Shown: positions 1-52,842 of the stretch, in pieces
How positions within the stretch are numbered: the stretch's first letter is position 1
Layout: every line of letters starts with the position of its first letter
Assembly: GCA_964422835.1 (NCBI GenBank)
Contig: CAYRCR010000005.1
Coordinates: 1 to 52,842, forward strand
Direction of reading: 5' to 3'
Length of the DNA stretch: 52,842 nucleotides
Source: an uncultured Gammaproteobacteria bacterium
Lineage (GTDB): Bacteria > Patescibacteriota > Microgenomatia > Daviesbacterales > UBA10151
The notes under the pieces: model-generated
Seen by the model: the letters and a program-made list of their open reading frames with translations, nothing else
Databases searched by the model: none
Told to the model about the DNA's origin: nothing
Made by a program: the position numbers and the translations under genes

Positions 1-22
1 ACAAAAATTGTAACTATTTTTG

Positions 23-94
23 TGGTCCGGCTGGGATTCGAACCCAGAACCAATAGCTTAAAAGGCTACTGCTCTACCGTTGAGCTACCGGGCC
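23..94 (-). tRNA. tRNA-Lys (anticodon UUU)
   Basis: Reverse complement GGCCCGGTAGCTCAACGGTAGAGCAGTAGCC-TTTTAA-GCTATTGGTTCTGGGTTCGAATCCCAGCCGGACCA folds as a cloverleaf; anticodon loop CTTTTAA. Confidence 0.96.
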
Positions 95-145
95 ATGAAT
101 GATATTTTACCCCAAATCAGCTAAATAAAAAAGTGTTTTACTCAC

Positions 146-174
146 TTGACACGGAGTAGGTACTATATTATGCT
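146..174 (+). promoter_or_regulatory. sigma70-type promoter of a candidate small RNA
   Basis: TTGACA (146-151), 17 bp spacer, TATGCT (169-174); predicted start about 181, at the base of the first hairpin. Confidence 0.75.
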
Positions 175-180
175 TAAGCA

Positions 181-265
181 AGCTCTGCACCGTAAGGTGT
201 AGGGTGAGAGGTACATTAGCGATAATGTATTTCGGGAAAGGCTCCAGCAATGGAGTCTTTTTTTT
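181..265 (+). ncRNA. candidate ~85-nt small RNA with three GNRA-capped hairpins, the last an intrinsic terminator
   Basis: gctctgcacc-GTAA-ggtgtagggt; gaggtacatta-GCGA-taatgtatttc; aaaggctcca-GCAA-tggagtcttt followed by a T run; G-U pairs favour the + strand. Confidence 0.65.
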
Positions 266-312
266 ACGCTAAACTTCCTTTTTTATGCGTGAGGGATTAT
301 AATACAGCGGTT

Positions 313-1425
313 ATGAAAATCCCCAGGATTTTAAAGCTAAGTAAGAAAAAGGTTGTAATTTTGGCAATCTTGGTTGTTGCCACTTTTTTAGGTTTTAATA
401 TATTTGGAAGAAAAGCGGAAATTCCCCTACAATTTACTCAAGTCAAGAGGCAAGATATAAAATCTACCATTTCGGCTTCAGGAACTCTGACAGGTAAAGA
501 CAGCGCCAGTTTAAAATTTAAATCATCAGGTAAACTTGCTTTCGTTAATGTTAAGGTAGGTGATCAAGTTTATATGGGACAAATCCTGGCAGGTCTTGAT
601 ACCCAGGATTTAGAAATTACCCTACAACAGGCCAGGAATACTTTTGTTGCCAAAGACGCTGCTGCCAAAAGAGTGGAGGATGATTTAAAAGACCACAATG
701 ATGATGAGACATTCCTGCAAAAAGAAACAAGGACGGCCGCTCAAGTAGCCCGCGATAACGCTTTTGATTCCGTGAAAGCCGCAGAAAAAAACATCCAGGA
801 TATGTTTATAGTGTCTCCTATAAGCGGGACAGTTACGCAAGCCAACTTTATCTCAGGCCAAATAGCAGGGGATAATGTTATACAGGTAGTGAATTCTTCT
901 GACATATATTTTGACAGCGAGGTAGATGAGGCTGATATTGCTAAGTTACAAATTGGGCAAAAAGCCGAAGTAATACTGGACGCATACCCGGATAAAACAT
1001 TAAATGGCACCTTGGATCAAATAAAACCTCAAGTAAATACTACCTCAACCGGGGTCACTGTAATTGCGGCAAGAATAAAACTTGATGATCCTAAAATAAT
1101 CTTTGTTGATGGTTTGTCGGGGCAAGCTTCTATTATTACGGGGCAGTCAAAAAATGTTTTAACCCTACCACAAGAATCAGTAAGAGAGGATGGCTCGGTT
1201 GTAGTTTCAGAAGGAGAGACCCTAAAACCCAAGAAAGTTATAACCGGTATAACATCAGATATTGACATAGAAATTAAAGAGGGACTTTCTGATGGTGAAA
1301 AGGTACTGCTTAACCCCCCTTCTTCCGGGGCTTTCTTAAACCAGAGCAGAAATAGTAATCCTTTGACAAGAATTTTACGCTCGATCCGAATAAACCCGGG
1401 GGGAAGAGCAAATGGCCCTCGTTAA
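313..1425 (+). CDS. MacA/HlyD-family efflux periplasmic adaptor subunit
   Basis: N-terminal TM, lipoyl-like halves (SGKLAFVNVKVGDQV; SPISGTV), VDEADIAKLQIGQ motif; start at ATG 313 just after TATAAT. Confidence 0.88.
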   Translation: MKIPRILKLSKKKVVILAILVVATFLGFNIFGRKAEIPLQFTQVKRQDIKSTISASGTLTGKDSASLKFKSSGKLAFVNVKVGDQVYMGQILAGLDTQDLEITLQQARNTFVAKDAAAKRVEDDLKDHNDDETFLQKETRTAAQVARDNAFDSVKAAEKNIQDMFIVSPISGTVTQANFISGQIAGDNVIQVVNSSDIYFDSEVDEADIAKLQIGQKAEVILDAYPDKTLNGTLDQIKPQVNTTSTGVTVIAARIKLDDPKIIFVDGLSGQASIITGQSKNVLTLPQESVREDGSVVVSEGETLKPKKVITGITSDIDIEIKEGLSDGEKVLLNPPSSGAFLNQSRNSNPLTRILRSIRINPGGRANGPR

Positions 1426-2080
1426 GCTTTCAAGGATAAATAAAACATACAATACAGGTGGAATTCCTTTCCATGCGCTCAAGAATATCAATCTGGAAGT
1501 GAAAAAAGGCGAATTTCTAGCTATTATTGGAGCTTCCGGTTCAGGAAAGTCCACTTTGATGAACATCATCGGATTGCTGGACCAGCCGACTTCCGGTATT
1601 TATGAACTTGACGGGCAAAACACTGCGTGCCTTAAGGAGGGTAATTTAGCAAATATCAGAAGTTGTAAAATCGGGTTCGTCTTTCAGTCATTTAACCTCC
1701 TTCCCCGTACATCTGCCCTTGATAATGTTGCTATGCCTCTAATCTACGCCGGTGTATCTTCCGAAGACCGGCACGCTATTGCCAAAAAAGCCTTGGAAGA
1801 TGTCGGGTTGGGAGATAAGCTGGGGTCACATTCAAACCAACTTTCAGGAGGACAACAGCAAAGGGTGGCAATAGCTCGGGCTTTAGTAAATAATCCGGAA
1901 ATAATTCTGGCGGATGAGCCTACCGGAAACCTCGATTCAAAATCGGGCGATGAAATTATAGAAATATTTATAAAATTAAACAAAGCCGGCAAAACAGTAA
2001 TCATAATCACCCATGAAGCAGACATTGCTAAAAATGCTGAAAGAATAATTAAAATTAAGGATGGAGAAATTACAAAATGA
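1412..2080 (+). CDS. MacB/LolD-type ABC transporter ATP-binding protein
   Basis: Walker [25 protein letters not shown] signature, [11 protein letters not shown]. Confidence 0.95.
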
Positions 2081-3236
2081 TTTTTAATCTGGCTCTAACT
2101 GCTATTCTTGCCAATAAATTAAGGGCTTTTTTGACAATGTTGGGTATCGTGATAGGCGTGACGTCTGTAATACTTTTAATAGCGCTGGTATCAGGACTCC
2201 AAACTTATATTACAAACCAAATTTGATGTTTGTAATGCCCGGTAGAATGGGGGGAGCGCGCTCACCTGGAGGCGTACAGGCCAACCGTTTAGTTTATTCA
2301 GACACTGTCAATTTAAGGACAAAACTTGGGAGTGAGGCTGAAGTTTCCGCATCCATTCAAAGAAATGCCACATTGAAATTTGGCAATAAAAGAGATAAGG
2401 ATGTTTCTATTTTTGGCGTGGAAGCCAATTATCCGGAAATTATATCCATAGATTTGACTTCGGGCAGATTTTTTAAACAATCCGAACAGGAAGCAAGTAG
2501 AAAAGTAGCAGTAATAGGTCCGACTGTCGTTGTAAACCTTTTTGGAACGGGACAAGCCCTTGGTAAACCGATTGACATTGCCGGAACAAAATACACTGTT
2601 ATCGGAATAACAGAAAAGAAGGGTTCTGTTTTTGGCATGGACCAGGATAACTCGGTTTACGTACCGTTCCAAACTGCCCAGAGGCAATTTGGTATTGACC
2701 GCCTGAATACTATTTATATATCGGCAAAATTAGCCGAGAATGTGAAATTAGTCCAGGATAAATCTACGGCAATATTGAAAAAAAGATTATCAGAAGATGA
2801 ATTCACCATCCAAACACAAGAGCAAACACTTTCTACAATTTCCCAGATTACGGGGGTTTTAACGGCCGCGTTGGGAGGAATTGCCGCAATTTCGTTGCTT
2901 GTTGGAGGAATTGGTATTATGAATATCATGTTGGTATCGGTTACGGAAAGGACCAGGGAGATAGGGCTTCGTAAGGCAGTGGGAGCAAAGCCAAAAGATA
3001 TAAGAAACCAATTCCTGGTTGAGGCTATTGTACTTTCTGGTTTGGGAGGAATCGCGGGAATTATTTTAGGGATTACACTCTCATTTATTATCGGCAGGTT
3101 TTTTACAACGACTATTCCCTGGTGGTCAATACTTCTGTCTTTCGGATTTTCAACTGCCGTAGGTGTAATTTTTGGTGTGGCCCCAGCCATACGCGCTTCG
3201 CGCCTTAACCCTATTGAGGCGTTGAGATCCGAGTGA
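2077..3236 (+). pseudogene. MacB/FtsX-family ABC permease, frameshifted near 2222
   Basis: ATG 2077 gives [28 protein letters not shown]...TNQI then TGA at 2224; the protein continues in another frame from 2223 (LMFVMPG...GGIGIMNIMLVSVTERTREIGLRKAVGA...PIEALR). Confidence 0.85.
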
Positions 3237-3251
3237 TAATATAATAAGGTA

Positions 3252-3743
3252 ATGAAGAAATTCTGGATACAATTTTCAATACTGATTATTACTGCCTTAG
3301 GCCTTTTATATTTAGGCTTCAACAGCCAATTTTTAACCCCGTACTTGCCTGTATCAGGAGGCAATTTAACAAAAACACAAATCCAAATTGCCGGGGCAAC
3401 CGTGGATGTTGAGGTGGCTGATACTCCTTCCAAAAGAAGCCGGGGACTTTCCGGCCGGGCAAGTCTTTTACCAAATTCCGGCATGATTTTTGCCTTTCCG
3501 GAAGAGAAGAAATACCAGTTCTGGATGAAAGGCATGAAATTTCCTATTGATATGATTTTTATCCGCAAGGGTGTAGTAGTAGATATTTTAAGGAATGTAC
3601 CCATACTGGAGCCTAATACTCCGGACCAAAATCTACCTCTTTATTCCCCCGTTGCCCCGATTGATATGCTGCTTGAGGTAACTGCCGGATTTACAGATGC
3701 TCAAAATGTACGGGTAGGTGACAGTGTCTTCTTAATTAAATAA
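3252..3743 (+). CDS. DUF192-family protein with N-terminal membrane anchor
   Basis: VEVADTPSKRSRGLSGR, GMIFAF, FWMKGMKFPIDMIFI, LLEVTAG motifs. Confidence 0.85.
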   Translation: MKKFWIQFSILIITALGLLYLGFNSQFLTPYLPVSGGNLTKTQIQIAGATVDVEVADTPSKRSRGLSGRASLLPNSGMIFAFPEEKKYQFWMKGMKFPIDMIFIRKGVVVDILRNVPILEPNTPDQNLPLYSPVAPIDMLLEVTAGFTDAQNVRVGDSVFLIK

Positions 3744-3745
3744 AC

Positions 3746-5203
3746 ATGGTAAATATTCTGCCCATCAGACATATTACGGAAAGTGACCAGCCTGTATACG
3801 GCGCAAATTTATTTAATTTAGCAAAGCTTACAAGAGCGGGAATACCGGTCCCCCCCGGGATAGCCATAGCACCCCCTGAAATAGTACTCTCAACTTTACT
3901 TTCACATGCAGAAAGCAGCAGTAAAGAAGTTTTCGAACAAAAGCTGGAAGTTATTAAAAAAGATTTGAAAAAGCTAAAAATTCCAACCGAACTTGAATCC
4001 GAAGTAAAGAAATATAATAAATTTTATTTAAATGGAAATGTTATCCAGGATAAAAATTCTTTGTGGAATACCCTCCTTTTAATATGGCTCAACGAAATCA
4101 GAGGGAGGGTTTGGAGGAACGGATTTTATCGAGGTATTACTTCTAATTTAACTGCACAAGCCATCTTCCCTACCGGCAAGAAATTTATTATGACGACTGC
4201 CTACTTTAACCCTGATTTATCAGAAGTTGCCATAAAGGTACAAGACAAAATCACACCAAAAATTCTAAAGTCCTTAGATGAAATTGTCACCCGCTCAAAC
4301 AATATGCTTGTTTTACCACAAGTTTATACTTTCACTATTGTAGATGAAAAACCATATATAGTGGCTGTTTCACCTTTTACTCAATCCTTGCCGCTCTCTC
4401 TTACATCCGATATAGTTTTACCCAAAAATGAGCAAAGACAGGCAGCAAGGCATGCTGTTAAATTATTTTTAAATACTTCAAGTGGATTTTGTGATGTGGC
4501 CGACGGCCTGATAATTGAGGCAGAAAAAGTTAAAAGTGATGATATGTCATTTAAGCTATGTGAGGCTGCCTTGTTAAATACAGGGAAACCTGTTATTTTC
4601 CGGCTGCCGAATATTTCTGACGGGGACATTGGGGGAACGCTTCGCCTTATTAACGAACCAAGCTTGCTTTCTAATTTTGCCAAAGTCTTCTTATTCGCCC
4701 GGAATAAAAAGAATTTGCTTAATGTGGAGTTGGGGATCCCCGTTGCAAGATCCCCAAATGAATACGCCAAAATTAAGCAGGAACTGGCCTCTCTGGGAAT
4801 TAACAGATACGGGACTTGTAAGTTCTGGCTGGAGATGAGTGTTCCGGAAAATCTGATTAATATTGAAGACTACTTAGCAATTGGTTTAGACGGAGTTATT
4901 TTAGATCTGGATAACCTGCAGGTTACTTTGGGCGGATATGCTCCTCATGAGGGAGAGTTTTACAAGAAAGAAATATCGGCGCTAATTAAATTTATTACAC
5001 CTGCCTTTAAAACACTTCACAAAAACCATCTGCCTGTATTAATAAAGGGGGAAATTACTATAGATGGTGAAATTCTGGACTTTCTAATTGAAAACGGGGC
5101 ATGGGGGATAGTGGTAAATACACCTTTGGAGGCAGAAAGTTTACCTGAACATTTGTCATGGTCCGAAAGAAGAATGGTAGTTAGACGTTCACAGATAAGT
5201 TAA
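3746..5203 (+). CDS. degenerate PEP synthase/PEP-utiliser-like protein
   Basis: N-terminus YGANLFNLAKLTRAGIPVPPG resembles the PPDK/PpsA start; C-terminal LEMSVPENL...GLDGV resembles the PEP-utiliser TIM barrel. Confidence 0.6.
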   Translation: MVNILPIRHITESDQPVYGANLFNLAKLTRAGIPVPPGIAIAPPEIVLSTLLSHAESSSKEVFEQKLEVIKKDLKKLKIPTELESEVKKYNKFYLNGNVIQDKNSLWNTLLLIWLNEIRGRVWRNGFYRGITSNLTAQAIFPTGKKFIMTTAYFNPDLSEVAIKVQDKITPKILKSLDEIVTRSNNMLVLPQVYTFTIVDEKPYIVAVSPFTQSLPLSLTSDIVLPKNEQRQAARHAVKLFLNTSSGFCDVADGLIIEAEKVKSDDMSFKLCEAALLNTGKPVIFRLPNISDGDIGGTLRLINEPSLLSNFAKVFLFARNKKNLLNVELGIPVARSPNEYAKIKQELASLGINRYGTCKFWLEMSVPENLINIEDYLAIGLDGVILDLDNLQVTLGGYAPHEGEFYKKEISALIKFITPAFKTLHKNHLPVLIKGEITIDGEILDFLIENGAWGIVVNTPLEAESLPEHLSWSERRMVVRRSQIS

Positions 5204-5867
5204 ACAGTGTTATATATTCCCCTTTGGGTCTTTGTTTCTTAAACTCCTTCAGCCACATTTCTATTGATTGTTTTTTTACCGATTGGTGGATTTTGGTGAG
5301 CTCGTGAGCCAATACAACTTCAGCACCTTCTCCATAAACTTCTTTCATATCTTCCAATGTTTTAATAAGTTTATGGGGAGCTACAAATGCTATATAAGTG
5401 GTTGATAGTTCATGGTTCATTGTTCGCAGTGCTTCAAGAAGTTTAGTCCTTTTCCCGGGTTTTTCAGGAAAATATCCCAAAAACGTAAATTTATCAGGCG
5501 GAAGACCGGATAAAGTTAAGGCCAAAGTAACTGAACTTGGGCCCGGCAAAGAATCAACTGCAATATTTTGTTCCAAACATTCCCGGACCAGTTTATATCC
5601 CGGGTCGGAAATTAAAGGTGTGCCGGCATCAGAAACCAGAGCCAGGTTTTGACCTGAAATAAGTTTTTGCAATATCCGGGGGATTGACAGTGCTTCATTG
5701 AAGTCATTAATTACAAGTAAGGGCTTTGAAATCTGGTAATGAGAAAGTAAAATTCCCGTGCGCCTGGTATCTTCACATATAATCCCGTCAACATCTTTTA
5801 ATACTTCCAAAGCGCGCAGAGTAATATCTTTCAGGTTTCCTATCGGGGTTGGAACAAGATAAAGCAT
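5181..5867 (-). CDS. rsmI: 16S rRNA (cytidine1402-2'-O)-methyltransferase
   Basis: LYLVPTPIGNLKDITLRA, CEDTRRT, LVSDAGTPLISDPG, ELTKIH motifs. Confidence 0.95.
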   Translation of the reverse strand: MLYLVPTPIGNLKDITLRALEVLKDVDGIICEDTRRTGILLSHYQISKPLLVINDFNEALSIPRILQKLISGQNLALVSDAGTPLISDPGYKLVRECLEQNIAVDSLPGPSSVTLALTLSGLPPDKFTFLGYFPEKPGKRTKLLEALRTMNHELSTTYIAFVAPHKLIKTLEDMKEVYGEGAEVVLAHELTKIHQSVKKQSIEMWLKEFKKQRPKGEYITLFNLSVNV

Positions 5868-6508
5868 TACTTTTTGAAAACCTTGCCAACTACATGGTTA
5901 AAAATTAAAGCCAGTTGCTCCCGGCCTTTAGGACTCTTTAAGATATGGTAAGCATTAGGTGCAATTGAAGCCACAATTATTAATGCGATAATCGGCAAAA
6001 GATATTTGTCAACATCAGGAATAACCGTCCCTAAAAAATATCCTGCCACGGTTATGCCAACTGCCCATAAAAGTCCGCCTATGATATTAAAAGTAAGGAA
6101 AGTTTTATATTCCATATCTCCCATGCCGGCCACAATTGGAGCAAAAGTACGGATCATCGGCACAAATCGGGCCAAAATGATGGTTTTTTTGCCGTGCTTT
6201 TTGTAAAATTCCTGTGCCCGAATTAGATTATCTTTATGAAAAATGATTGAGTCTTTGCGTTGAAAGAGCCTCTTACCAACCCTGTCCCCAAAAGCATAGC
6301 CGGTAGAATCACCCAAAACTGCTGCCAGAAATGATCCAATAGCCAATATCCAGACATTAAAAACATTCTGCGAGGCTAAAAAACCGGCCGTAAAAAGAAG
6401 TGAGTCGCCCGGAAAGAAAAAACCAATCAAAAGCCCTGACTCGGCAAAAACCACACCCCAAACTCCTAGAAGTCCGATTGTTCTGATAAGTGTTTCCAGA
6501 TCCGGCAT
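5867..6508 (-). CDS. DedA/VTT-domain membrane protein
   Basis: FAESGLLIGFFFPGDSLLFTAG and ARFVPMIRTFAPIVAG motifs. Confidence 0.93.
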   Translation of the reverse strand: MPDLETLIRTIGLLGVWGVVFAESGLLIGFFFPGDSLLFTAGFLASQNVFNVWILAIGSFLAAVLGDSTGYAFGDRVGKRLFQRKDSIIFHKDNLIRAQEFYKKHGKKTIILARFVPMIRTFAPIVAGMGDMEYKTFLTFNIIGGLLWAVGITVAGYFLGTVIPDVDKYLLPIIALIIVASIAPNAYHILKSPKGREQLALIFNHVVGKVFKK

Positions 6509-6526
6509 TTAACCATTATAGCATGT

Positions 6527-7141
6527 TTAAAAACGCCTGATTACACCCACACATTTCCCCTGAATTTTTACATCCGTAGCATAAATTGGATCCATAGCCG
6601 CATTGGCAGGTTCCAACCTGATCCGGTTATGTTCCCGGAAAAACCTCTTTAAAGTTGCCAGGCCGTTTTCCAGAAGTGCCACTACAATTTCTCCGTCATC
6701 AGCAATTGTCTGTTCTTCAATTACTACATAATCACCGTCCAATATCCCATCCTCAATCATCGAGTCTCCTTTAACTTGTAAAACATAGGAACGCTTTTTG
6801 CCGGTAATCATGGAAGCAGGAATATTTATAGAGGCATCAGGGTCAGTATAGGTCATAATCGGGGAACCGGCTGCAATAAAACCCAGCACCGGCAGTTCAA
6901 TACCTTTTACTGTATCAGCAATTTTATTATCAAGGATTTCAAGGCCTCTAACAGCCCCGTCAAATTTTCTAATCACTCCTTTTTGCACCAAAGCCTGTAC
7001 ATGCTCATGGACAGTAGCCAAAGACGAAACACCGATGCTTTCGGCAATTTCACCCAAGGTGGGTGAATAGCCATATTTATCAATGTACTGCTTAATAAAA
7101 TCCAATATTTGTCTTTGCCTTCTATAAAGTATCACCGGCAT
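6527..7141 (-). CDS. lexA: SOS repressor LexA
   Basis: wHTH (RQRQILDFI...SPTLGEI), Ala-Gly cleavage site IAAGSP, VKGDSM catalytic Ser, ATLKRF Lys; start at ATG 7141. Confidence 0.95.
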   Translation of the reverse strand: MPVILYRRQRQILDFIKQYIDKYGYSPTLGEIAESIGVSSLATVHEHVQALVQKGVIRKFDGAVRGLEILDNKIADTVKGIELPVLGFIAAGSPIMTYTDPDASINIPASMITGKKRSYVLQVKGDSMIEDGILDGDYVVIEEQTIADDGEIVVALLENGLATLKRFFREHNRIRLEPANAAMDPIYATDVKIQGKCVGVIRRF

Positions 7142-7142
7142 T

Positions 7143-7192
7143 TTCGTATTTCCTTTGCATATACCATACCAAAGACTACCCGAAGGTGTCAA
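7143..7192 (-). promoter_or_regulatory. lexA promoter with candidate direct-repeat SOS boxes
   Basis: Minus strand TTGACA (7192-7187), 18 bp, TATGGT; TTCGG-N6-TTTGG in the spacer (7184-7169); second TTCG-N7-TTTG on + strand at 7143-7157. Confidence 0.6.
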
Positions 7193-7284
7193 GTGGGTCA
7201 AAATATATCACTTTGGAAATATCTTCCAGAATTCTTACATTTTTTTTATAGGATTTATATATTAAAAATGTAAACTCTCTTTCA

Positions 7285-10200
7285 ATGATAAATAAAATCA
7301 AAAGATTTTTGCTTCCCGGAATAGCATTATTCAGCTTGTTGGTTAATGTATTGCTTCCCCTGGCAATTCCATACAACGTCATTGCACAGGAAGTAACACA
7401 AACTGCTGAAGCGGTTGAAACACCTGCTCCGGAGGAAACTCCGGTTCCGATAGAAGAAACAACTCCCACTCCTGCTACTGAAGAAGTTATCCCAACTTCC
7501 ATACCCGAAACTTCCACCCCCGATGTGGAACTTTTAGAGGAGGCAACTCCCAGTGCCACCCTTTCGCCCACTCATGCTCCAACCCCGCCAGAGGCGGGGC
7601 AAGATCCTGTTGTAGAACAACCCACATACAATAATGTAGTTGTAAACGAAGAATATAAAGCCCCGCAAAATGATAAAGTCAAAGTCAAATTTAATATTTT
7701 ACCTGAAGGATCCGGCAGTTTAACAATTAAAGAAGTAAAACTTTCCCCGGAACAAATTGCTGCTACAGGGGCATTATCCGATACAGCTTATGACATAACT
7801 TCATCAATGTCTGACGGGACCTTCCAATATGACCTGACTTTACCTTTGCCACCTGCTGCCCAAAACCAGGAAGTAGATGTCAAATCAGCAGAAAATACTG
7901 ATTTATCAGATGCCACAAAAGTAACAGAACCGGAAGAAAAAACCGCGGATACTATTACAATTCTCGGCTTAAACCACTTTACTGTTTTCGTTGTCACTAC
8001 ACCTTCGCCTGACACAACCCAGAGAATATTAATTAATGAAATTGCGCCGGCTGCCGCAGCAGAATGGGTGGAACTTTTCAATAATGGTTCTGCTTCTGTA
8101 AATTTGGCTGCCGGCACCGGTTGGGTAATCAGAAATTCAGCCGGAAACTCCCAATCGCTTTCTGCCCTGGGTACTATTGCTCCTGCCGGAAGGGCAGTAT
8201 TTAATGCGCCTCCTGCCTGGCTTTCGGATGTTGCTCCTGAAACAGTTACTATTTTAAATGAACTGGGTGCGACAATTGACACTGTTACTGTTTCTTTAAC
8301 AGCCCCGGGATTTGCCGTTGACCATTATCCCCTGGCAAGTGAGTCGGTGGGAAGAAAAACAGATGGTGTTGCCGAATGGATGCTTTTCACAACTCCTACA
8401 AAAGGAACTGCTAATATAGTACCTGTCGCTCCGGGGGGCGGTATTGTCGAAGTCGGTCCAATTGCCCCTGACGGCGGCCTTATAGCAGGTTTCCCTGTCT
8501 GGTACAAAGACTCCAATGGTTTGGCTTTGGACTTAATGGAAGCGGCTGATGGTTTCGGAATCTCTGACCCTGTTGATCCTGCCAATCCTTTCTCGGAGCA
8601 AATCGGCTTTAATGCCGAAGGCTTCTGGTGGTCAGCGGAAGCCAGTATTGACCGTCCGATAGGTACACGCACCACACTAATCCTAGCTCTCGAAGCCGCG
8701 TTTGCCGGAGAAGCGGCAGTTGACGGGGAACAATCAGTGCAAAACAGGTTGAGGTACAGAATTGACGGATTAGTACCCGGTGAAACCTATACCATAACTC
8801 ACCCGTTTGGCAGTGTAGATGAAATTGCTGACGGCGCCGGAGTGATTAACGTAACCAGTGACATCGGATGCTTCGCTGACGGTTTTTCTACCTGCAATCA
8901 GGCAGCCCTTCCCAACTTTTCTTCAGCGCTTGCCGGACAGGTAGGGCCATACTTAACCTGGACTACATTTAATACCAATCCTGCCTTGACTGATCCTGCA
9001 TTGGTTAATGCTGCAAATCCCGGCAGAAGGTATGTCGGAAATCCTACCATTGACCATGCTGTGACAGGCAGTCCAACCGGCAATGATTTCTTCCGTGTCG
9101 AAGGTTTAAATGTTGGTGGAGCAGGAATTAATGTTATCGAAACAAACCTTTTCTCTGTCAGCGGAAGGTTGGCAGATGCAAATGCTCCTGTTATCACCCT
9201 TTTTGGAGCAAACCCTGTCAATGCTATCCAAGGCTCAATATACACCGATGCCAGCGCAACAGCTTTGGATGATCTTGGTGGTAATTTAACCGGCAGCATT
9301 GTTGTCACCGGTTTACCTGTTGATACATCAGCTCTTGGAGCAAAAATAGTTACCTATACTGTAACCGACAGCGTAGGACGGACAACAGTTGCAACCAGAA
9401 CAGTTAATGTGGTGGCAGCCGGAGGAATAGATACAATAGTGCCGGTAATTACAGTGACCGGAGCAAATCCTGCTAGCGTCACCCAGGGCAACCCATATAT
9501 TGACCTTGGGGCAACTGCTTTGGACGATACAGATGGAGATATCACAGCCAATATTGTCACTGTAAATCCGGTCAATACTGCTGTAATTGGACCTTATACG
9601 GTTGCTTATAATGTGTCTGATGCTGCAGGGAACCCGGCAACACAGGCTACCAGAATTGTAAATGTGGTAGCGGATACAATTGCCCCGGTAATTACAATCC
9701 TCGGTAATAATCCCGCAAATGTACTGACAGGAGCTGCCTATACTGACGCCGGAGCAACAGCCACAGATAATGTGGATGGGAACTTAACTGCCAATATTGT
9801 CACTGTTAACCCTGTTAATACGGCAGTCGCAGGCACCTATACTGTCACTTTCAACGTGTCTGACGCTGCAGGTAATCCTGCAATTGAGGCAACAAGAACA
9901 GTTAATGTAGCAGACACTTTGCCTGCTGGTTTGGTTGAAACCGGCCCTGTTGGAGCAGACACAGGTTTCCCTGTCTGGTACAAAGACTCCAATGGTTTGG
10001 CTTTGGACTTAATGGAAGCGGCTGATGGTTTCGGAATCTCTGACCCTGTTGATCCTGCCAATCCTTTCTCGGAGCAAATCGGCTTTAATGCCGAAGGCTT
10101 CTGGTGGTCAGCGGAAGCCAGTATTGACCGTCCGATAGGTACACGCACCACACTAATCCTAGCTCTCGAAGCCGCGTTTGCCGGAGAAGCGGCAGTTGAC

Positions 10201-12915
10201 GGGGAACAATCAGTGCAAAACAGGTTGAGGTACAGAATTGACGGATTAGTACCCGGTGAAACCTATACCATAACTCACCCGTTTGGCAGTGTAGATGAAA
10301 TTGCTGACGGCGCCGGAGTGATTAACGTAACCAGTGACATCGGATGCTTCGCTGACGGTTTTTCTACCTGCAATCAGGCAGCCCTTCCCAACTTTTCTTC
10401 AGCGCTTGCCGGACAGGTAGGGCCATACTTAACCTGGACTACATTTAATACCAATCCCGCCTTAACTGATGCTCAACTTTCTAATCCTGCAAATCCCGGC
10501 AGAAGGTATGTCGGTAATCCTGCCATTGACCATGCTGTAACAGGCAGCCCGACCGGACAAAACTCATTCTCTGTTACAGGACCCGGACTATCTAACTTTA
10601 CAACTAATCTATTCGGGGTCTCCGGAAGACTAGCTGATACAACCGGACCTGTAATTACTATAATCGGCTTAAATCCTGTTGAAGTTGCCCAAAACGCAGT
10701 TTATATTGACGCAGGCACAACTGCTTTGGATGACTTTGACGGTATAGTGGTTGTTACAACCACAGGACTTCCGGTTGATACAGCGATTGCCGGACCAAAA
10801 ACAGTCACATATACCGCAACCGACAGGTCTGGAAATACAACTACAGCAACAAGAACAGTCAACATAGCCGGAATTGATACTACTGCTCCGGTAATTACCA
10901 TCCTCGGTGTAAACCCTGTGGATGTAATTGTCGGTACAACTTACATTGATGCAGGAGCCACAGCCACTGATAATGTTGATCCGGCAGTAATAGTTAATTC
11001 AGTAAGCATAGTTGATACAAGTGTAATTGGAGTTTATACAGTAACTTATACTGCAACCGATGCGGCTGGAAACGCAGCAACACCAGTTATAAGAATAGTT
11101 AATGTGGTAGCTGTTCCTCCGGTTGATATAACAGCTCCAAACCTGTTGAGCTTCTCTTCAACCACGGCTGATGGAACCTATGGTACCGGAGCAGAAGTGA
11201 ATATCACTGCCAATTTCAATGAAGCTTTAGCAGCGGGAAGCACTGTCGCAGTAACTTTGGACAACGGTGTACCTGTAGAGCTCGTAGCCTTAAGTCTAAC
11301 TTCGGTTTCTGGAACTTATATGGTTGGACCTTTGGGTAGTGGGGAGAATTCTCCGGATTTGACAGTAGCCTCCATTAATTCCATGAATGTGACGGACATT
11401 GGCGGCAACCTGCAAGCCTCAACCGTACTTCCGGCCTCAAATATTGCCAATACCAGCGCTATTGTGATTGATACTACCGTACCACCACTACCTCCTGCCG
11501 CAACAGCTGCTATTTCCGGGCAGGTTTTCAATGATATTGATGCAGACCGTTTTAAAGATGCAATTGAACCTGTTCTTCCTGGTTGGACAGTGTATTTGGA
11601 TGCAAACAACAACAGAACTATGGATATAGGAGAAGTATCCGTCATTAGCAATATTCTGGGTGCATATCAATTTCCAGATCTTATTCCCGGAACATATATT
11701 GTTAATGAAGTTGTGCAATTAAACTGGGCAATCAGGTTACCGGGAGGAAACGGATACACCCAAACAGTTGCGGCAGGGGATAATATAACAGGAAAAGATT
11801 TTGGAAACATTGTCACCCAGACGATTGGTGGCCAGAGTCAGGGAGGATTTGCCACTACAACTGGAACAAATCTCACATCATCAATCGTTTCGCTGGGAGA
11901 TTCCATTATAAATATACCTTCAAATGGCGGTACCAGTAAAGTAACAATTCCGGCAGATACCGTAATTACTGCCAGCACTGGTGAAATCTTTGACGCGACC
12001 ACTCTGGCAGCTTCTGACCCTGCAGGGGAAATATTATCAGGACTGGGATCAGGGGTTGTTGTCAAAGGTAAACTGCAGTGGGGAGTACCTAATTTAGGCT
12101 TAGTATTTTCCACTCCCATTACTTTGGAAATATTTGTGGGTGAAGCTCTTAACGGCCAGACAATTAGCATACTTCGCTCGGTGGACGGTACAACTAATTG
12201 GACAAGTGACGGTATTGTTGCCCCTGCCAAATGCACAGTTACTTCAGGAATCTGTTCTTTCCAGGCTACCAAAGCATCATATTATGTGGCAGCAGAAATA
12301 CCCACCACTTCAAGTTCCAGCTCTAACTCATCCAGTTCCTCTAGCTCCGGTGGTGACGGATCTTCAACCGGGGCTCCTGTCTGCGGTGATACCAAACCGG
12401 CAAGTGCACCAATATTGTCAGTTGCCTCAATGGGTGGAAACGAAGTAACACTATCATGGACAAAGGCTTCTGATCCGGTAACCTACTACCTGGTGGCATA
12501 TGGAACAAACTCCGGCAATATGCAATTTGGCAACCCAAATGTGGGAGGCAAAGATACAGCCTCATTTTCTGTCAAAGGCCTCTCCGGCGGGCAAACTTAC
12601 TTCTTCCAAGTCAGAGCCGGGAATAATTGCATGCCGGGTGACTTCTCCAATGAAGTATCAGCCACACCCGGAGGCGAAGTTATAACCGGCTCGGCAGAAG
12701 GATTTACAGAGGGAGTATTGGGCGAAGAAACACAAGGTACTGAAACTGAAGGAGAAGTGGAAAGAGTGGAAAGTGCATTAGGTACAGCCACTGAACTTCC
12801 GGGAGCAGAAAAAACTGTATCCGCTACTTCAAATATGCTGCGGGTTATTACCCCCTTACTGGCGCTCCTGGCTCTCGTCGGGGGAGCATATGTTTACCGC
12901 CGCCGTGCGGTATAA
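7285..12915 (+). CDS. giant secreted, membrane-anchored multidomain surface protein (1876 aa)
   Basis: Signal peptide; P/T/E linker; lamin-tail-like domain (ILINEI...EWVELFN); two copies of an uncharacterised GFPVWYKD domain; five DUF5011/Ig-like repeats (APVIT.G.NP...YTDAGATA.D); SdrD-B-like domain; FN3; EGVLG; C-terminal TM plus RRR. Confidence 0.88.
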   Translation: MINKIKRFLLPGIALFSLLVNVLLPLAIPYNVIAQEVTQTAEAVETPAPEETPVPIEETTPTPATEEVIPTSIPETSTPDVELLEEATPSATLSPTHAPTPPEAGQDPVVEQPTYNNVVVNEEYKAPQNDKVKVKFNILPEGSGSLTIKEVKLSPEQIAATGALSDTAYDITSSMSDGTFQYDLTLPLPPAAQNQEVDVKSAENTDLSDATKVTEPEEKTADTITILGLNHFTVFVVTTPSPDTTQRILINEIAPAAAAEWVELFNNGSASVNLAAGTGWVIRNSAGNSQSLSALGTIAPAGRAVFNAPPAWLSDVAPETVTILNELGATIDTVTVSLTAPGFAVDHYPLASESVGRKTDGVAEWMLFTTPTKGTANIVPVAPGGGIVEVGPIAPDGGLIAGFPVWYKDSNGLALDLMEAADGFGISDPVDPANPFSEQIGFNAEGFWWSAEASIDRPIGTRTTLILALEAAFAGEAAVDGEQSVQNRLRYRIDGLVPGETYTITHPFGSVDEIADGAGVINVTSDIGCFADGFSTCNQAALPNFSSALAGQVGPYLTWTTFNTNPALTDPALVNAANPGRRYVGNPTIDHAVTGSPTGNDFFRVEGLNVGGAGINVIETNLFSVSGRLADANAPVITLFGANPVNAIQGSIYTDASATALDDLGGNLTGSIVVTGLPVDTSALGAKIVTYTVTDSVGRTTVATRTVNVVAAGGIDTIVPVITVTGANPASVTQGNPYIDLGATALDDTDGDITANIVTVNPVNTAVIGPYTVAYNVSDAAGNPATQATRIVNVVADTIAPVITILGNNPANVLTGAAYTDAGATATDNVDGNLTANIVTVNPVNTAVAGTYTVTFNVSDAAGNPAIEATRTVNVADTLPAGLVETGPVGADTGFPVWYKDSNGLALDLMEAADGFGISDPVDPANPFSEQIGFNAEGFWWSAEASIDRPIGTRTTLILALEAAFAGEAAVDGEQSVQNRLRYRIDGLVPGETYTITHPFGSVDEIADGAGVINVTSDIGCFADGFSTCNQAALPNFSSALAGQVGPYLTWTTFNTNPALTDAQLSNPANPGRRYVGNPAIDHAVTGSPTGQNSFSVTGPGLSNFTTNLFGVSGRLADTTGPVITIIGLNPVEVAQNAVYIDAGTTALDDFDGIVVVTTTGLPVDTAIAGPKTVTYTATDRSGNTTTATRTVNIAGIDTTAPVITILGVNPVDVIVGTTYIDAGATATDNVDPAVIVNSVSIVDTSVIGVYTVTYTATDAAGNAATPVIRIVNVVAVPPVDITAPNLLSFSSTTADGTYGTGAEVNITANFNEALAAGSTVAVTLDNGVPVELVALSLTSVSGTYMVGPLGSGENSPDLTVASINSMNVTDIGGNLQASTVLPASNIANTSAIVIDTTVPPLPPAATAAISGQVFNDIDADRFKDAIEPVLPGWTVYLDANNNRTMDIGEVSVISNILGAYQFPDLIPGTYIVNEVVQLNWAIRLPGGNGYTQTVAAGDNITGKDFGNIVTQTIGGQSQGGFATTTGTNLTSSIVSLGDSIINIPSNGGTSKVTIPADTVITASTGEIFDATTLAASDPAGEILSGLGSGVVVKGKLQWGVPNLGLVFSTPITLEIFVGEALNGQTISILRSVDGTTNWTSDGIVAPAKCTVTSGICSFQATKASYYVAAEIPTTSSSSSNSSSSSSSGGDGSSTGAPVCGDTKPASAPILSVASMGGNEVTLSWTKASDPVTYYLVAYGTNSGNMQFGNPNVGGKDTASFSVKGLSGGQTYFFQVRAGNNCMPGDFSNEVSATPGGEVITGSAEGFTEGVLGEETQGTETEGEVERVESALGTATELPGAEKTVSATSNMLRVITPLLALLALVGGAYVYRRRAV
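8486..10457 (+). repeat. identical 496-bp intragenic direct repeat (8486-8981 and 9962-10457)
   Basis: Base-by-base reading shows no mismatch; offset 1476 bp (492 codons); flanks homologous but diverged. Confidence 0.9.
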
Positions 12916-12952
12916 TTTGACAATCTCATAATTTTAGAGTAAAGTCAAAATA

Positions 12953-14146
12953 ATGTTAATCCGGTCCTTTAAATTAGCCATTATAGCTGTTTTATTTGTT
13001 GCCCTCTTCCTGCCGGTAACTGCAGTGTCTGCTGTTTCATCTCCCGCACTCTCAAAAAGAATTTTGGTTAAATTTTCCTCCAAGCCTGAAAAACCGGCAA
13101 TTGTTGAGAGAATCCGCGCCAGGGAAATTTCGGAAATTCCCCGGATTGATATATCTGTCTTAGAAGTTAAAGACATTGCAGAAGCAATCAGAAGCTTAAG
13201 AAACGAAAAAATAGATTTTATGGAAGTTGATGCTGTTGCCACTACTTTAACCAATGACACTTTATACTCCAATCAGTGGGCCTTACCAAAAATTTCCTGG
13301 GATAAGTTAGATACCGGAGCCGGTGTATATAATCCAACTGAAGCCTCAACCAGGATCGCGGTAGTGGATACGGGAGTAGATTACAACCATCCGGACCTAA
13401 CCGGTAAAGTCGATACCGGACAGGATTGGGATTTTGTCAATAATGATGATGATGCCTTGGATGATAATTTGCACGGAACCCATGTAGCAGGTATTGCTGC
13501 TGCCAGCACCAACAACAGCACGGGAGTGGCCGGTGTGTCTATTAATACCAGCACCATCTTACCGGTTAAGGTACTTAATCAAGCTGGCTCCGGTTACTAC
13601 TCGTGGGTGGCTGCCGGAATTATTTATGCCGCTGATCACGGGGCAAAGGTAATCAATTTAAGTCTTGGAGGCAATGTTAAATCTACTACTTTGGAAAATG
13701 CGGTCAATTATGCCTGGGGTAAAGGGGCAGTGGTGGTAGCTGCTGCAGGCAACAGTAATAATTCTTCTAAAACTTATCCGGGGGCATATTCCAATGCCAT
13801 GGCTGTTTGGGCTTCTGATCAAAATGACAATAAAGCCTCCTTTTCCAGCTACGGGGGTTGGGTTGATATAGGAGCGCCGGGGGTCAGTATACTATCTACC
13901 ATTCCTTTGGGTAAAGATACCAAAGATGGCAACCAGGATGGATATTATCTGGCAAGCGGTACCAGTATGGCCACTCCCGGTGTAGCGGGTTTGGCAGGGC
14001 TCCTTTTTTCACAGCATCCTGACTGGTCTGCTCAAACAGTCAGAAGTAAAATTGAATCAACAGCCGATCCGGTATCTTCCCGGTTATTTAAAAGGGGAAA
14101 CTTAGGCAAGGGCAGGATCAACGTTTTCAAAGCTTTAACTCAATAA
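12953..14146 (+). CDS. secreted S8 subtilisin/thermitase-like serine protease
   Basis: Signal peptide, propeptide, catalytic triad motifs VVDTG, HGTHVAG, SGTSMA. Confidence 0.95.
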   Translation: MLIRSFKLAIIAVLFVALFLPVTAVSAVSSPALSKRILVKFSSKPEKPAIVERIRAREISEIPRIDISVLEVKDIAEAIRSLRNEKIDFMEVDAVATTLTNDTLYSNQWALPKISWDKLDTGAGVYNPTEASTRIAVVDTGVDYNHPDLTGKVDTGQDWDFVNNDDDALDDNLHGTHVAGIAAASTNNSTGVAGVSINTSTILPVKVLNQAGSGYYSWVAAGIIYAADHGAKVINLSLGGNVKSTTLENAVNYAWGKGAVVVAAAGNSNNSSKTYPGAYSNAMAVWASDQNDNKASFSSYGGWVDIGAPGVSILSTIPLGKDTKDGNQDGYYLASGTSMATPGVAGLAGLLFSQHPDWSAQTVRSKIESTADPVSSRLFKRGNLGKGRINVFKALTQ

Positions 14147-14162
14147 TTACTTATTTGCTTTG

Positions 14163-14588
14163 ATGAGAAAAATCTTTTTAGCGCTTCCTGTTTTATTCTT
14201 GTTTTTTCCGGGGTTTGCCTGGGCAAGCACAGCCAGATCTTCGGTCCAAACCAATGTCCAATCAGGCAATGCGGAAGTTTACCAGTCTGTTGAAGTAACT
14301 GTTAACGGCAAGACCATTAAAAAAGAGAGCAGGGAACCCGGAAAGCTGGAACTCAAAATGGAGGAAATCCAGATGGAGAAAATTCAGGCTTCACCTTCAG
14401 GACAGACCGTCACGCCAACCTCTGCTCCTGCGCTTAAACTGTCCTTTGCAGCATCTGTCAGAGAATTACTTTCCGGCTTGACTTCCCGGCTTATAACTGC
14501 TATAAGGATAAATACCCGCCCACTGCCTCTTGTATATGAGTCTATACTCAACCAAACAATTGACAGAAGATACCCTGGGAGAGATTAA
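14163..14588 (+). CDS. hypothetical secreted protein
   Basis: Signal peptide ending AWA; VEVTVNGKTIKKES segment; 3' end overlaps the next gene. Confidence 0.6.
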   Translation: MRKIFLALPVLFLFFPGFAWASTARSSVQTNVQSGNAEVYQSVEVTVNGKTIKKESREPGKLELKMEEIQMEKIQASPSGQTVTPTSAPALKLSFAASVRELLSGLTSRLITAIRINTRPLPLVYESILNQTIDRRYPGRD

Positions 14589-14733
14589 GGAAGCGCTTTA
14601 CCAACTCCAATACGGCAGTGTCGAGATTTTTGTCCAGGACGGTCTGGTCACTCAAATTACCAAAAGAATTATCAAAAAAACTATCCCTGACAAAAGTAAA
14701 AAGGGCCTTGACAATAGTATAAGAAATAGGTAA
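14536..14733 (+). CDS. DUF2292/YezD-family small protein
   Basis: EIKEALYQLQYGSVEIFVQDGLVTQI matches the family pattern; TTGACT-17-TATAAG upstream at 14478-14506. Confidence 0.8.
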   Translation: MSLYSTKQLTEDTLGEIKEALYQLQYGSVEIFVQDGLVTQITKRIIKKTIPDKSKKGLDNSIRNR

Positions 14734-14753
14734 AAGTAAATATTACAGGTTTT

Positions 14754-14868
14754 GCTGACCGCCCCCGGAAGCATCCCATATTTTTACATCGGGATGTTTA
14801 AAAAATCAAATTTTATTTCTCTATATCGAAAACCATTCTTAAGCGCTTTAAAGACTTAAGAGGGTTTT
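14754..14868 (+). promoter_or_regulatory. structured leader between the DUF2292 gene and the repeat-protein gene
   Basis: GC-rich GCTGACCGCCCCCGGAAGC element, then hairpins gcatccc/gggatgt and aaaacc..cttaag/cttaag..ggtttt; TTGACA at 14708. Confidence 0.45.
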
Positions 14869-14932
14869 GTGAAAATCGGCTAATCCTAGGATAACCTTTT
14901 TTTGCATCTTCAAAAGGAAGGGGGTGAAATAA

Positions 14933-15499
14933 ATGAATTTAAAAAAATTAATAGTAACAGGCAGCGCAGTAGCTTTAATGCTTAGCAGTGCAGCCCCGGC
15001 TTTTGCTGGGAGTCCTGATAATGTGGCTATCATCAAAAATAACAACACATCAGCATCTGCTAATAGTGGTATGAACACTCAAGATAATTTGGGAGGTAAT
15101 ACTGTGGTAGCTGGTAAGGGAAGCGGTAATATAGCCTCTGTTGACTCCAGTGGTACAAGATCTATGACTACCGGAAGTGCCAAGGCTAAAGCCAAATCCG
15201 TGGTTGTGGCTAATGTCCAGGTTGGTTGCGGTTGCGAGGAAGACAATGGCACTAATGGTCATGGGCAAGGTGGCAATGATAATCTGGCAGTAGTAAAACG
15301 CAACAACACATCTGCAGATGCTAACAGCGGTGTAAACTTTCAAGACAATTATGAGAATAATACCGTTAAAGCTGGCAAGGGAAGTGGTAATAACGCTTCA
15401 GTTGACGAGAGTGGTTCTCGAACCATGAACACAGGCGATGCTAAAGCTAAAGCCAAGAGTTGGGTAGTAGTTAACTCAAACGTTAGCTCGCCGTTTTAG
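14933..15499 (+). CDS. small secreted Asn/Gly/Ser-rich two-repeat protein (candidate fibre subunit)
   Basis: Strong RBS (AAGGAAGGGGGTG), signal peptide ending AFA, two ~69-aa repeats (ANSGxN...TG(S/D)AKAKAKS) joined by GCGC. Confidence 0.85.
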   Translation: MNLKKLIVTGSAVALMLSSAAPAFAGSPDNVAIIKNNNTSASANSGMNTQDNLGGNTVVAGKGSGNIASVDSSGTRSMTTGSAKAKAKSVVVANVQVGCGCEEDNGTNGHGQGGNDNLAVVKRNNTSADANSGVNFQDNYENNTVKAGKGSGNNASVDESGSRTMNTGDAKAKAKSWVVVNSNVSSPF

Positions 15500-15520
15500 G
15501 ATTTCCGTTTAGACGGAATG

Positions 15521-15568
15521 GTTTTAAGGAGAGGGTTGGAAACTAGGGTCCTCCCTCTCCAAAAGACC
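15521..15568 (+). terminator. strong intergenic stem-loop (mRNA stabiliser or partial terminator)
   Basis: ggtttt..ggagaggg / ccctctcc..aagacc inverted repeat right after the repeat-protein stop; no long T tract. Confidence 0.5.
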
Positions 15569-15581
15569 AAAGGATATATTT

Positions 15582-18257
15582 ATGAAGAAAATTATTAATT
15601 TTAAAATTTTCAAGCAAGCAGTCACTATTTGGGTGATTTTTTTGCTTGCTTTTAATCCGGTTATTGCTCCTTTGGCTTTTGCAGAAGATGAAATTCCAGC
15701 TGTTACTACTATCACTACAGGGGATGCCCAATCATAATCTGATGTTTCCGTTATTGCCAACTCCAATACAAATATTGTTCCCGGAACAGTCACACCCGGC
15801 AGCGGCTGCAACGGGCCTGAACTTAATATTGATTGTCCCGGTACTGATTCAATCAGCAACCAAAACCAGGCAGATACCCAAAGCTCCAACACATCTTCGG
15901 CCCAGACGGGCCAAAATTCCTCTTCCGAAAATGACGGTAACGTAAATTTAAGTACCGGCGAGGCAACAGCTTCAGCTGAAACCACCAACCAAATTAACAC
16001 CAACATCATGGAACTGGAAAATGAGGCATCGGAAAGCGCCGAAATTGCGGAAGCCACCCCTTCCGCGGAGTTTGCTATCACAAATGTAAACGATGCCACT
16101 TCGCAAAACGGGATGAGCGTTATTGCAGAAACAGGAGAAAATCAGGCCAATAATAACCGGGGGGATGTGGTTATTGATACCGGCAACACCCTGGCTGTTG
16201 CTAATATCTTCAATCTTATTAATACCAATATTGTAGGGTCTAACTTTGATCTGTTATTTATAAATTTGACTGAGGTGCAAAATGACATAAACCTTTTTCA
16301 GGTCTGGAAAGATACAACCGGCGGTGATCCGGCAGACCAGTTGCAGTTTACAGGCGGAGAACCGCAAAATTCTTTATATCTCCTAATTGAAAATTCCAAC
16401 CGGGCAGAAATTAATAATTATCTTACTGTCAGCGCTGTTTCAGGAAAAAATGAGGCGAATGACAACAATAATGTAAATTTAAATAGCGGAAATGCCATAT
16501 CCTTAGCCAATATTACTAATATAGCCAACTTTAATCTGATAGGATCTAAATTTCTTTTTGCAACAATTAATATCTTGGGCAGCTTTGAAGGTAATTTGAT
16601 TTTACCTCCCAGGGAATATTTTATGTCACAGAACTCATCCCAAAACTCAATATCGGCAGCCAGTCAAAACAGGGCTTATGTAGAAGGTTCTATAGAAACT
16701 ATTGCAGATAGCGGAGGCAACGAGTTAAATGAAAATGCAGGCGACTCAAACATCCAAACAGGGGATGCTGAAGCAATTTCCCATAACCTGTCTCTTTTAA
16801 ATTTGAATATAGCGCAAAATGACTGGTTTAATGTCCGGGTAAACCATTTAGGACAAAGACAGGGAGATGTCTTTGGCTGGTCTGATCCTGAAGCAAAAGA
16901 AGAGTCAGAGGATATTATGACATTTTCTACTGAAACTACCGGTACCGACGGGGCAGTAAACAGCCAGAATACCCGGGTAAACAATTCCAATGAAGTAAAA
17001 ATTAATAACCAAATTTCTATTCAAGCCATCTCCGGCCAAAACAAGGCAGACAGAAATAGCATGACAAGTGTAGTTACAGGAAAGGCAAAGGCTTTAGCAA
17101 ATTTATTTAATTTAGCAAATCTTAATATTTTAGGCAGCAATTTATTCCTTGGAGTAGTAAATATTCTGGGAGACTGGCAGGGCAATACAATTTTTGCTTA
17201 TCCCGACGTGACGGTAGCAATAAACGGTCCGGCCCATGACGTGACTCCAGGAGAGGAAATAAATTATAACATAGATGTTGAAAACATCGGTTATGATGAC
17301 GCGCACGATATTGCAGTTTTATTTGAATTACCCAAAGGAACAAGTTACATTTCTGATACTTCAGGCCAAGTAACAGAGCAATCGGGAAATAATCTTAAAT
17401 GGTCTATTGACACATTGACAGCTAACGGGAGTCTATCATTTGATTTGAAATTGAAAATTGATCCGAATTTAAATTACGAAGACCTGCTTACTTTCTGGGA
17501 TAGATTAATTCCCAAGGCATATGCCCTGGAAGAAGGAGTGCGGGATGAAATCACCGCCAAAGTTGAAGTTTCAACAACAGATAAACAATCGGATAATAAC
17601 AATGACACATCGTCAATTGCCACTGTTATTTTATTCCCGGCAACATCCAGTGATATCTCTGATGACCAAAGCTCTTCCGCAGAAGCTGCATCTACCACAA
17701 TTGAGATTAATGCTAAAAATAATGTCAATGATTTTATTTACCTGGGAGATATTATTACCTTTGATTTGGAAGTTAAAAATACCGGAGGAGAAAAAGCAGG
17801 AAATGTTACTGTATTTCAGGATATTTACAATGGGCATCCGGAGTCAACAGGTACTGTGGAATTTCCCATTGGGGATATTGATCCGGGCAAAACAGCCAAG
17901 GTAAATTTCGCAATTCAGATAACAGATTTAATTCCCGGCTCTTATCATACTTTAACATACGCAACCGGGGATAATATTTCATCAAACGAAGCAGTCACTT
18001 ATTTTAAAGTTAAATTAAATAATATTAGTTTAATTTCCGAAGTCCAGGCTCAAGAGATAGACCAGAATGAAAGTACTGCCGGTGAAGTAAAAGGGGCAGA
18101 TAAGTGTCCGGCAATAATAATGAGAAGGGAATGGTGGCCTTATGCACTGGCAGCATTATTTGGAACCCTTTGGTTTTTAGAAGTCAGCAGGAGAAAACAC
18201 TGGAATCTGTCATTGACAAAACTAACTAAAAAAGTTTATAATCCGCCGGCAGGGTAG
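15582..18257 (+). pseudogene. large SGxN/TGDA-repeat plus DUF11 membrane-anchored surface protein with one in-frame TAA (15735-15737)
   Basis: ATG 15582 gives signal peptide MKKII...LAFA, then ITTGDAQS*SDVSV in the same frame as ORF 16008-18257; 5-6 Asn-rich repeats, two DUF11-like domains (GEEINYNIDVENIG; GDIITFDLEVKNTG), GEVKG, TM, RRK. Confidence 0.85.
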
Positions 18258-18264
18258 ATAAGCG

Positions 18265-19506
18265 TTGAATATACTTACTAAGTTATTGTTCACTCTATTT
18301 ATTTTATTTTTTTCTTTAGGCGTTTTAAGCCCGCATGCAAATGTTCGGGCCAATGTTTTTGGCAATAATGATTATCAGTTGCGCTGCCCATTCCCTTCTC
18401 CTACACCGGTTCCAACTCAAATTCCTATTCCTTCTCCTACTCCCACTGCTCCCATCCCCACACCAACACCTGTTCCCAGTCCAATTCCATCCCCAACACC
18501 TTCTCCATTTCCGGCACTGACACCAACACCAACTCTTCCACCCACACCTACCCCCAGTCCTACTCCTGCAGTAACTCCAGAACCAACTTCAGCACCGGTT
18601 GCAGTTTCCGGCGGTCAGGGAGGACCATCAGGCGGTAGAGATAGCGGTGGAGAAAGCGCCCCGGCTCCATGCGGAGCAAGCAATCCCGGAGCAACCACAC
18701 TTATTTCCGCCACACCGAAAAGCGCCACAAACGTTGAGTTAAAGTGGAGTAAAAACCCCAATGCTACCGATTATAATGTCAGCTACGGTCCGGGATCCGG
18801 AAATTACCTGTATGGTCTGTCCGGTACCGGTAATACTGATACAGTCACTATTTCAGAGCTTGACTCAAATCAACGCTATTGTTTTGTTGTTTCTCCGGTT
18901 AATGATTGCGCTCCGGGTCAAATTTCAAATGAAATATGTATCGGCGAAGCAAAGAAGGTTGTGTTGGGTGTTTTTACCGGAGGAGGTGAAGTGCTGGGAC
19001 TGTCCAGTACTGCCTCCGGCGACGATGCAACAGATTCTACTCCGGATACTACATTACCGGATGAGAAAATTATTATTGATCCGGCAGATTTTACCAACCC
19101 GGTAAAGGTGTTGGGCGTACCTACCCGGATTACAATTCCGGCTTTGGATATTGATTTGCCGGTAGCGGAGGCAAAAGTGGAAAATGATCTTTGGCAGACT
19201 TTTGCGGGTTTTGCCGCCCACGGAGTAGGTAGCGCCAATCCCGGTGAAAGATCTAATGTGGTTATCTTTGCCCATAACCGGGCCGGATTATTTGGTAATT
19301 TGAAATATGCCCAAGTTGGCAGCGAGATTACGGTTTTGAGCAACAACAGGAAATTCAGGTATCAGGTATCAGAAATCAAAGAGATAACTCCGGATCAGAC
19401 AAGCACGATAGGTCCAACTCAAGAGGAAACATTAACACTTTACACCTGCAGCGGGGAAAATGATAAAAAAAGATTGATAGTTATAGCCAGAAATATTGGC
19501 GCTTGA
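18265..19506 (+). CDS. sortase fused to Pro/Thr linker and FN3 module
   Basis: N-terminal signal/TM, (PT)n linker, FN3, then sortase motifs [18 protein letters not shown] (His), LTLYTC (Cys), KRLIV (Arg); TTG start after TTGACA..TATAAT at 18213-18242. Confidence 0.9.
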
Positions 19507-19547
19507 CAATTATTAGTTTTGATATTAAATTTTAGACATTTATTAAA

Positions 19548-19576
19548 CCATGGCCCAAGAGGGCCGTGTTTTTTTA
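19548..19576 (+). terminator. intrinsic terminator-like hairpin
   Basis: catggccc-aaga-gggccgtg followed by T7; lies downstream of sortase and of a TTGACA at 19503. Confidence 0.6.
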
Positions 19577-19601
19577 TTAAATTAAGGAGGTGATAATTTG
19601 T

Positions 19602-19793
19602 ATGGATAAAGAAATAAAACTTCCATCATGGCTCACTGGAGAAGCGGCAACAGGATCAAGGACAGCAAATGAATCAGAAGGACCTGTTTGGGTTCCTGCA
19701 GATAAAGTTTTTGAAGGAATGGATGAAAGAAGGCTAGGAAGAAGAGAGCGCCATGGGCTCGCATTCCTTATGTCAAAGCGTCCGGGAGTATAA
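19602..19793 (+). CDS. small hypothetical protein (63 aa)
   Basis: Strong AAGGAGGTG Shine-Dalgarno before ATG 19602; ends 8 nt before uvrB. Confidence 0.6.
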
Positions 19794-19801
19794 CAGTTGT
19801 T

Positions 19802-21787
19802 ATGCCTAAATTCCAAATTGTTTCGGAGTTCGAACCGACCGGAGACCAGCCACAAGCAGTTAGCATGCTTGTGGCAGGCCTTAAGCAAAATAAAAAGCAT
19901 CAGGTACTACTCGGGGTGACAGGATCTGGTAAAACATTTACCATAGCTAATGTCATCCAAAAAGTCCAAAAGCCCACTCTGGTTATTTCCCACAATAAAA
20001 CTTTAGCAGGGCAGCTGGCCCAGGAATTTAAATCTTTATTTCCCAAAAACGCAGTTGAATATTTTGTGTCTTATTATGATTATTACCAACCGGAAGCTTA
20101 TATTCCCGGGTCTGATACTTATATTGAAAAAGAAACACAAATTAATGAAGAGATAGAGAAACTTCGCCTTTCTGCCACAGCCTCACTTTTAACCCGTAAA
20201 GATGTCATTGTTGTGGCTTCGGTTTCGGCAATTTACAATTTAGGCTCCCCTCAAGAATACGGCCAGGCTATTTTGGAACTTAGAGCTGGAATGAAAACCA
20301 CATTCCAACAGGTCCTTAAAATCCTAACCAAAATCTATTATGAAAGAAATGATATTGATTTTAAAAGAGGAACTTTCCGGGTCAGGGGGGATACGATTGA
20401 TATTTTCCCGGCATATTTGGATTCAGGTTACAGGCTGCAGTTTTTAGGGGACAGGATAGAAAAAGTAAAAAAACTGGATGTTTTAACAGGACACACAGAA
20501 GAGTTGGACGGGGCCCAGGTAATATTTCCTGCCAAGCATTATATTACGCCTGAACAGCGGATGCTGCCTGCTTTGGAACAAATAGAAAGTGATTTAAGAT
20601 TAAGGATTAATGATTTAAGAAAACAAAACAAGTTAGTAGAAGCGCAAAGAATAGAACAAAAAACAAATTATGACCTTGAAATGATTAAACAGTTTGGATA
20701 CTGCAATGGCATTGAAAATTATTCCCGCTATTTTGATGGCAGGAATCCCGGTGACCCGCCTTTTACCCTGCTGCATTACTTTCCTAAGGACTTTCTATTG
20801 GTTATTGATGAGTCGCATATGACAATCCCCCAAATCAGGGGTATGTATAACGGCGACAGGTCAAGAAAAGAGACTTTAATTGATTTTGGCTTCAGGCTGC
20901 CTTCTGCTTTGGATAACAGGCCTCTTAAATTTGATGAGTTCAGCCGAAAAATTAATCAGGTAATTTATGCATCAGCCACACCTGAAGGGTATGAGCTATC
21001 CCTGGCCCAAAGTGAACACCCCGGAGGTGGAGGCGTAGTGGAACAATTAATCAGGCCAACCGGTTTACTTGATCCGGAAATTATTATCCGTCCCATTGAA
21101 GGGCAGATAGAAGATTTGATCAAGGAGATAGAATCAAGAGTCAAAAGTTACGAGAGGACACTGGTCACAACTTTAACTAAAAGAATGGCCGAGGATTTGG
21201 CTGATTATTTACATGAAAAAGGCATAAAAGTGCATTATTTGCATTCTGATGTAAAAACTTTGGAAAGGTCTGATATTTTACATTCCTTGAGGATGGGTGA
21301 ATATGACGTGATTGTGGGAATAAATTTACTCCGTGAAGGCCTGGATTTACCGGAAGTTTCACTGGTGGCAATTTTGGATGCGGACAAGGAAGGGTTCCTT
21401 CGTTCCCGGACTTCACTGATTCAGACTATGGGCAGAGCAGCCAGACATATCAATGGCAAAGTAATTATGTATGCAGATACCGTCACAGGCTCGATGAAAC
21501 ATGCTATTGAAGAAGTGGAAAGGCGAAGGGAATTTCAGGCAAATTATAATAAAAAACACGGTATTATTCCTAAGGGGATTATCAAACCTTTACGGGAAAG
21601 GTTAATTGAGAAAATCGAAGAGGAAGAGGGAATTAAGGAAGGTGAATTGAAGCTGGAAGATATTCCCGAAAATGACCGAAAAAAGATTATCAAACATTTG
21701 GAAGAACAAATGAAACTGGCAGCCGAAGCCCTGGATTTTGAAGAAGCAGCAAAACTAAGGGATCAAATTAATGAACTATCAGTATAA
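19802..21787 (+). CDS. uvrB: excinuclease ABC subunit B
   Basis: [31 protein letters not shown]-terminal UVR domain FEEAAKLRD. Confidence 0.98.
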
Positions 21788-21972
21788 TGTTCCTACTCAT
21801 AATAATTTCAATTATGGGTTTAGAAGTAGAAGTAAAATTAACTGATGCGATAATTAAATGCGTGATTTTGTGGGTAAATTTTTGAGCAGTTTATTGTCGG
21901 CAATCCTGCCTGGAAAACAGTTTACCTGGATGATTTTATGATTATTTTGGTAAAAAAAGAGCATGTATCAAG

Positions 21973-22692
21973 CTAGTTTACCTTTTGAAATACCCTAGCT
22001 TGTTCTACAGAAACCAAGTCAGAAGTACCCCTATATCTGTAAGGAAAAACAACTCCTAAATCATATCTTTTTCTAAAAGCCTTATGCGACTCTAAAACTT
22101 GACTATATGCCGCTCCCATTTGAACCGTGTAAGTATCCTCACAAACTATATAACCATTACCCTCTAAAGAATCCGCTAAGTTATCTAATACTTGAAGCAA
22201 ACACATATCGTTTTGCCAAAAATAATGGTAAAGTACATTCGCACATAAAATAATAGGATACCCCCTTGGCAAAGCTGCTTTGCTAATATCATGAGCTGTA
22301 AAAGATGATTTCTCTCTAATATCTTGCGGCATCACGAAAAATTGAGCTAATTCTGGCAATTCACCGGTGAGCTTTTTCGACAAGGCTCTACGATATTTAT
22401 CGTAAGGTAATCTCATTTCAGGAGGCACAACTAATTCACGAGAAGGATATATACCCTTTCTTGCGATATTCAACTCATACTGGCGATAATCATAACCATC
22501 TATATTTATCTCTACGCCTGTTCTAGCCAATTGGTTTAGGAAGAGCAGACTGAATACCTCATCACCCTTTGAACACCCTACGGAAGCTACTTTACATTTA
22601 TCACCAAACAAAGGAGCTAACCTTTTAATAATGGTTGTTAAAGCCGATGGATCCCTAAAAAAAAGTGTTGTTTTTTCTACTAATTCGCTCAT
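21973..22692 (-). CDS. CheR-like SAM-dependent methyltransferase (SAM domain only)
   Basis: TTLFFRDP, VASVGCSKGDEVFSL, IARKGIY, IILCANVLYHY match CheR motifs. Confidence 0.75.
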   Translation of the reverse strand: MSELVEKTTLFFRDPSALTTIIKRLAPLFGDKCKVASVGCSKGDEVFSLLFLNQLARTGVEINIDGYDYRQYELNIARKGIYPSRELVVPPEMRLPYDKYRRALSKKLTGELPELAQFFVMPQDIREKSSFTAHDISKAALPRGYPIILCANVLYHYFWQNDMCLLQVLDNLADSLEGNGYIVCEDTYTVQMGAAYSQVLESHKAFRKRYDLGVVFPYRYRGTSDLVSVEQARVFQKVN

Positions 22693-22734
22693 GTTGAAAT
22701 AAAGAGTATAACAGAAAAAGACTAAATAGTCAAA

Positions 22735-23646
22735 CTATGGGATTAAGAGTTTACGCGATTTGAGGAAAAAATAACCTACTATACTGGCTGTGGCAATCGG
22801 GGTAAACCATTCGGGAATATGCATGCCAAAACTGTTAAAAAGCATAATCATCCCTAAAACCAAGATTGAATACATTGCCCCGTTTTTCAGATAAATGTAT
22901 CTGCCGATCCTTTCAATATTATGAACAGTAATTTCCCTGACCACAAAAGCCCCAATCCCATTTCCCAAAAGAATAAGAGGTACAGATAAAGTAAATGCAA
23001 AAGCCCCTAAAACACCGTCTATGGAAAAAGTGGCATCAATCACTTCCAGATAAAAAATCTTGGCAAGGTCAGAGCGGGTTTTGGAAAGCAATTGTTTTTC
23101 TTCAGCCTCGGCATTTTGCTTAAACCCGTGTGATATAAAAAAAGCAGTTGAGCCCACAACCGCCCCAAAAGCCATCATCGGGTTGATTTGCAAAGCCTCC
23201 CAGACAATGGCAGAAAGAAGTATTGAAACAACAGCATAAAACCAGACACCCTTTGACAAAATAAAACGCTCACCCCGCAGCCCAAAATGTTTTTGCTCTA
23301 AAAACAGCCAGTGGAAAAACAGGAAAATCAAAAAAGTCCCCCCGCCAATAAGTAAAATAGGGGATGACTGCTCAATTGCCTCAATTACCCTGGGGTCATT
23401 TGAAAAAGTGGCAGTTAAAGCGCCAATTATCCCTAAACCGGGATTGGTAGCCCAGACAATCAAAAGAGGTAGAAGCCCCCGTATTAAAAATACCGCAATC
23501 AGCATACCCCAAAGTAAAAACCAGCGCCTGGCCTTTTGGGCCATGGTTGATAGCACCTGGGCATTGATAATGGCATTATCAACTGATGAAACAGTTTCAA
23601 AAAGGATAAGACCTGAAACTATTAAAACTGCAGTCAAAATATCCAC
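22735..23646 (-). CDS. DUF475 (TerC-like) membrane protein
   Basis: SSVDNAIINA, YLEVIDATFSIDGVLGAFA, YLKNGAMYSI. Confidence 0.88.
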   Translation of the reverse strand: MDILTAVLIVSGLILFETVSSVDNAIINAQVLSTMAQKARRWFLLWGMLIAVFLIRGLLPLLIVWATNPGLGIIGALTATFSNDPRVIEAIEQSSPILLIGGGTFLIFLFFHWLFLEQKHFGLRGERFILSKGVWFYAVVSILLSAIVWEALQINPMMAFGAVVGSTAFFISHGFKQNAEAEEKQLLSKTRSDLAKIFYLEVIDATFSIDGVLGAFAFTLSVPLILLGNGIGAFVVREITVHNIERIGRYIYLKNGAMYSILVLGMIMLFNSFGMHIPEWFTPIATASIVGYFFLKSRKLLIP

Positions 23647-23772
23647 AATATTTATTATATACTATCTGACTTAGCCATAAGCACTTTGCAGTAGCCATAA
23701 TTTTCCTTACCTTTTTCTTATCAAAATCTCACATAAGTTAGCTGCATACTTACCTAAAATTAAGGGTTAATT

Positions 23773-26241
23773 ATGTTTGATTTTATAGTGAATAATTTGG
23801 ATTTAATAAAATTTTATATGCCGATTGGAGCGATCGGTCTTTTTCGTTGGGGACTTTGGAGTATAAAGAAACTGGTTGGCCTGGGGTATCACCCGACAAA
23901 AGAAGTAAAACACAACTCCAGCCTGTCTGTAATAACTGCAGTTTATAACGAGAGGCCTGATATATTCAAAAAAGCACTGAACAGTTGGGAAGGGGATGAA
24001 ATTATTGCTGTTATCGATCATCAGGATAAATCAAGCATTAAAGTTTTTAAGGAATTTTCCGACAACACCTACACCCAAACAAAACTAATTATAACTTTTG
24101 TGCCCGGCAAAAGGCCGTCACTGGCTATGGGAATAAAGGCTGCTAAAGGTGAAATTGTCGCTTTGGTTGATTCAGATACCATTTGGAAGCAGGACATTCT
24201 GGGCAGGGCGATTTCTCCTTTCACAGACCCAAAAGTGGGAGGAGTTGCTACCAGACAGGAAGTATATGAACCCAGTACCATCCAGGGACAACTATTTAAT
24301 ATCCAGCTTTCAAACCGTTATTTTAACGAATTCCCTTTTTTGGCAAAAACAGGTAACGTCTTAACCTGCCTGTCCGGCCGGACTGCATTCTACCGCCGCG
24401 AAGCAGTGATACCTGTGCTTGATGATATGGTTAATGAAAAATTTTTGGGAGTGCCCTGCATCAGTGGAGATGATAAGGCCTTAACCCGCCTGGTGCAGGA
24501 AAAAGGCTGGAAAACTAAATTTATGCAAAATGTTGTAGTTGCAACGCCACAAGCTCCGACTTTACTGACATTTTTTAAGCAGCAGCTCCGCTGGCTCCGT
24601 AACAGCTGGAGGTCCGATCTTTTGACACTTGCAAGCCCCTGGGTCTGGAGGAGGGAAAAAATCCTTGCCCTTTATATGATCGATCGCTTTCTACAGCCTT
24701 TTATTATGTTTTTAGGCCCCATTTATTTTGCAATCTCCATTTATTTGGGACATTGGACAGTTTCTATTATTTTAATTATCTGGTGGCTTTTAAGCCGTAG
24801 CATAAAAATCCTGCCGCACTTAGAACAGCACACCTCCGATTTACTCATAATACCCGTTTATGTCATAACAACCTACATTACGGCGCTTATTAAGATATAT
24901 GCCCTGCTGACTTTAAATGAGCAGGGGTGGATTACCCGCTGGGATAGCACCCGGCTGCAAAAAACCGCCCTTATATTTATCTTTATGTTTATGTTCCAAA
25001 CTTCAGGTATAAGTTCTGTCAAGGCACAGGAGAAGCCTGACATTACTTTTGACTCTGCGACTAATACAATCGAAGTTAAGGGAGAAGGCACAACAGTTAA
25101 CCTGACTGCTATTTCAAATGTGATTAATGATAAAAATGTATTGGAAAGAACAGGAGTTTATGAATGGATATTGAAAGTTAATTTAAAAATTTTTGAAGAT
25201 GTGACGCTTGAACTTTATGGGTTTCAGGGCGGCGACGTCAACTGGCTCAAAATGAGATCCGACCCGGCAGGGTATGCAGCTATAGAGTCCTCAAACGGCA
25301 ATATCAGTATTAAAAATGTCAAAATTACTTCCTGGGATGGGCAAAAAAACTCATTTGACACAGACTTTTTAGACGGCAGCGGCCGGGCCTATATTTCCGC
25401 TAAAAACAGGAGCAGTAAATTTGTAAACCGGATGGATATTGTCAGTAGTGAGATTGCCTATTTGGGCTTTTTTGATGAAACGGCTTACGGCATATCATGG
25501 AAAGTAATTTCCGAACCCGGCAAAGGGGACACAGGGACCTTAGGAAAAGGCATTACGGGAAAAGTTGAAAATAGCAAATTTCACCATAACTATTACGGCA
25601 TGTATTTATGGGGTGCAGGCGGGTTGGTAATAAGGAATAATGAAATCTATGAAAATTACCGTTATGGCTTTGACGCCCATACCCAAACTATTAACACAAT
25701 CATGGAAGATAATTTTTCCCATGATAACGGCTGGCATGGCATAATTTTCGCCGACAGGTGTACGGGCAATACCATCCGCCGTAACAGGTCAATAAATAAC
25801 AAAGGTCATGGGATTATGCTGCATAAACGCTCCGATAATAATACTATCGAGGATAATACCGTATCGGGGAATGATGACGGCATTCCTCTTTTTGAATCTT
25901 CATCCAATATTATTAAGAACAACCGAATCAGCGGCAATAACGTTGGAGTAAGAGTTTACGGCAGGACTCTTCCTTCTGCCAATAACATTTTTGAAAATAA
26001 TACAATTTCCGATAGCAAAAAGTATGGTATATATCTTTACGATGCAGCTTCGGAAAATACATTCCGCAACAACCAAATTCAAAATAGCGGCGACAGGGAA
26101 GTATATGAGCCAAATGTCTCAAATGATGCTGTGGAAAATACCAATAAACCCAATAAATGGATAATTGCCTCAACTCTTTTTGGAGCGGTGTTTCTGCTGG
26201 CAGTTATAAGCAGGATACGGGCTTATCTTAATGCACGATAA
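23773..26241 (+). CDS. GT2 processive glycosyltransferase fused to a right-handed beta-helix (AlgG/NosD-like) domain
   Basis: GKR, DSD, CLSGRTAFYR, GDDKALT, QQLRW motifs with TMs; then PbH1 repeats including YGFDAH and HGIIFA; C-terminal TM. Confidence 0.85.
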   Translation: MFDFIVNNLDLIKFYMPIGAIGLFRWGLWSIKKLVGLGYHPTKEVKHNSSLSVITAVYNERPDIFKKALNSWEGDEIIAVIDHQDKSSIKVFKEFSDNTYTQTKLIITFVPGKRPSLAMGIKAAKGEIVALVDSDTIWKQDILGRAISPFTDPKVGGVATRQEVYEPSTIQGQLFNIQLSNRYFNEFPFLAKTGNVLTCLSGRTAFYRREAVIPVLDDMVNEKFLGVPCISGDDKALTRLVQEKGWKTKFMQNVVVATPQAPTLLTFFKQQLRWLRNSWRSDLLTLASPWVWRREKILALYMIDRFLQPFIMFLGPIYFAISIYLGHWTVSIILIIWWLLSRSIKILPHLEQHTSDLLIIPVYVITTYITALIKIYALLTLNEQGWITRWDSTRLQKTALIFIFMFMFQTSGISSVKAQEKPDITFDSATNTIEVKGEGTTVNLTAISNVINDKNVLERTGVYEWILKVNLKIFEDVTLELYGFQGGDVNWLKMRSDPAGYAAIESSNGNISIKNVKITSWDGQKNSFDTDFLDGSGRAYISAKNRSSKFVNRMDIVSSEIAYLGFFDETAYGISWKVISEPGKGDTGTLGKGITGKVENSKFHHNYYGMYLWGAGGLVIRNNEIYENYRYGFDAHTQTINTIMEDNFSHDNGWHGIIFADRCTGNTIRRNRSINNKGHGIMLHKRSDNNTIEDNTVSGNDDGIPLFESSSNIIKNNRISGNNVGVRVYGRTLPSANNIFENNTISDSKKYGIYLYDAASENTFRNNQIQNSGDREVYEPNVSNDAVENTNKPNKWIIASTLFGAVFLLAVISRIRAYLNAR

Positions 26242-26260
26242 TCTGCGCGATTATTGCGTG
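26232..26260 (+). repeat. TGCGCGATTATTGCGTG repeat, copy 1 (upstream of the Fic gene)
   Basis: 17-bp match at 26244-26260 to 28015-28031, each within an array of ~11-12 bp TGCRY units. Confidence 0.7.
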
Positions 26261-26283
26261 GTGTATGATATAATATATACACC

Positions 26284-27342
26284 ATGTTTAAGCCAAGATG
26301 TTCTGTTACACCTAAGATACTGACTGCCATCTCTGAAATTGCCGAAATTAAGGCAGTAGTGGAGCGCTCAAAAGTTTTACCACTAAATGAAGCCCACCTT
26401 AAAAGGCAGGCTATTGCCCGGATGGCCCATACCTCAACTTCCATTGAAGGAAATAAGTTGGCACAATTCCAAGTTGATAAAGTCTTATCGGGAATGTCCG
26501 TATCGGGTGATGCCAAGAGTATTCTAGAAGTAAAAAATATCCAAAATGCCATAAATGAAATGGATAAAATTGTCGAAAGTGGAAAAGCCATTGGAGTCGA
26601 GGATGTCCTGAAATTGCATGGAATTTTGATGAGAGGATTGGTTGAGAGTGAAAAATGCGGTTATTTCAGGAAAGATGATATCTATGTGGTGGATGATTTG
26701 GGTGATGGCCGGGAAAAACTCCGTTATAAGGGCCCGGACCACACAAAAGTACCCTTTTTAATAAACGAGCTCTTGTCCTGGCTCATCAGGGCTAAAAAGA
26801 TGGATATCCACCCGATTATTAAGGCTGCAATTCTGCATGTTGAGTTTGTTACTATCCATCCTTTTACGGATGGCAACGGCCGGATGGCCAGGCTTTTAAC
26901 TGCTACCAGCCTTTATCTTGACAACTGGGATTTTAGAAAAATCATTGTGCTGGAAGATTACTACAACCACAATAGATTAACTTACTATAATGCCCTAAAT
27001 TTTGTCCAAGGCGACCATTACCATACCGGGGAAGACTTAACTCCCTGGATTGAATATTTTACGGAAGGCTTTCTGGTTGAAGCTAAAAAAGTTAAGGATG
27101 CAATATCTTTAGCAGGTTTTGGCAAAATTTCGGATAAGGAGGAACAGGTCTTTCTGGATAGTGATGAGCTTAAAATTATGGATTTTGTTTCAACAACCGG
27201 TAAAATTACCAGTGCTGATGTTGTCAAAATATTAAGCATTGCCAAAAGGACTTCCCAGGTTAAGATTAAAAATTTAGTGGATAAGAAACTTTTACTGGTC
27301 AAAGGCCAAGGCCCCAACACTTTTTATATACTTGCAAAATAA
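26284..27342 (+). CDS. Fic-domain protein with C-terminal wHTH
   Basis: HPFTDGNGRMAR catalytic motif; N-terminal STSIEGN autoinhibitory motif. Confidence 0.93.
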   Translation: MFKPRCSVTPKILTAISEIAEIKAVVERSKVLPLNEAHLKRQAIARMAHTSTSIEGNKLAQFQVDKVLSGMSVSGDAKSILEVKNIQNAINEMDKIVESGKAIGVEDVLKLHGILMRGLVESEKCGYFRKDDIYVVDDLGDGREKLRYKGPDHTKVPFLINELLSWLIRAKKMDIHPIIKAAILHVEFVTIHPFTDGNGRMARLLTATSLYLDNWDFRKIIVLEDYYNHNRLTYYNALNFVQGDHYHTGEDLTPWIEYFTEGFLVEAKKVKDAISLAGFGKISDKEEQVFLDSDELKIMDFVSTTGKITSADVVKILSIAKRTSQVKIKNLVDKKLLLVKGQGPNTFYILAK

Positions 27343-27397
27343 TTCTATCTTATAATATTTGACTTGATTTTTGCATTTTGATAAACTTCATCTTACT

Positions 27398-28000
27398 ATG
27401 GAAAAATTGTTTGAGGGGCAGTTCCCGTTTGACGGGCAGGACAGGATGGTTCTTCAAAAGGTAGTAGATGGGCATAACGAAGAAGAAATGGCCAGAGAGT
27501 GTTTACCATTTCACTTATTAACAAGTGTACAAAGAGAGGTACTTCAGTCTATAGCTTATGGTCAATCTGATAAGGAAATTGCTATGACTTATCATAAATC
27601 ATCCGGTACTATAAGAACACTATGGTTATCATTAGGTAGAATAGGTATGCCTTTTAGGTATAAATCAGATAGTCAAGTTAATTCACATTCGGCAATATTA
27701 GCCTTAATTGTAGATGGAATTAACTATGGCTACTTAAAAACTAAACTCCCTGAATCGGTTCAGGAATTATCTTTGGCTGAAAATGAAGTTTTTGAACTGC
27801 GGTTACAAGGTTTGGCTCATCCGGAAATAGCCATAAAAAGACAGGTTTCTTTGGCTGATGTGGGGCAATTAAGCTCAAATGCAATACACAAGCTTATGGG
27901 TAATAATTTTTTTCACGCCGCCGCTATAGCTACATACCTGAAACTGCATGGTAAATGGTCTGTTTGCTCCGGTAAGGGGGGTAAAATAATCAATCTATAG
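27398..28000 (+). CDS. protein with two LuxR-type HTH domains
   Basis: LTSVQREVLQSIAYGQSDKEIA and LSLAENEVFELRLQGLAHPEIA. Confidence 0.7.
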   Translation: MEKLFEGQFPFDGQDRMVLQKVVDGHNEEEMARECLPFHLLTSVQREVLQSIAYGQSDKEIAMTYHKSSGTIRTLWLSLGRIGMPFRYKSDSQVNSHSAILALIVDGINYGYLKTKLPESVQELSLAENEVFELRLQGLAHPEIAIKRQVSLADVGQLSSNAIHKLMGNNFFHAAAIATYLKLHGKWSVCSGKGGKIINL

Positions 28001-28001
28001 A

Positions 28002-28031
28002 TTGCGCAGTAGATTGCGCGATTATTGCGTG
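28002..28031 (+). repeat. TGCGCGATTATTGCGTG repeat, copy 2 (upstream of uvrA)
   Basis: ttgcgcagtaga-ttgcgcgatta-ttgcgtg; identical 17-mer to 26244-26260. Confidence 0.7.
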
Positions 28032-28112
28032 ATATATTTTCCAACCTTTAGGCTTCCTACCACTTTCAATTTCTTGCCAAATCTGGTAAAATTGTCTGTA
28101 TTTTCCGCCTTC

Positions 28113-31049
28113 ATGAGTACAGACTATATCATCATTAAAGGTGCCCGGGAACATAACCTCAAAAATATTGACCTGGAAATTCCCAAGGACAAGCTGGTAG
28201 TTTTAACCGGCATCTCCGGATCAGGAAAATCCTCTTTGGCTTTTGATACTCTCTATGCAGAGGGGCAGAGGCGGTATGTTGAGAGCCTTTCTTCTTATGC
28301 CCGGCAGTTTTTAGGGGTAATGGATAAGCCTGATGTGGATTATATCGAAGGGCTTTCTCCTGCCATTTCCATTGACCAAAAAAGCGCTTCCCATAACCCA
28401 AGGTCAACTGTCGGCACAACTACTGAAATTTATGATTATTTAAGGCTTTTATTTGCCCGGATAGGACATCCTCATTGTCCAATTTGTGGGGAAGAAGTGT
28501 CAAGGATGAGTGTTGAGCAAGTGGCGCAAAGTATAATAGGAGACCCCACTTCGTCCGCCTCTGGCGGGCTCCGCGGGGCAAGAGGCCGCCGGATTATGGT
28601 TTTAGCACCAATCGTGAAGGATAGAAAAGGAGAGTACTCACAACTTTTTGAGGACTTGAAGAAAAAGGGGTATTCCAAAGTCAGAATTGACGGGTATATC
28701 AGGGATTTAACAGAAGATTTAGTTCTAATTAAGACCAACAAGCATACCATTGATGTGGTAATTGACAGACTAGTGCTGAATAAGGATGCCGGACAAACCA
28801 GCATGACAAATATTATTCGTTCAAGGTTGTCACAAAGTATTGAAACAGCACTGAAATTAGGAGAGGGATTTGTGATAATTTCTGATGTTTTAGATACTTC
28901 TTTGGAGTTTCCTGCAACGCCTGCAAAAATGCAGGATCATCTTTATTCGGAAAGGTTTGCCTGTCCCAAGGATAATATTGCCTTGCCTGAAATTGAACCC
29001 CGGACTTTCTCTTTTAACTCTCCGCATGGGGCTTGCCCAAATTGCACAGGACTTGGAGCGCTTCTAAAAGTAGACCCATCTGTTATTTTAAATCCCATTT
29101 TATCTATCGCCGAAGGCGGAATTCTACCCATGAGCAATATTGGGGAATCGGATACTTGGTTTTCAAGACTGATTGAGGCAGTCGGCAAAACTTACCACTT
29201 TGACTTAAAAATAAGATTGGGGGAATTTAGCGATGAAGCCAGGACAGTTCTTTTATATGGAGCCGTCAAGGAGGAATTTAAAGTTGAAGGAAGAAACAGG
29301 GAGGGCAGGTGGACTCATTTTTATACTGATTTTGAGGGAATTATTAATAATCTGGAAAGAAGGTACAAGGAAACCGAATCGGAATATGTCCGGCGCGAAA
29401 TTGAAAAATATATGGTTTCAGAAATTTGCCCTGTTTGTGCCGGGGCCAGATTAAAAAAAGAGGCACTTTCTGTCACAATTAACAGACTCAACATCAGCCA
29501 AATGACTGAATTTTCTATAAAAGATGCACTGGAATGGATAAAAAATCTCAAAAAACCAGTTTTTTCCGATCGTGAGGCGACAATTGCCAGTTCTATTGTA
29601 AAAGAAATCATAGCTAGATTACAGTTTTTAGTAGATGTGGGTCTTGATTACCTGACACTTAACCGGGCTTCGATGACCCTGGCAGGGGGAGAAGCCCAAA
29701 GAATAAGGCTTGCATCGCAAATCGGTTCAGGTCTTTCAGGTGTTTTGTATGTCCTGGACGAGCCTTCAATCGGCCTGCATCAGCGGGATAATCACCGGCT
29801 GATCGAAACACTTAAAAGACTACGTGATCTTGGCAATACTGTTGTAGTGGTTGAACATGACGCGGAGACTATGGAAAACGCCGATTTTATTATTGATTTT
29901 GGTCCCGGGGCAGGAGAACACGGAGGAAAAGTGATGGCGCAAGGCTCACCTGCCCAAATTAAGAAAAACCCGGAATCGCTTACCGGAAAATATCTATCAG
30001 GCAAAAAAACTGTCAACGCTTCGCAAAAATTTATCAAAGCACCAAATAATCTTGGGGTATTGAAGGTATTGGGAGCAGCGGAGCATAATCTAAAAAACAT
30101 TGACGTAGAGTTTCCCTTAGGTCAATTTATAGCCGTAACCGGCGTTTCCGGCTCCGGTAAGTCCACTCTAATCAATGATATTTTATACAAAGCCCTTTCG
30201 TCCAAATTTTTCCACAGCCGTGAAAGAGCAGGGAAGCATCAGGGCTTGGAAGGTGTAGAAAAAATAGACAAGGTAGTGCTTGTTGACCAGTCACCTATCG
30301 GGCGTACCCCAAGGTCCAATCCGGCTACATACACCGGAGCTTTTACTTTCATTAGGGAGCTTTTCGCCAATTCTCCTGAATCTAAAATTAAGGGATATAG
30401 TCCGGGTAGGTTCTCTTTCAATGTTAAGGGGGGTAGGTGTGAAGTGTGCGAAGGAGAGGGACAAATCAAGATTGAAATGCAGTTTCTGCCAGATGTTTAT
30501 GTCACTTGCGAAGCATGCGGAGGCAAAAGGTACAACAGAGAAGCTTTAGACATCCATTTTAAGGATAAAAACATTGCAGAAATTCTGGATATGACAGTCG
30601 AGGAAGCCCTGAAATTTTTTGAGAACATTCCCCAGATTAAAAATAAGCTGGTAATTTTAAATGAGGTTGGGTTGGGCTATATCCGTTTAGGCCAGCCGGC
30701 ACCAACTGTTTCCGGCGGGGAAGCCCAAAGAATTAAACTGGCCACGGAACTTTCCAAAAGGCCAACCGGACATACCCTTTACATCCTGGATGAGCCAACC
30801 ACCGGGCTTCATTTCGCCGATATTGAAAAGCTTTTAACAATACTGCGGAGGTTAGTCAACTATGGCAATACCGTCATCATTATTGAACATAATCTGGATG
30901 TAATTAAAAATACTGATTGGATAATTGATTTAGGGCCGGAAGGCGGGGACGGAGGAGGGAAAATAGTGGCAGAAGGTACACCCAAACAACTTGCCGGAAA
31001 CAAAAATTCAATCACCGGCCACTACTTATCCAAAGTTTTAGTACAATAA
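28113..31049 (+). CDS. uvrA: excinuclease ABC subunit A
   Basis: [10 protein letters not shown], two ABC cassettes ([18 protein letters not shown]), zinc fingers; start at ATG 28113. Confidence 0.98.
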
Positions 31050-31085
31050 TGCAACCTTTGATGCAATGACGCAACCTGATGCTAA

Positions 31086-31104
31086 TGCAACCTTTCAGGT
31101 TGCA
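31086..31104. repeat. REP-like palindrome TGCAACCT-TTC-AGGTTGCA, copy 1
   Basis: Perfect hairpin; partial copies at 31049 and 31071. Confidence 0.85.
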
Positions 31105-31158
31105 AGCTAAAAATTTCAACTATTGATTTTATATTAGCCATATCCTATAATTTTACTC

Positions 31159-31844
31159 ATGAATTATCTCGAAAGAAATGAGTTGATCCTAAAAGAAGTT
31201 GGGGAACAACTTGAAAATGGGATTTTCCGAAGAGGTAGAGTTATTGGTAAAAGCGGCTCCTCAAAATTTACTTCAATTGGTACCTATAATTCCCCAACAA
31301 TTGGTGCAAATGTGCATGTTGGTATCAAGGAATCCCTTAGTCATATAGATTTAGATATTAGAGCAGAGATGGAAATGACAAGAATTGCAGTAATTTCAAA
31401 ACATTCTTCATTTTTAACTGATTTCCTTCCTCAATTTCATGGTTATTTATTGGGTGGAAATAATAAAACAATGATCATAACTGAAGATTTTCTGAAGGAA
31501 GACGTTATCCGATGGAGCAGTGGCCATACAAATGGGCTGAAATGCCCGATTTGGCTGATTTATCAGAAATGAAGAATGGCGCCACTGACTATTTAAGTTT
31601 GATAGCTCCTTGGTTTTATTTAAAAGAAGAATTAATAAAATTAGATCCAACATTAAAAAACGAACCTTACGATTTGACCTCAATGTGCTTTATAGTTCAC
31701 GGCAGATTACGACTTGGTGATTTTGACAAAATGTTTTTTGGCAGGAATATAGAACAGATATTAAGTGCTTTTCCCATAGACTGCACATTTCTTGATTTTT
31801 TGAAATACATAAGGCGAAACAAGTTACAAACCTCCAAAATTTAA
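31159..31844 (+). pseudogene. frameshifted hypothetical protein, possible kinase-like fold
   Basis: ORFs 31159-31572 and 31512-31844 join if one T is added to the T4 run at 31488-31491 (ITEDFSEGRRYPMEQW). Confidence 0.6.
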
Positions 31845-31846
31845 CT

Positions 31847-31866
31847 TGCAACCTTTCAGGTTGAAA
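31847..31866. repeat. REP-like palindrome, copy 2
   Basis: TGCAACCTTTCAGGTTGAAA just past the transposase stop. Confidence 0.85.
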
Positions 31867-31891
31867 CTTGAAACGTAATATTGAAGCGTAA

Positions 31892-32545
31892 TTATTCTTC
31901 AAAATCTATTGCCTGTCGCTTAATAATTCTTAAAGCCTTACTATAACCCACTTGATCTTCAACAAATTTATAATATTTTCCCAATGAAGGAAAAAAATTA
32001 AGAACTTGATTAACTGAAGATATTTTTTCATTACCGGTTAAAAAATCATAATATGAAGACCAATTATAAGAAAATAAATCATTTGTTAGACCTGCTACAA
32101 CTGGATTTAAATGTATGTAGCGGGAAGTGTGCTTAAGCTGTTCATCTGATTCCATCAGTACTGATTTAAATACTCCTTGGAAAAGTGCGCCCACCCGATT
32201 ATATTTGGTATTAAAGTATTTCGTATAACTGTTGAATAGTTGGCTCATAAAAATGGAGATACCATTTTCCTTTACTTGTTTTAACAGAAAATGAATATGA
32301 TTAGGCATTAAACAGTAACATAATATTTGTACTAATTTATTTTCAGGATTAGGTTTAAAAGAATTGAAATCTGATTTAGTAAATTTGGAAAAGCTAATTT
32401 TAGGTCCAGTATATTGATAATAATAAAGTGTTTTTAAAAATCTTTTATAATCCCGGGGTTGAGTAAAAATATCACGCTTTTCACTTCCTCGATTAAAGAG
32501 ATGATAATACTCTCCAATAACTAGTGGCGTAGCTCGTCCAGGCAT
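31892..32545 (-). mobile_element. REP-associated tyrosine (Y1 HUH, IS200-like) transposase
   Basis: YYHLFNRG, CLMPNHIHFLL (HUH), SRYIHLNP (catalytic Tyr), YNWSSY. Confidence 0.9.
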
Positions 32546-32557
32546 ATATTTATACAA

Positions 32558-32578
32558 TGCAACCTTTCAGGTTGAAAG
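32558..32578. repeat. REP-like palindrome, copy 3
   Basis: TGCAACCTTTCAGGTTGAAAG just upstream of the transposase start. Confidence 0.85.
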
Positions 32579-32623
32579 CTAAAATAATAATAACATATAA
32601 AAATAATTTTTGGTACAATAGTA

Positions 32624-34483
32624 TTGATGCAAAAGTTATTTATAGCTTTTCTGCTTTTTTTCGCCGTATTTATACCATCAACTGTTTTTGCTGAAAATGA
32701 ATTTTCCACTACATACGATGCGTCTTTCAATGTCCAAAATGACGGGTCAACAGAGGTTTCAGAGAAAATAACCCTTAAAAATTTAACCAGCAAATATTAT
32801 GCCTCAAATTTTGCCATTACAATCGGCTCAACTGCTGTAAGCGGCGTATCAGCCACAGATGAATCAGGACCAATGGAGGTAAAAGTAGAAACACAAGGCA
32901 ATAATACCCAAATCGGGCTTGCCTTTAACCAGCAAGTTGCCGGCATGGGGAAAACTCAAATATTTACCTTGAAGTATAAATCAGATGATTTTGCAGAAAA
33001 TATTGGCAAGGTCTGGGAGGTAAACTTACCTAAAATACCTGACGGGGGAGAGATCGAAAATTATAACCTGACACTATCAGTACCCGTTTCATTTGGAGAC
33101 CCTACTTCAATCTTCCCCAAACCGAAATCGGAATCTCAAAGTTTCGACCGTTTGTTTTATAAATTTGAAAAAAATCAATTGATTGCAAGCGGAGTTTCTG
33201 TCAGCTTTGGCTCCAATCAAGTTTTTGATTTTACTTTAAAATATCAGATTAACAACGATTCCCTCTTCCCGGTGATAAGTTCTATTGCACTTCCCCCTGA
33301 CACAAATTATCAGGATACAATCATAAGTAAAATTAGCCCGGAACCTATTAATGTAACAATTGATGAGGATGGAAATTATTTGGCCTGGTATAGGTTAAAC
33401 AGGAAAAGCGGGCTGAATATAACCGTAGCAGGTTCTGCCAAAATATACCTTGCTCCAAAGTCAAAAAAATTCTTTGAGTTGACCAACACCCAAAGGCAAG
33501 AGCTTACTAAAAACGACACGTATTGGGAAAAGGATAATCCGGCTATATCTGCCGCTCTTAGTGAAATATTTAAAGAAGGAACGCCTGATAAAACAGCTGA
33601 CAAGGCAAATTTAATATACCGGTACGTTGTATCACGATTAAAATATGACGAGGGGAAGCTAAATGGCAATCTGGAACGGCTTGGTGCTGTGACTGCTTTG
33701 AACAACCCCTCTTCTGCCGTCTGCATGGAATTTACAGATTTATTTATTGCCCTGTCACGCGCCGCCGGAATTCCGGCCCGGGAATTGGACGGGTTTGGCT
33801 ATAGTAGAAATTCAAAGCTGCGGCCTCTGTCGCTCTCCAAAGATCTGCTTCATGCCTGGCCGGAATACTTCGATGAAGACCGGGGTTGGATCATGGTTGA
33901 CCCGACTTGGGAAAATACTTCAGGAGGAGTGGATTACTTTAATAAATTTGATTTAAACCATATAGTTTTTGCCATAAAAGGATTTTCTTCTAAGGAACTG
34001 TTCATCGGCAGCGACACCAATGTGTCAGTTTCAAACAGTGATTTCCTGGGCAAACCGCAACTTGAAGTTTTAGTCGAGCTACCAAATATCCTTTGGTCTC
34101 CCTTACCGCAAAACGGCACCATTAAAATAATCAATCATGGTAATTCTCTGCAGCCGCCTTCAGATTTATCACTCAATACCGAGAAAATAAACATCCTGGG
34201 GCCAACCTCAATAAAACTTGGTGCGATTCCGCCATTCGGCTCATCCTCTTATCCACTTAACCTTCGTACTCCTGACTTTTGGAGGTCTTTTGAGGGCAGG
34301 GTGGAAGTGACTGCAGCAGGCCAAAAGTTTATCAAGAAAGTAGAGGTCAAGCCTTTATTTTCTTTCGTCCCCCTGCCATATATTTTGGGAGGAATTATTT
34401 TAGCATCAGGAAGTGTCTATGGGGGAATTCTTGCTCTTCATATCTACCAAAAACGTCTAAGGAAGCCAAAAATAGTTCAATAG
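32624..34483 (+). CDS. secreted, membrane-anchored transglutaminase-like domain protein
   Basis: Signal peptide; AVCMEFTDLFIALSRAAGIPAR (Cys), LHAWPEY (His), VDPTW (Asp); C-terminal TM. Confidence 0.9.
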   Translation: MMQKLFIAFLLFFAVFIPSTVFAENEFSTTYDASFNVQNDGSTEVSEKITLKNLTSKYYASNFAITIGSTAVSGVSATDESGPMEVKVETQGNNTQIGLAFNQQVAGMGKTQIFTLKYKSDDFAENIGKVWEVNLPKIPDGGEIENYNLTLSVPVSFGDPTSIFPKPKSESQSFDRLFYKFEKNQLIASGVSVSFGSNQVFDFTLKYQINNDSLFPVISSIALPPDTNYQDTIISKISPEPINVTIDEDGNYLAWYRLNRKSGLNITVAGSAKIYLAPKSKKFFELTNTQRQELTKNDTYWEKDNPAISAALSEIFKEGTPDKTADKANLIYRYVVSRLKYDEGKLNGNLERLGAVTALNNPSSAVCMEFTDLFIALSRAAGIPARELDGFGYSRNSKLRPLSLSKDLLHAWPEYFDEDRGWIMVDPTWENTSGGVDYFNKFDLNHIVFAIKGFSSKELFIGSDTNVSVSNSDFLGKPQLEVLVELPNILWSPLPQNGTIKIINHGNSLQPPSDLSLNTEKINILGPTSIKLGAIPPFGSSSYPLNLRTPDFWRSFEGRVEVTAAGQKFIKKVEVKPLFSFVPLPYILGGIILASGSVYGGILALHIYQKRLRKPKIVQ

Positions 34484-35746
34484 ATGCTATTTAAAAAAGA
34501 GCAGGTTCCCCACGGTCCGGGTGTATATATTTTCCAGGATAAAGCCGGGCGGATATTGTATGTGGGAAAGGCAGTAGATCTTAGGACCCGGGTTTCTTCA
34601 TATTTTAGCGGTAAATCTGACAATATCAAGACCGAAGATATGGTGGAAAATATTGCCTCCCTGGAGACAATTAAAGTCTTATCGGAAATTGAGGCCTTAA
34701 TATTGGAAGCCAATCTGATTAAAAAATATCTGCCGCCATATAACATCAAACTGACTGATGATAAAGATTACCTTTATATAAAAATAACTGGCGGGCACTA
34801 CCCTAAAATTATTACCGCCAGAAAAAATGAATTATCTGATGCCAAAAAATATTTCGGGCCATTCCCATCTTCCCGTGTCGTCCGTGATACCCTAAAAAAA
34901 CTCCGCCGAATTTTCCCCTGGTGCAACGGAACAGGGAATAGGGCAAAGGGAATAATGAAAAGTCGTCCGTGTTTTTACTACCACCTAGGACTCTGTCCGG
35001 GTGCTTGTGTCGGCAAAATTTCCCGGCAAGACTACAACAAAATAATCAACAGATTTTCCAGGTTTATGGAGGGTAAAACAGATACCCTTTTACATGAATT
35101 AAAAAGGGAAATGGGGAAATATTCTCAAAAAACAATGTACGAACAAGCCCAAACGATTAAGAAAACAATTGACGGCTTGCAGTATTTGATGCAATCAACT
35201 TCCATAAAAGGTTATCTTGAAAACCCTAATTTTCTGGAAGAGCAAAATAAATTTAGCCTAGAATCCCTGCAAAATGATTTAGGTCTGAATAAAATCTCTG
35301 AAAGAATTGAATGTTTTGACATTTCTAATATCTCCGGTAAAAATGCCACCGGGTCAATGGTAGTATTAACCGCCGGGGAGCTTGATAAAAGTCAGTACCG
35401 CAAATTTAAAATCCAGCTAGCAGGAAAGCCAAATGATGTAGCTATGATGAGGGAAATTATCCGTAGAAGATTTAAACATCAAGAATGGCCTATGCCTGAT
35501 TTGATTATTGTAGATGGCGGCCGTGGCCAAGCAAACGTAGTGAACGATGAACTACGAACTATGAACTATGAACTACCAGTTTTTGGATTGGCCAAAAAAA
35601 TGGAGTGGCTTTACCGTCCGGATGGTAATGTGATCAGATTGCCGCATTCATCATTCGCGCTGCGCCTATTACAAAAGATCAGAGATGAAGCTCATCGTTT
35701 TGCTATAAATTATCACCGCAAGTTGCGTTCAAAAATGCTATATTAA
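34484..35746 (+). CDS. uvrC: excinuclease ABC subunit C (no C-terminal HhH)
   Basis: GIY-YIG PGVYIF..LYVGKA, RIECFDISN, PDLIIVDGGRGQ, IRDEAHRFA. Confidence 0.95.
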   Translation: MLFKKEQVPHGPGVYIFQDKAGRILYVGKAVDLRTRVSSYFSGKSDNIKTEDMVENIASLETIKVLSEIEALILEANLIKKYLPPYNIKLTDDKDYLYIKITGGHYPKIITARKNELSDAKKYFGPFPSSRVVRDTLKKLRRIFPWCNGTGNRAKGIMKSRPCFYYHLGLCPGACVGKISRQDYNKIINRFSRFMEGKTDTLLHELKREMGKYSQKTMYEQAQTIKKTIDGLQYLMQSTSIKGYLENPNFLEEQNKFSLESLQNDLGLNKISERIECFDISNISGKNATGSMVVLTAGELDKSQYRKFKIQLAGKPNDVAMMREIIRRRFKHQEWPMPDLIIVDGGRGQANVVNDELRTMNYELPVFGLAKKMEWLYRPDGNVIRLPHSSFALRLLQKIRDEAHRFAINYHRKLRSKMLY

Positions 35747-35765
35747 TATTGAAGACCTAAAACGG

Positions 35766-36167
35766 ATGAAATCGTTAATAAGAAATTTTTTAATAAACTT
35801 GGGCGCACTCTGGATTGTCACCCAGATTATCCCCGCAATAACTATAACCGGAGGGACAGAGGGGCTTTTTATTGGTGCTTTATCTTTTATGGCAGCCAAT
35901 CTTGTACTCGTACCAATACTCAAGCTTCTGCTTCTGCCTCTTAATTTGCTCACCCTGGGACTTTTTGCCTGGTTTGCCAATGTTTTAGCCCTGTTCTTTT
36001 TGGTCAATGTTGTACCGTATTTTAAATTGTCCCCTTATCATTTCCCGGGAACCCAATACCAGGGGTTTACCATCCCGGCCGCAGATTTAACTGTTTTTCA
36101 GTCGGTGCTTATAGCTTCTTTTATGCTTGGATTTATTATCCACTTTCTTAAATGGCTCTCAAAATGA
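35766..36167 (+). CDS. YvlD/phage-holin-family 4-TM membrane protein
   Basis: PILKLLLLPLNLLTLGLF motif. Confidence 0.8.
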   Translation: MKSLIRNFLINLGALWIVTQIIPAITITGGTEGLFIGALSFMAANLVLVPILKLLLLPLNLLTLGLFAWFANVLALFFLVNVVPYFKLSPYHFPGTQYQGFTIPAADLTVFQSVLIASFMLGFIIHFLKWLSK

Positions 36168-36186
36168 TATACTCTCTTAAGTCACA

Positions 36187-36405
36187 ATGAAAGCAGGTAT
36201 ATTTTCTACACTTCAAATAATTTTCGGAGCCGTGCTTATTGTATTGATTCTCTTGCAGGCAAAAGGAACCGGCCTTGGTTCTGCGTTCGGAGGCGAAATG
36301 GGTTTCTATAAAACTAAAAGGGGTTTTGAAAAACTCCTTTTTCAACTGACAATTGTAATAGCCACTCTTTTTTTACTGGTTAGCTTAATAGGACTTATAG
36401 TGTGA
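36187..36405 (+). CDS. secG: preprotein translocase subunit SecG
   Basis: LIVLILLQAKGTGLGSAFGG...RGFEKLL; two TMs. Confidence 0.9.
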   Translation: MKAGIFSTLQIIFGAVLIVLILLQAKGTGLGSAFGGEMGFYKTKRGFEKLLFQLTIVIATLFLLVSLIGLIV

Positions 36406-37790
36406 AGGAGCTTCAATTTTACGCCCTGATTATTTCCAGGCTTGCCCAAAAGTATCTTCTTAAACAGAAGCTGCTGACACTTACAATTTTGGGATTATTA
36501 GCACTAATCCTGATTGCCAAGCAAGCCAATTTCATTATCATCCGCCCGGCCGTCTCTGAAGGGATAATCGGTATATACACAAACCAGAATTTACCATCGC
36601 CTGTCACAAATTTACTATCAGAAGGGCTGATAACCCTGGACCAAACGGGTAAACCTTTACCAAACCTGGTCTCCGGCTGGCAAGTAAATAATGATGCCAC
36701 AATCTATACTCTTAAATTAAAGGATAATCTTACCTGGAATGATGGCACTCCGGTCAGGTCGTCCGAAATCATATTTCATATTCCAAATGTAAAAACAGAG
36801 CATCCGGACGATAGGACAATTGTCTTTAAATTAGACGATTCATTTAGCCCTTTTCCTTCACTCTTGACACAGCCAATTTTTAAAGGCGATACCCGCATTG
36901 GAGTTGGCAAATATAATATTTTCCAAGCCGAACAATCAAGAAACATTCTCTCCAAGATTACACTCACTCCCAGGGATAATGCCGGGAGGAATTTGCCAAC
37001 TATTTCCATCCGTTTTTACCCCGATGAGAAAGCGGCAAAAACTGCCTTTTCTTTAGGAGAAATTGACAGCCTTATTGGTATTCCGGAAGATAAAAGCCAG
37101 AAAAATGTTTCCCAAAAAAAATTAACCACCAAGGATAAGCTTACTGCCATTTTTTACAACACTAAAGACAAGATCCTCTCTGATAAAAACCTCCGCAAGG
37201 CCCTAAGTTTTGAAACACCCAGCATACCGTCTGAAGAAAAAGCCAAAGGGCCAATACATCTATCTTCATGGGCTTTTAACCCTGACTTACGGGAATACCT
37301 TGACAGCCCGCCTCTAGCGAAAAACTACCTTGAAAAAGCCAATTTGGGAGATAATTCCACAATTACTTTAACCACAACTCCTCAACTGGCTGAACTTGGG
37401 GAAAAAATTATTTCTGCATGGAAAAATCTCGGCATAGATGCAGTGCTTCGGGTGGAAAGCGGTGTACCGCAGAATTTCCAGGCGCTTCTATTTACGGCTA
37501 CTATCCCTGCCGATCCGGACCAATATAGCCTTTGGCATTCAACTCAAAATTCCACAAATATTTCACAATATTCCTCTCCCAGGGCAGACAAAGACCTGGA
37601 AGACGGACGGAAAACTTCCGACCCCGAAAAAAGGAAGGAAAAGTACACTGATTTCCAGAGAGTAATTTTAGAAGATGCACCTGCCACCTTTTTATATTTC
37701 CCCGGGACTAATGTAATTTACCGTACAAGAGTCGAGAAGGATTTAGACCAGGCCCTCAAGCTGCAGTTTCCGGCATCAGAACCTTCTTGA
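36402..37790 (+). CDS. family 5 ABC substrate-binding protein
   Basis: YTLKLKDNLTWNDGTPV, DPDQYSLWHS, FQRVILEDAPATFLY. Confidence 0.85.
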   Translation: MKELQFYALIISRLAQKYLLKQKLLTLTILGLLALILIAKQANFIIIRPAVSEGIIGIYTNQNLPSPVTNLLSEGLITLDQTGKPLPNLVSGWQVNNDATIYTLKLKDNLTWNDGTPVRSSEIIFHIPNVKTEHPDDRTIVFKLDDSFSPFPSLLTQPIFKGDTRIGVGKYNIFQAEQSRNILSKITLTPRDNAGRNLPTISIRFYPDEKAAKTAFSLGEIDSLIGIPEDKSQKNVSQKKLTTKDKLTAIFYNTKDKILSDKNLRKALSFETPSIPSEEKAKGPIHLSSWAFNPDLREYLDSPPLAKNYLEKANLGDNSTITLTTTPQLAELGEKIISAWKNLGIDAVLRVESGVPQNFQALLFTATIPADPDQYSLWHSTQNSTNISQYSSPRADKDLEDGRKTSDPEKRKEKYTDFQRVILEDAPATFLYFPGTNVIYRTRVEKDLDQALKLQFPASEPS

Positions 37791-37986
37791 TTTCGTCAAC
37801 ATTTTGATAGGTTTGCTCCGGCAGTTTTTCATCAAGCCACATCCTGTCTTTCTCCGGAACATCAGCCATATTATTGCAAGCCTCCATAATTTGCTGTTTG
37901 GAAGCAGGGTATTGAATATGTTCGTTAAGATGGGTAATCATCTCCTTCATCTTCTCGGCCATATCCTGCGCAGTTTGTCCATCCAT
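37756..37986 (-). CDS. small DUF2795-like protein
   Basis: GGAGGTG RBS; YPASKQQIMEA...LPEQTYQNVDEI. Confidence 0.6.
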   Translation of the reverse strand: MDGQTAQDMAEKMKEMITHLNEHIQYPASKQQIMEACNNMADVPEKDRMWLDEKLPEQTYQNVDEIKKVLMPETAA

Positions 37987-38067
37987 TTTTAATCACCTCC
38001 TCTTTTTTATATTTTTTCAAACTAATATAAAAAATTGAAGAAAAAAGTGTGAGAACTTGGCAAGAGG

Positions 38068-39840
38068 CTATAAGTTTATTTTCCGGATCCGGATATTCTT
38101 GGGGGTAACTTCCACAAGTTCTGTGTCATTAATATATACCATGGCATCCTCTAAAGACATGGTCCGTGGAGTGTTGAAGTGCTCGGAAACCCCTTCCCCT
38201 TTTGATCTATGGTTGGTTTGCTGTTTTTCCTTGCAAACATTGATCCTGATATCGTCTTCACGGGAATTCTGACCGATTACCTGACCTTTGTAAACCGGCA
38301 GGGCTGGACCAATAAATAACTCACCCCTATCCTGGGCCGAAATCAAGCTGAAAAGTTTGGACACACCATCCTCATGGACAACCAAAGAACCGCGCTCACG
38401 CGTGAAGTTTGTACCGATATCTTTCCTGTATTCTAAAAATTGGGCGTTAATGATACCTAAGCCATGTGTATCTGTAATAAATTCACTCCTATAGCCAAAA
38501 AACTCCTTGGTGGAAATAATAAACTCAAGATTAACCACTCCATTTTCATTTTTCATGTCAATCAGCTGCGCGTGACGGAGACCCATTTTTTGCATCACAA
38601 CTCCAGAGAACTGTTCCGGGGCTTCAATCAAAACCCGCTCAAATGGAGTCAAAATTTCACCATCAACTTTTTTCTCAATCACCTGGGGACGGGAAACCTG
38701 GAATTCATATCCTTCACGGCGCATTCTTTCAATCAGAATAGCAAGGTGCAACTCGCCACGCCCCGAAACCAACCACCCGCCTGTACACTCTGCTACACGG
38801 AGGGCCACATCACTTTCCAATTCTTTATATAACCGATCCTGAATTTGACGGGCAGTTTTAAATTCTCCCTCGCGTCCGGCAAATGGGGAAGTATTAATAC
38901 TAAAAGTCATCCGCACGGTCGGTTCTTCAATCGAAAGAAGCGGTAAAGCTTCTGGATTTGATAGATCGGCAATAGTTTCACCAATGGTAATCTCGGGAAT
39001 CCCGGCTACAGCCACAATATCACCGGCCTGAGCCTCGGCAGTCTCAACCCTTCCAAGACCCGTAAAGGTCATGAGGGCGTTTATATGAGCTCTTTTGGAC
39101 TCACCTGTGCGGCTAATGTGCATTACATCCTGACCGCTTGTAATTTTCCCGTTACAAACCCTACCCACGGCAATTCTACCTTTAAAATTATCTCCGATGG
39201 TTGAGGTGACCAGCATCTGCAATGGCTTCTCCGAGTCACCGGCAGGGGAGGGAATATACTTTAGGATGGCATTAAAAATCGGGGTAATATCTGTCATGCT
39301 TTCCAAACCGGGCTCTGTCCCTGCCAGACCATTTTTACTGGAACAATAAATAACCGGGAAATAAGCTGTTTCTTCATCCGCACCCAGTTCCAGAAAAAGA
39401 TCGAAGGTCTTATTTAAAACATATTGAATTCTGGCGTCCGGCTTATCAATTTTGTTGATAACCACAATAATTTTATGTCCTAACTCCAAAGCTCTTTTTA
39501 AGACAAACCTGGTTTGAGGCATGGGACCTTCCTTGGCATCAACTAAAAGCAATGATCCGTCAGCTAATTTCAAAACCCGTTCAACTTCACCCCCAAAATC
39601 AGCATGCCCGGGAGTATCAATAATGTTGATTTTAACTCCTTGCCATTCAATGGAAGCGTTTTTGGAAAAAATAGTGATACCGCGCTCTTTTTCCAGGTCA
39701 TTGGAATCCATGATGAGCTCGGATGATTCATTAAATTGTTTACCCAAAACAGTTTTGGATTGGCGCAAAAGGGCATCCACAAGAGTGGTTTTACCGTGAT
39801 CAACGTGAGCTATGATGGCTACATTTCTAATATTATTCAT
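38068..39840 (-). CDS. typA: translational GTPase TypA/BipA
   Basis: IRNVAIIAHVDHGKTTLVD, DTPGHADFGGEVER, GRGELHL, LVEVTPKNIRIRK; start at ATG 39840. Confidence 0.96.
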   Translation of the reverse strand: MNNIRNVAIIAHVDHGKTTLVDALLRQSKTVLGKQFNESSELIMDSNDLEKERGITIFSKNASIEWQGVKINIIDTPGHADFGGEVERVLKLADGSLLLVDAKEGPMPQTRFVLKRALELGHKIIVVINKIDKPDARIQYVLNKTFDLFLELGADEETAYFPVIYCSSKNGLAGTEPGLESMTDITPIFNAILKYIPSPAGDSEKPLQMLVTSTIGDNFKGRIAVGRVCNGKITSGQDVMHISRTGESKRAHINALMTFTGLGRVETAEAQAGDIVAVAGIPEITIGETIADLSNPEALPLLSIEEPTVRMTFSINTSPFAGREGEFKTARQIQDRLYKELESDVALRVAECTGGWLVSGRGELHLAILIERMRREGYEFQVSRPQVIEKKVDGEILTPFERVLIEAPEQFSGVVMQKMGLRHAQLIDMKNENGVVNLEFIISTKEFFGYRSEFITDTHGLGIINAQFLEYRKDIGTNFTRERGSLVVHEDGVSKLFSLISAQDRGELFIGPALPVYKGQVIGQNSREDDIRINVCKEKQQTNHRSKGEGVSEHFNTPRTMSLEDAMVYINDTELVEVTPKNIRIRKINL

Positions 39841-40114
39841 AAAGCACAAAAAAACCGTCTCAAGGATGTGGGCAATCATCCACAACGGTCGCTAAATTAT
39901 ACATCTTTCTGCTTCAAATCACAAATTGGAGTTAGGTTGAATAGTTCAGCTATTTGATATTCTCTTCCTAGTAGCTGGAACTCTAGTAGACGCAATGGCT
40001 TCTTTCACTAAGCCCATATCTACATCGTGCTTGATTTCATTCTCCATACCAGTATAGTATCACAGGTATTTTTTGTTTTCAAAAGGGAAATGTGATACAA
40101 TTCCCTTGTACTCT

Positions 40115-40181
40115 GATAGTGTTTGTGAACCAGTCTCTGAAAAAGACGTTCCCACTTGTAAGAGACTATCAAACACCTATC
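40115..40181 (+). promoter_or_regulatory. structured 5' leader of the RRM gene
   Basis: Extended -10 TGaTACAAT (40093-40101); nested stems GATAG/CTATC, TGTTTG/CAAACA, AGTCTCT/AGAGACT. Confidence 0.55.
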
Positions 40182-40229
40182 GAATTTTTTCGTAAAGTGA
40201 GTTGAAAAAAAGAAAGTTGGTGAGTTTAA

Positions 40230-40586
40230 ATGACAAAGTTATTCGTTGGAGGGCTGCCATACAGCCTGACTTCTGATGAGCTTCGCGATATCTTCTCTAA
40301 GGTAGGTGCAGTACTTTCTGCCACCGTTATTACTGACAAGTTTTCCGGACAAAGCAAAGGTTTTGGATTCGTGGAGATGGAAAAGGATGAAGAAGGGCAA
40401 AAAGCCATTCAGGATTTGAACGAAACTGAAGTACAAGGAAGAAAAATCTTTGTTTCTGTTGCCAGACCCCGTGAGGAAAGGCCTCAAGATGGAGGTTTCG
40501 GAGGTGGAAGAGGTACAGGGGGAAGAGATTTTAACCGTGGAGGGGGATTTGGTGGAGGAAGAGATAGAGGTGGAAGAGGAAGATAA
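40230..40586 (+). CDS. RRM RNA-binding protein with Gly/Arg-rich tail
   Basis: RNP2 KLFVGGL, RNP1 KGFGFVEM, RGG tail. Confidence 0.95.
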   Translation: MTKLFVGGLPYSLTSDELRDIFSKVGAVLSATVITDKFSGQSKGFGFVEMEKDEEGQKAIQDLNETEVQGRKIFVSVARPREERPQDGGFGGGRGTGGRDFNRGGGFGGGRDRGGRGR

Positions 40587-40606
40587 TTTTAAATTGTCTT
40601 TCGAAG

Positions 40607-40637
40607 AAAAACAGCTCCAGCAATGGGGCTGTTTTTT
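40607..40637 (+). terminator. intrinsic terminator
   Basis: aaaaacagctcca-GCAA-tggggctgtttttt; apex gctccagcaatgg identical to the terminator at 241-253. Confidence 0.85.
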
Positions 40638-40653
40638 GTTGTATAATACAGAC

Positions 40654-40848
40654 ATGGGTGACAAGTCATTAATCAAATATATCAATAAGTGGGTAGCCTT
40701 AACTCCTAATAGAAAGAAGGTAGTGGCTTTCGCGTCAGATATTAAAACTTTAGATAAACAAGTTAATAAGTTATCAAAAAACAAGGATTTAATTTACCAC
40801 CGTGTTCTCCCGGTTAATAGTTACTATTCTCCAAAATGTCACGGATAG
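40654..40848 (+). CDS. DUF5678-like small protein
   Basis: KYINKWVAL..KKVVAFA pattern; directly upstream of an aspartyl protease gene; TATAAT just before ATG. Confidence 0.65.
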   Translation: MGDKSLIKYINKWVALTPNRKKVVAFASDIKTLDKQVNKLSKNKDLIYHRVLPVNSYYSPKCHG

Positions 40849-41270
40849 GTTTTTCATATTTTCCGAGATTAATCATAGACCCTATTACTAAACACCAGGT
40901 TGATGAAGTGTTTATTCCTTATATACCAATAAGGTTATCAGTAGCACATAATAACCCTACTCGATAAATTGATGCTCTTATCGATTCAGGATCTGACAGA
41001 AATTTATTCCCGTTGTCGTTAGGAGAGATGCTAGGAATAAATTTCAAAAAAGCAATCCAGAAAATAATTTGCGGAATTGGTGACTGTCAAATCACAGCTT
41101 TTACAGCCAAAATAAATATATATGTAAACAATACCAAATATGTTACTGAAGCTGATTTTAGTCCCCAGCAAGAAACATTATTATTAGGCAGACAAGGATT
41201 TTTTAACTTATTTAAAACCGTGACTTTTGATGAGAATGAAAAATTTACTTATTTAGAAACTGGAGGCTAA
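40836..41270 (+). pseudogene. retropepsin-like aspartyl protease with in-frame TAA at 40965-40967
   Basis: MSRIGFSY...PYIPIRL...NPTR*IDALIDSGSD...LLGRQGFF; DSG and LLGR motifs intact. Confidence 0.8.
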
Positions 41271-41274
41271 ACCG

Positions 41275-41889
41275 TTAGCTACCTAAAACGATATACTCAT
41301 CATTATTTATTTCCCTCACTTCATTGGGTGTTTGTTCTCTATATTCTTCTAATGTTTTTCTGTCCAATATCTCATCAAAATGAGGGAACACTTCAAAATC
41401 AATAATATTCAATCCAGTTAGATCTTTAAGTCCTACTTTATTTTCATCAATCATGTCTGTAGGATCATTCCCGGTAGGAATTTCTGCAGATTTAATGGTA
41501 GGAGAAAGAACAATAGCCCCTGCTGAAAAACCAGACAAAACAAATTCGTCTTTTTCGACAAACTTTTTAATTACGTTATCCAGCCCAGATTTTCTTAAGT
41601 AATTTAGAAGTCCAAAAGTATTTCCGCCGGTAATCAGTAGAATATTTGATTCCAGAAGTTTTTTGGCCTCATCTACTGCATTTTCCTTTGTATTATCAAT
41701 AAACCTAAACTCTGCTCCATATTTATCCGCGATGTCCTTCCAAAAATCCGTATACATTTGTGGGCTGTTACTTCCATCGGAGGGCATATACGCAAAAATA
41801 TTGTTATTAATTTCGCTCGGAAAGATTGCGTCAAGAATCTCCTGAAACTTCATTCCTCCGGGTTGCGAAAATAAAACTATTCTTTTCAT
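41275..41889 (-). CDS. peptidase S51 (dipeptidase E-like)
   Basis: ITGGNTFGLL, GFSAGA nucleophile elbow, FPHF. Confidence 0.88.
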   Translation of the reverse strand: MKRIVLFSQPGGMKFQEILDAIFPSEINNNIFAYMPSDGSNSPQMYTDFWKDIADKYGAEFRFIDNTKENAVDEAKKLLESNILLITGGNTFGLLNYLRKSGLDNVIKKFVEKDEFVLSGFSAGAIVLSPTIKSAEIPTGNDPTDMIDENKVGLKDLTGLNIIDFEVFPHFDEILDRKTLEEYREQTPNEVREINNDEYIVLGS

Positions 41890-41893
41890 AATG

Positions 41894-41965
41894 TGACCCC
41901 GGACAGATTCGAACTGTCGACCAATTGCTTAAGAGGCAACTGCTCTACCACTGAGCTACGGGGCC
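41894..41965 (-). tRNA. tRNA-Lys (anticodon CUU)
   Basis: GGCCCCGTAGCTCAGTGGTAGAGCAGTTGC-CTCTTAA-GCAATTGGTCGACAGTTCGAATCTGTCCGGGGTCA. Confidence 0.96.
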
Positions 41966-41970
41966 TAAAG

Positions 41971-42044
41971 TGCGCCTGGAGGGACTCGGACCCCCAACCT
42001 AATGGTTCGAAGCCATTCACTCTATCCGATTGAGCTACAGGCGC
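41971..42044 (-). tRNA. tRNA-Arg (anticodon UCG)
   Basis: GCGCCTGTAGCTCAATCGGATAGAGTGAATGG-CTTCGAA-CCATTAGGTTGGGGGTCCGAGTCCCTCCAGGCGCA; T loop reads TCC. Confidence 0.92.
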
Positions 42045-42102
42045 ATACATACGTATTTTATCAATTTGACCAAGGCTTTACCATTGTTGTAAACTTCAGG
42101 AC

Positions 42103-43347
42103 ATGGCCCAAGGCACGGAAAGGCATGACTTTACCTATGATGTTACAACTTGTGGCGGAGGGCATGGTAATTCCAACCTTCTTTGGGGAATAACCCAATT
42201 TTTCCCCCGCAATCGCGTTAACTCAATTGTCACAAATGCCGACGACGGAGGGGATTCAGGTAAATTGAGTAATTCCGAACACGGCTATGGCGTGGAAAGC
42301 CCTGGAGATAAAAGGATGTGCGCCATGCCGCTTGCTTCAAAACTTACCCAACCGGAAAATAATTTGCTTAACCAATACAGGTTTACCGGCAGAGAAGGAC
42401 GATTATCAGATTATACTATCAGAGATTTAGCTATTGAAATACTAAACCAGCAGCATGAAACATCCTTCAAGGGAGCAATTGCCTTCAGAAAAATTTTTTT
42501 TGTTCCACTCATCAATCTTCTAAACAGTAACAACGTGTCCCCCGATCTCCAAAAACTCATGGACTATAAATTCCCCGGTGACAAGTTGGAGCTTAATGAG
42601 CGCTGTTTCGGTAATCTAGTCATCGCAGCCTGTGAATTGATGGCTGGAAACCCTGCTGGTGGTTTTGAAATGTTTCGAAGAATTTTTAGCGTTCAGGGCG
42701 AAATAGTTTCCGCTACCAACAAAAAAAACCCTGTTCTCCACGCCGAGTTCAGTAACGGAGAAATAATCAAAGGTGAGTCAAAAATAGGCAATCGCGACAA
42801 AAACCCCACATACAATCCAAGAAATAAAATGTCCCGGATTTATCACGATGGTGAAATTAACCCTCGGGCAATATATCTTCTTAAAAACTCATTCCTTAGA
42901 GTCATCTCTCCAGGCAGTCCCGAAACAAGCATCATCCCTGTTCTGGCAACTAAAGGATTTACAGAGATAGTAGAGGAAGCAAATAAAACTGGGGGTAAAA
43001 CCATTGTAGTTCCGCCTGTAATGAACAGCGAAGGCACTGCTTTTAGAGACGCTTCACAGGTAATAGAAAGCTATTTATCGTACCTAAATGACAGGAGAAA
43101 GCTTATTACTGATGTAATTCTTTCTGCCACACCAATGCCGCAAGATGGAGAAAACCGCTATGCAGAATACGGGCAGACCAAAATAGCCCATGAGTTCCGC
43201 AGCTGCCATATCCTACTGCCCCAAGCAAAAATTCATCTTATCCCTGACTTAATTGATTATGATATGACATCCGGCCGGGTCGGTCACAACCAGGGAAGGC
43301 TGGGCGAGGCAATCTATTCAATCTGGAGACAGGGATTTAGGCACTAG
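42103..43347 (+). CDS. YvcK/CofD-like (UPF0052) protein, divergent
   Basis: GGGHG, VTNADDGGDSGKL, PGD.R, FGNLVIAA, GESKI, SPGSPETSIIP. Confidence 0.78.
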   Translation: MAQGTERHDFTYDVTTCGGGHGNSNLLWGITQFFPRNRVNSIVTNADDGGDSGKLSNSEHGYGVESPGDKRMCAMPLASKLTQPENNLLNQYRFTGREGRLSDYTIRDLAIEILNQQHETSFKGAIAFRKIFFVPLINLLNSNNVSPDLQKLMDYKFPGDKLELNERCFGNLVIAACELMAGNPAGGFEMFRRIFSVQGEIVSATNKKNPVLHAEFSNGEIIKGESKIGNRDKNPTYNPRNKMSRIYHDGEINPRAIYLLKNSFLRVISPGSPETSIIPVLATKGFTEIVEEANKTGGKTIVVPPVMNSEGTAFRDASQVIESYLSYLNDRRKLITDVILSATPMPQDGENRYAEYGQTKIAHEFRSCHILLPQAKIHLIPDLIDYDMTSGRVGHNQGRLGEAIYSIWRQGFRH

Positions 43348-43968
43348 TGAAGCCGTCAATATCCCTGCTGATGAGCCCAAAAGTAATCCCCCCAGCACGT
43401 CCGTTGTCCAATGTTCACCCAAATAAATCCTGGATACTGCCATGAGTGCTAAAAACAATACTAAACCGGGAATAATCAGCATTTTAATACTCCAATGGGT
43501 TTTCAGGTAAATATAAACAATCAGGAAAGAAATAATGAAAGCAGTCCGGGTCAGATGTCCGGAGGGATAGGAATAGCTGGTATGGGCGTAACTGCTTGGA
43601 AATTCAAACTTTAAAACTCCTCTGTAAAATAGAAAGGGCGGACCGGGGTGAAAAACAAACATTTTACCAAACACTTCCAAAGCCAGAGCTCCCCAAAAAG
43701 TAAACATGGAAAGTGTTGCCAGCCAATACCTTTTTATGAGGACAAAAATAAAAAGGGCCAACCAGACAAGGCCGGTAATTTCTGTCATACCCAACAAGGA
43801 GAAAAAAGAAAAGGGCAGATCAAACCTTCTGGGAATTTTATCCTGGAAGCGGACAGTGGTATCAAAATCAAAACTTACAAATGTCTCTTTTGCCACCAGA
43901 TAAGAAAAATAAACAAAAAGAAGAAATAAAATTATGGAGATGGCAAAAAAAAACTTTCTCCCGGGCAT
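43318..43968 (-). CDS. PAP2-family phosphatase
   Basis: SYPSGH and SRIYLGEHWTTDVLGG; multiple TMs. Confidence 0.9.
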   Translation of the reverse strand: MPGRKFFFAISIILFLLFVYFSYLVAKETFVSFDFDTTVRFQDKIPRRFDLPFSFFSLLGMTEITGLVWLALFIFVLIKRYWLATLSMFTFWGALALEVFGKMFVFHPGPPFLFYRGVLKFEFPSSYAHTSYSYPSGHLTRTAFIISFLIVYIYLKTHWSIKMLIIPGLVLFLALMAVSRIYLGEHWTTDVLGGLLLGSSAGILTASLVPKSLSPD

Positions 43969-44026
43969 TATATTATTCTAACATACCTGTATTTTGTTTT
44001 TAAAATACTTCTGCTATACTCTAAAC

Positions 44027-44512
44027 ATGAGCCCTGTAGATACGGAAGTTGCCGAACCGGGAATAGAAAAAAAACAAACAGTACTTATTGCTGGAATTAA
44101 TATAGGCATTGCTACCATAGATGAATTTGTTTCAGTGGCTAGAACGTTAACGGAATTTAATATTGCGCTGGTAAGAACAGCTCCAGCGGGAAGAGAATGG
44201 CTGGTAGTTTACCCGACAACCAATACCACACCGGATAAAGAACCGGATCTGGAACTGGCGCCATATATCAGTGAGGAAGAAGCTATGGAATATGCTAAAA
44301 CAAAGTGTTGGCGTTGGTTACAAAAAAAAGGTAATGCTCTCCCGCCACAAACACCTAAAAAACAGGTTATTTATACCCAAACTGATCTCCAAACAAACCC
44401 TATGTCTCTTAATGAAAAACTTAAGATAATTGAAAAATTGGAGGAAGAGGGGAAGCAAGTTAAAATCGCAAAAATTACCAGGAATCACAACTTATTCAGT
44501 TACACTAAGTAA
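44027..44512 (+). CDS. hypothetical protein
   Basis: Open frame with TATACT -10 just before ATG 44027; no recognised motif. Confidence 0.55.
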   Translation: MSPVDTEVAEPGIEKKQTVLIAGINIGIATIDEFVSVARTLTEFNIALVRTAPAGREWLVVYPTTNTTPDKEPDLELAPYISEEEAMEYAKTKCWRWLQKKGNALPPQTPKKQVIYTQTDLQTNPMSLNEKLKIIEKLEEEGKQVKIAKITRNHNLFSYTK

Positions 44513-44735
44513 TAACCCTCTTTTACCATCTTCTTACCAACCTCATATCGCTTTTTTATTTTATTGTATTAATATATTTCTGCCCAATGGAGATGCTCAA
44601 AAGATTAGATGTCAAAAGAATCCAGAAAAGGGGAGTAGTATCCCTAACTTCAATTCTGCAAAATGCCATAACTGCAGTAGCCAGACAGGACAAAAATACC
44701 CTTAAATTAAATTATTTGAGATAACTCCCATACTT

Positions 44736-45827
44736 TTAAGATCTTTTATAGGCGGGATCTTTGATTAATCCCTTAGTTTTTTCAATATCGCCGTCCAAAG
44801 CAGAATATGAGATATTCAGCCCATGGATGATTTTATCCCTATAATTTAAACTTGCTCCAGTTTTACCGGAAACTTCAGCTAAAAATCCAAAAGGATCATT
44901 ATTTCTTGCAGAAGTAATCAGTGAATCATAAGACATATCAAGTAAATCCAATAAATTTAATATTCCAAAAAGTAATGTCGGAGCTTCTCTTATCGGGGAA
45001 CCGGGAGTATTATAACCTATACCGTATGTTTTTTGAGCCTGAATTTCAGCAGCAGTTTCATCCAGGCGCGATAGGGCATTTAAGGGTCTATTGGGATCAA
45101 AAGCATCAACACCGCGCACCGTAAGGCCTAATGTCTCGGTTACTTTCATCATCATGATTCCATCTCCGCTGGGCAATAAAAACGGTTCATTAAGCTTCTT
45201 TGATTGAAGACAGGTTCGATGACCCATTTCATGCGCGCAAACAATTCCCATGACTCTGACAGGGCTGAAGACCGTACCTCTAAGCATTTCTGATACTTTT
45301 GCCACGGATACTACAGTTCCCGAAATTCCGTTATCAATAAATATTGTTGCCCCATTGCTATATTCAGCACCGCCGGGTTCAGAACCGGGCAAAGAGGTAT
45401 ATTTTTCAAGATAATCACGCTTTGAAAAAACAAAGAAGAAGTTTTCAGTTAGAGTTTCCCTGTTACCTGAAAAATTTGTATTACGGGAAAGTACTTGGGC
45501 TATTTTAGAAAGCCACAATACACGCAACTTTTCCTCTTTTTCTTGAAGCAATAAATCTTTATACCTCTCCTCAAAATTTAACAAATCATCGGTTTTAATC
45601 TCTGATTCCAACGCCCAAAGAAGTCCCAGCCCACCCCCGAAGGCAATACCAGCAGTTCCAATACCTGCGGTTCTTTTCAAAAATAGTCTTCTTGAAGCCC
45701 CTTTTAAACTGCCCAATTCTCTTTGTTCTTTAGGCGTAAGCCTTTTTTTATTGTTAAGATAAGAGTACCTTTTATCATTATTGATTTCTTCAGGGGTTCC
45801 CCAAAAGAGTTCCTTTATATTCAGCAT
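44736..45827 (-). CDS. membrane-anchored putative zinc metalloprotease
   Basis: SRRLFLKR plus Gly-rich TM; AHEMGH (HExxH) and downstream LDETAAE. Confidence 0.6.
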   Translation of the reverse strand: MLNIKELFWGTPEEINNDKRYSYLNNKKRLTPKEQRELGSLKGASRRLFLKRTAGIGTAGIAFGGGLGLLWALESEIKTDDLLNFEERYKDLLLQEKEEKLRVLWLSKIAQVLSRNTNFSGNRETLTENFFFVFSKRDYLEKYTSLPGSEPGGAEYSNGATIFIDNGISGTVVSVAKVSEMLRGTVFSPVRVMGIVCAHEMGHRTCLQSKKLNEPFLLPSGDGIMMMKVTETLGLTVRGVDAFDPNRPLNALSRLDETAAEIQAQKTYGIGYNTPGSPIREAPTLLFGILNLLDLLDMSYDSLITSARNNDPFGFLAEVSGKTGASLNYRDKIIHGLNISYSALDGDIEKTKGLIKDPAYKRS

Positions 45828-45972
45828 AAGGCAAAATTATACTACAATCGTCGACATAAATCAAACTATAGGGTTGTATTAGATACCCGGACAAGTACAG
45901 TTATATAAATGAGAAATATTGATATAAATAATCTCTCTTGTTTTTCCTATCGTAAGGTATTATTCTCAAAAC

Positions 45973-46179
45973 ATGGCAAAGAGTGATGATTTAACCCAAA
46001 TTAAAGAACTTCTGGAAGTTGTCAAGCATAAAGTTGAAAGGCAGGAAATCTTTCTGGATGCAACAGCTGCAAACGTCAGGTTTATTAAAGACCAGCAATC
46101 TGTAATGAACAAGAAAATGGACGGGATGAAACAAACCCTGGATGCACATGACCTAAAAGTCCCTCATTTTGCAGAATAA
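45973..46179 (+). CDS. small coiled-coil hypothetical protein
   Basis: 68-aa open frame with heptad pattern; TATTCT before ATG. Confidence 0.5.
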   Translation: MAKSDDLTQIKELLEVVKHKVERQEIFLDATAANVRFIKDQQSVMNKKMDGMKQTLDAHDLKVPHFAE

Positions 46180-46183
46180 TTTC

Positions 46184-46261
46184 TGGGGTGACTGAGGGGA
46201 TTTGAACCCCCGGCCTTCCGCTCCACAGGCGGACGCTCTAAACCGCTGAGCTACAGCCACC
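46184..46261 (-). tRNA. tRNA-His (anticodon GUG)
   Basis: GGTGGCTGTAGCTCAGCGGTTTAGAGCGTCCGC-CTGTGGA-GCGGAAGGCCGGGGGTTCAAATCCCCTCAGTCACCCCA with G-1 and encoded CCA. Confidence 0.96.
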
Positions 46262-46283
46262 ATATAAGTGGTATTGTACCACT

Positions 46284-46340
46284 AAAAAAGCCCCTTGCGG
46301 GGCTTTCTTAGAGAACTCATCAACCTTACGGTCAATAAGT
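46284..46340 (-). ncRNA. candidate ~57-nt small RNA: GUAA hairpin plus GCAA terminator
   Basis: Minus strand acttattgacc-GTAA-ggttgatgagt, tctctaag, aaagcccc-GCAA-ggggctttttt. Confidence 0.62.
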
Positions 46341-46346
46341 GCTTGA

Positions 46347-46376
46347 AGAATACCATATCTTCTATACCCTTGTCAA
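46347..46376 (-). promoter_or_regulatory. sigma70-type promoter of the second small RNA
   Basis: TTGACA (46376-46371), 18 bp, TATTCT with TG extension; predicted start at hairpin base 46340. Confidence 0.7.
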
Positions 46377-46396
46377 CCCCCAAAATTAGGGTACAA

Positions 46397-46439
46397 ATCC
46401 TAAGCGATGGTGAGCTTGTCGAACCGGAGTCGAATGGAT
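46397..46439. repeat. nested TGAGC..GTCGAA-type palindromic repeat remnants
   Basis: atcctaagcg[atggtgagcttgtcgaacc]ggagtcgaatggat. Confidence 0.5.
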
Positions 46440-48232
46440 CAATCCCCTAAAATCAGCCTCCAAAACTCCTTGGGGTTGGTGAGGGCTGACAGGAAATCAG
46501 GTTCCAAAGTACCAAAATCCAATTTATTTTCTCCCGGTTTTAGTTTCAAACCAACTGTCTTGGGCTTATAAAATGGTTTATACAGGGTAAAGTCAAAATT
46601 ATAATCCGGCAGGAGATATTTACCCTCAAGAGGAGCCGAGATACCATTTTGGTCCAGTATAACTTTGGCCGTTGCGGACATTACATCCGAAACAATTTTC
46701 AAAAGGTACTCTCCGGAAAAATCCTTTTTCCAAGGGAGGCTTGCAAAAACTTGCAGGGCTACTGGTGACTTTGCTTCGATATCATATTGGTAAATTTTGT
46801 CATCAAAAGGTTTACTCCCCGCAAAAAGCTGCAGGGAGAGTTTTTGTTTACCGGGCTCCGAAGCTTTGAGCCTGACATTAAGGGTAACTTCATTACCGGG
46901 TTCAATTTTACCCGCTGCCCTGACCGGAGTAATATTAAAGGTTTCACCGCCTTGTATAGCACGAAGTTCAAGGGGGTCATACTCATTCCAGATTGACTGG
47001 CCGGTGTTTTTAAAGGCCAGCGACATGTCATAATTTTCCCCCGCCACAATAGTGGAATAAACTAAACTGCGCGAAAGATCGGCTTTATTTTCCTGAGCCG
47101 GCCTTCCTGAAACTTTGGGCAAACTTTGAATAGCCTGATACATAGGATAATAGTCCGGGTATTCCACCCCCAAAATATCCCTTCCTGCTGGCAGGATTTT
47201 CTCATTTTGTGACTCTCCCGTATGCTTCTTGAATGAAAAACGGTCAAACGGTTCTTCCTGATAGGTTAATAAAAAGGGCGTAACAGCCACAATAGCAGAG
47301 TCAATCCAGCATTTTGTAAATGCTTCCTTAAAGTTCCGGGAAACCAGTTCAACGGAAGGCAGGCGGCTATCATATTTTATGCCTTCGGCATGTTTCCAGC
47401 CTGTTTCTGTGATAAATATTGGCAGCTTTTTAACCCCCATACCTTCAAGAAACTCTCTTTCCCATTCCCAGGTCCAGACAGTGCCTTTGCCGTAATCATC
47501 CGGGGATCCGGCAAAATTAGGGTTCGGATAAGAGTGGGAGACCCAGCCGTCCAGTCTATTGAATATTCCGGGAACCGCACTTTCCATTTCGGCAGTAAAA
47601 CTAACCTCATCCTGATAGAAGGGAAGTTTATTGGGCGCAGAAGCATCAAGCCCGGCGTTGAGAACAAAAAAATCATCATTTTTACTTTTTAAGGCCGTGA
47701 TGGTTTTATCTAAAACCCTTGCATAAGAGACGGCATCAACTTTATTTCCCCATTCCAGTGCATGGTTGGGCTCATTATAGATCACCACATAACGGTTTTT
47801 GACAGGCCAAACAAGGGAGTCCAGAAAATCTGCCCAAGCCACTTCTTCCCCTTCATAGGGGAGTTTCCAGAAGGCTTGCCCGGAAATTGGCGAAGAAACA
47901 GGTTCAGTGGCAATTCTCACAATCGGGATGAGATGGCGGCGGCGGAGGTCGTCAAAAAATTTCTGCCAGGCTTTTTGGTCGCGGTTTTTGCTTTCTATTA
48001 AAACCGTAATATAGCCCCAATCTCCGCCCGAGGAATTAACCAGAGCTGCGGCGGGAGAAGCTTCGTCGGCATTGGCTCCAATAATGTGGATACCAAACTT
48101 ATTGTTGGGAGAAGAAAGTGGGTCAACGATCGCAGAAGCAGGCGAAGTGAAAAGTGTAAAGTGCAAAGTGAAAAGTAAAAGGAAAATAAAAAACTTGACT
48201 TCGTGTTTTATTCGGGTTAAACTAAATATCAT
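46439..48232 (-). CDS. secreted clan GH-A glycoside hydrolase with Ig-like C-terminal domains
   Basis: Signal peptide ending ASA; YNEPN acid/base, SHSYP, FITETGW nucleophile; FKNTGQSIW Ig-like domain; start uncertain (48232 or 48274). Confidence 0.8.
   Translation of the reverse strand: MIFSLTRIKHEVKFFIFLLLFTLHFTLFTSPASAIVDPLSSPNNKFGIHIIGANADEASPAAALVNSSGGDWGYITVLIESKNRDQKAWQKFFDDLRRRHLIPIVRIATEPVSSPISGQAFWKLPYEGEEVAWADFLDSLVWPVKNRYVVIYNEPNHALEWGNKVDAVSYARVLDKTITALKSKNDDFFVLNAGLDASAPNKLPFYQDEVSFTAEMESAVPGIFNRLDGWVSHSYPNPNFAGSPDDYGKGTVWTWEWEREFLEGMGVKKLPIFITETGWKHAEGIKYDSRLPSVELVSRNFKEAFTKCWIDSAIVAVTPFLLTYQEEPFDRFSFKKHTGESQNEKILPAGRDILGVEYPDYYPMYQAIQSLPKVSGRPAQENKADLSRSLVYSTIVAGENYDMSLAFKNTGQSIWNEYDPLELRAIQGGETFNITPVRAAGKIEPGNEVTLNVRLKASEPGKQKLSLQLFAGSKPFDDKIYQYDIEAKSPVALQVFASLPWKKDFSGEYLLKIVSDVMSATAKVILDQNGISAPLEGKYLLPDYNFDFTLYKPFYKPKTVGLKLKPGENKLDFGTLEPDFLSALTNPKEFWRLILGD
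48195..48223 (+). promoter_or_regulatory. promoter of the dinB operon with candidate SOS box
   Basis: TTGACT-17-TAAACT with TTCG-N7-TTCG (48200-48214) in the spacer; ATG 7 nt after the -10 (leaderless). Confidence 0.65.
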
Positions 48233-48476
48233 GGTTGAAATTTTGGAACCAATTAATGTTTGGGCCTTTTTCAAAAACGGGGTAATTTCCCCCTATCTTT
48301 TTTTCTGGAACTGCCGCCAAATCAAGGTTGATAAAATAAACCTTATTCATACTACAAAAATTGGGACTTCGTTATTTTACCACTTTGCCATCTCTTCCGG
48401 AAATAACTTCTACCAGTTGAGGCTGGACACAAATAAAATGAAGTGGTTTATCGAAGCAGTCGACTCCGAACCATGA
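48231..48476 (+). CDS. small hypothetical protein translationally coupled to dinB
   Basis: 81 aa MVEILEPINV...PYLFFWNCRQIKV...YQLRLD...W; ATGA overlap with dinB. Confidence 0.75.
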   Translation: MVEILEPINVWAFFKNGVISPYLFFWNCRQIKVDKINLIHTTKIGTSLFYHFAISSGNNFYQLRLDTNKMKWFIEAVDSEP

Positions 48477-49792
48477 ACCATGAACCCCGAACTATCCTGC
48501 ATATTGACATGAATTCATATTTTGCCTCGGTTGAGCAACAAGCCAATCCCAGGTTGCGGGGCAAACCAATTGGTGTCACAGGCGGGGACAGAGAGCAAAG
48601 GACAGTTTTGGCCACGGCTTCAATTGAGGCCAAAAAACTGGGGGTCAAAACAGGCATGTCCCTTTGGGAAGCCAGGAAAGTCTGCCCCCAAATTATTATT
48701 GTTAAATCCTGTCATGATAAATATCTTTCTACCACTACCAAACTTCTGAATATTTTTAAGGACTATTCTCCATATTTTGAAGTTTTCTCAATTGATGAAG
48801 TATTTTTGGAACTACCTGATCGCTCGGGGTCCTGCCGCTCCAGTTTCCCTTCGTCCGTCCTCGGACTACCTGCGGGCGCGGCGAAGGGGACCCTCTTCCG
48901 CGTCACCCCTCGCTACCTGTTAGCTGTTGCAGTGGCCTATGAAATCAAACATAGAATCAAGTCAGAAATCGGTGAAGTTGTCACCTGTTCCATTGGAATT
49001 TCCTACAACAAATTAATGGCCAAGCTGGCAGGATCCTTAAAAAAACCTGATGGGCTGGTAATTATTCCAAACCGGACAGAGGCTATTAAAGTTTTGGATA
49101 GCGTGGAACTGGATGATATTTGTGGCATTGGACCGGCAATCAAGAAAAGGCTGTTTAATTTAGGGATTACCAATTTTTTTCAGTTGAGACAAGTTCTCAA
49201 GCAATGTCTCCTATCTTCATTTAAGTCCTACGGGGAAACTCTCTACAATATGGCCAGGGGAGTGGACAACACCCCAATTTTGCCCTTCTACGAGCGTGAG
49301 GAGGTCAAATCCGTGGGCCACCGCCATACCTTGGACCGCAACACTTCAGATCCAAACGAAATTAGGCAAATTCTCTTAAAAATTAGTGAGATGGTGGCAG
49401 AACGTTTAAGACATAAAAACCTGGTTGGTAAAACTATCCATTTTTGGTACAGGGATGTGAATATGGCAGGTTTTGGCATGCAAAAAACTCTGGCTCATTA
49501 TAGTTTTGACGGACTGGAAATTTTTGCCTCTGCCTGGGAAATTTTCCAGACCATTTGGGATGGGGGGCAGGTCAGGATGGTGGGGACTTCTGTTTCCAAT
49601 ATTAAACCCTCCAGACCAATTAATCTTTCATTTTTACCGGAAGATAAAAGAAAAGAGAAAATTCTACAAGCCTTAGATAAAGTCAATAACAAATTCGGTG
49701 ATTTTACCCTCCATCGGGCCACGCTAATAGGCACTAATTCAGTCTCCCGTAAGCCTAATCCCTTCCTGTCCGACAGAAGATTTAAGATTTAA
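48473..49792 (+). CDS. dinB: DNA polymerase IV (Y family)
   Basis: ILHIDMNSYFASVEQ, SIDEVFL, SIGISYNKLMAKLA, KPDG. Confidence 0.95.
   Translation: MNHEPRTILHIDMNSYFASVEQQANPRLRGKPIGVTGGDREQRTVLATASIEAKKLGVKTGMSLWEARKVCPQIIIVKSCHDKYLSTTTKLLNIFKDYSPYFEVFSIDEVFLELPDRSGSCRSSFPSSVLGLPAGAAKGTLFRVTPRYLLAVAVAYEIKHRIKSEIGEVVTCSIGISYNKLMAKLAGSLKKPDGLVIIPNRTEAIKVLDSVELDDICGIGPAIKKRLFNLGITNFFQLRQVLKQCLLSSFKSYGETLYNMARGVDNTPILPFYEREEVKSVGHRHTLDRNTSDPNEIRQILLKISEMVAERLRHKNLVGKTIHFWYRDVNMAGFGMQKTLAHYSFDGLEIFASAWEIFQTIWDGGQVRMVGTSVSNIKPSRPINLSFLPEDKRKEKILQALDKVNNKFGDFTLHRATLIGTNSVSRKPNPFLSDRRFKI
48821..48913. repeat. GC-rich palindromic element in frame within dinB
   Basis: cgctcggggtcc...ttcccttcg..cgaagggga...acccctcgc adds RSGSCRSSFPSSVLGLPAGAAKGTLFRVTPR right after the SIDE motif. 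Confidence 0.7.
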
Positions 49793-49839
49793 AACCCTTG
49801 CCTCTGGATTTTCTCACCTATTTCTGTTAATTTATCCAA

Positions 49840-50670
49840 ATGGAGGAAATTGGGACTGAAGTTGACTGGAAAGACTTGGCGCATAATTTACGCTCTGCAC
49901 CGGACAATCAAAAAGCTCAAGTTGCAATCTCCGTTAGCTCGATGTTTTCAGGTGTTCCCGAAGCACGGGAATGGCTTGCAAACTACCTAAGATCAGAGGA
50001 TGCCCAAAAAATCCCCACATATGGCATAAGTTTCCTGCTCCGGACTTTTATAACCAACCCTTCTCCTGAAGAAATAACACTTGTAGCAGATAATTTCTGG
50101 AAAGTAGATACTCCGGATTTACTTCCCACTGCTTCACTGATTATTGAAGCCGGAGAGGGAAAATTATCGGAACAAGAAAAAATTAAGCTGGCGGAGAAAG
50201 CTAGGGAGATTTTTGATAACACAAAGCAGAACCCGGAACATGATAACTTCGGCGGAAAGCTTATTGTAATAGCGGGTAAATTTGCCCCACAGATACACGA
50301 GGAATGGATTTTGGAGGAGCTTGATAATTACCCCATACCACCAGTCTATACAACTCAAACTATTCAGGCAGCCGTTGAGTTCGGTATAAAATTCAGCCCC
50401 GAAAAGTTGGTTAATAAATTAATGGATATTTTGAAAAGAACATCTCCCGGAAATGTCGTTAGAAAAACCTGGCTAATTGGTGATTTAAGTAATGTTTTAG
50501 AAATAATTAAACCTGATGATCTTAAACTTCTCTCTCAATCACTGGGTGAAATTGTTAAACTTCCCCCTAAAACAATAGAGAATTGTTTTGCTTTCAAGCC
50601 TCAACTGGTAACAAGGCTAACCCAAAAATTCCCGGAAGAGATGAAAAAAATTCTGGATAAACTTCCTTGA
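49840..50670 (+). CDS. hypothetical all-alpha (HEAT-like) protein
   Basis: 276-aa open frame of amphipathic helices; no catalytic motif seen. Confidence 0.6.
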   Translation: MEEIGTEVDWKDLAHNLRSAPDNQKAQVAISVSSMFSGVPEAREWLANYLRSEDAQKIPTYGISFLLRTFITNPSPEEITLVADNFWKVDTPDLLPTASLIIEAGEGKLSEQEKIKLAEKAREIFDNTKQNPEHDNFGGKLIVIAGKFAPQIHEEWILEELDNYPIPPVYTTQTIQAAVEFGIKFSPEKLVNKLMDILKRTSPGNVVRKTWLIGDLSNVLEIIKPDDLKLLSQSLGEIVKLPPKTIENCFAFKPQLVTRLTQKFPEEMKKILDKLP

Positions 50671-50696
50671 TTGCTATACTGTAAAAGGCAGCGGAC

Positions 50697-50915
50697 TTAA
50701 GTTTTTTTGGATAATAAACATTTCAACTTCAAATCCCATGGAATAGCAGGGTGGGCAAATAATTCTGCAATTGCAACTGCTTCATTGTCCTTTGGGCCAC
50801 CTCCTAATTCCCGTCCAAGCACCAACATGGCTCCATTCAAAACTGTTGCAGGATCTTTTAATAATCTGCTGGCTTCTTCATATTGATTATGTTGGTCACA
50901 TTCAGGTTTTGTCAT
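50697..50915 (-). CDS. small hypothetical protein
   Basis: Open frame from ATG 50915; start uncertain. Confidence 0.35.
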   Translation of the reverse strand: MTKPECDQHNQYEEASRLLKDPATVLNGAMLVLGRELGGGPKDNEAVAIAELFAHPAIPWDLKLKCLLSKKT

Positions 50916-51036
50916 ATCCGGGAATTTTAACACATAAATCTGTCTAATCCACACTTAATACTCCAATACATGAGAGTATTAGAGTATTTGGAGCCGGCTT
51001 TGAAAAACACTCATAGGCTGATATAATTATAGAGTT

Positions 51037-51111
51037 GCGGGATTAGTTCAGCGGTAGAACGTCTGCTTTCCAAGCAGAATGTCAGGGGTTCGATCCCCCT
51101 ATCCCGCTCCA
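51037..51111 (+). tRNA. tRNA-Gly (anticodon UCC)
   Basis: GCGGGATTAGTTCAGCGGTAGAACGTCTGC-TTTCCAA-GCAGAATGTCAGGGGTTCGATCCCCCTATCCCGCTCCA; TTGAAA..TATAAT upstream. Confidence 0.96.
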
Positions 51112-51380
51112 TAGGAATTTAATCGAACTGGTGGATTTTAGCCTCGAAATGTTGCTGAAATTTGTAAATTTTAGCCCTATAGCCTTATACCCTAATGGGA
51201 ATCGAACTAACCTTGAGCTCGCTATTTCTCATCTTGACCAGATTCTTCAAAACTTCCCATCCATTCTGACCCATAGACATGTTGCATAACTGCACAAGCC
51301 AGCAGAAAACATTTTACTGCCGACAATTGACCAAATACCTGACTTGAAGATTTAGAGTTAGGGGAAATTAATAGTTATTT

Positions 51381-52664
51381 TTATTTCTTTGAAGTATCTA
51401 ATTTAACAGGTGTATATAAACTAGCAAAGAGTAAATCGGTTGACATGATGTCTTCTACGCTTCTTTCTTTATTATCTCGCATCATTTGTCTTACTTCTTG
51501 TAGTACAGCTGCCAATCTACCACTAAATTCTCCGCGTTGATGTGTTAACTTTAATCCTTCCTTATATTTACGGCTAGATTCATCGTCTCCTCGTTGCGCA
51601 TCCAACAAGCGACTAACTATTGCGTCTTCATGTCGAACAATGAATGCTTCTTCTTCACCTACGGGAAGAGCCACACCATCCATTGTTTCAGTAAGAGTAT
51701 ACATTGGGCTATCGCTATCCCAATACCACTCTCTTCCAATAAGCCTTTCTCGAAGTGGTCTTAACCTAGGATCACGTCTATTTATTTCTAATAGCTCAAT
51801 CCAAAGATCCTCGGTTAGAGAATCTTTGTCTCGATCTTCAACTGTTGGATTTACAGCTTCTACTTCACTTGAAGCAAGTACACCCACAACTTTACCAAGC
51901 GCATCAATCGCATCACCAAATTCACCTTGTCTAATTCTTTCCTTTAATCGTTCTCTTTGTGATTCAGCAGAAGTATCAAACATTCGTGCAAGCGCAAGAT
52001 GTCTCTCTTCAGGACTTACGAAGGCTTGCTCAAGAAATTGATGAACACGAGGGAACTGCTTTTTAAAGTCTTCCTCTCCAAAATCTCCATCTAACCATTC
52101 AAGAGGAAGGGCTGCTTTTATTGGTTCAAGAAGGGTTGGATCATCAAGTGCAACCACATCATCAAGAACTCTTGCTACAGTCTCGGAGGCTCCATCACCA
52201 TATTCTTGCCCTCGATTTGCTTTAGTTAAAAGACTTACAGCAACACCACTCAATACTGCTTTTGGTTCTCCAAAACGTCCGCTTCGGACTTCTGCTGAAA
52301 GCTTGGCTCTATAAGATTCTGGCTCAGCTAAAACAATGCCTGAAACTAATTGAGAGGACAATGTAGCAAATTCGGCTTTTACTTTTTCATCATCGGATGT
52401 TTCAGCGTGTGCTCTAAATGTATCTATTGAAGGAGAAATCGCGGCGATAACAACCTCTCCACCAGCAGCTTCGATCCAAGCAGGAATATTACTTGCGGCA
52501 AAACCTAATACTTGGCGTGCTTGAGGAAATGAAATACCTCTGACATTAGATAAATCTGCTAGTGAGTTTTCGACATCAACTCCGCTGCTACCTGGTTTTC
52601 GCAAACCTTCGATAGCTGCCTCAAAATGCATTTCTTGTTGTGCTCTTCGTAATTCTTGTTGCAT
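51381..52664 (-). CDS. hypothetical helical protein with three internal repeats
   Basis: 427-aa open frame; recurring (R/K)xxL...G(R/E)F(G/S) helix motif. Confidence 0.7.
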   Translation of the reverse strand: MQQELRRAQQEMHFEAAIEGLRKPGSSGVDVENSLADLSNVRGISFPQARQVLGFAASNIPAWIEAAGGEVVIAAISPSIDTFRAHAETSDDEKVKAEFATLSSQLVSGIVLAEPESYRAKLSAEVRSGRFGEPKAVLSGVAVSLLTKANRGQEYGDGASETVARVLDDVVALDDPTLLEPIKAALPLEWLDGDFGEEDFKKQFPRVHQFLEQAFVSPEERHLALARMFDTSAESQRERLKERIRQGEFGDAIDALGKVVGVLASSEVEAVNPTVEDRDKDSLTEDLWIELLEINRRDPRLRPLRERLIGREWYWDSDSPMYTLTETMDGVALPVGEEEAFIVRHEDAIVSRLLDAQRGDDESSRKYKEGLKLTHQRGEFSGRLAAVLQEVRQMMRDNKERSVEDIMSTDLLFASLYTPVKLDTSKK

Positions 52665-52760
52665 ACTTTATCTATGACGAACTATATCAGTTTTATATCA
52701 TAAAAGCCTATAAATTGCAACAGTTAACAGAAAGTTTATGGTATACTAATTTTACCGAAT

Positions 52761-52841
52761 GATCCTTGTGGTGAAAGTACCTTACTGTTAGGGAGCGAAT
52801 GGCAGAATACTTTTTGTAGATTTGTCTAGGCCACAGGGATC
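52761..52841 (+). ncRNA. candidate structured RNA (three-way junction) at the window end
   Basis: Extended -10 TGgTATACT (52739-52747); 11-bp closing stem GATCCTTGTGG/CCACAGGGATC enclosing two hairpins. Confidence 0.45.
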
Positions 52842-52842
52842 G

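Follow-up and report, generated by a model that had tools for sequence, protein, structure and literature searches.

A predicted compact transcription unit beside tRNA-Lys

The DNA analysed here (the window) forms an entire contig of 52.8 kb; the 983-kb genome to which it belongs comprises 39 contigs and is 99.67% complete. Near its left end, ARAGORN and Rfam place a tRNA-Lys(UUU) gene on the minus strand (22-94), and a macA-like gene for an HlyD adaptor lies on the plus strand (313-1425; Pfam HlyD_D23, 3e-21). The latter is the first gene of a MacAB-type ABC efflux operon and is followed by a gene with an ABC_tran domain and then one with MacB_PCD and FtsX domains. A TATAAT box in the sequence at 298-303 (plus strand) is a macA-proximal promoter that belongs to this neighbour and not to the RNA described here. 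The interval between the two genes holds a predicted RNA of about 85 nt (181-265, plus strand), divergent from the tRNA gene, supported by its fold and its covariance-model homologues. We refer to it as the three-hairpin RNA.

Upstream of this RNA, both the sequence and a promoter scan reveal a -35 box, TTGACA (146-151, plus strand), and a -10 box, TATGCT (169-174, plus strand), separated by a 17-nt spacer. The pair matches the consensus at 10 of 12 positions, and its spacing falls within the 17 ± 1 nt of sigma-70 promoters. The promoter scan is not significant by itself, with four sites in 1 kb against 2.0 ± 1.5 in shuffles, and TTGACA-N16-18-TATNCT occurs eight times genome-wide. From the position of the boxes, we infer that transcription starts at about A181, some 7 nt past the -10 box and one base ahead of the first paired base.

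Three hairpins follow on the plus strand. H1 (182-205) folds into 10 bp with a GUAA loop, a CC-GUAA-GG tip and three G-U pairs, and H2 (208-233) into 11 bp with a GCGA loop and two G-U pairs. H3 (234-263, with a U-run to 265), seen in both sequence and fold, has a 13-bp extended stem and a GCAA loop. Eight U (258-265) come after the core stem, GGCUCCA/UGGAGUC, and this U-run pairs back to GGGAAAG. This arrangement of a G+C-rich stem-loop directly before a U-run, which is kept in the homologues, identifies H3 as a predicted intrinsic terminator. H3 is absent from the list of a simple terminator scan, an omission that we think reflects a stem running into the T-run. The tip letters are UAGCGAUA in H2 and CAGCAAUG in H3; at the H2 tip, the RNA reads UUAGCGAUAA where the family consensus is CUAGCAAUAG. 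The preliminary description had reported the TTGACA-17-TATGCT promoter, the 10-bp CC-GUAA-GG stem, the 11-bp GCGA hairpin and the GCAA terminator with U8, and each of these lies where it had been placed.

The minimum-energy fold of positions 181-268 (ViennaRNA) consists of exactly these three hairpins at -42.6 kcal/mol. This corresponds to a z-score of -8.0 against shuffles with a mean of -19.2 ± 2.9, and none of 200 shuffles attains as stable a fold. The centroid coincides with the minimum-energy structure, and therefore no competing fold is visible. About 2 nt are left unpaired and nine G-U pairs are spread over the RNA, in agreement with the earlier account of an almost fully paired molecule with G-U wobbles. 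Because G-U pairs become A-C mismatches on the opposite strand, the plus strand is the structured one. A hairpin census of the 983-kb genome returned 2,991 perfect hairpins with a stem of at least 7 bp and a 4-nt loop, of which 123 carry a GNRA cap. Stems of 10 bp or more occur in only 16 of the latter, including three at this locus, two at 46282-46340 on the minus strand and one at 40606-40637 on the plus strand, and this locus is the sole run of three adjacent GNRA hairpins in the genome. Reads of four DNA runs over positions 1-1500 gave no cover at 101-200 and no variant within the locus.

Homologues, conservation and known families

A BLAST search with positions 140-270 against the genome and 60 relatives gave only matches of at most 30 nt to the terminator. 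Searched against 100 relatives, a covariance model built from this single sequence (R1) gave six full-length matches in other genera, at 59-67 bits, as well as shorter forms. A refined model from seven sequences (R2) matches 16 of 96 genomes of the family, source genome included, and 11 of 151 genomes in an even sample of the class, with 8 of 143 matching outside the family at 32-106 bits; these searches were run with stricter Infernal filters, so that the counts may miss weak members. A pattern built from the two conserved tips was also searched over all GTDB species and hit 45 places, which is about chance by a rough estimate; 22 of these are true members according to the model (46-110 bits). 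Their record titles name Daviesbacteria, Levybacteria, Collierbacteria, Shapirobacteria, Microgenomates or Patescibacteria, with three depositor labels of Gammaproteobacteria and one only of 'bacterium', and one Collierbacteria record carries two tandem copies of the three-hairpin RNA. Viral contigs yielded 18 pattern matches, with no member among them. A covariance-model search of Microgenomates genomes, of the kind proposed at the outset, recovered homologues, and their helices carry changes on both sides.

Across 25 aligned matches, 94.9% of the cells are paired, and both sides have changed in 28 of the 34 pairs. These counts come from alignments fitted to the structure of the model, which biases them in its favour; the 25 rows include four weak members, and many rows are close kin. 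None of 500 shuffles reaches any of five covariation measures, and slid partners are paired in 42-59% of cells. By helix, changes on both sides affect 10/10 pairs of H1 (97.9% of cells paired), 9/11 pairs of H2 and 9/13 pairs of H3 (helices 3 and 4 of the model), all in the same 25 sequences. The seven-sequence core and the pattern-selected set, in which the tips are invariant by construction, give covariation figures in agreement. The best-conserved letters are the tips of H2 (UAGCRAUA) and H3, together with the H1/H2 junction (UAGAGG-like), and the H2 tip is kept in distant members. In the homologues, the U-run pairs with GGGAAAG or GGGAUAAG, G-C/G-U exchanges included.

The promoter is conserved in position. 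TTGAC[AC] lies 21-25 nt ahead of the model start in 19 of 21 loci, and exactly 23 nt ahead in 14; the two exceptions are one TTTACA and one copy without H1. A TAnAAT-like box occurs 17-18 nt past the -35 box. With a promoter held at this distance, the RNA should start at the foot of H1. Taken together, the alignments indicate that the locus is a member of a conserved, so far unnamed RNA family of Microgenomates (Daviesbacteria, Levybacteria, Collierbacteria and Shapirobacteria), which are ultra-small groundwater bacteria.

The family is apparently undescribed and missing from Rfam. At gathering scores, Rfam 15 finds only five tRNAs in the window. At E<=10 on positions 90-330, the only matches are Phe_leader (RF01859; 22.8 bits, E 0.086, gathering score 55), which aligns on the terminator only, and an lncRNA match of 9.8 bits; no family covers the RNA at twenty homologous loci. 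The preliminary description had been unable to match the RNA to SRP RNA, 6S RNA, tmRNA or a riboswitch, and Rfam 15 places it in none of these and in no other family. We met no description of the three-hairpin RNA in those portions of the literature on small or structured RNAs of candidate-phyla-radiation (CPR) bacteria, Daviesbacteria and Patescibacteria that our survey covered.

Two RNAs received separate searches. For 6S RNA (RF00013) there is no match, in a search that is weak given that 6S models detect only 5 of 14 controls. For small SRP RNA (RF00169), where 12-13 of 14 controls were detected, there is no match in the window at the gathering score, none on 90-330 or genome-wide at E<=10, and none in the 96 genomes of the family. 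Neither the Ffh M domain (PF02978) nor the SRP54 GTPase domain (PF00448) was found in the genome, where the SecY control was found, and SRP-GTPase motifs are absent from every ORF of at least 150 aa. None of 41 relatives has an SRP GTPase above the cut-off. Across the phylum, 4 of 121 genomes exceed it; the top hit is a P-loop match in a Mur ligase, and the alignments of the other three are confined to that P-loop part of the profile. With no match to RF00169 and a genome lacking Ffh, FtsY and any SRP GTPase, the RNA cannot be SRP RNA, and this identity was excluded. Two SRP subunits are absent from many CPR bacteria according to PMC8080830.

A two-hairpin relative upstream of tRNA-His

The second copy that the preliminary description had pointed to at 46284-46340 is real, and proves to be a minus-strand relative that has two hairpins and a promoter of its own. 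R1 detects it at 46277-46345 (30.4 bits, E 7e-6) in an alignment that treats H2 as a deletion. Its promoter (46347-46376, minus strand) comprises TTGACA at 46376-46371, an 18-nt spacer and TGgTATTCT ending at 46347. The first hairpin (H1', 46340-46315) has 11 bp with a CC-GUAA-GG tip, and a UUCUC linker leads to a terminator at 46311-46282 with a GCAA loop and U6. Directly downstream of this unit, on the same strand, lie an extended -10 box, TGGTACAAT (46281-46273), and then a tRNA-His gene (46260-46184). Most of the 40 tRNA genes in the genome, tRNA-His included, keep an extended -10 box of their own, and only tRNA-His has a two-hairpin unit.

A model of the two-hairpin form (R3) has matches in 56 of the 96 family genomes, with two or three matches in some, and weakly matches only 4 of 143 genomes outside the family. 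An alignment of 32 matches shows pairing in 95.1% of cells, and in 20 of its 24 pairs both sides have changed. TTGAC[AC] lies 23-25 nt ahead of the model start at 16 of 29 two-hairpin loci. A co-directional tRNA gene follows within 150 nt at 17 of the 29 (tRNA-His 13, Arg-Lys 3, Lys-UUU 1), and at four further loci tRNA-His lies 0.5-1.2 kb downstream, in one case beyond an intervening HNH gene. The sequence just past the terminator (YGUGG) is conserved, and the UUCUC linker and adjacent stem strands are kept at sequence level. Relatives carry one, two or three GYAA/GCAA hairpins ahead of the same type of terminator, and several two-hairpin relatives have an extra GNRA hairpin upstream. Judged from these alignments, the three-hairpin RNA resembles a two-hairpin form into which a segment pairing with the UCUC linker has been inserted.

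Genomic neighbourhoods and candidate functions

The position of the RNA, on the macA strand and 48 nt upstream of the macA start with a terminator between a strong promoter and the operon, would suit a 5' leader or attenuator of macAB that acts through a ribosome-stalling leader peptide or as a ligand-sensing tandem-hairpin riboswitch. The earlier claim that the RNA has no ORF is not literally true, as a 10-codon frame (MLKQALHRKV, ATG170 to TAG200) overlaps H1, and the weak Phe_leader match points in the same direction. However, the frame begins ahead of the predicted RNA start and is unconserved, that match covers the terminator only and is far under its gathering score, and the fold shows no alternative. 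A leader peptide was rejected on two further observations: this frame and a 24-codon frame in the two-hairpin copy read the shared CCGUAAGG in different frames, and GUAA loops in H1 introduce a UAA stop into the only frame that recurs among the homologues. An attenuator would call for a conserved leader ORF, an alternative antiterminator and a constant downstream gene; the first two are missing and the downstream genes vary.

The neighbourhoods speak to the same question. A MacA-anchored search of metagenome contigs gave five loci, of which three share an identical intergenic region and one lacks upstream DNA. At the fifth (L026, MacA 61% identical), the RNA is absent and a coding region stands in its place; the block from about 272 to the start codon (about 40 nt) is kept, with TAGAAT for TATAAT and GTG for ATG. 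Thus macA retains its promoter block without the RNA, and the other loci of the RNA carry no efflux gene, with no efflux component among 54 flanking ORFs scanned. By our ORF calls, the next downstream gene is convergent at 10 of 21 three-hairpin loci and co-directional at 10, with none before the contig end at one, and a tRNA lies within 1.5 kb at 5 of the 21. The flanks encode SPFH and 198-aa proteins, a Na/H exchanger, TerC/DUF475, UPF0182, DedA, MarR and APH, as well as BipA, GT2, Fic, Bro-N, KilA-N and others. A role as macAB leader is therefore largely refuted and very improbable. Homologues keep the promoter distance, the three helices and the terminator while their flanks change, which bears out the preliminary view of a stand-alone sRNA that is not the leader of the efflux gene. 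Given the fixed promoter, covarying helices and varying neighbours, we consider it very likely that the locus is a real, independent and structured RNA gene.

We favour, at a probability of roughly 45%, a role for the three-hairpin RNA as a stable protein-binding RNA, either a decoy or a scaffold, a proposal drawn from its anatomy. Both predicted ends lie inside helices and only about 2 nt are unpaired, which would make the RNA long-lived and abundant, and leaves no room for a base-pairing seed. With so few unpaired nucleotides and with conserved hairpin tips and junction, it would most likely act in trans as a ligand of a protein that recognises helices capped by GNRA loops. No linker separates H2 from H3, which may stack into a rod of about 24 bp, and the work of the RNA could be that of a multivalent decoy or a small RNP scaffold. 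The variable number of hairpins among relatives is as expected of repeated binding modules, and no reading frame is conserved across homologues. Several observations sit less well with a protein-binding role. A housekeeping RNP would not be expected to show so patchy a spread (16 of the 96 genomes in the family), which is in keeping with a gene that is dispensable or mobile. Any reader with strict sequence specificity would need to have co-evolved with the off-consensus H2 tip of the window, and the two-hairpin units upstream of tRNAs, with their conserved YGUGG, hint at a role at the level of DNA or transcription.

Two further ideas were examined and rejected. Mimicry of an rRNA hairpin was considered for the H2 and H3 tips, which occur on stems of at least 5 bp at four and five places in the genome, respectively, in an assembly where the rRNA is only partly present; on stems of at least 10 bp, the tips are confined to two in this RNA and the terminator at 40618. 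A link to an RRM/RGG protein gene was suggested by the terminator at 40606-40637, which resembles H3; eight terminators of RRM genes from five other genomes are unlike the H3 of those genomes.

A different explanation is that the promoter and terminator matter in cis, as a DNA or transcription event that insulates or hands RNA polymerase to the next promoter, or as a regulated attenuator or antitermination leader, with the hairpin RNA as a by-product or protein-binding leader. The two-hairpin relatives, lying between a TTGACA promoter and the extended -10 box of a tRNA that follows within 150 nt at 17 of 29 loci, with sequence conserved past the U-run, argue for it. So do the macA TATAAT box, which starts 33 nt past the terminator of the window, and the promoter-like boxes right after the terminator at L029 and in a group of six loci. 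At the three-hairpin loci, however, nearby tRNAs are the minority and about half of the downstream genes are convergent, and in the source genome tRNA-His is the only one of 40 tRNA genes to be preceded by such a unit. Simple termination or insulation would require neither H1 and H2 nor their compensatory changes and conserved tips, and the fold offers no alternative antiterminator. The linker of the two-hairpin form resembles the Gram-positive boxA; this linker motif occurs once in the genome, at the two-hairpin locus itself, in an assembly without the 16S 5' end. Antitermination of the boxA/boxB type was rejected because the rRNA leaders of three relatives share a different, boxA-like conserved block, CACAUUAACAACCG..., that is missing from the RNA. 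We judge a function in cis unlikely.

Less probable still is a base-pairing (antisense) sRNA that opens one helix or uses its short junctions and loops against mRNAs. Bacterial riboregulators usually take the form of a promoter-to-terminator sRNA with three stem-loops, and the two-hairpin relatives keep a single-stranded UUCUC linker with its adjacent strands. In the three-hairpin RNA, though, UCUC is locked into H2 and next to nothing is unpaired, and GNRA tetraloops are poor kissing loops. Reverse-complement matches elsewhere in the genome number 12 for 12-mers (rough chance about 9) and 42 for 11-mers, close to the rough chance estimate; at these lengths, none stands out or is extended. About equally improbable is an RNA whose role lies in the mobile islands with which it travels, serving an integrative element as regulator or immunity RNA, or forming a preferred recombination or attachment site. 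Such travel would explain the patchy spread, and near-identical copies (104-110 bits) do occur in genomes of different genera and families, four of which share a block of the SPFH gene, the 198-aa gene and the RNA at 86-93% DNA identity. Neighbours also include Bro-N, KilA-N, Fic and Cro/C1-HTH proteins and an rve_3 integrase-core (transposase-type) protein, and two copies are broken inside a hairpin, L049 lacking the 3' half of H3 and L035 lacking H1. Against this, the viral contigs hold no member, the 10 kb between the truncated L049 copy and the end of its contig (genome G122) contain no second partial copy, most copies have no adjoining tyrosine- or serine-recombinase (phage-type) integrase, and the flanks in the window are tRNA-Lys and an efflux operon. 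Moreover, mobility accounts for the spread and not for the job of the RNA.

To our knowledge, almost nothing is known about the regulatory RNAs of CPR bacteria, whose genomes of about 1 Mb have scant space for idle DNA. The RNA gene described here is compact, with a clean promoter, a clean terminator and relatives in at least four Microgenomates lineages, and is small enough for synthesis and testing. It offers an entry point to RNA-based regulation, or to an RNA-binding protein, among organisms that are not yet growable alone. It is tempting to speculate, although we hold it as a doubtful proposal, that Microgenomates possess a family of very small RNAs, ultra-stable and all-helical, in which GYAA/GCAA hairpins serve as modules. 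The three-hairpin form would then stand alone and spread horizontally, as a sponge or scaffold for a protein that recognises helices with GNRA caps, and the two-hairpin parent, placed in most Daviesbacteria between a consensus promoter and the tRNA-His promoter, would couple such a protein or RNA polymerase to tRNA transcription. If true, these would be the first regulatory RNAs defined for CPR bacteria.

Comparison with established RNAs places the three-hairpin RNA near several classes. In the window, it resembles the Guanidine-II riboswitch (mini-ykkC) in its small tandem hairpins upstream of a transporter operon. As far as we know, mini-ykkC has two hairpins with ACGR loops and is always the leader of transporter genes; here, in contrast, the loops are GUAA, GCGA and GCAA, no riboswitch family matches in Rfam at E<=10, and the homologues are not linked to transporters. 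Like bacterial small SRP (4.5S) RNA, which is often found near tRNA genes, it is small, has its own promoter and contains a GNRA-capped helix. Small SRP RNA carries symmetric and asymmetric internal loops beside its GNRA loop, whereas all three hairpins here are uninterrupted, with no internal loop beside the tetraloop. 6S RNA is a long helix with a central bubble, unlike the three separate hairpins of this fold.

Among elements that act on the transcribing polymerase, boxB of lambda and P22 forms a pentaloop in a nut site with boxA, where it is bound by N peptides and acts in cis. The present hairpins share with it a short helix with a GNRA-type cap, in boxB the whole recognition element for the protein, and a location after a promoter and before terminators, but there is no boxA-like element here and half of the loci have nothing co-directional downstream. 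ColE1 RNA I and DsrA are similar in overall form, being about 85-110 nt long with their own promoter and three stem-loops, the last a terminator. These RNAs pair with their targets through loops of 6-7 nt or single-stranded stretches, in contrast to the tetraloops, almost complete pairing and lack of a detectable complementary target seen here. The proposed mode of action resembles that of CsrB, RsmY and RsmZ, sRNAs that expose GGA in loops for CsrA/RsmA. As in these sponges, a stand-alone promoter-to-terminator RNA displays repeated hairpin modules whose number varies among relatives, and would bind several copies of one protein rather than base pair. No loop of the three-hairpin RNA contains GGA, so that it is not a member of this group, and the likeness lies only in the possible mode of action.

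Copies and neighbourhoods of the three-hairpin RNA

In four relatives of the genome that holds the window, the three-hairpin RNA forms a block with a gene for an SPFH/Band-7 protein and a gene for a 198-aa protein. This block is 86-93% identical at the DNA level among the four loci (L032, L033, L034 and L049), and their SPFH proteins share 94-98% identity. The genomes are assigned to different genera and, in one case, to another family, so the high DNA identity of the block suggests either recent transfer or a loose taxonomy. Two copies of the RNA are cut off exactly within a hairpin. The copy at L049 (1501-1595), which adjoins a Fic gene, lacks the 3' half of the terminator hairpin H3, while the copy at L035 (63-146) lacks the first hairpin, H1, and the promoter. 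A Collierbacteria record (L140) carries two tandem copies (132-224 and 264-351); the tip of the second hairpin, H2, differs in the upstream one. At L044, a SAM-I riboswitch (2591-2695, minus strand; 70 bits) lies ~1 kb from a copy of the RNA.

The macA start and the RRM gene terminator

The frame of the downstream efflux gene macA (window 250-1425, plus strand) is open from an ATG at 250, within the H3 terminator hairpin. The conserved start is the ATG at 313, which is replaced by GTG in L026, the locus of a 61%-identical MacA relative without the three-hairpin RNA. A TATAAT lies just 10 nt 5' of ATG313, and from this spacing the macA transcript may have little or no 5' leader. Elsewhere in the window, a gene encoding an RRM protein whose tail is RGG-rich (40230-40641 including its terminator, plus strand) ends in a 14-bp terminator hairpin with a GCAA loop, whose tip, GCUCCAGCAAUGGGGC, is almost identical to that of H3. 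This likeness was absent in the five other genomes compared.

The two-hairpin unit and tRNA genes

The shorter, two-hairpin relative of the RNA forms a promoter-to-terminator unit (window 46277-46376, minus strand) immediately 5' of tRNA-His (46184-46260, minus strand). The unit is kept in 56 of the 96 family genomes, and a tRNA (His, Arg-Lys or Lys) lies ≤150 nt downstream of it at 17 of the 29 loci examined. Across the whole genome that holds the window, 19 of 40 tRNA genes have a TGnTAnnnT box, of the extended -10 type, no more than ~26 nt upstream; tandem tRNAs have one such box in common, and no -35 hexamer was evident.

SRP components and rRNA leaders

Ffh, FtsY and a small SRP RNA were not detectable in the genome that holds the window (99.67% complete), in which SecY was found. 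The small SRP RNA was detected in none of the 96 family genomes, and no SRP54 GTPase scored above the cut-off in 41 relatives. Across the phylum, 4 of 121 genomes passed this cut-off; the best match proved spurious, being the P-loop of a Mur ligase, and the remaining three are short and resemble it. The absence of SRP in such genomes is probably already known, because a passage of PMC8080830 reports two SRP subunits missing from many CPR bacteria.

The 16S leaders of three relatives (L108, L109 and L110) have the block CACAUUAACAACCG(R)AAAAGUUUUU in common, with a terminator-like hairpin 3' of it in each. In sequence it resembles an antitermination element of the boxA type, putatively that of the family.

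Follow-up and report, generated by a model that had tools for sequence, protein, structure and literature searches.

How Patescibacteria build their surfaces and attach to their hosts is mostly unknown, even though the group holds a large share of bacterial diversity and its cultivated members live attached to other microbes (PMC13278184, PMC11623550). The first CPR-specific pilus was described only in 2026 (PMC13278184). The question addressed here is what is made by seven adjacent genes in the window, by which we mean the whole stretch of DNA analysed, 52,842 nucleotides from a tiny groundwater bacterium. An earlier note on this DNA had proposed a sortase-linked surface fibre, in which a small secreted repeat protein polymerises on an anchored homologue and a sortase and a subtilase process or attach the components, and which could serve an episymbiont in attaching to its host. 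The best explanation, which we place just short of probable when the assembly model set out below is taken with it as a whole, is that the window holds one copy of a cell-surface cassette that is conserved in a Patescibacteria class and has not been described. The cassette core runs DUF2292, secreted repeat protein, membrane-anchored repeat protein, and the accessory genes are those for a further small secreted protein (g3) and an S8 protease upstream and for a sortase with its own substrate downstream. A surface assembly of the secreted and anchored paralogues is likely.

By ORF calls, the seven genes lie, as had been claimed, co-oriented on the + strand at the coordinates first assigned to them; these and the signals around them are as follows.

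7285..12915, + strand: g1, giant surface protein, 1876 aa (Pfam domains, TM prediction)
12953..14146, + strand: g2, secreted S8 subtilase (Peptidase_S8 2.8e-57) with a fervidolysin-type N-terminal prodomain
14160..14588, + strand: g3, small (142 aa) secreted protein, signal peptide present, no Pfam match
14530..14733, + strand: g4, DUF2292 (YezD/OscA-type) small protein (PF10055, E 2.7e-10), without a signal peptide
14916..14926, + strand: strong Shine-Dalgarno sequence GGAAGGGGGTG, 6 nt before the g5 ATG (direct reading of the sequence)
14933..15499, + strand: g5, small secreted two-repeat protein, 188 aa (P0001), with a signal peptide ending PAFA and without an anchor
15491..15569, + strand: two stem-loops between g5 and g6 (folding against shuffles)
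15582..18257, + strand: g6, large membrane-anchored protein, 891 codons, interrupted by TAA at codon 52
15735..15737, + strand: in-frame TAA stop in g6, codon 52 (direct reading)
18265..19506, + strand: g7, FN3-sortase fusion, 413 aa (FN3 and Sortase, 1.1e-22)
19549..19568, + strand: terminator-like hairpin followed by a T-run, 3' of the sortase gene g7

The very strong ribosome-binding site ascribed to the small gene is thus present, and so is the stem-loop said to follow it: the region 15491-15569 folds at -34.7 kcal/mol (z -3.97), with 0 of 200 shuffles as stable. The stem-loops may serve as a partial terminator or as a transcript stabiliser, and together with the strong Shine-Dalgarno sequence they would fit a highly expressed, abundant subunit. 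The hairpin at 19549-19568 is likely the end of the transcription unit, and an Rfam scan of 12900-19800 gave one match, at chance level.

Upstream, the giant g1 protein combines a signal peptide, an LTD, five Bact_surface_Ig-like domains and HYR, SdrD_B-like and FN3 domains with a C-terminus that reads 'VLG', an acidic linker, a TM helix and then RRR; the gene contains an internal repeat from 8486 to about 9100, whose second copy lies 1476 nt downstream. The FN3 domain and tail are 64% identical to a giant protein adjoining the cassette in a related locus (L026). The identification of g2 as a secreted subtilase is sound, with a Peptidase_S8 score of 194.7 bits against a cut-off of 21.8 and the Asp/His/Ser triad carried by the motifs DTG, HGTH and GTSMA in its translation. 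Homologues of g3 were found by jackhmmer between the S8 gene and the DUF2292 or small gene in L050, L051, L054, L063, L064 and L074, and at the same position in L077 and L083, making eight further loci in all. The g4 protein scores 40.1 bits against the DUF2292 model (PF10055; cut-off 22), and the true start of its gene is probably the ATG at 14536.

The small protein encoded by g5 is composed of two modules of about 70 aa linked by a conserved Cys-x-Cys, and it ends right after its last beta-strand, without a hydrophobic tail. It belongs to a family of 132 cluster representatives (E≤1e-3), nearly all of 140-200 aa, whose repeats are conserved, rich in N, Q, G, S, T and A, and marked by conserved residues at every second position. 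No Pfam model matches g5 or 80 members of its family, the family has no relative among PDB sequences, and the only matches in a protein atlas are unnamed CPR clusters. Among the 51 family ORFs shorter than 260 aa, 48 have an N-terminal signal and one has a C-terminal hydrophobic stretch, the sole case being a 51-aa fragment. The small protein, having no such stretch, is thus without the kind of sorting signal found on sortase substrates, and the proposal that the sortase processes or attaches it finds no support in these 51 ORFs. Its AF2 monomer is poor (pLDDT 64), and the fold matches of this low-confidence model, to FapC (E 2.4) and to HET-s and HELLF (Z 2.7), all lie below significance.

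In the large protein encoded by g6, a signal peptide is followed by about 5.5 modules of the long beta-hairpin repeat (residues about 40-540), a pair of DUF11/CLIPPER Ig-like domains (541-812), the residues 'EVKG' and a TM helix (852-883). DUF11 is matched in two stretches (E 2.8e-13), and these two domains make g6 the only one of the subunits with Ig-like domains of the CnaA/CnaB type. AF2 models the large protein at a mean pLDDT of 81.7, with hairpin strands of 20-27 aa in blocks above 90, followed by the two Ig-like domains and the TM helix. Residues 541-812 match the CLIPPER domain 9ifr (Z 13.3; sequence E 3.3e-4) and the pilin stalk domains of BcpA, SpaD and RrgB (Z about 11-12), matches that concern those residues, as fold searches of the whole model are dominated by the Ig-like domains 540-812. 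DUF11 is described as the stalk domain of fibrillar adhesins (PMC12617251), and the large protein is laid out like such an adhesin, its distal repeat domain of very long hairpins standing on a stalk of two CLIPPER/DUF11 domains that a TM helix anchors.

That the small and the anchored large protein are homologues, as had been suggested, is borne out by profile-profile alignment, in which the repeats of the small protein pair with modules 3-4 of the large family (hhalign, 97.6% probability, E 2.8e-12), and an 80-sequence profile of the small family matches g6 at E 2.2e-6. The further statement that the large protein is made of the same repeat holds at this profile level; a repeat HMM built from the five small proteins closest to g5 gives g6 no significant score. 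A predicted complex of the large ectodomain (36-545) with the mature small protein (26-188), run without controls, scored 0.01 against a mark of 0.32 and is evidence neither way. What the earlier note had observed thus stands for the genes, their signals and their motifs; repeat identity is limited to profiles, and the frame 15582-18257, which it took as open, contains one in-frame TAA at 15735-15737 in the assembly, so that under table 11 the ORF of g6 spans only 16008-18257.

Conservation was assessed in a synteny set of 51 related loci, with denominators that vary with the test. In 43 of 47 loci a large-family ORF starts at most 700 nt downstream of the small gene on the same strand, confirming the co-location of the two, and 38 of the 40 genomes with both families have a single-copy DUF2292 gene 0-2.5 kb upstream, again on the same strand. 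Of 20 genomes with DUF2292 but without a small-family match, 18 have the order DUF2292, mid-size repeat protein, large protein. The cassette opens with this conserved DUF2292 gene. In 11 of 38 related loci the same strand carries an S8 homologue no more than 7 kb upstream, and 19 of the 30 loci with full flanks have a sortase within 10 kb, against 1.85 expected; the presence of a sortase is not special in itself, since 399 of the 401 genomes of the class have one. S8 is present less often than the sortase. DUF2292, g3, S8 and sortase genes reappear in related genomes with their order unchanged. S8 and sortase are facultative neighbours of the cassette. Of the 401 genomes sampled from the class, 71 have the small family and 104 have DUF2292; within the taxonomic family to which the window belongs, 4 of 29 genomes have the small family, a patchy occurrence. 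The class is probably Microgenomatia; we know of no cultured member of the lineages that carry it. Giant adhesins, LTD proteins and TasA-like genes share its neighbourhoods: TasA/camelysin-like (M73) genes lie near the cassette in 4 of the 51 loci and TasA-like genes directly after DUF2292 in 2 of the 20 further loci, DUF2292 thus accompanying such fibre genes as well as the cassette.

The sortase itself is as intact as had been claimed, with the His, Cys and Arg motifs FAHN, TLYTC and VIAR in the g7 translation and a Sortase (PF04203) score of 80.5 bits over residues 289-409 (cut-off 26.6). Its parts follow the order N-terminal TM helix, Pro-rich linker, FN3 domain, an 11-residue degenerate remnant of a sorting signal, and sortase domain. 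Against NCBIfam models it falls below the class C cut-off (46 versus 160 bits) and below those for classes D, E and F, so that only general sortase models pass. In keeping with the lack of canonical LPxTG and YPKN motifs first noticed, no LPXTG-type sorting signal occurs in the window or elsewhere among the ORFs of the genome, and inspection of the g5 and g6 translations by eye finds no YPK pilin motif. Related loci differ: FN3 is fused to the sortase in the window and forms a separate protein in the relatives, whose FN3 proteins beside sortases carry VLGA[ST]T-LAxTG, and third repeat paralogues in relatives carry LPATG, LPVTG or LPLTG. The sortase gene directly follows such a signal-bearing paralogue in L084, L087, L089, L093 and L031, and in L077 it directly follows a paralogue without an LPxTG-type motif. 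It is an FN3 stalk protein or a third repeat paralogue that bears the sorting signal beside the sortase in related loci, and the 'VLG tail' looks like the upstream flank of the extended signal (VLGA[ST]T-LAxTG) and not a separate motif.

Several known surface systems share part of this arrangement. In Streptomyces, short secreted chaplins (ChpD-H) accompany long sortase-anchored ones (ChpA-C) and SrtE sortases; the cassette likewise pairs short secreted and longer anchored paralogues of one repeat with a sortase, and in related loci a third repeat paralogue with LPATG, LPLTG or LPVTG comes right before the sortase. Unlike chaplins, however, its proteins have no PF03777 match, its modules are long hairpins of about 70 aa, anchoring is mainly by a TM helix that follows the CLIPPER domains, with no LAXTG (in the window, the TM tail of g6 has neither LAXTG nor LPXTG), and its partners include DUF2292, g3 and S8. 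Curli pair CsgA, an abundant secreted subunit, with CsgB, a surface-held paralogue encoded beside it, both with repeats rich in Asn, Gln and Gly. The cassette shares the pairing and the composition, but the curlin repeat (PF07012) is lacking in g5, in 80 family members and in the genome, which at 99.67% completeness also has no match to CsgG (PF03783); Patescibacteria are reported to be without a Gram-negative envelope (PMC6744442). With sortase-assembled Gram-positive pili the locus has in common the sortase and the Ig-like stalk domains of g6, which resemble pilin domains, yet the small protein has no sorting signal or YPK motif and the sortase falls under the class C cut-off, in agreement with the initial view that known sortase pili are not matched. 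The TasA/TapA/SipW system of Bacillus couples a fibre protein that is secreted to a partner that anchors it, with which the cassette's secreted and anchored pair may be compared, and M73 genes occur near some cassettes; g5 and g6, in contrast, have no Peptidase_M73 (PF12389) match, and no SipW-type signal peptidase is seen in the locus. The large protein resembles fibrillar adhesins with CLIPPER (DUF11) stalks in its signal peptide, distal domain, tandem DUF11/CLIPPER domains and anchor (PMC12617251), and differs in that its distal domain is an undescribed long-hairpin repeat and a dedicated secreted paralogue is encoded just upstream. Pam pili are the product of a CPR-specific surface filament operon, with two-domain Ig-like pilins of 38-55 kDa joined by donor-strand exchange, TM-anchored PapD-like chaperones and PamR, an FN3-type protein with a C-terminal TM helix, as the proposed membrane tether (PMC13278184). 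Set apart from Pam by description only, the cassette has a subunit of ~17 kDa with two hairpin modules and a differing secondary structure, and no chaperone-like gene is recognised in the locus from Pfam domains.

In the model that we prefer, the small protein, made in abundance, would leave the cell by Sec export and dock edge-to-edge on the anchored large protein, at its homologous hairpin sheet, where further small subunits may offer additional docking sites, to yield a capped or extended beta-sheet structure atop the stalk. A wall-linked FN3 protein or third paralogue, set by the sortase, would tie the assembly to peptidoglycan; S8 would trim prodomains or tails, and DUF2292 would work in the cytoplasm in regulation or handling. 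Weighing against the model are the poor monomer prediction for the small protein, the changing module number of the secreted partner, the patchiness of the cassette, the stop codon in g6, the many loci that lack S8 or the sortase, and the window's tails, in which no LPXTG marks a target for its sortase. Of the earlier interpretation, this retains the homologous adjacent pair and its recurrent neighbours, and gives up the small protein as a sortase substrate and S8 and the sortase as constant partners.

Other readings of the same genes must be weighed against this. The small protein might be a curli- or chaplin-type subunit forming long cross-beta fibres that the anchored large protein nucleates and holds. 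The secreted subunit beside an anchored paralogue, the N-, Q-, G-, S-, T- and A-rich repeats conserved at every second position, a strong Shine-Dalgarno sequence and downstream hairpin that fit an abundant subunit, a weak CsgB match (21.2 bits against a cut-off of 165) and the restriction of fold matches to amyloid or solenoid folds, if below significance and from a low-confidence model, all point that way. Such an amyloid-like homopolymer is nevertheless unlikely: every amyloid similarity is under threshold, Curlin_rpt, CsgG and chaplin domains are all missing from the genome, the high-confidence prediction for the large protein is a folded monomeric domain, and many genomes have a multi-module secreted partner of 390-475 aa and no short subunit. 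Between genomes the secreted partner in fact ranges from 130-200 aa with 2 modules to 390-475 aa with about 5, a spread that is unusual if fibre subunits are to be uniform. The same variation agrees with a different view, to which we give a similarly low probability, that the small and the large protein act independently of each other as adhesins or matrix proteins, one secreted and one anchored, co-transcribed and sharing the repeat by duplication, with no joint assembly; CPR genomes have many repeat-rich surface proteins, and the giant adhesin, LTD and TasA-like genes around the cassette are in line with it. Against it stands the secreted-then-anchored order, kept in the 43 of 47 loci and again in the 18 of 20 divergent ones with a dedicated upstream DUF2292, which is hard to explain without functional coupling.

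The very long hairpins, with strands of 20-27 residues, and the life of Patescibacteria as episymbionts (PMC11623550, PMC13622651) also bring to mind a pore-forming or membrane-active device directed at a host cell, whose amphipathic beta-hairpins would insert in the host membrane with the small protein adding hairpins; this is highly improbable, as the whole-model fold search, dominated by the Ig-like domains 540-812, and sequence searches give no match to pore formers, conserved Asn and small residues occupy one face with no clear lipid-facing pattern, and the large protein stays TM-anchored behind its stalk. Finally, the cassette could be a non-functional remnant in this genome, its anchor gene broken at codon 52 by the TAA at 15735-15737, in a family that is patchy among close relatives (the 4 of 29 above). 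Decay of this kind is very unlikely: the stop is single and the frame past it open for 839 codons, all other genes are intact, contigs from three other metagenome runs (three studies) have G at 15735 and read GAA (Glu) at codon 52, contigs of the likely source run break exactly at 15735, and a near-identical intact 891-aa copy of the protein is on record. The stop codon in the window is probably a minority allele or an error. Recoding of TGA or TAA was considered and rejected, all other genes being open under table 11 and other runs reading GAA.

A cell-surface cassette thus remains the preferred reading. Its sequence families are undescribed and its arrangement is of the chaplin/curli kind; the literature searched yielded no description of these families or of sortase substrates in Patescibacteria/CPR, and the family tables of PMC6744442 may list the families. 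The analysis defines a second conserved cassette of unannotated families, with a fixed gene order and a demonstrable sortase link, and DUF2292 gains its first consistent genomic context within the group. Three HMM-ready families, the sorting-signal variants and the fused FN3-sortase are handles that metaproteomics and cryo-ET can use, as can assembly or sortase assays in vitro. A bolder proposal, which we regard as doubtful, is a hitherto unrecognised extracellular appendage, specific to Patescibacteria, in which hairpin modules would be stacked by sheet augmentation into a fibre or sheath, growing from a membrane-anchored CLIPPER-stalk base with secreted subunits of two to five modules. A paralogue or FN3 protein placed by the sortase would fix it to the wall, and a dedicated cytoplasmic DUF2292 factor would serve it. 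If true, CPR bacteria would possess a second surface filament system of their own besides Pam pili.

The surface locus consists of seven genes in one orientation (window 7285-19506), and on this point gene calls and domain matches uphold the earlier note. Its features and neighbours are:

6527-7201, minus strand: lexA, neighbour on one side
7285-12915, plus strand: g1, giant surface protein (1876 aa) with LTD, five Bact_surface_Ig-like, HYR and FN3 domains, a C-terminal TM helix and a basic tail
12953-14146, plus strand: g2, S8 subtilase with a fervidolysin-type prodomain
14160-14588, plus strand: g3, 142-aa secreted protein of no known family
14530-14733, plus strand: g4, DUF2292
Directly 5' of g5: strong Shine-Dalgarno sequence
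14933-15499, plus strand: g5 (protein P0001), 188 aa, signal peptide and two ~70-aa repeats with Cys-x-Cys between them
3' of g5: two stem-loops (-34.7 kcal/mol, z -3.97)
15582-18257, plus strand: g6, repeat modules, two DUF11 domains, C-terminal TM helix
18265-19506, plus strand: g7, N-terminal TM helix, Pro-rich linker, FN3 domain, sortase domain with His, Cys and Arg motifs
3' of g7: hairpin with T-run
19802-21787: uvrB, neighbour on the other side

The host genome (983,509 bp in 39 contigs, 99.67% complete) encodes three sortases, and no LPXTG-type sorting signal was found in any of its ORFs. G+C content is 0.46-0.48 across g1 and g2 (window 8000-14000) versus 0.39-0.41 in the flanks. Within g1, a direct repeat (8486-9100 and 9962-10576, offset 1476 nt), whose copies are 100% identical over ~470 nt and decay to 72-90%, points either to a domain duplicated very recently or to an artefact of assembly. 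A palindrome-rich stretch noticed by eye in the 200-nt spacer between g4 and g5 (CTTAAG..AGCGCT..CTTAAG, 14838-14860) could be an operator site. Further downstream of the locus lie uvrA and uvrC (28002-31049, 34484-35746), interspersed with genes for two envelope proteins, an 822-aa GT2 plus NosD/beta-helix protein (23773-26241) and a 619-aa transglutaminase-like/DUF2207 protein (32624-34483); also present are a Fic gene (26284-27342) and an IS200-like Y1 transposase (31892-32557).

A profile built from g5 and four close relatives, run against 1.84 billion proteins, matched 132 cluster representatives at E<=1e-3 (53 at or below 1e-10), nearly all 140-200 aa long. Their alignment, A2, comprises P0001 and 79 of these matches, the other 53 being omitted as short, partial or matching in several stretches; it displays a conserved signal peptide and two modules, with first strand N.A.V.N...A.ANTG.N.Q and last strand TG.A.A.A....N.., joined by Cys-x(1-2)-Cys. 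None of the 80 A2 members has a credible Pfam family (18 families, one member each, E 0.004-0.087), and a PDB sequence search with this small family returned only noise. The 80-member A2 profile matches the g6 N-terminus (E 2.2e-6) across an in-frame stop codon, and profile-profile comparison of A2 with A3, an alignment of 53 g6 homologues, gives 97.6% probability (E 2.8e-12), with the two small repeats aligned on two consecutive large-protein modules. The secreted and anchored members are thus evidently homologous by profile, as anticipated by the earlier proposal that g5 and g6 are built from the same repeat. Homologues of g6 number 81 at E<=1e-3 (564-1396 aa, mostly ~820-1050 aa) and, where named, carry no label beyond "hypothetical" or "uncharacterized repeat protein".

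The stop, a TAA at 15735-15737 (codon 52), breaks the g6 reading frame in this assembly and corrects the earlier note, which took 15582-18257 as one coding gene. Eighteen DNA runs from groundwater and soil, belonging to 9 studies, contain the stretch; in the run that is possibly the source of the window DNA, contigs break at 15698 and 15736. Because a near-identical 891-aa protein in a protein collection carries Glu at this codon, and contigs assembled from three further metagenome runs (three studies) have G at 15735, supported by their whole depth, recoding is ruled out and the TAA is, on these sequences, apparently a minority allele or an error.

AlphaFold2 modelled the intact large protein with mean pLDDT 81.7 and pTM 0.65. 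Very long beta-hairpins, grouped into five complete modules and a half one, occupy residues ~40-540; their strands of 20-27 residues lie in blocks with pLDDT > 90. Two Ig-like domains (541-812) and a TM helix (852-883) come next. The Ig-like part resembles the CLIPPER domain 9ifr (Z 13.3; sequence E 3.3e-4) and Gram-positive pilin stalk domains (Z ~11-12), and also matches RbmA; DUF11/CLIPPER is described as a stalk domain in fibrillar adhesins (PMC12617251). The anchored member has a fibrillar-adhesin layout. The small protein alone gave a poor model (pLDDT 64).

The small family is widespread but patchy, occurring in 14 of 401 genomes sampled evenly across the phylum, 71 of 401 in the window's class and 4 of 29 in its own family. 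Fifty loci around small-family matches and the window (51 loci, 49 genomes) were annotated with Pfam and with local HMMs made from few seed sequences. Since loci were picked by small-family or DUF2292 matches, adjacency counts describe carriers only: 43 of the 47 loci with >=1 kb of sequence after the small gene have a same-strand large-family ORF that begins <=700 nt downstream of it (the exceptions being L027, L035, L072 and L073), DUF2292 lies <=2.5 kb upstream in 17/40, S8 <=7 kb upstream in 11/38, a sortase <=10 kb away in 19 of 30 full-flank loci, and TasA-like M73 genes occur in 4/51. In L072 and L073 (genomes G553 and G511), a stand-alone small-family gene of ~200 aa has a complete cassette 2-4 kb downstream (DUF2292, mid-size repeat gene, large gene, sortase), so the secreted subunit may exist in additional copies. 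Homologues of g3 occupy the corresponding place in six of these loci and in two further loci. One locus (L033:3089-6349, genome G032) encodes an intein-bearing GyrB, a 1086-aa ORF whose Toprim region is split by an Intein_splicing domain.

DUF2292 (PF10055) is the most faithful partner of the cassette. Of 401 genomes in the class 104 encode it, nearly always in single copy. Forty genomes have both families, and in 38 of these it precedes the small-family gene by 0-2.5 kb in the same orientation, so that its co-occurrence with the repeat, raised in the earlier note, holds well. In 18 of 20 further DUF2292 loci, taken from genomes without a small-family match, the order is DUF2292, a repeat protein of 388-475 aa and a large-family protein of 720-826 aa; in the remaining two, a TasA/camelysin-like (Peptidase_M73) gene directly follows the single DUF2292 gene (L088:6996-8099; L094:8000-8928), a hint that DUF2292 may accompany secreted fibre-type proteins more generally in the class. 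From the 38/40 and 18/20 counts, the core cassette is DUF2292, a secreted repeat protein (2 or ~5 modules) and an anchored repeat protein, in that order: a conserved cassette of undescribed families, with predicted export signals.

Among 401 genomes of the class, 399 have sortases (1-6 matches apiece); as sortase is described as near ubiquitous in Microgenomates (PMC6744442), the class would be Microgenomatia. (The 104/401 and 399/401 counts, and that of 64 DUF2292-only genomes, include G452, flagged unpublished, on which no other claim depends.) Random placement would put a sortase within 10 kb in 1.85 of 30 loci, against 19 observed, a comparison that overstates significance because related genomes are not independent. 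The sortase neighbourhood is non-random, with identifiable substrates; of the co-occurrences previously suggested, that with sortase stands, and S8 is a less frequent neighbour. In related loci the gene directly before the sortase encodes either an FN3 protein, whose homologues are the FN3 parts of g7 and g1, or a third repeat-family paralogue. The FN3-protein tail has VLGA[ST]T-L[AG]xTG ahead of a hydrophobic segment and a basic terminus (L033, L043, L044, L046, L047, L064), while complete third paralogues (~310-415 aa) carry canonical LPATG, LPVTG or LPLTG (L031, L034, L081, L084, L087, L089, L093), with the sortase directly after them in L031, L084, L087, L089 and L093. In L077 it directly follows a 189-aa paralogue without a canonical motif. 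Because sorting signals sit in these proteins and no C-terminal anchor was found in small-family ORFs, the sortase link probably runs via a wall-anchored stalk protein or paralogue, not via the small protein; "sortase-linked", as first proposed, is apt for the cassette and its predicted substrates but not for the small protein itself. The "VLG" noted earlier appears to belong to this extended sorting signal as its upstream flank, the only part that the window tails retain (g1 VLG, g6 VKG, g7 VLG). Most relatives encode the FN3 protein, a predicted LAxTG substrate, and the sortase in separate, often overlapping genes; g7, with a degenerate sorting-signal remnant between the two domains, is a fusion of the predicted FN3 substrate and its sortase. 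Such fusions also occur in L061 (4761-6284) and L057 (12750-13973), where the LAATG kept between the domains could allow self-processing.

In the logic of the cassette, chaplins and curli are the closest analogues, and their defining domains were tested for and are absent; the Pam pilus of CPR bacteria, as described in PMC13278184, differs in subunit size and architecture. The more specific reading of the earlier note, an amyloid-like fibre, seems unlikely to us, and we consider it just as improbable that the secreted and anchored proteins are paralogous adhesins with no link between them. We would be more surprised still by a pore device, or by a locus in decay. We lean, tentatively and at a little under an even chance, towards co-assembly of the secreted and anchored members at the cell surface. 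The secreted member would dock on the hairpin sheet of the anchored one, and perhaps on itself too, with S8 maturing the components, DUF2292 acting in the cytoplasm, and a sortase-placed protein tying the structure to the wall.

Follow-up and report, generated by a model that had tools for sequence, protein, structure and literature searches.

A predicted small structured RNA gene upstream of tRNA-His represents an undescribed RNA family of Daviesbacteria-like Microgenomates

To our knowledge, next to nothing has been reported on regulation by RNA in the candidate phyla radiation, whose members are uncultured and whose genomes have been annotated for proteins only. The stretch of DNA analysed here (52,842 nt, contig CAYRCR010000005.1; referred to below as the window) belongs to a genome of 983,509 bp in 39 contigs with 40.5% G+C. 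On its minus strand, between the gene for a 611-residue protein and the gene for tRNA-His, it carries a short segment in which a promoter-like site is followed closely by two hairpins and a run of T residues. The locus raises the question of whether this segment is a gene in its own right, to which kind of RNA its product belongs, and whether that product acts in trans or serves the promoter that lies behind it. An earlier note, made from the letters of the window, had read the segment as one of two copies of a tRNA-adjacent small RNA. We consider it very likely that the conserved RNA gene in front of tRNA-His is genuine, and we predict that positions 46376 to 46282 of the minus strand probably form a complete gene of their own, encoding a structured small RNA of about 57 to 59 nt. 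The RNA family is new, and its kind is a known one, that of the bacterial small RNA genes.

The features of the locus are collected in Table 1. All of the elements that the earlier note had described on the minus strand (the promoter, the 11-bp GUAA hairpin, and the GCAA-capped terminator) were present in the sequence. In the promoter scan, the small-RNA promoter was the top promoter-like site of the region 45800-46700, with a score of 10/12 and the TG extension; the same scan returned seven promoter-like sites in this region, compared to a mean of 1.4 in shuffled sequence. This near-consensus sigma-70-type promoter with its extended -10 would start the transcript at A46340.

Table 1. Coordinates of the small-RNA unit and of its neighbours in the window.
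Feature	Position	Strand	Basis or remark
-35 hexamer TTGACA of the small-RNA promoter	46371..46376	-	sequence reading and promoter scan
Extended -10, TGg + TATTCT (TATTCT at 46352-46347)	46347..46355	-	18-nt spacer from the -35
Predicted transcription start, A, 7th base past the -10 and first base of hairpin 1	46340	-	deduced from promoter geometry
Hairpin 1 (P1), 11 bp including a G-U pair, GUAA cap	46315..46340	-	fold and covariation
Unpaired linker UCU, within the conserved GUUCUC motif	46312..46314	-	fold; alignment columns 92-95 nearly invariant
Terminator helix, 13 bp, GCAA loop: CUAAGAAAGCCCC / GGGGCUUUUUUAG plus closing C-G	46282..46311	-	fold and covariation
Extended -10 of tRNA-His, TGg TACAAT	46273..46281	-	TGg is the conserved UGG trailing the small RNA
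tRNA-His (GUG), encoded G-1 at 46261, body 46260-46184	46184..46261	-	tRNA search
Upstream gene, 611-aa protein	46439..48274	-	no Pfam match

Hairpin 1 is formed by the strands ACTTATTGACC and GGTTGATGAGT around GTAA. Its base (ACUUA.../...UGAGU) is the conserved part, and its apex is variable among the relatives. The second hairpin, which reads AAAGCCCC / GCAA / GGGGCTTTTTT, has the form of an intrinsic (Rho-independent) terminator, with GCCCC-GCAA-GGGGC followed by TTTTTT; its A-rich 5' strand pairs with the whole U tract, and the helix extends 2 nt beyond that tract. A custom stem-plus-T-run scan called a terminator at the small RNA. A standard terminator scan gave none at this site, presumably because the T run, which pairs with the A run, was counted into the stem. 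From the position of this predicted terminator, the 3' end of the RNA likely lies at about 46284-46282.

When folded, the 76-nt RNA reached -35 kcal/mol, compared to -15.5 +/- 2.9 for shuffled sequences (z -6.69), and none of the 200 shuffles was as good. Both hairpins were free of internal loops in the fold, and in the minimum-free-energy structure 5 of the first 64 nt were unpaired, with no free base separating one helix from the other; in the family consensus, a 3-nt linker is the sole unpaired stretch between these helices. The 8-nt linker proposed in the earlier note did not hold up, as most of it is paired (CUCUAAGAAAG with CUUUUUUAG) and about 3 nt (UCU) are left free, an assignment backed by a covarying pair past the U tract.

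Relatives of the segment were found by blastn from the window alone, before any model was built. In a comparison of this region with 40 related genomes, the part comprising hairpin, linker, and terminator was found in other genera with 75-98% identity. The small-RNA core was 85-98% identical between genera, compared to 44-61% over long alignments for the neighbouring protein. A covariance model (R1) was then made from six sequences of five genomes, the window's own sequence being one of the six seed rows, and it gave 88.9 bits (E 8e-17) for 46278-46341(-), which was the only significant match in the genome of the window. At E <= 0.01, R1 matched 73 genomes, representing 49 of 63 genera, out of the 96 in the window's family, with one to three copies in each. 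The second model (R2), which was made from 70 hits, gave 82.6 bits at the same place and matched 93 of the 96 family genomes (61 of 63 genera) at E <= 0.001, a partly circular and inflated count, because most of the training rows come from the same genomes; the three R2-negative genomes are 90-98% complete. In an even class-wide sample, R1 matched six of seven family genomes (G000 aside) and, outside the family, 4 of 143 genomes, all of them weakly (E 3e-4 to 1e-3). The family is thus kept in nearly every searched genome of one order of uncultured groundwater bacteria, all of these genomes being metagenome-assembled and the related ones not being independent samples.

The core of the family was defined by the closing helix ACYUR...YARGU, the linker UUCUC, the terminator helix of an A-rich strand and a U tract, and the covarying pair past the U tract; the window has ACUUA...UGAGU, UUCUC, and CUAAGAAAG/CUUUUUUAG. 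A search of the window with Rfam 15 at the gathering threshold returned only tRNAs. At E <= 10, only chance-level matches were obtained, the best other one at the small RNA being Atu_C8 with 22.1 bits against a threshold of 50, and nothing in Rfam matched the long-form relatives. No description of the family was found in a full-text search of the literature on small or non-coding RNAs of the CPR/Patescibacteria, in which the TIGR-Tas paper, which is unrelated, was the only result. Judged by these comparisons, the predicted small RNA belongs to a family of RNAs that is undescribed and confined to a single order/family of Daviesbacteria-like Microgenomates within the candidate phyla radiation. 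The organism itself is placed among these Microgenomates by the names that the best relatives of a neighbouring gene bear.

The changes between relatives follow the proposed structure closely. In a 70-sequence alignment, which was fitted to the model and in this way favours structure, 94.6% of 1531 cells were standard pairs and 19 of the 24 pairs changed on both sides; the compensatory pattern was nonetheless plain by eye. None of 500 shuffles reached the observed pairing by any of five measures, and pairing fell to 47-56% in a control in which the partners were slid by 1-3 columns. A 40-row alignment gave the same covariation picture. All 11 pairs of hairpin 1 changed on both sides somewhere among the 70 sequences, and the terminator helix was paired in 99.3% of its cells. 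The pair located just 3' of the U tract was UA in 36 sequences, GC in 28, and AU in 6, and it was unpaired in none, so the 3' end of the RNA must lie 2 nt or more past the U tract. Furthermore, 173 cells held G-U or U-G and only nine held A-C or C-A, an excess which argues that the folded molecule is RNA of the promoter strand and not its complement or the DNA.

Near-invariant positions were found at the base of the closing helix (ACYUR/YARGU), in the linker (U-Y-U-C), in the A-rich strand, in the U tract, and in the G-U-G that follows it. The loop of hairpin 1, by comparison, can be GAAA, GUAA, GCAA, or GCGA across the family, and the apical pairs change. In many genera the apex as a whole has given way to a three-way junction or a second hairpin; some members have tandem hairpins, and the junction form, seen in one large genus and in others, measures about 100 nt and keeps the same closing helix (ACCUGU...ACAGGU). 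A paralog of 57 nt, whose hairpin has 6-7 bp, is widespread in the family and was absent from the window's genome in the R2 search. An extension of the helix in which the linker UCU would pair with the 3' UGG was considered and rejected, with no covariation, many mismatches, and 13 U-C and 6 U-U combinations at one pair. The conserved GUGG past the U tract is therefore left unexplained by RNA pairing and fits the -16/extended -10 region of a downstream promoter better. It is also not a general terminator flank, since NGTG follows the T run in only 2 of the 58 predicted terminators of this genome.

The position of the conserved letters bears directly on the claim, made in the earlier note, of a two-copy family (181-265 and 46284-46376) that would be recognised through its ACC-GUAA-GGU apex. 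The two units do resemble each other: both have a TTGACA promoter, a hairpin with the identical 10-nt apex, and a GCAA-capped terminator, the apex being shared by the unit at 146-265 and the small RNA as had been stated. A strict genome-wide scan for promoter-terminator pairings also includes both in its list of 11, some of which share a site; the models, on the other hand, find one copy. Neither R1 nor R2 listed the unit at 181-265 genome-wide at E <= 10, so the genome has one copy and not a multi-copy family. With the filters off, the unit at 146-265 obtained 18.5 bits with R1, reached through its second hairpin and terminator and without the GUUCUC or GUGG core, and blastn (query 100-320) found no relatives of it in 40 related genomes. 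Its terminator stem is closer to that of the gene for the RRM protein, at 40600-40630, than to that of the small RNA.

The shared apex carries little weight in this comparison, as the 10-mer ACCGTAAGGT is present at exactly two places in the genome of 983,509 bp, compared to about 1.6 occurrences expected from base composition. In the true family, the apex is the least constrained part of the molecule, and the conserved letters are located at the base of hairpin 1, in the linker, and at the base of the terminator, which argues against the GUAA hairpin as the recognition element. We therefore regard the two-copy reading as highly improbable. What remains of it is a structurally selected, tRNA-adjacent family that is present once in this genome and of which 181-265 is not a detectable member. 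The suggested link to the RRM protein (40230) was likewise not found: 2 of 30 RRM loci had a model match at E <= 0.1, the genome's own included, and the terminator of the RRM gene in the window's genome gave a weak R2 match of 27.9 bits. For annotation, the look-alike at the start of the window should be treated as a separate, orphan unit.

The expression signals were compared across 90 members, which consisted of 70 R1 hits (E <= 1e-4, fetched loci) and 20 hand-picked 57-nt R2 hits. A promoter with a score of at least 10 of 12 was located within 130 nt upstream in 84 of the 90, compared to 10.8% of 3000 random segments from the same loci. Among 19 sequencing runs listed as containing the stretch, none was an RNA run. 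In the simple forms, the -10 ends 7-8 nt ahead of the model match, and in 22 of 23 long forms the predicted +1 coincides with the 5'-most base of the closing helix (ACCUGU/ACUUGU), with a displacement of one base upstream in the other (L040). The window shows the same arrangement, having its own sigma-70-type promoter with the predicted +1 on the first base of the closing helix. Upstream of the -35, two kinds of conserved sequence were observed, AAATTGGGG, which is the window's type, and GATCCATTTTGTnCTA in others.

Downstream of the unit, a same-strand tRNA gene was found within 150 nt in 37 of the 90 members (His 27, Arg 4, Gln 4, and Lys 2); in the window, AGTGGTACAAT lies between the terminator and tRNA-His. 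Directly upstream of tRNA-His, as it is in those 27 members, the segment might be taken for a leader or attenuator of the tRNA, which would then be read from the strong upstream promoter with the terminator as a conditional stop. Several observations make this very doubtful, and we give such a leader hardly any credence. The motif TGnTAnnnT is found between the terminator and the tRNA in 33 of the 37 members, and in 26 of the 33 the distance from its end to the tRNA is 8-12 nt, so the tRNA has its own promoter; the view of the earlier note that the unit is independent and that tRNA-His is served by its own extended -10 holds in the window and in these relatives. No alternative (antiterminator) pairing and no mutually exclusive hairpins were seen, and many members precede protein genes or riboswitches. 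A leader-peptide attenuator was also rejected, as the 12-codon frame (ATG at 46319) contains no His codon and occurs only in the window, the relatives lacking an ATG at this position.

A different cis-acting role has to be weighed more seriously, namely that the unit is kept for the sake of the promoter that follows. It would stop both upstream transcription and its own at an extended -10 that has no -35, and it would insulate that promoter or hand polymerase on to it, the RNA itself being incidental. Besides the frequent tRNA neighbours, an extended -10 (TGnTAnnnT) was found within 45 nt downstream in 48 of the 90 members, compared to 8.7% of random segments and 5 of the 58 other predicted terminators of the genome. 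In 19 of the 90, the present one included (TGgTACAAT), there is no gap between GUGG and a -10 hexamer, and the TGn of the following promoter is then part of GUGG. The 57-nt paralog lies directly ahead of the promoters of FMN riboswitches (3 of 8 loci; 5 of 20 in another set) or of tRNA-Gln; an FMN riboswitch was not found in the window's genome. Published single-molecule work is reported to show that RNA polymerase can slide after termination and reinitiate nearby (PMC6978380, PMC6978322, PMC10372574).

A more specific form of this idea is a polymerase-loading device, in which the transcript of about 60 nt would be too short to have any importance of its own and its terminator would free polymerase exactly on the -35-less extended -10 of a stable-RNA gene. 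The strong promoter would then be coupled by post-termination sliding and reinitiation to the promoters of tRNA-His, tRNA-Arg, tRNA-Gln, or riboswitches, GUGG would supply the TGn, and the conserved hairpin would serve fast, clean release. If true, this would be a natural and evolutionarily conserved case of RNA-polymerase recycling, which is so far known from single-molecule work.

Neither insulation nor hand-off, however, requires hairpin 1, all 11 pairs of which nonetheless show compensatory changes, and the cassette reading gives no reason for the conserved sequence at the base of hairpin 1 and in the linker. An extended -10 within 45 nt is absent in 42 of the 90 members, the addition of a -35 to the tRNA promoter would be a simpler route to strength, and the adjacency would follow, with no mechanistic coupling, from a duplication of the module that included the promoter beside it. 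We consider the terminator-promoter cassette unlikely, though the chief alternative, and the polymerase-loading form of it distinctly improbable.

The reading that we favour, tentatively and with some hesitation, is that the RNA acts in trans as a stable, abundant, protein-binding RNA, either as a decoy or as a scaffold. If made and terminated as drawn in Table 1, the transcript would be released near 46284-46282. Since an 11-bp hairpin, a 3-nt linker, and a 13-bp terminator helix follow each other, the finished RNA would consist of two blunt-ended, almost fully paired hairpins, which would offer no accessible seed and should be very stable. A protein would recognise it by shape at the junction, where the UUCUC linker joins the bases of hairpin 1 and of the terminator helix. 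The terminator would in addition end the transcript of the upstream gene and shield the tRNA promoter. This preference follows from the combination of a stable fold that lacks a seed with conserved letters at the place where the 5' end, the linker, and the 3' end meet. The free replacement of the apex while the junction is kept also favours protein binding over base-pairing. Counting against a role in trans is the excess of extended -10 sequences downstream, which suggests a possible cis importance for the next promoter.

Base-pairing with mRNA was considered as the other way of acting in trans. In a Yfr1-type RNA, the C/U-rich GUUCUCU between the hairpins would be a seed directed at the ribosome-binding sites of mRNAs, and the general layout of the unit (two stem-loops flanking a conserved motif, about 57-64 nt, with its own promoter and terminator) would suit this. 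The cyanobacterial Yfr1 carries an ultraconserved, unpaired 11-nt motif between its stem-loops, which acts as a seed on ribosome-binding sites and blocks the translation of porin mRNA (PMC2796815). The small RNA resembles Yfr1 as a short two-stem-loop RNA with a motif in between and as a stand-alone gene in small, streamlined genomes, and it differs from Yfr1 in having only about 3 free nt, the remainder of the motif being located within the terminator helix. Among the 70 sequences, one of the positions within this conserved motif changes in step with the 3' base that it pairs with, which means that structure, and not a target, constrains the motif.

A search of the genome with the complement of the 15-nt linker motif (at most two mismatches) gave two other sites, neither of them an obvious target as judged by position; a fuzzy search for the 15-nt motif itself gave one other site. 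Yfr1 was absent among the Rfam matches at E <= 10, and it has no sequence relation to the small RNA. A seed-based mode of action thus appears improbable.

Among other known RNAs that are linked to tRNA operons is rtT of the Escherichia coli tyrT operon, which is cut from a tRNA transcript and is located downstream of the tRNA. Like rtT, the small RNA is a small non-coding RNA tied physically to a tRNA gene; unlike rtT, it lies upstream of the tRNA and has its own promoter and terminator, and the tRNA is promoted separately. The Rfam model of rtT (RF00391) gave no match. The 6S RNA and the CsrB-type RNAs are protein-sequestering RNAs, and they are comparable to the small RNA only in the working proposed for it, as abundant, stable, highly structured RNAs recognised by shape; there is no similarity of size or structure. 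The 6S model (RF00013) matched nothing in the genome. The signal recognition particle (4.5S) RNA was rejected as an identity, as RF00169 and RF01854 had no match in the genome at E <= 10 and neither an SRP_SPB domain nor an SRP54 domain (that of the partner protein Ffh) was found. A type I toxin on the opposite strand was rejected as well, the 51-aa antisense frame at 46295-46450 not being hydrophobic.

Whatever its mode of action, the unit is a non-coding gene kept across an order, with a core that is more conserved than the neighbouring protein, textbook covariation, and fully readable expression signals. As a small RNA, it can be taken up directly by metatranscriptomics and in vitro studies. 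Its tight coupling to tRNA and riboswitch promoters also constitutes a natural test of whether a terminator placed atop a promoter has an insulating, an occluding, or a feeding effect on that promoter.

On its upstream side, the unit adjoins the 611-aa gene, whose product can be read as a secreted glycoside-hydrolase-like protein from its hydrophobic N-terminus and the motifs NEPN and ITETGW. The -35 of the small RNA is located about 60 nt past the stop codon of this gene in the window and about 17 nt past it in several relatives. No other terminator between the two was seen by reading or by scan, and the transcript of the upstream gene probably ends at the terminator of the small RNA. This arrangement recalls the enterobacterial RNAs DapZ and MicL, which are of the 3'-UTR type, have their own promoters, share the terminator of the upstream mRNA, and act by Hfq-dependent base-pairing with a free U tail. 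As in DapZ and MicL, the small-RNA promoter lies at the very end of the upstream protein gene and the terminator is probably shared; unlike theirs, the U tail of the small RNA is paired, no seed is exposed, and secondary copies of the family are not found behind the 611-aa gene. A homolog of the 611-aa protein is encoded directly upstream of the small RNA in 21 of 38 tested relatives' loci (44-61% identity over long alignments), which points to an ancestral order of hydrolase-like gene, small RNA, and tRNA-His. Class-wide, the 611-aa gene is present in 126 of 151 genomes (one of them, G160, unpublished), so that the gene and the RNA do not share a common restriction. One genome of another family (n=1) has the 611-aa gene followed by tRNA-His without the small RNA in between.

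No component of the signal recognition particle (SRP) pathway was found by model searches, either in the window's own genome (G000) or in a sample of 151 genomes of its class that included the unpublished genome G160, weak matches to RF00169 and PF00448 aside. In G000, which is 99.67% complete, whole-genome searches returned no match at E ≤ 10 to the SRP RNA models RF00169 and RF01854, and none to the Ffh M domain (PF02978) or to the SRP54-type GTPase domain of Ffh and FtsY (PF00448). A motif search located the P-loop motif in seven frames of this genome, and a domain scan of the most Ffh-like of these identified it as an AAA ATPase. Across the class sample, RF00169 yielded a single weak match; PF00448 matched in 37 of the 151 genomes, with scores of at most 24 bits and coverage of no more than about 115 of the 196 model positions among the matches listed, and the family cut-off was barely met in five genomes. 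The controls were positive in 12–14 of 14 known genomes. If the absence is true, the whole class would have lost SRP; no statement to this effect was found in the literature searched.

The features of the window examined together with the small RNA, the two-hairpin RNA gene upstream of tRNA-His, are listed below.

Features of the window considered with the small RNA (positions in the window)
Feature	Position	Strand	Remarks
Unit resembling a small-RNA gene	146-265	plus	TTGACA-17-TATGCT, three hairpins, terminator; fold z -7.2
Terminator of the RRM-protein gene (40230-40586)	40587-40650	plus	A-run/U-run design as in the small RNA
Stretch of ~35 nt after the 611-aa gene's stop codon and ahead of the promoter of the small RNA	46432-46396	minus	

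When the region upstream of the small RNA was compared with that of other genera, where its -35 element lies about 17 nt after the stop of the 611-aa gene, the additional stretch present here looked, from the sequence, like an insertion. It occurs as a single copy in G000, and blastn recovered similar stretches at 11 other places in nine related genomes, with 79–94% identity over 27–56 nt. The stretch may be a small element of the mobile or repeat type.

The terminator of the RRM-protein gene, directly followed by the promoter of the next gene (TGTATAAT), gave a weak match (27.9 bits) to R2, the covariance model of the small-RNA family built from 70 sequences; this match was not conserved in relatives, being present at 2 of 30 RRM loci. 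The stem at 40600-40630 of this terminator is nearly identical to the terminator stem of the unit at the start of the window, which the earlier note had taken for another member of the small-RNA family. That unit is flanked by a divergent tRNA-Lys(UUU) and by a gene starting at 314, whose first residues resemble those of a membrane-fusion/efflux-adaptor protein. No relatives of the unit were detected by blastn in 40 genomes, and we regard it as an orphan, a candidate small RNA or leader. Two further short promoter-to-terminator units emerged from a strict scan of G000, one at window 19503-19575 and one at 1148-1222 of contig C27. The latter ends in TTTTTTTGTGG, as in the small-RNA family, and was matched by neither R2 nor R1 (the model built from six sequences) in genome-wide searches.

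Downstream of the small RNA, two loci of relatives (L007, at about 1900-1930, and L018) carry a 5' fragment of tRNA-His (GGTGGCTGTAGCC...) after its promoter, which continues into unrelated G+C-rich sequence, with an intact tRNA-His located some 330–410 nt beyond the fragment. This arrangement suggests an insertion into the tRNA gene or its partial duplication. At three other loci (L192, L196, and L198), the 57-nt paralog, a shorter relative of the small RNA, is directly followed by an insert of about 50 nt bearing TTTTTTTGTG at both ends, the second copy preceding the promoter of an FMN riboswitch; the insert resembles a miniature insertion whose target was duplicated.
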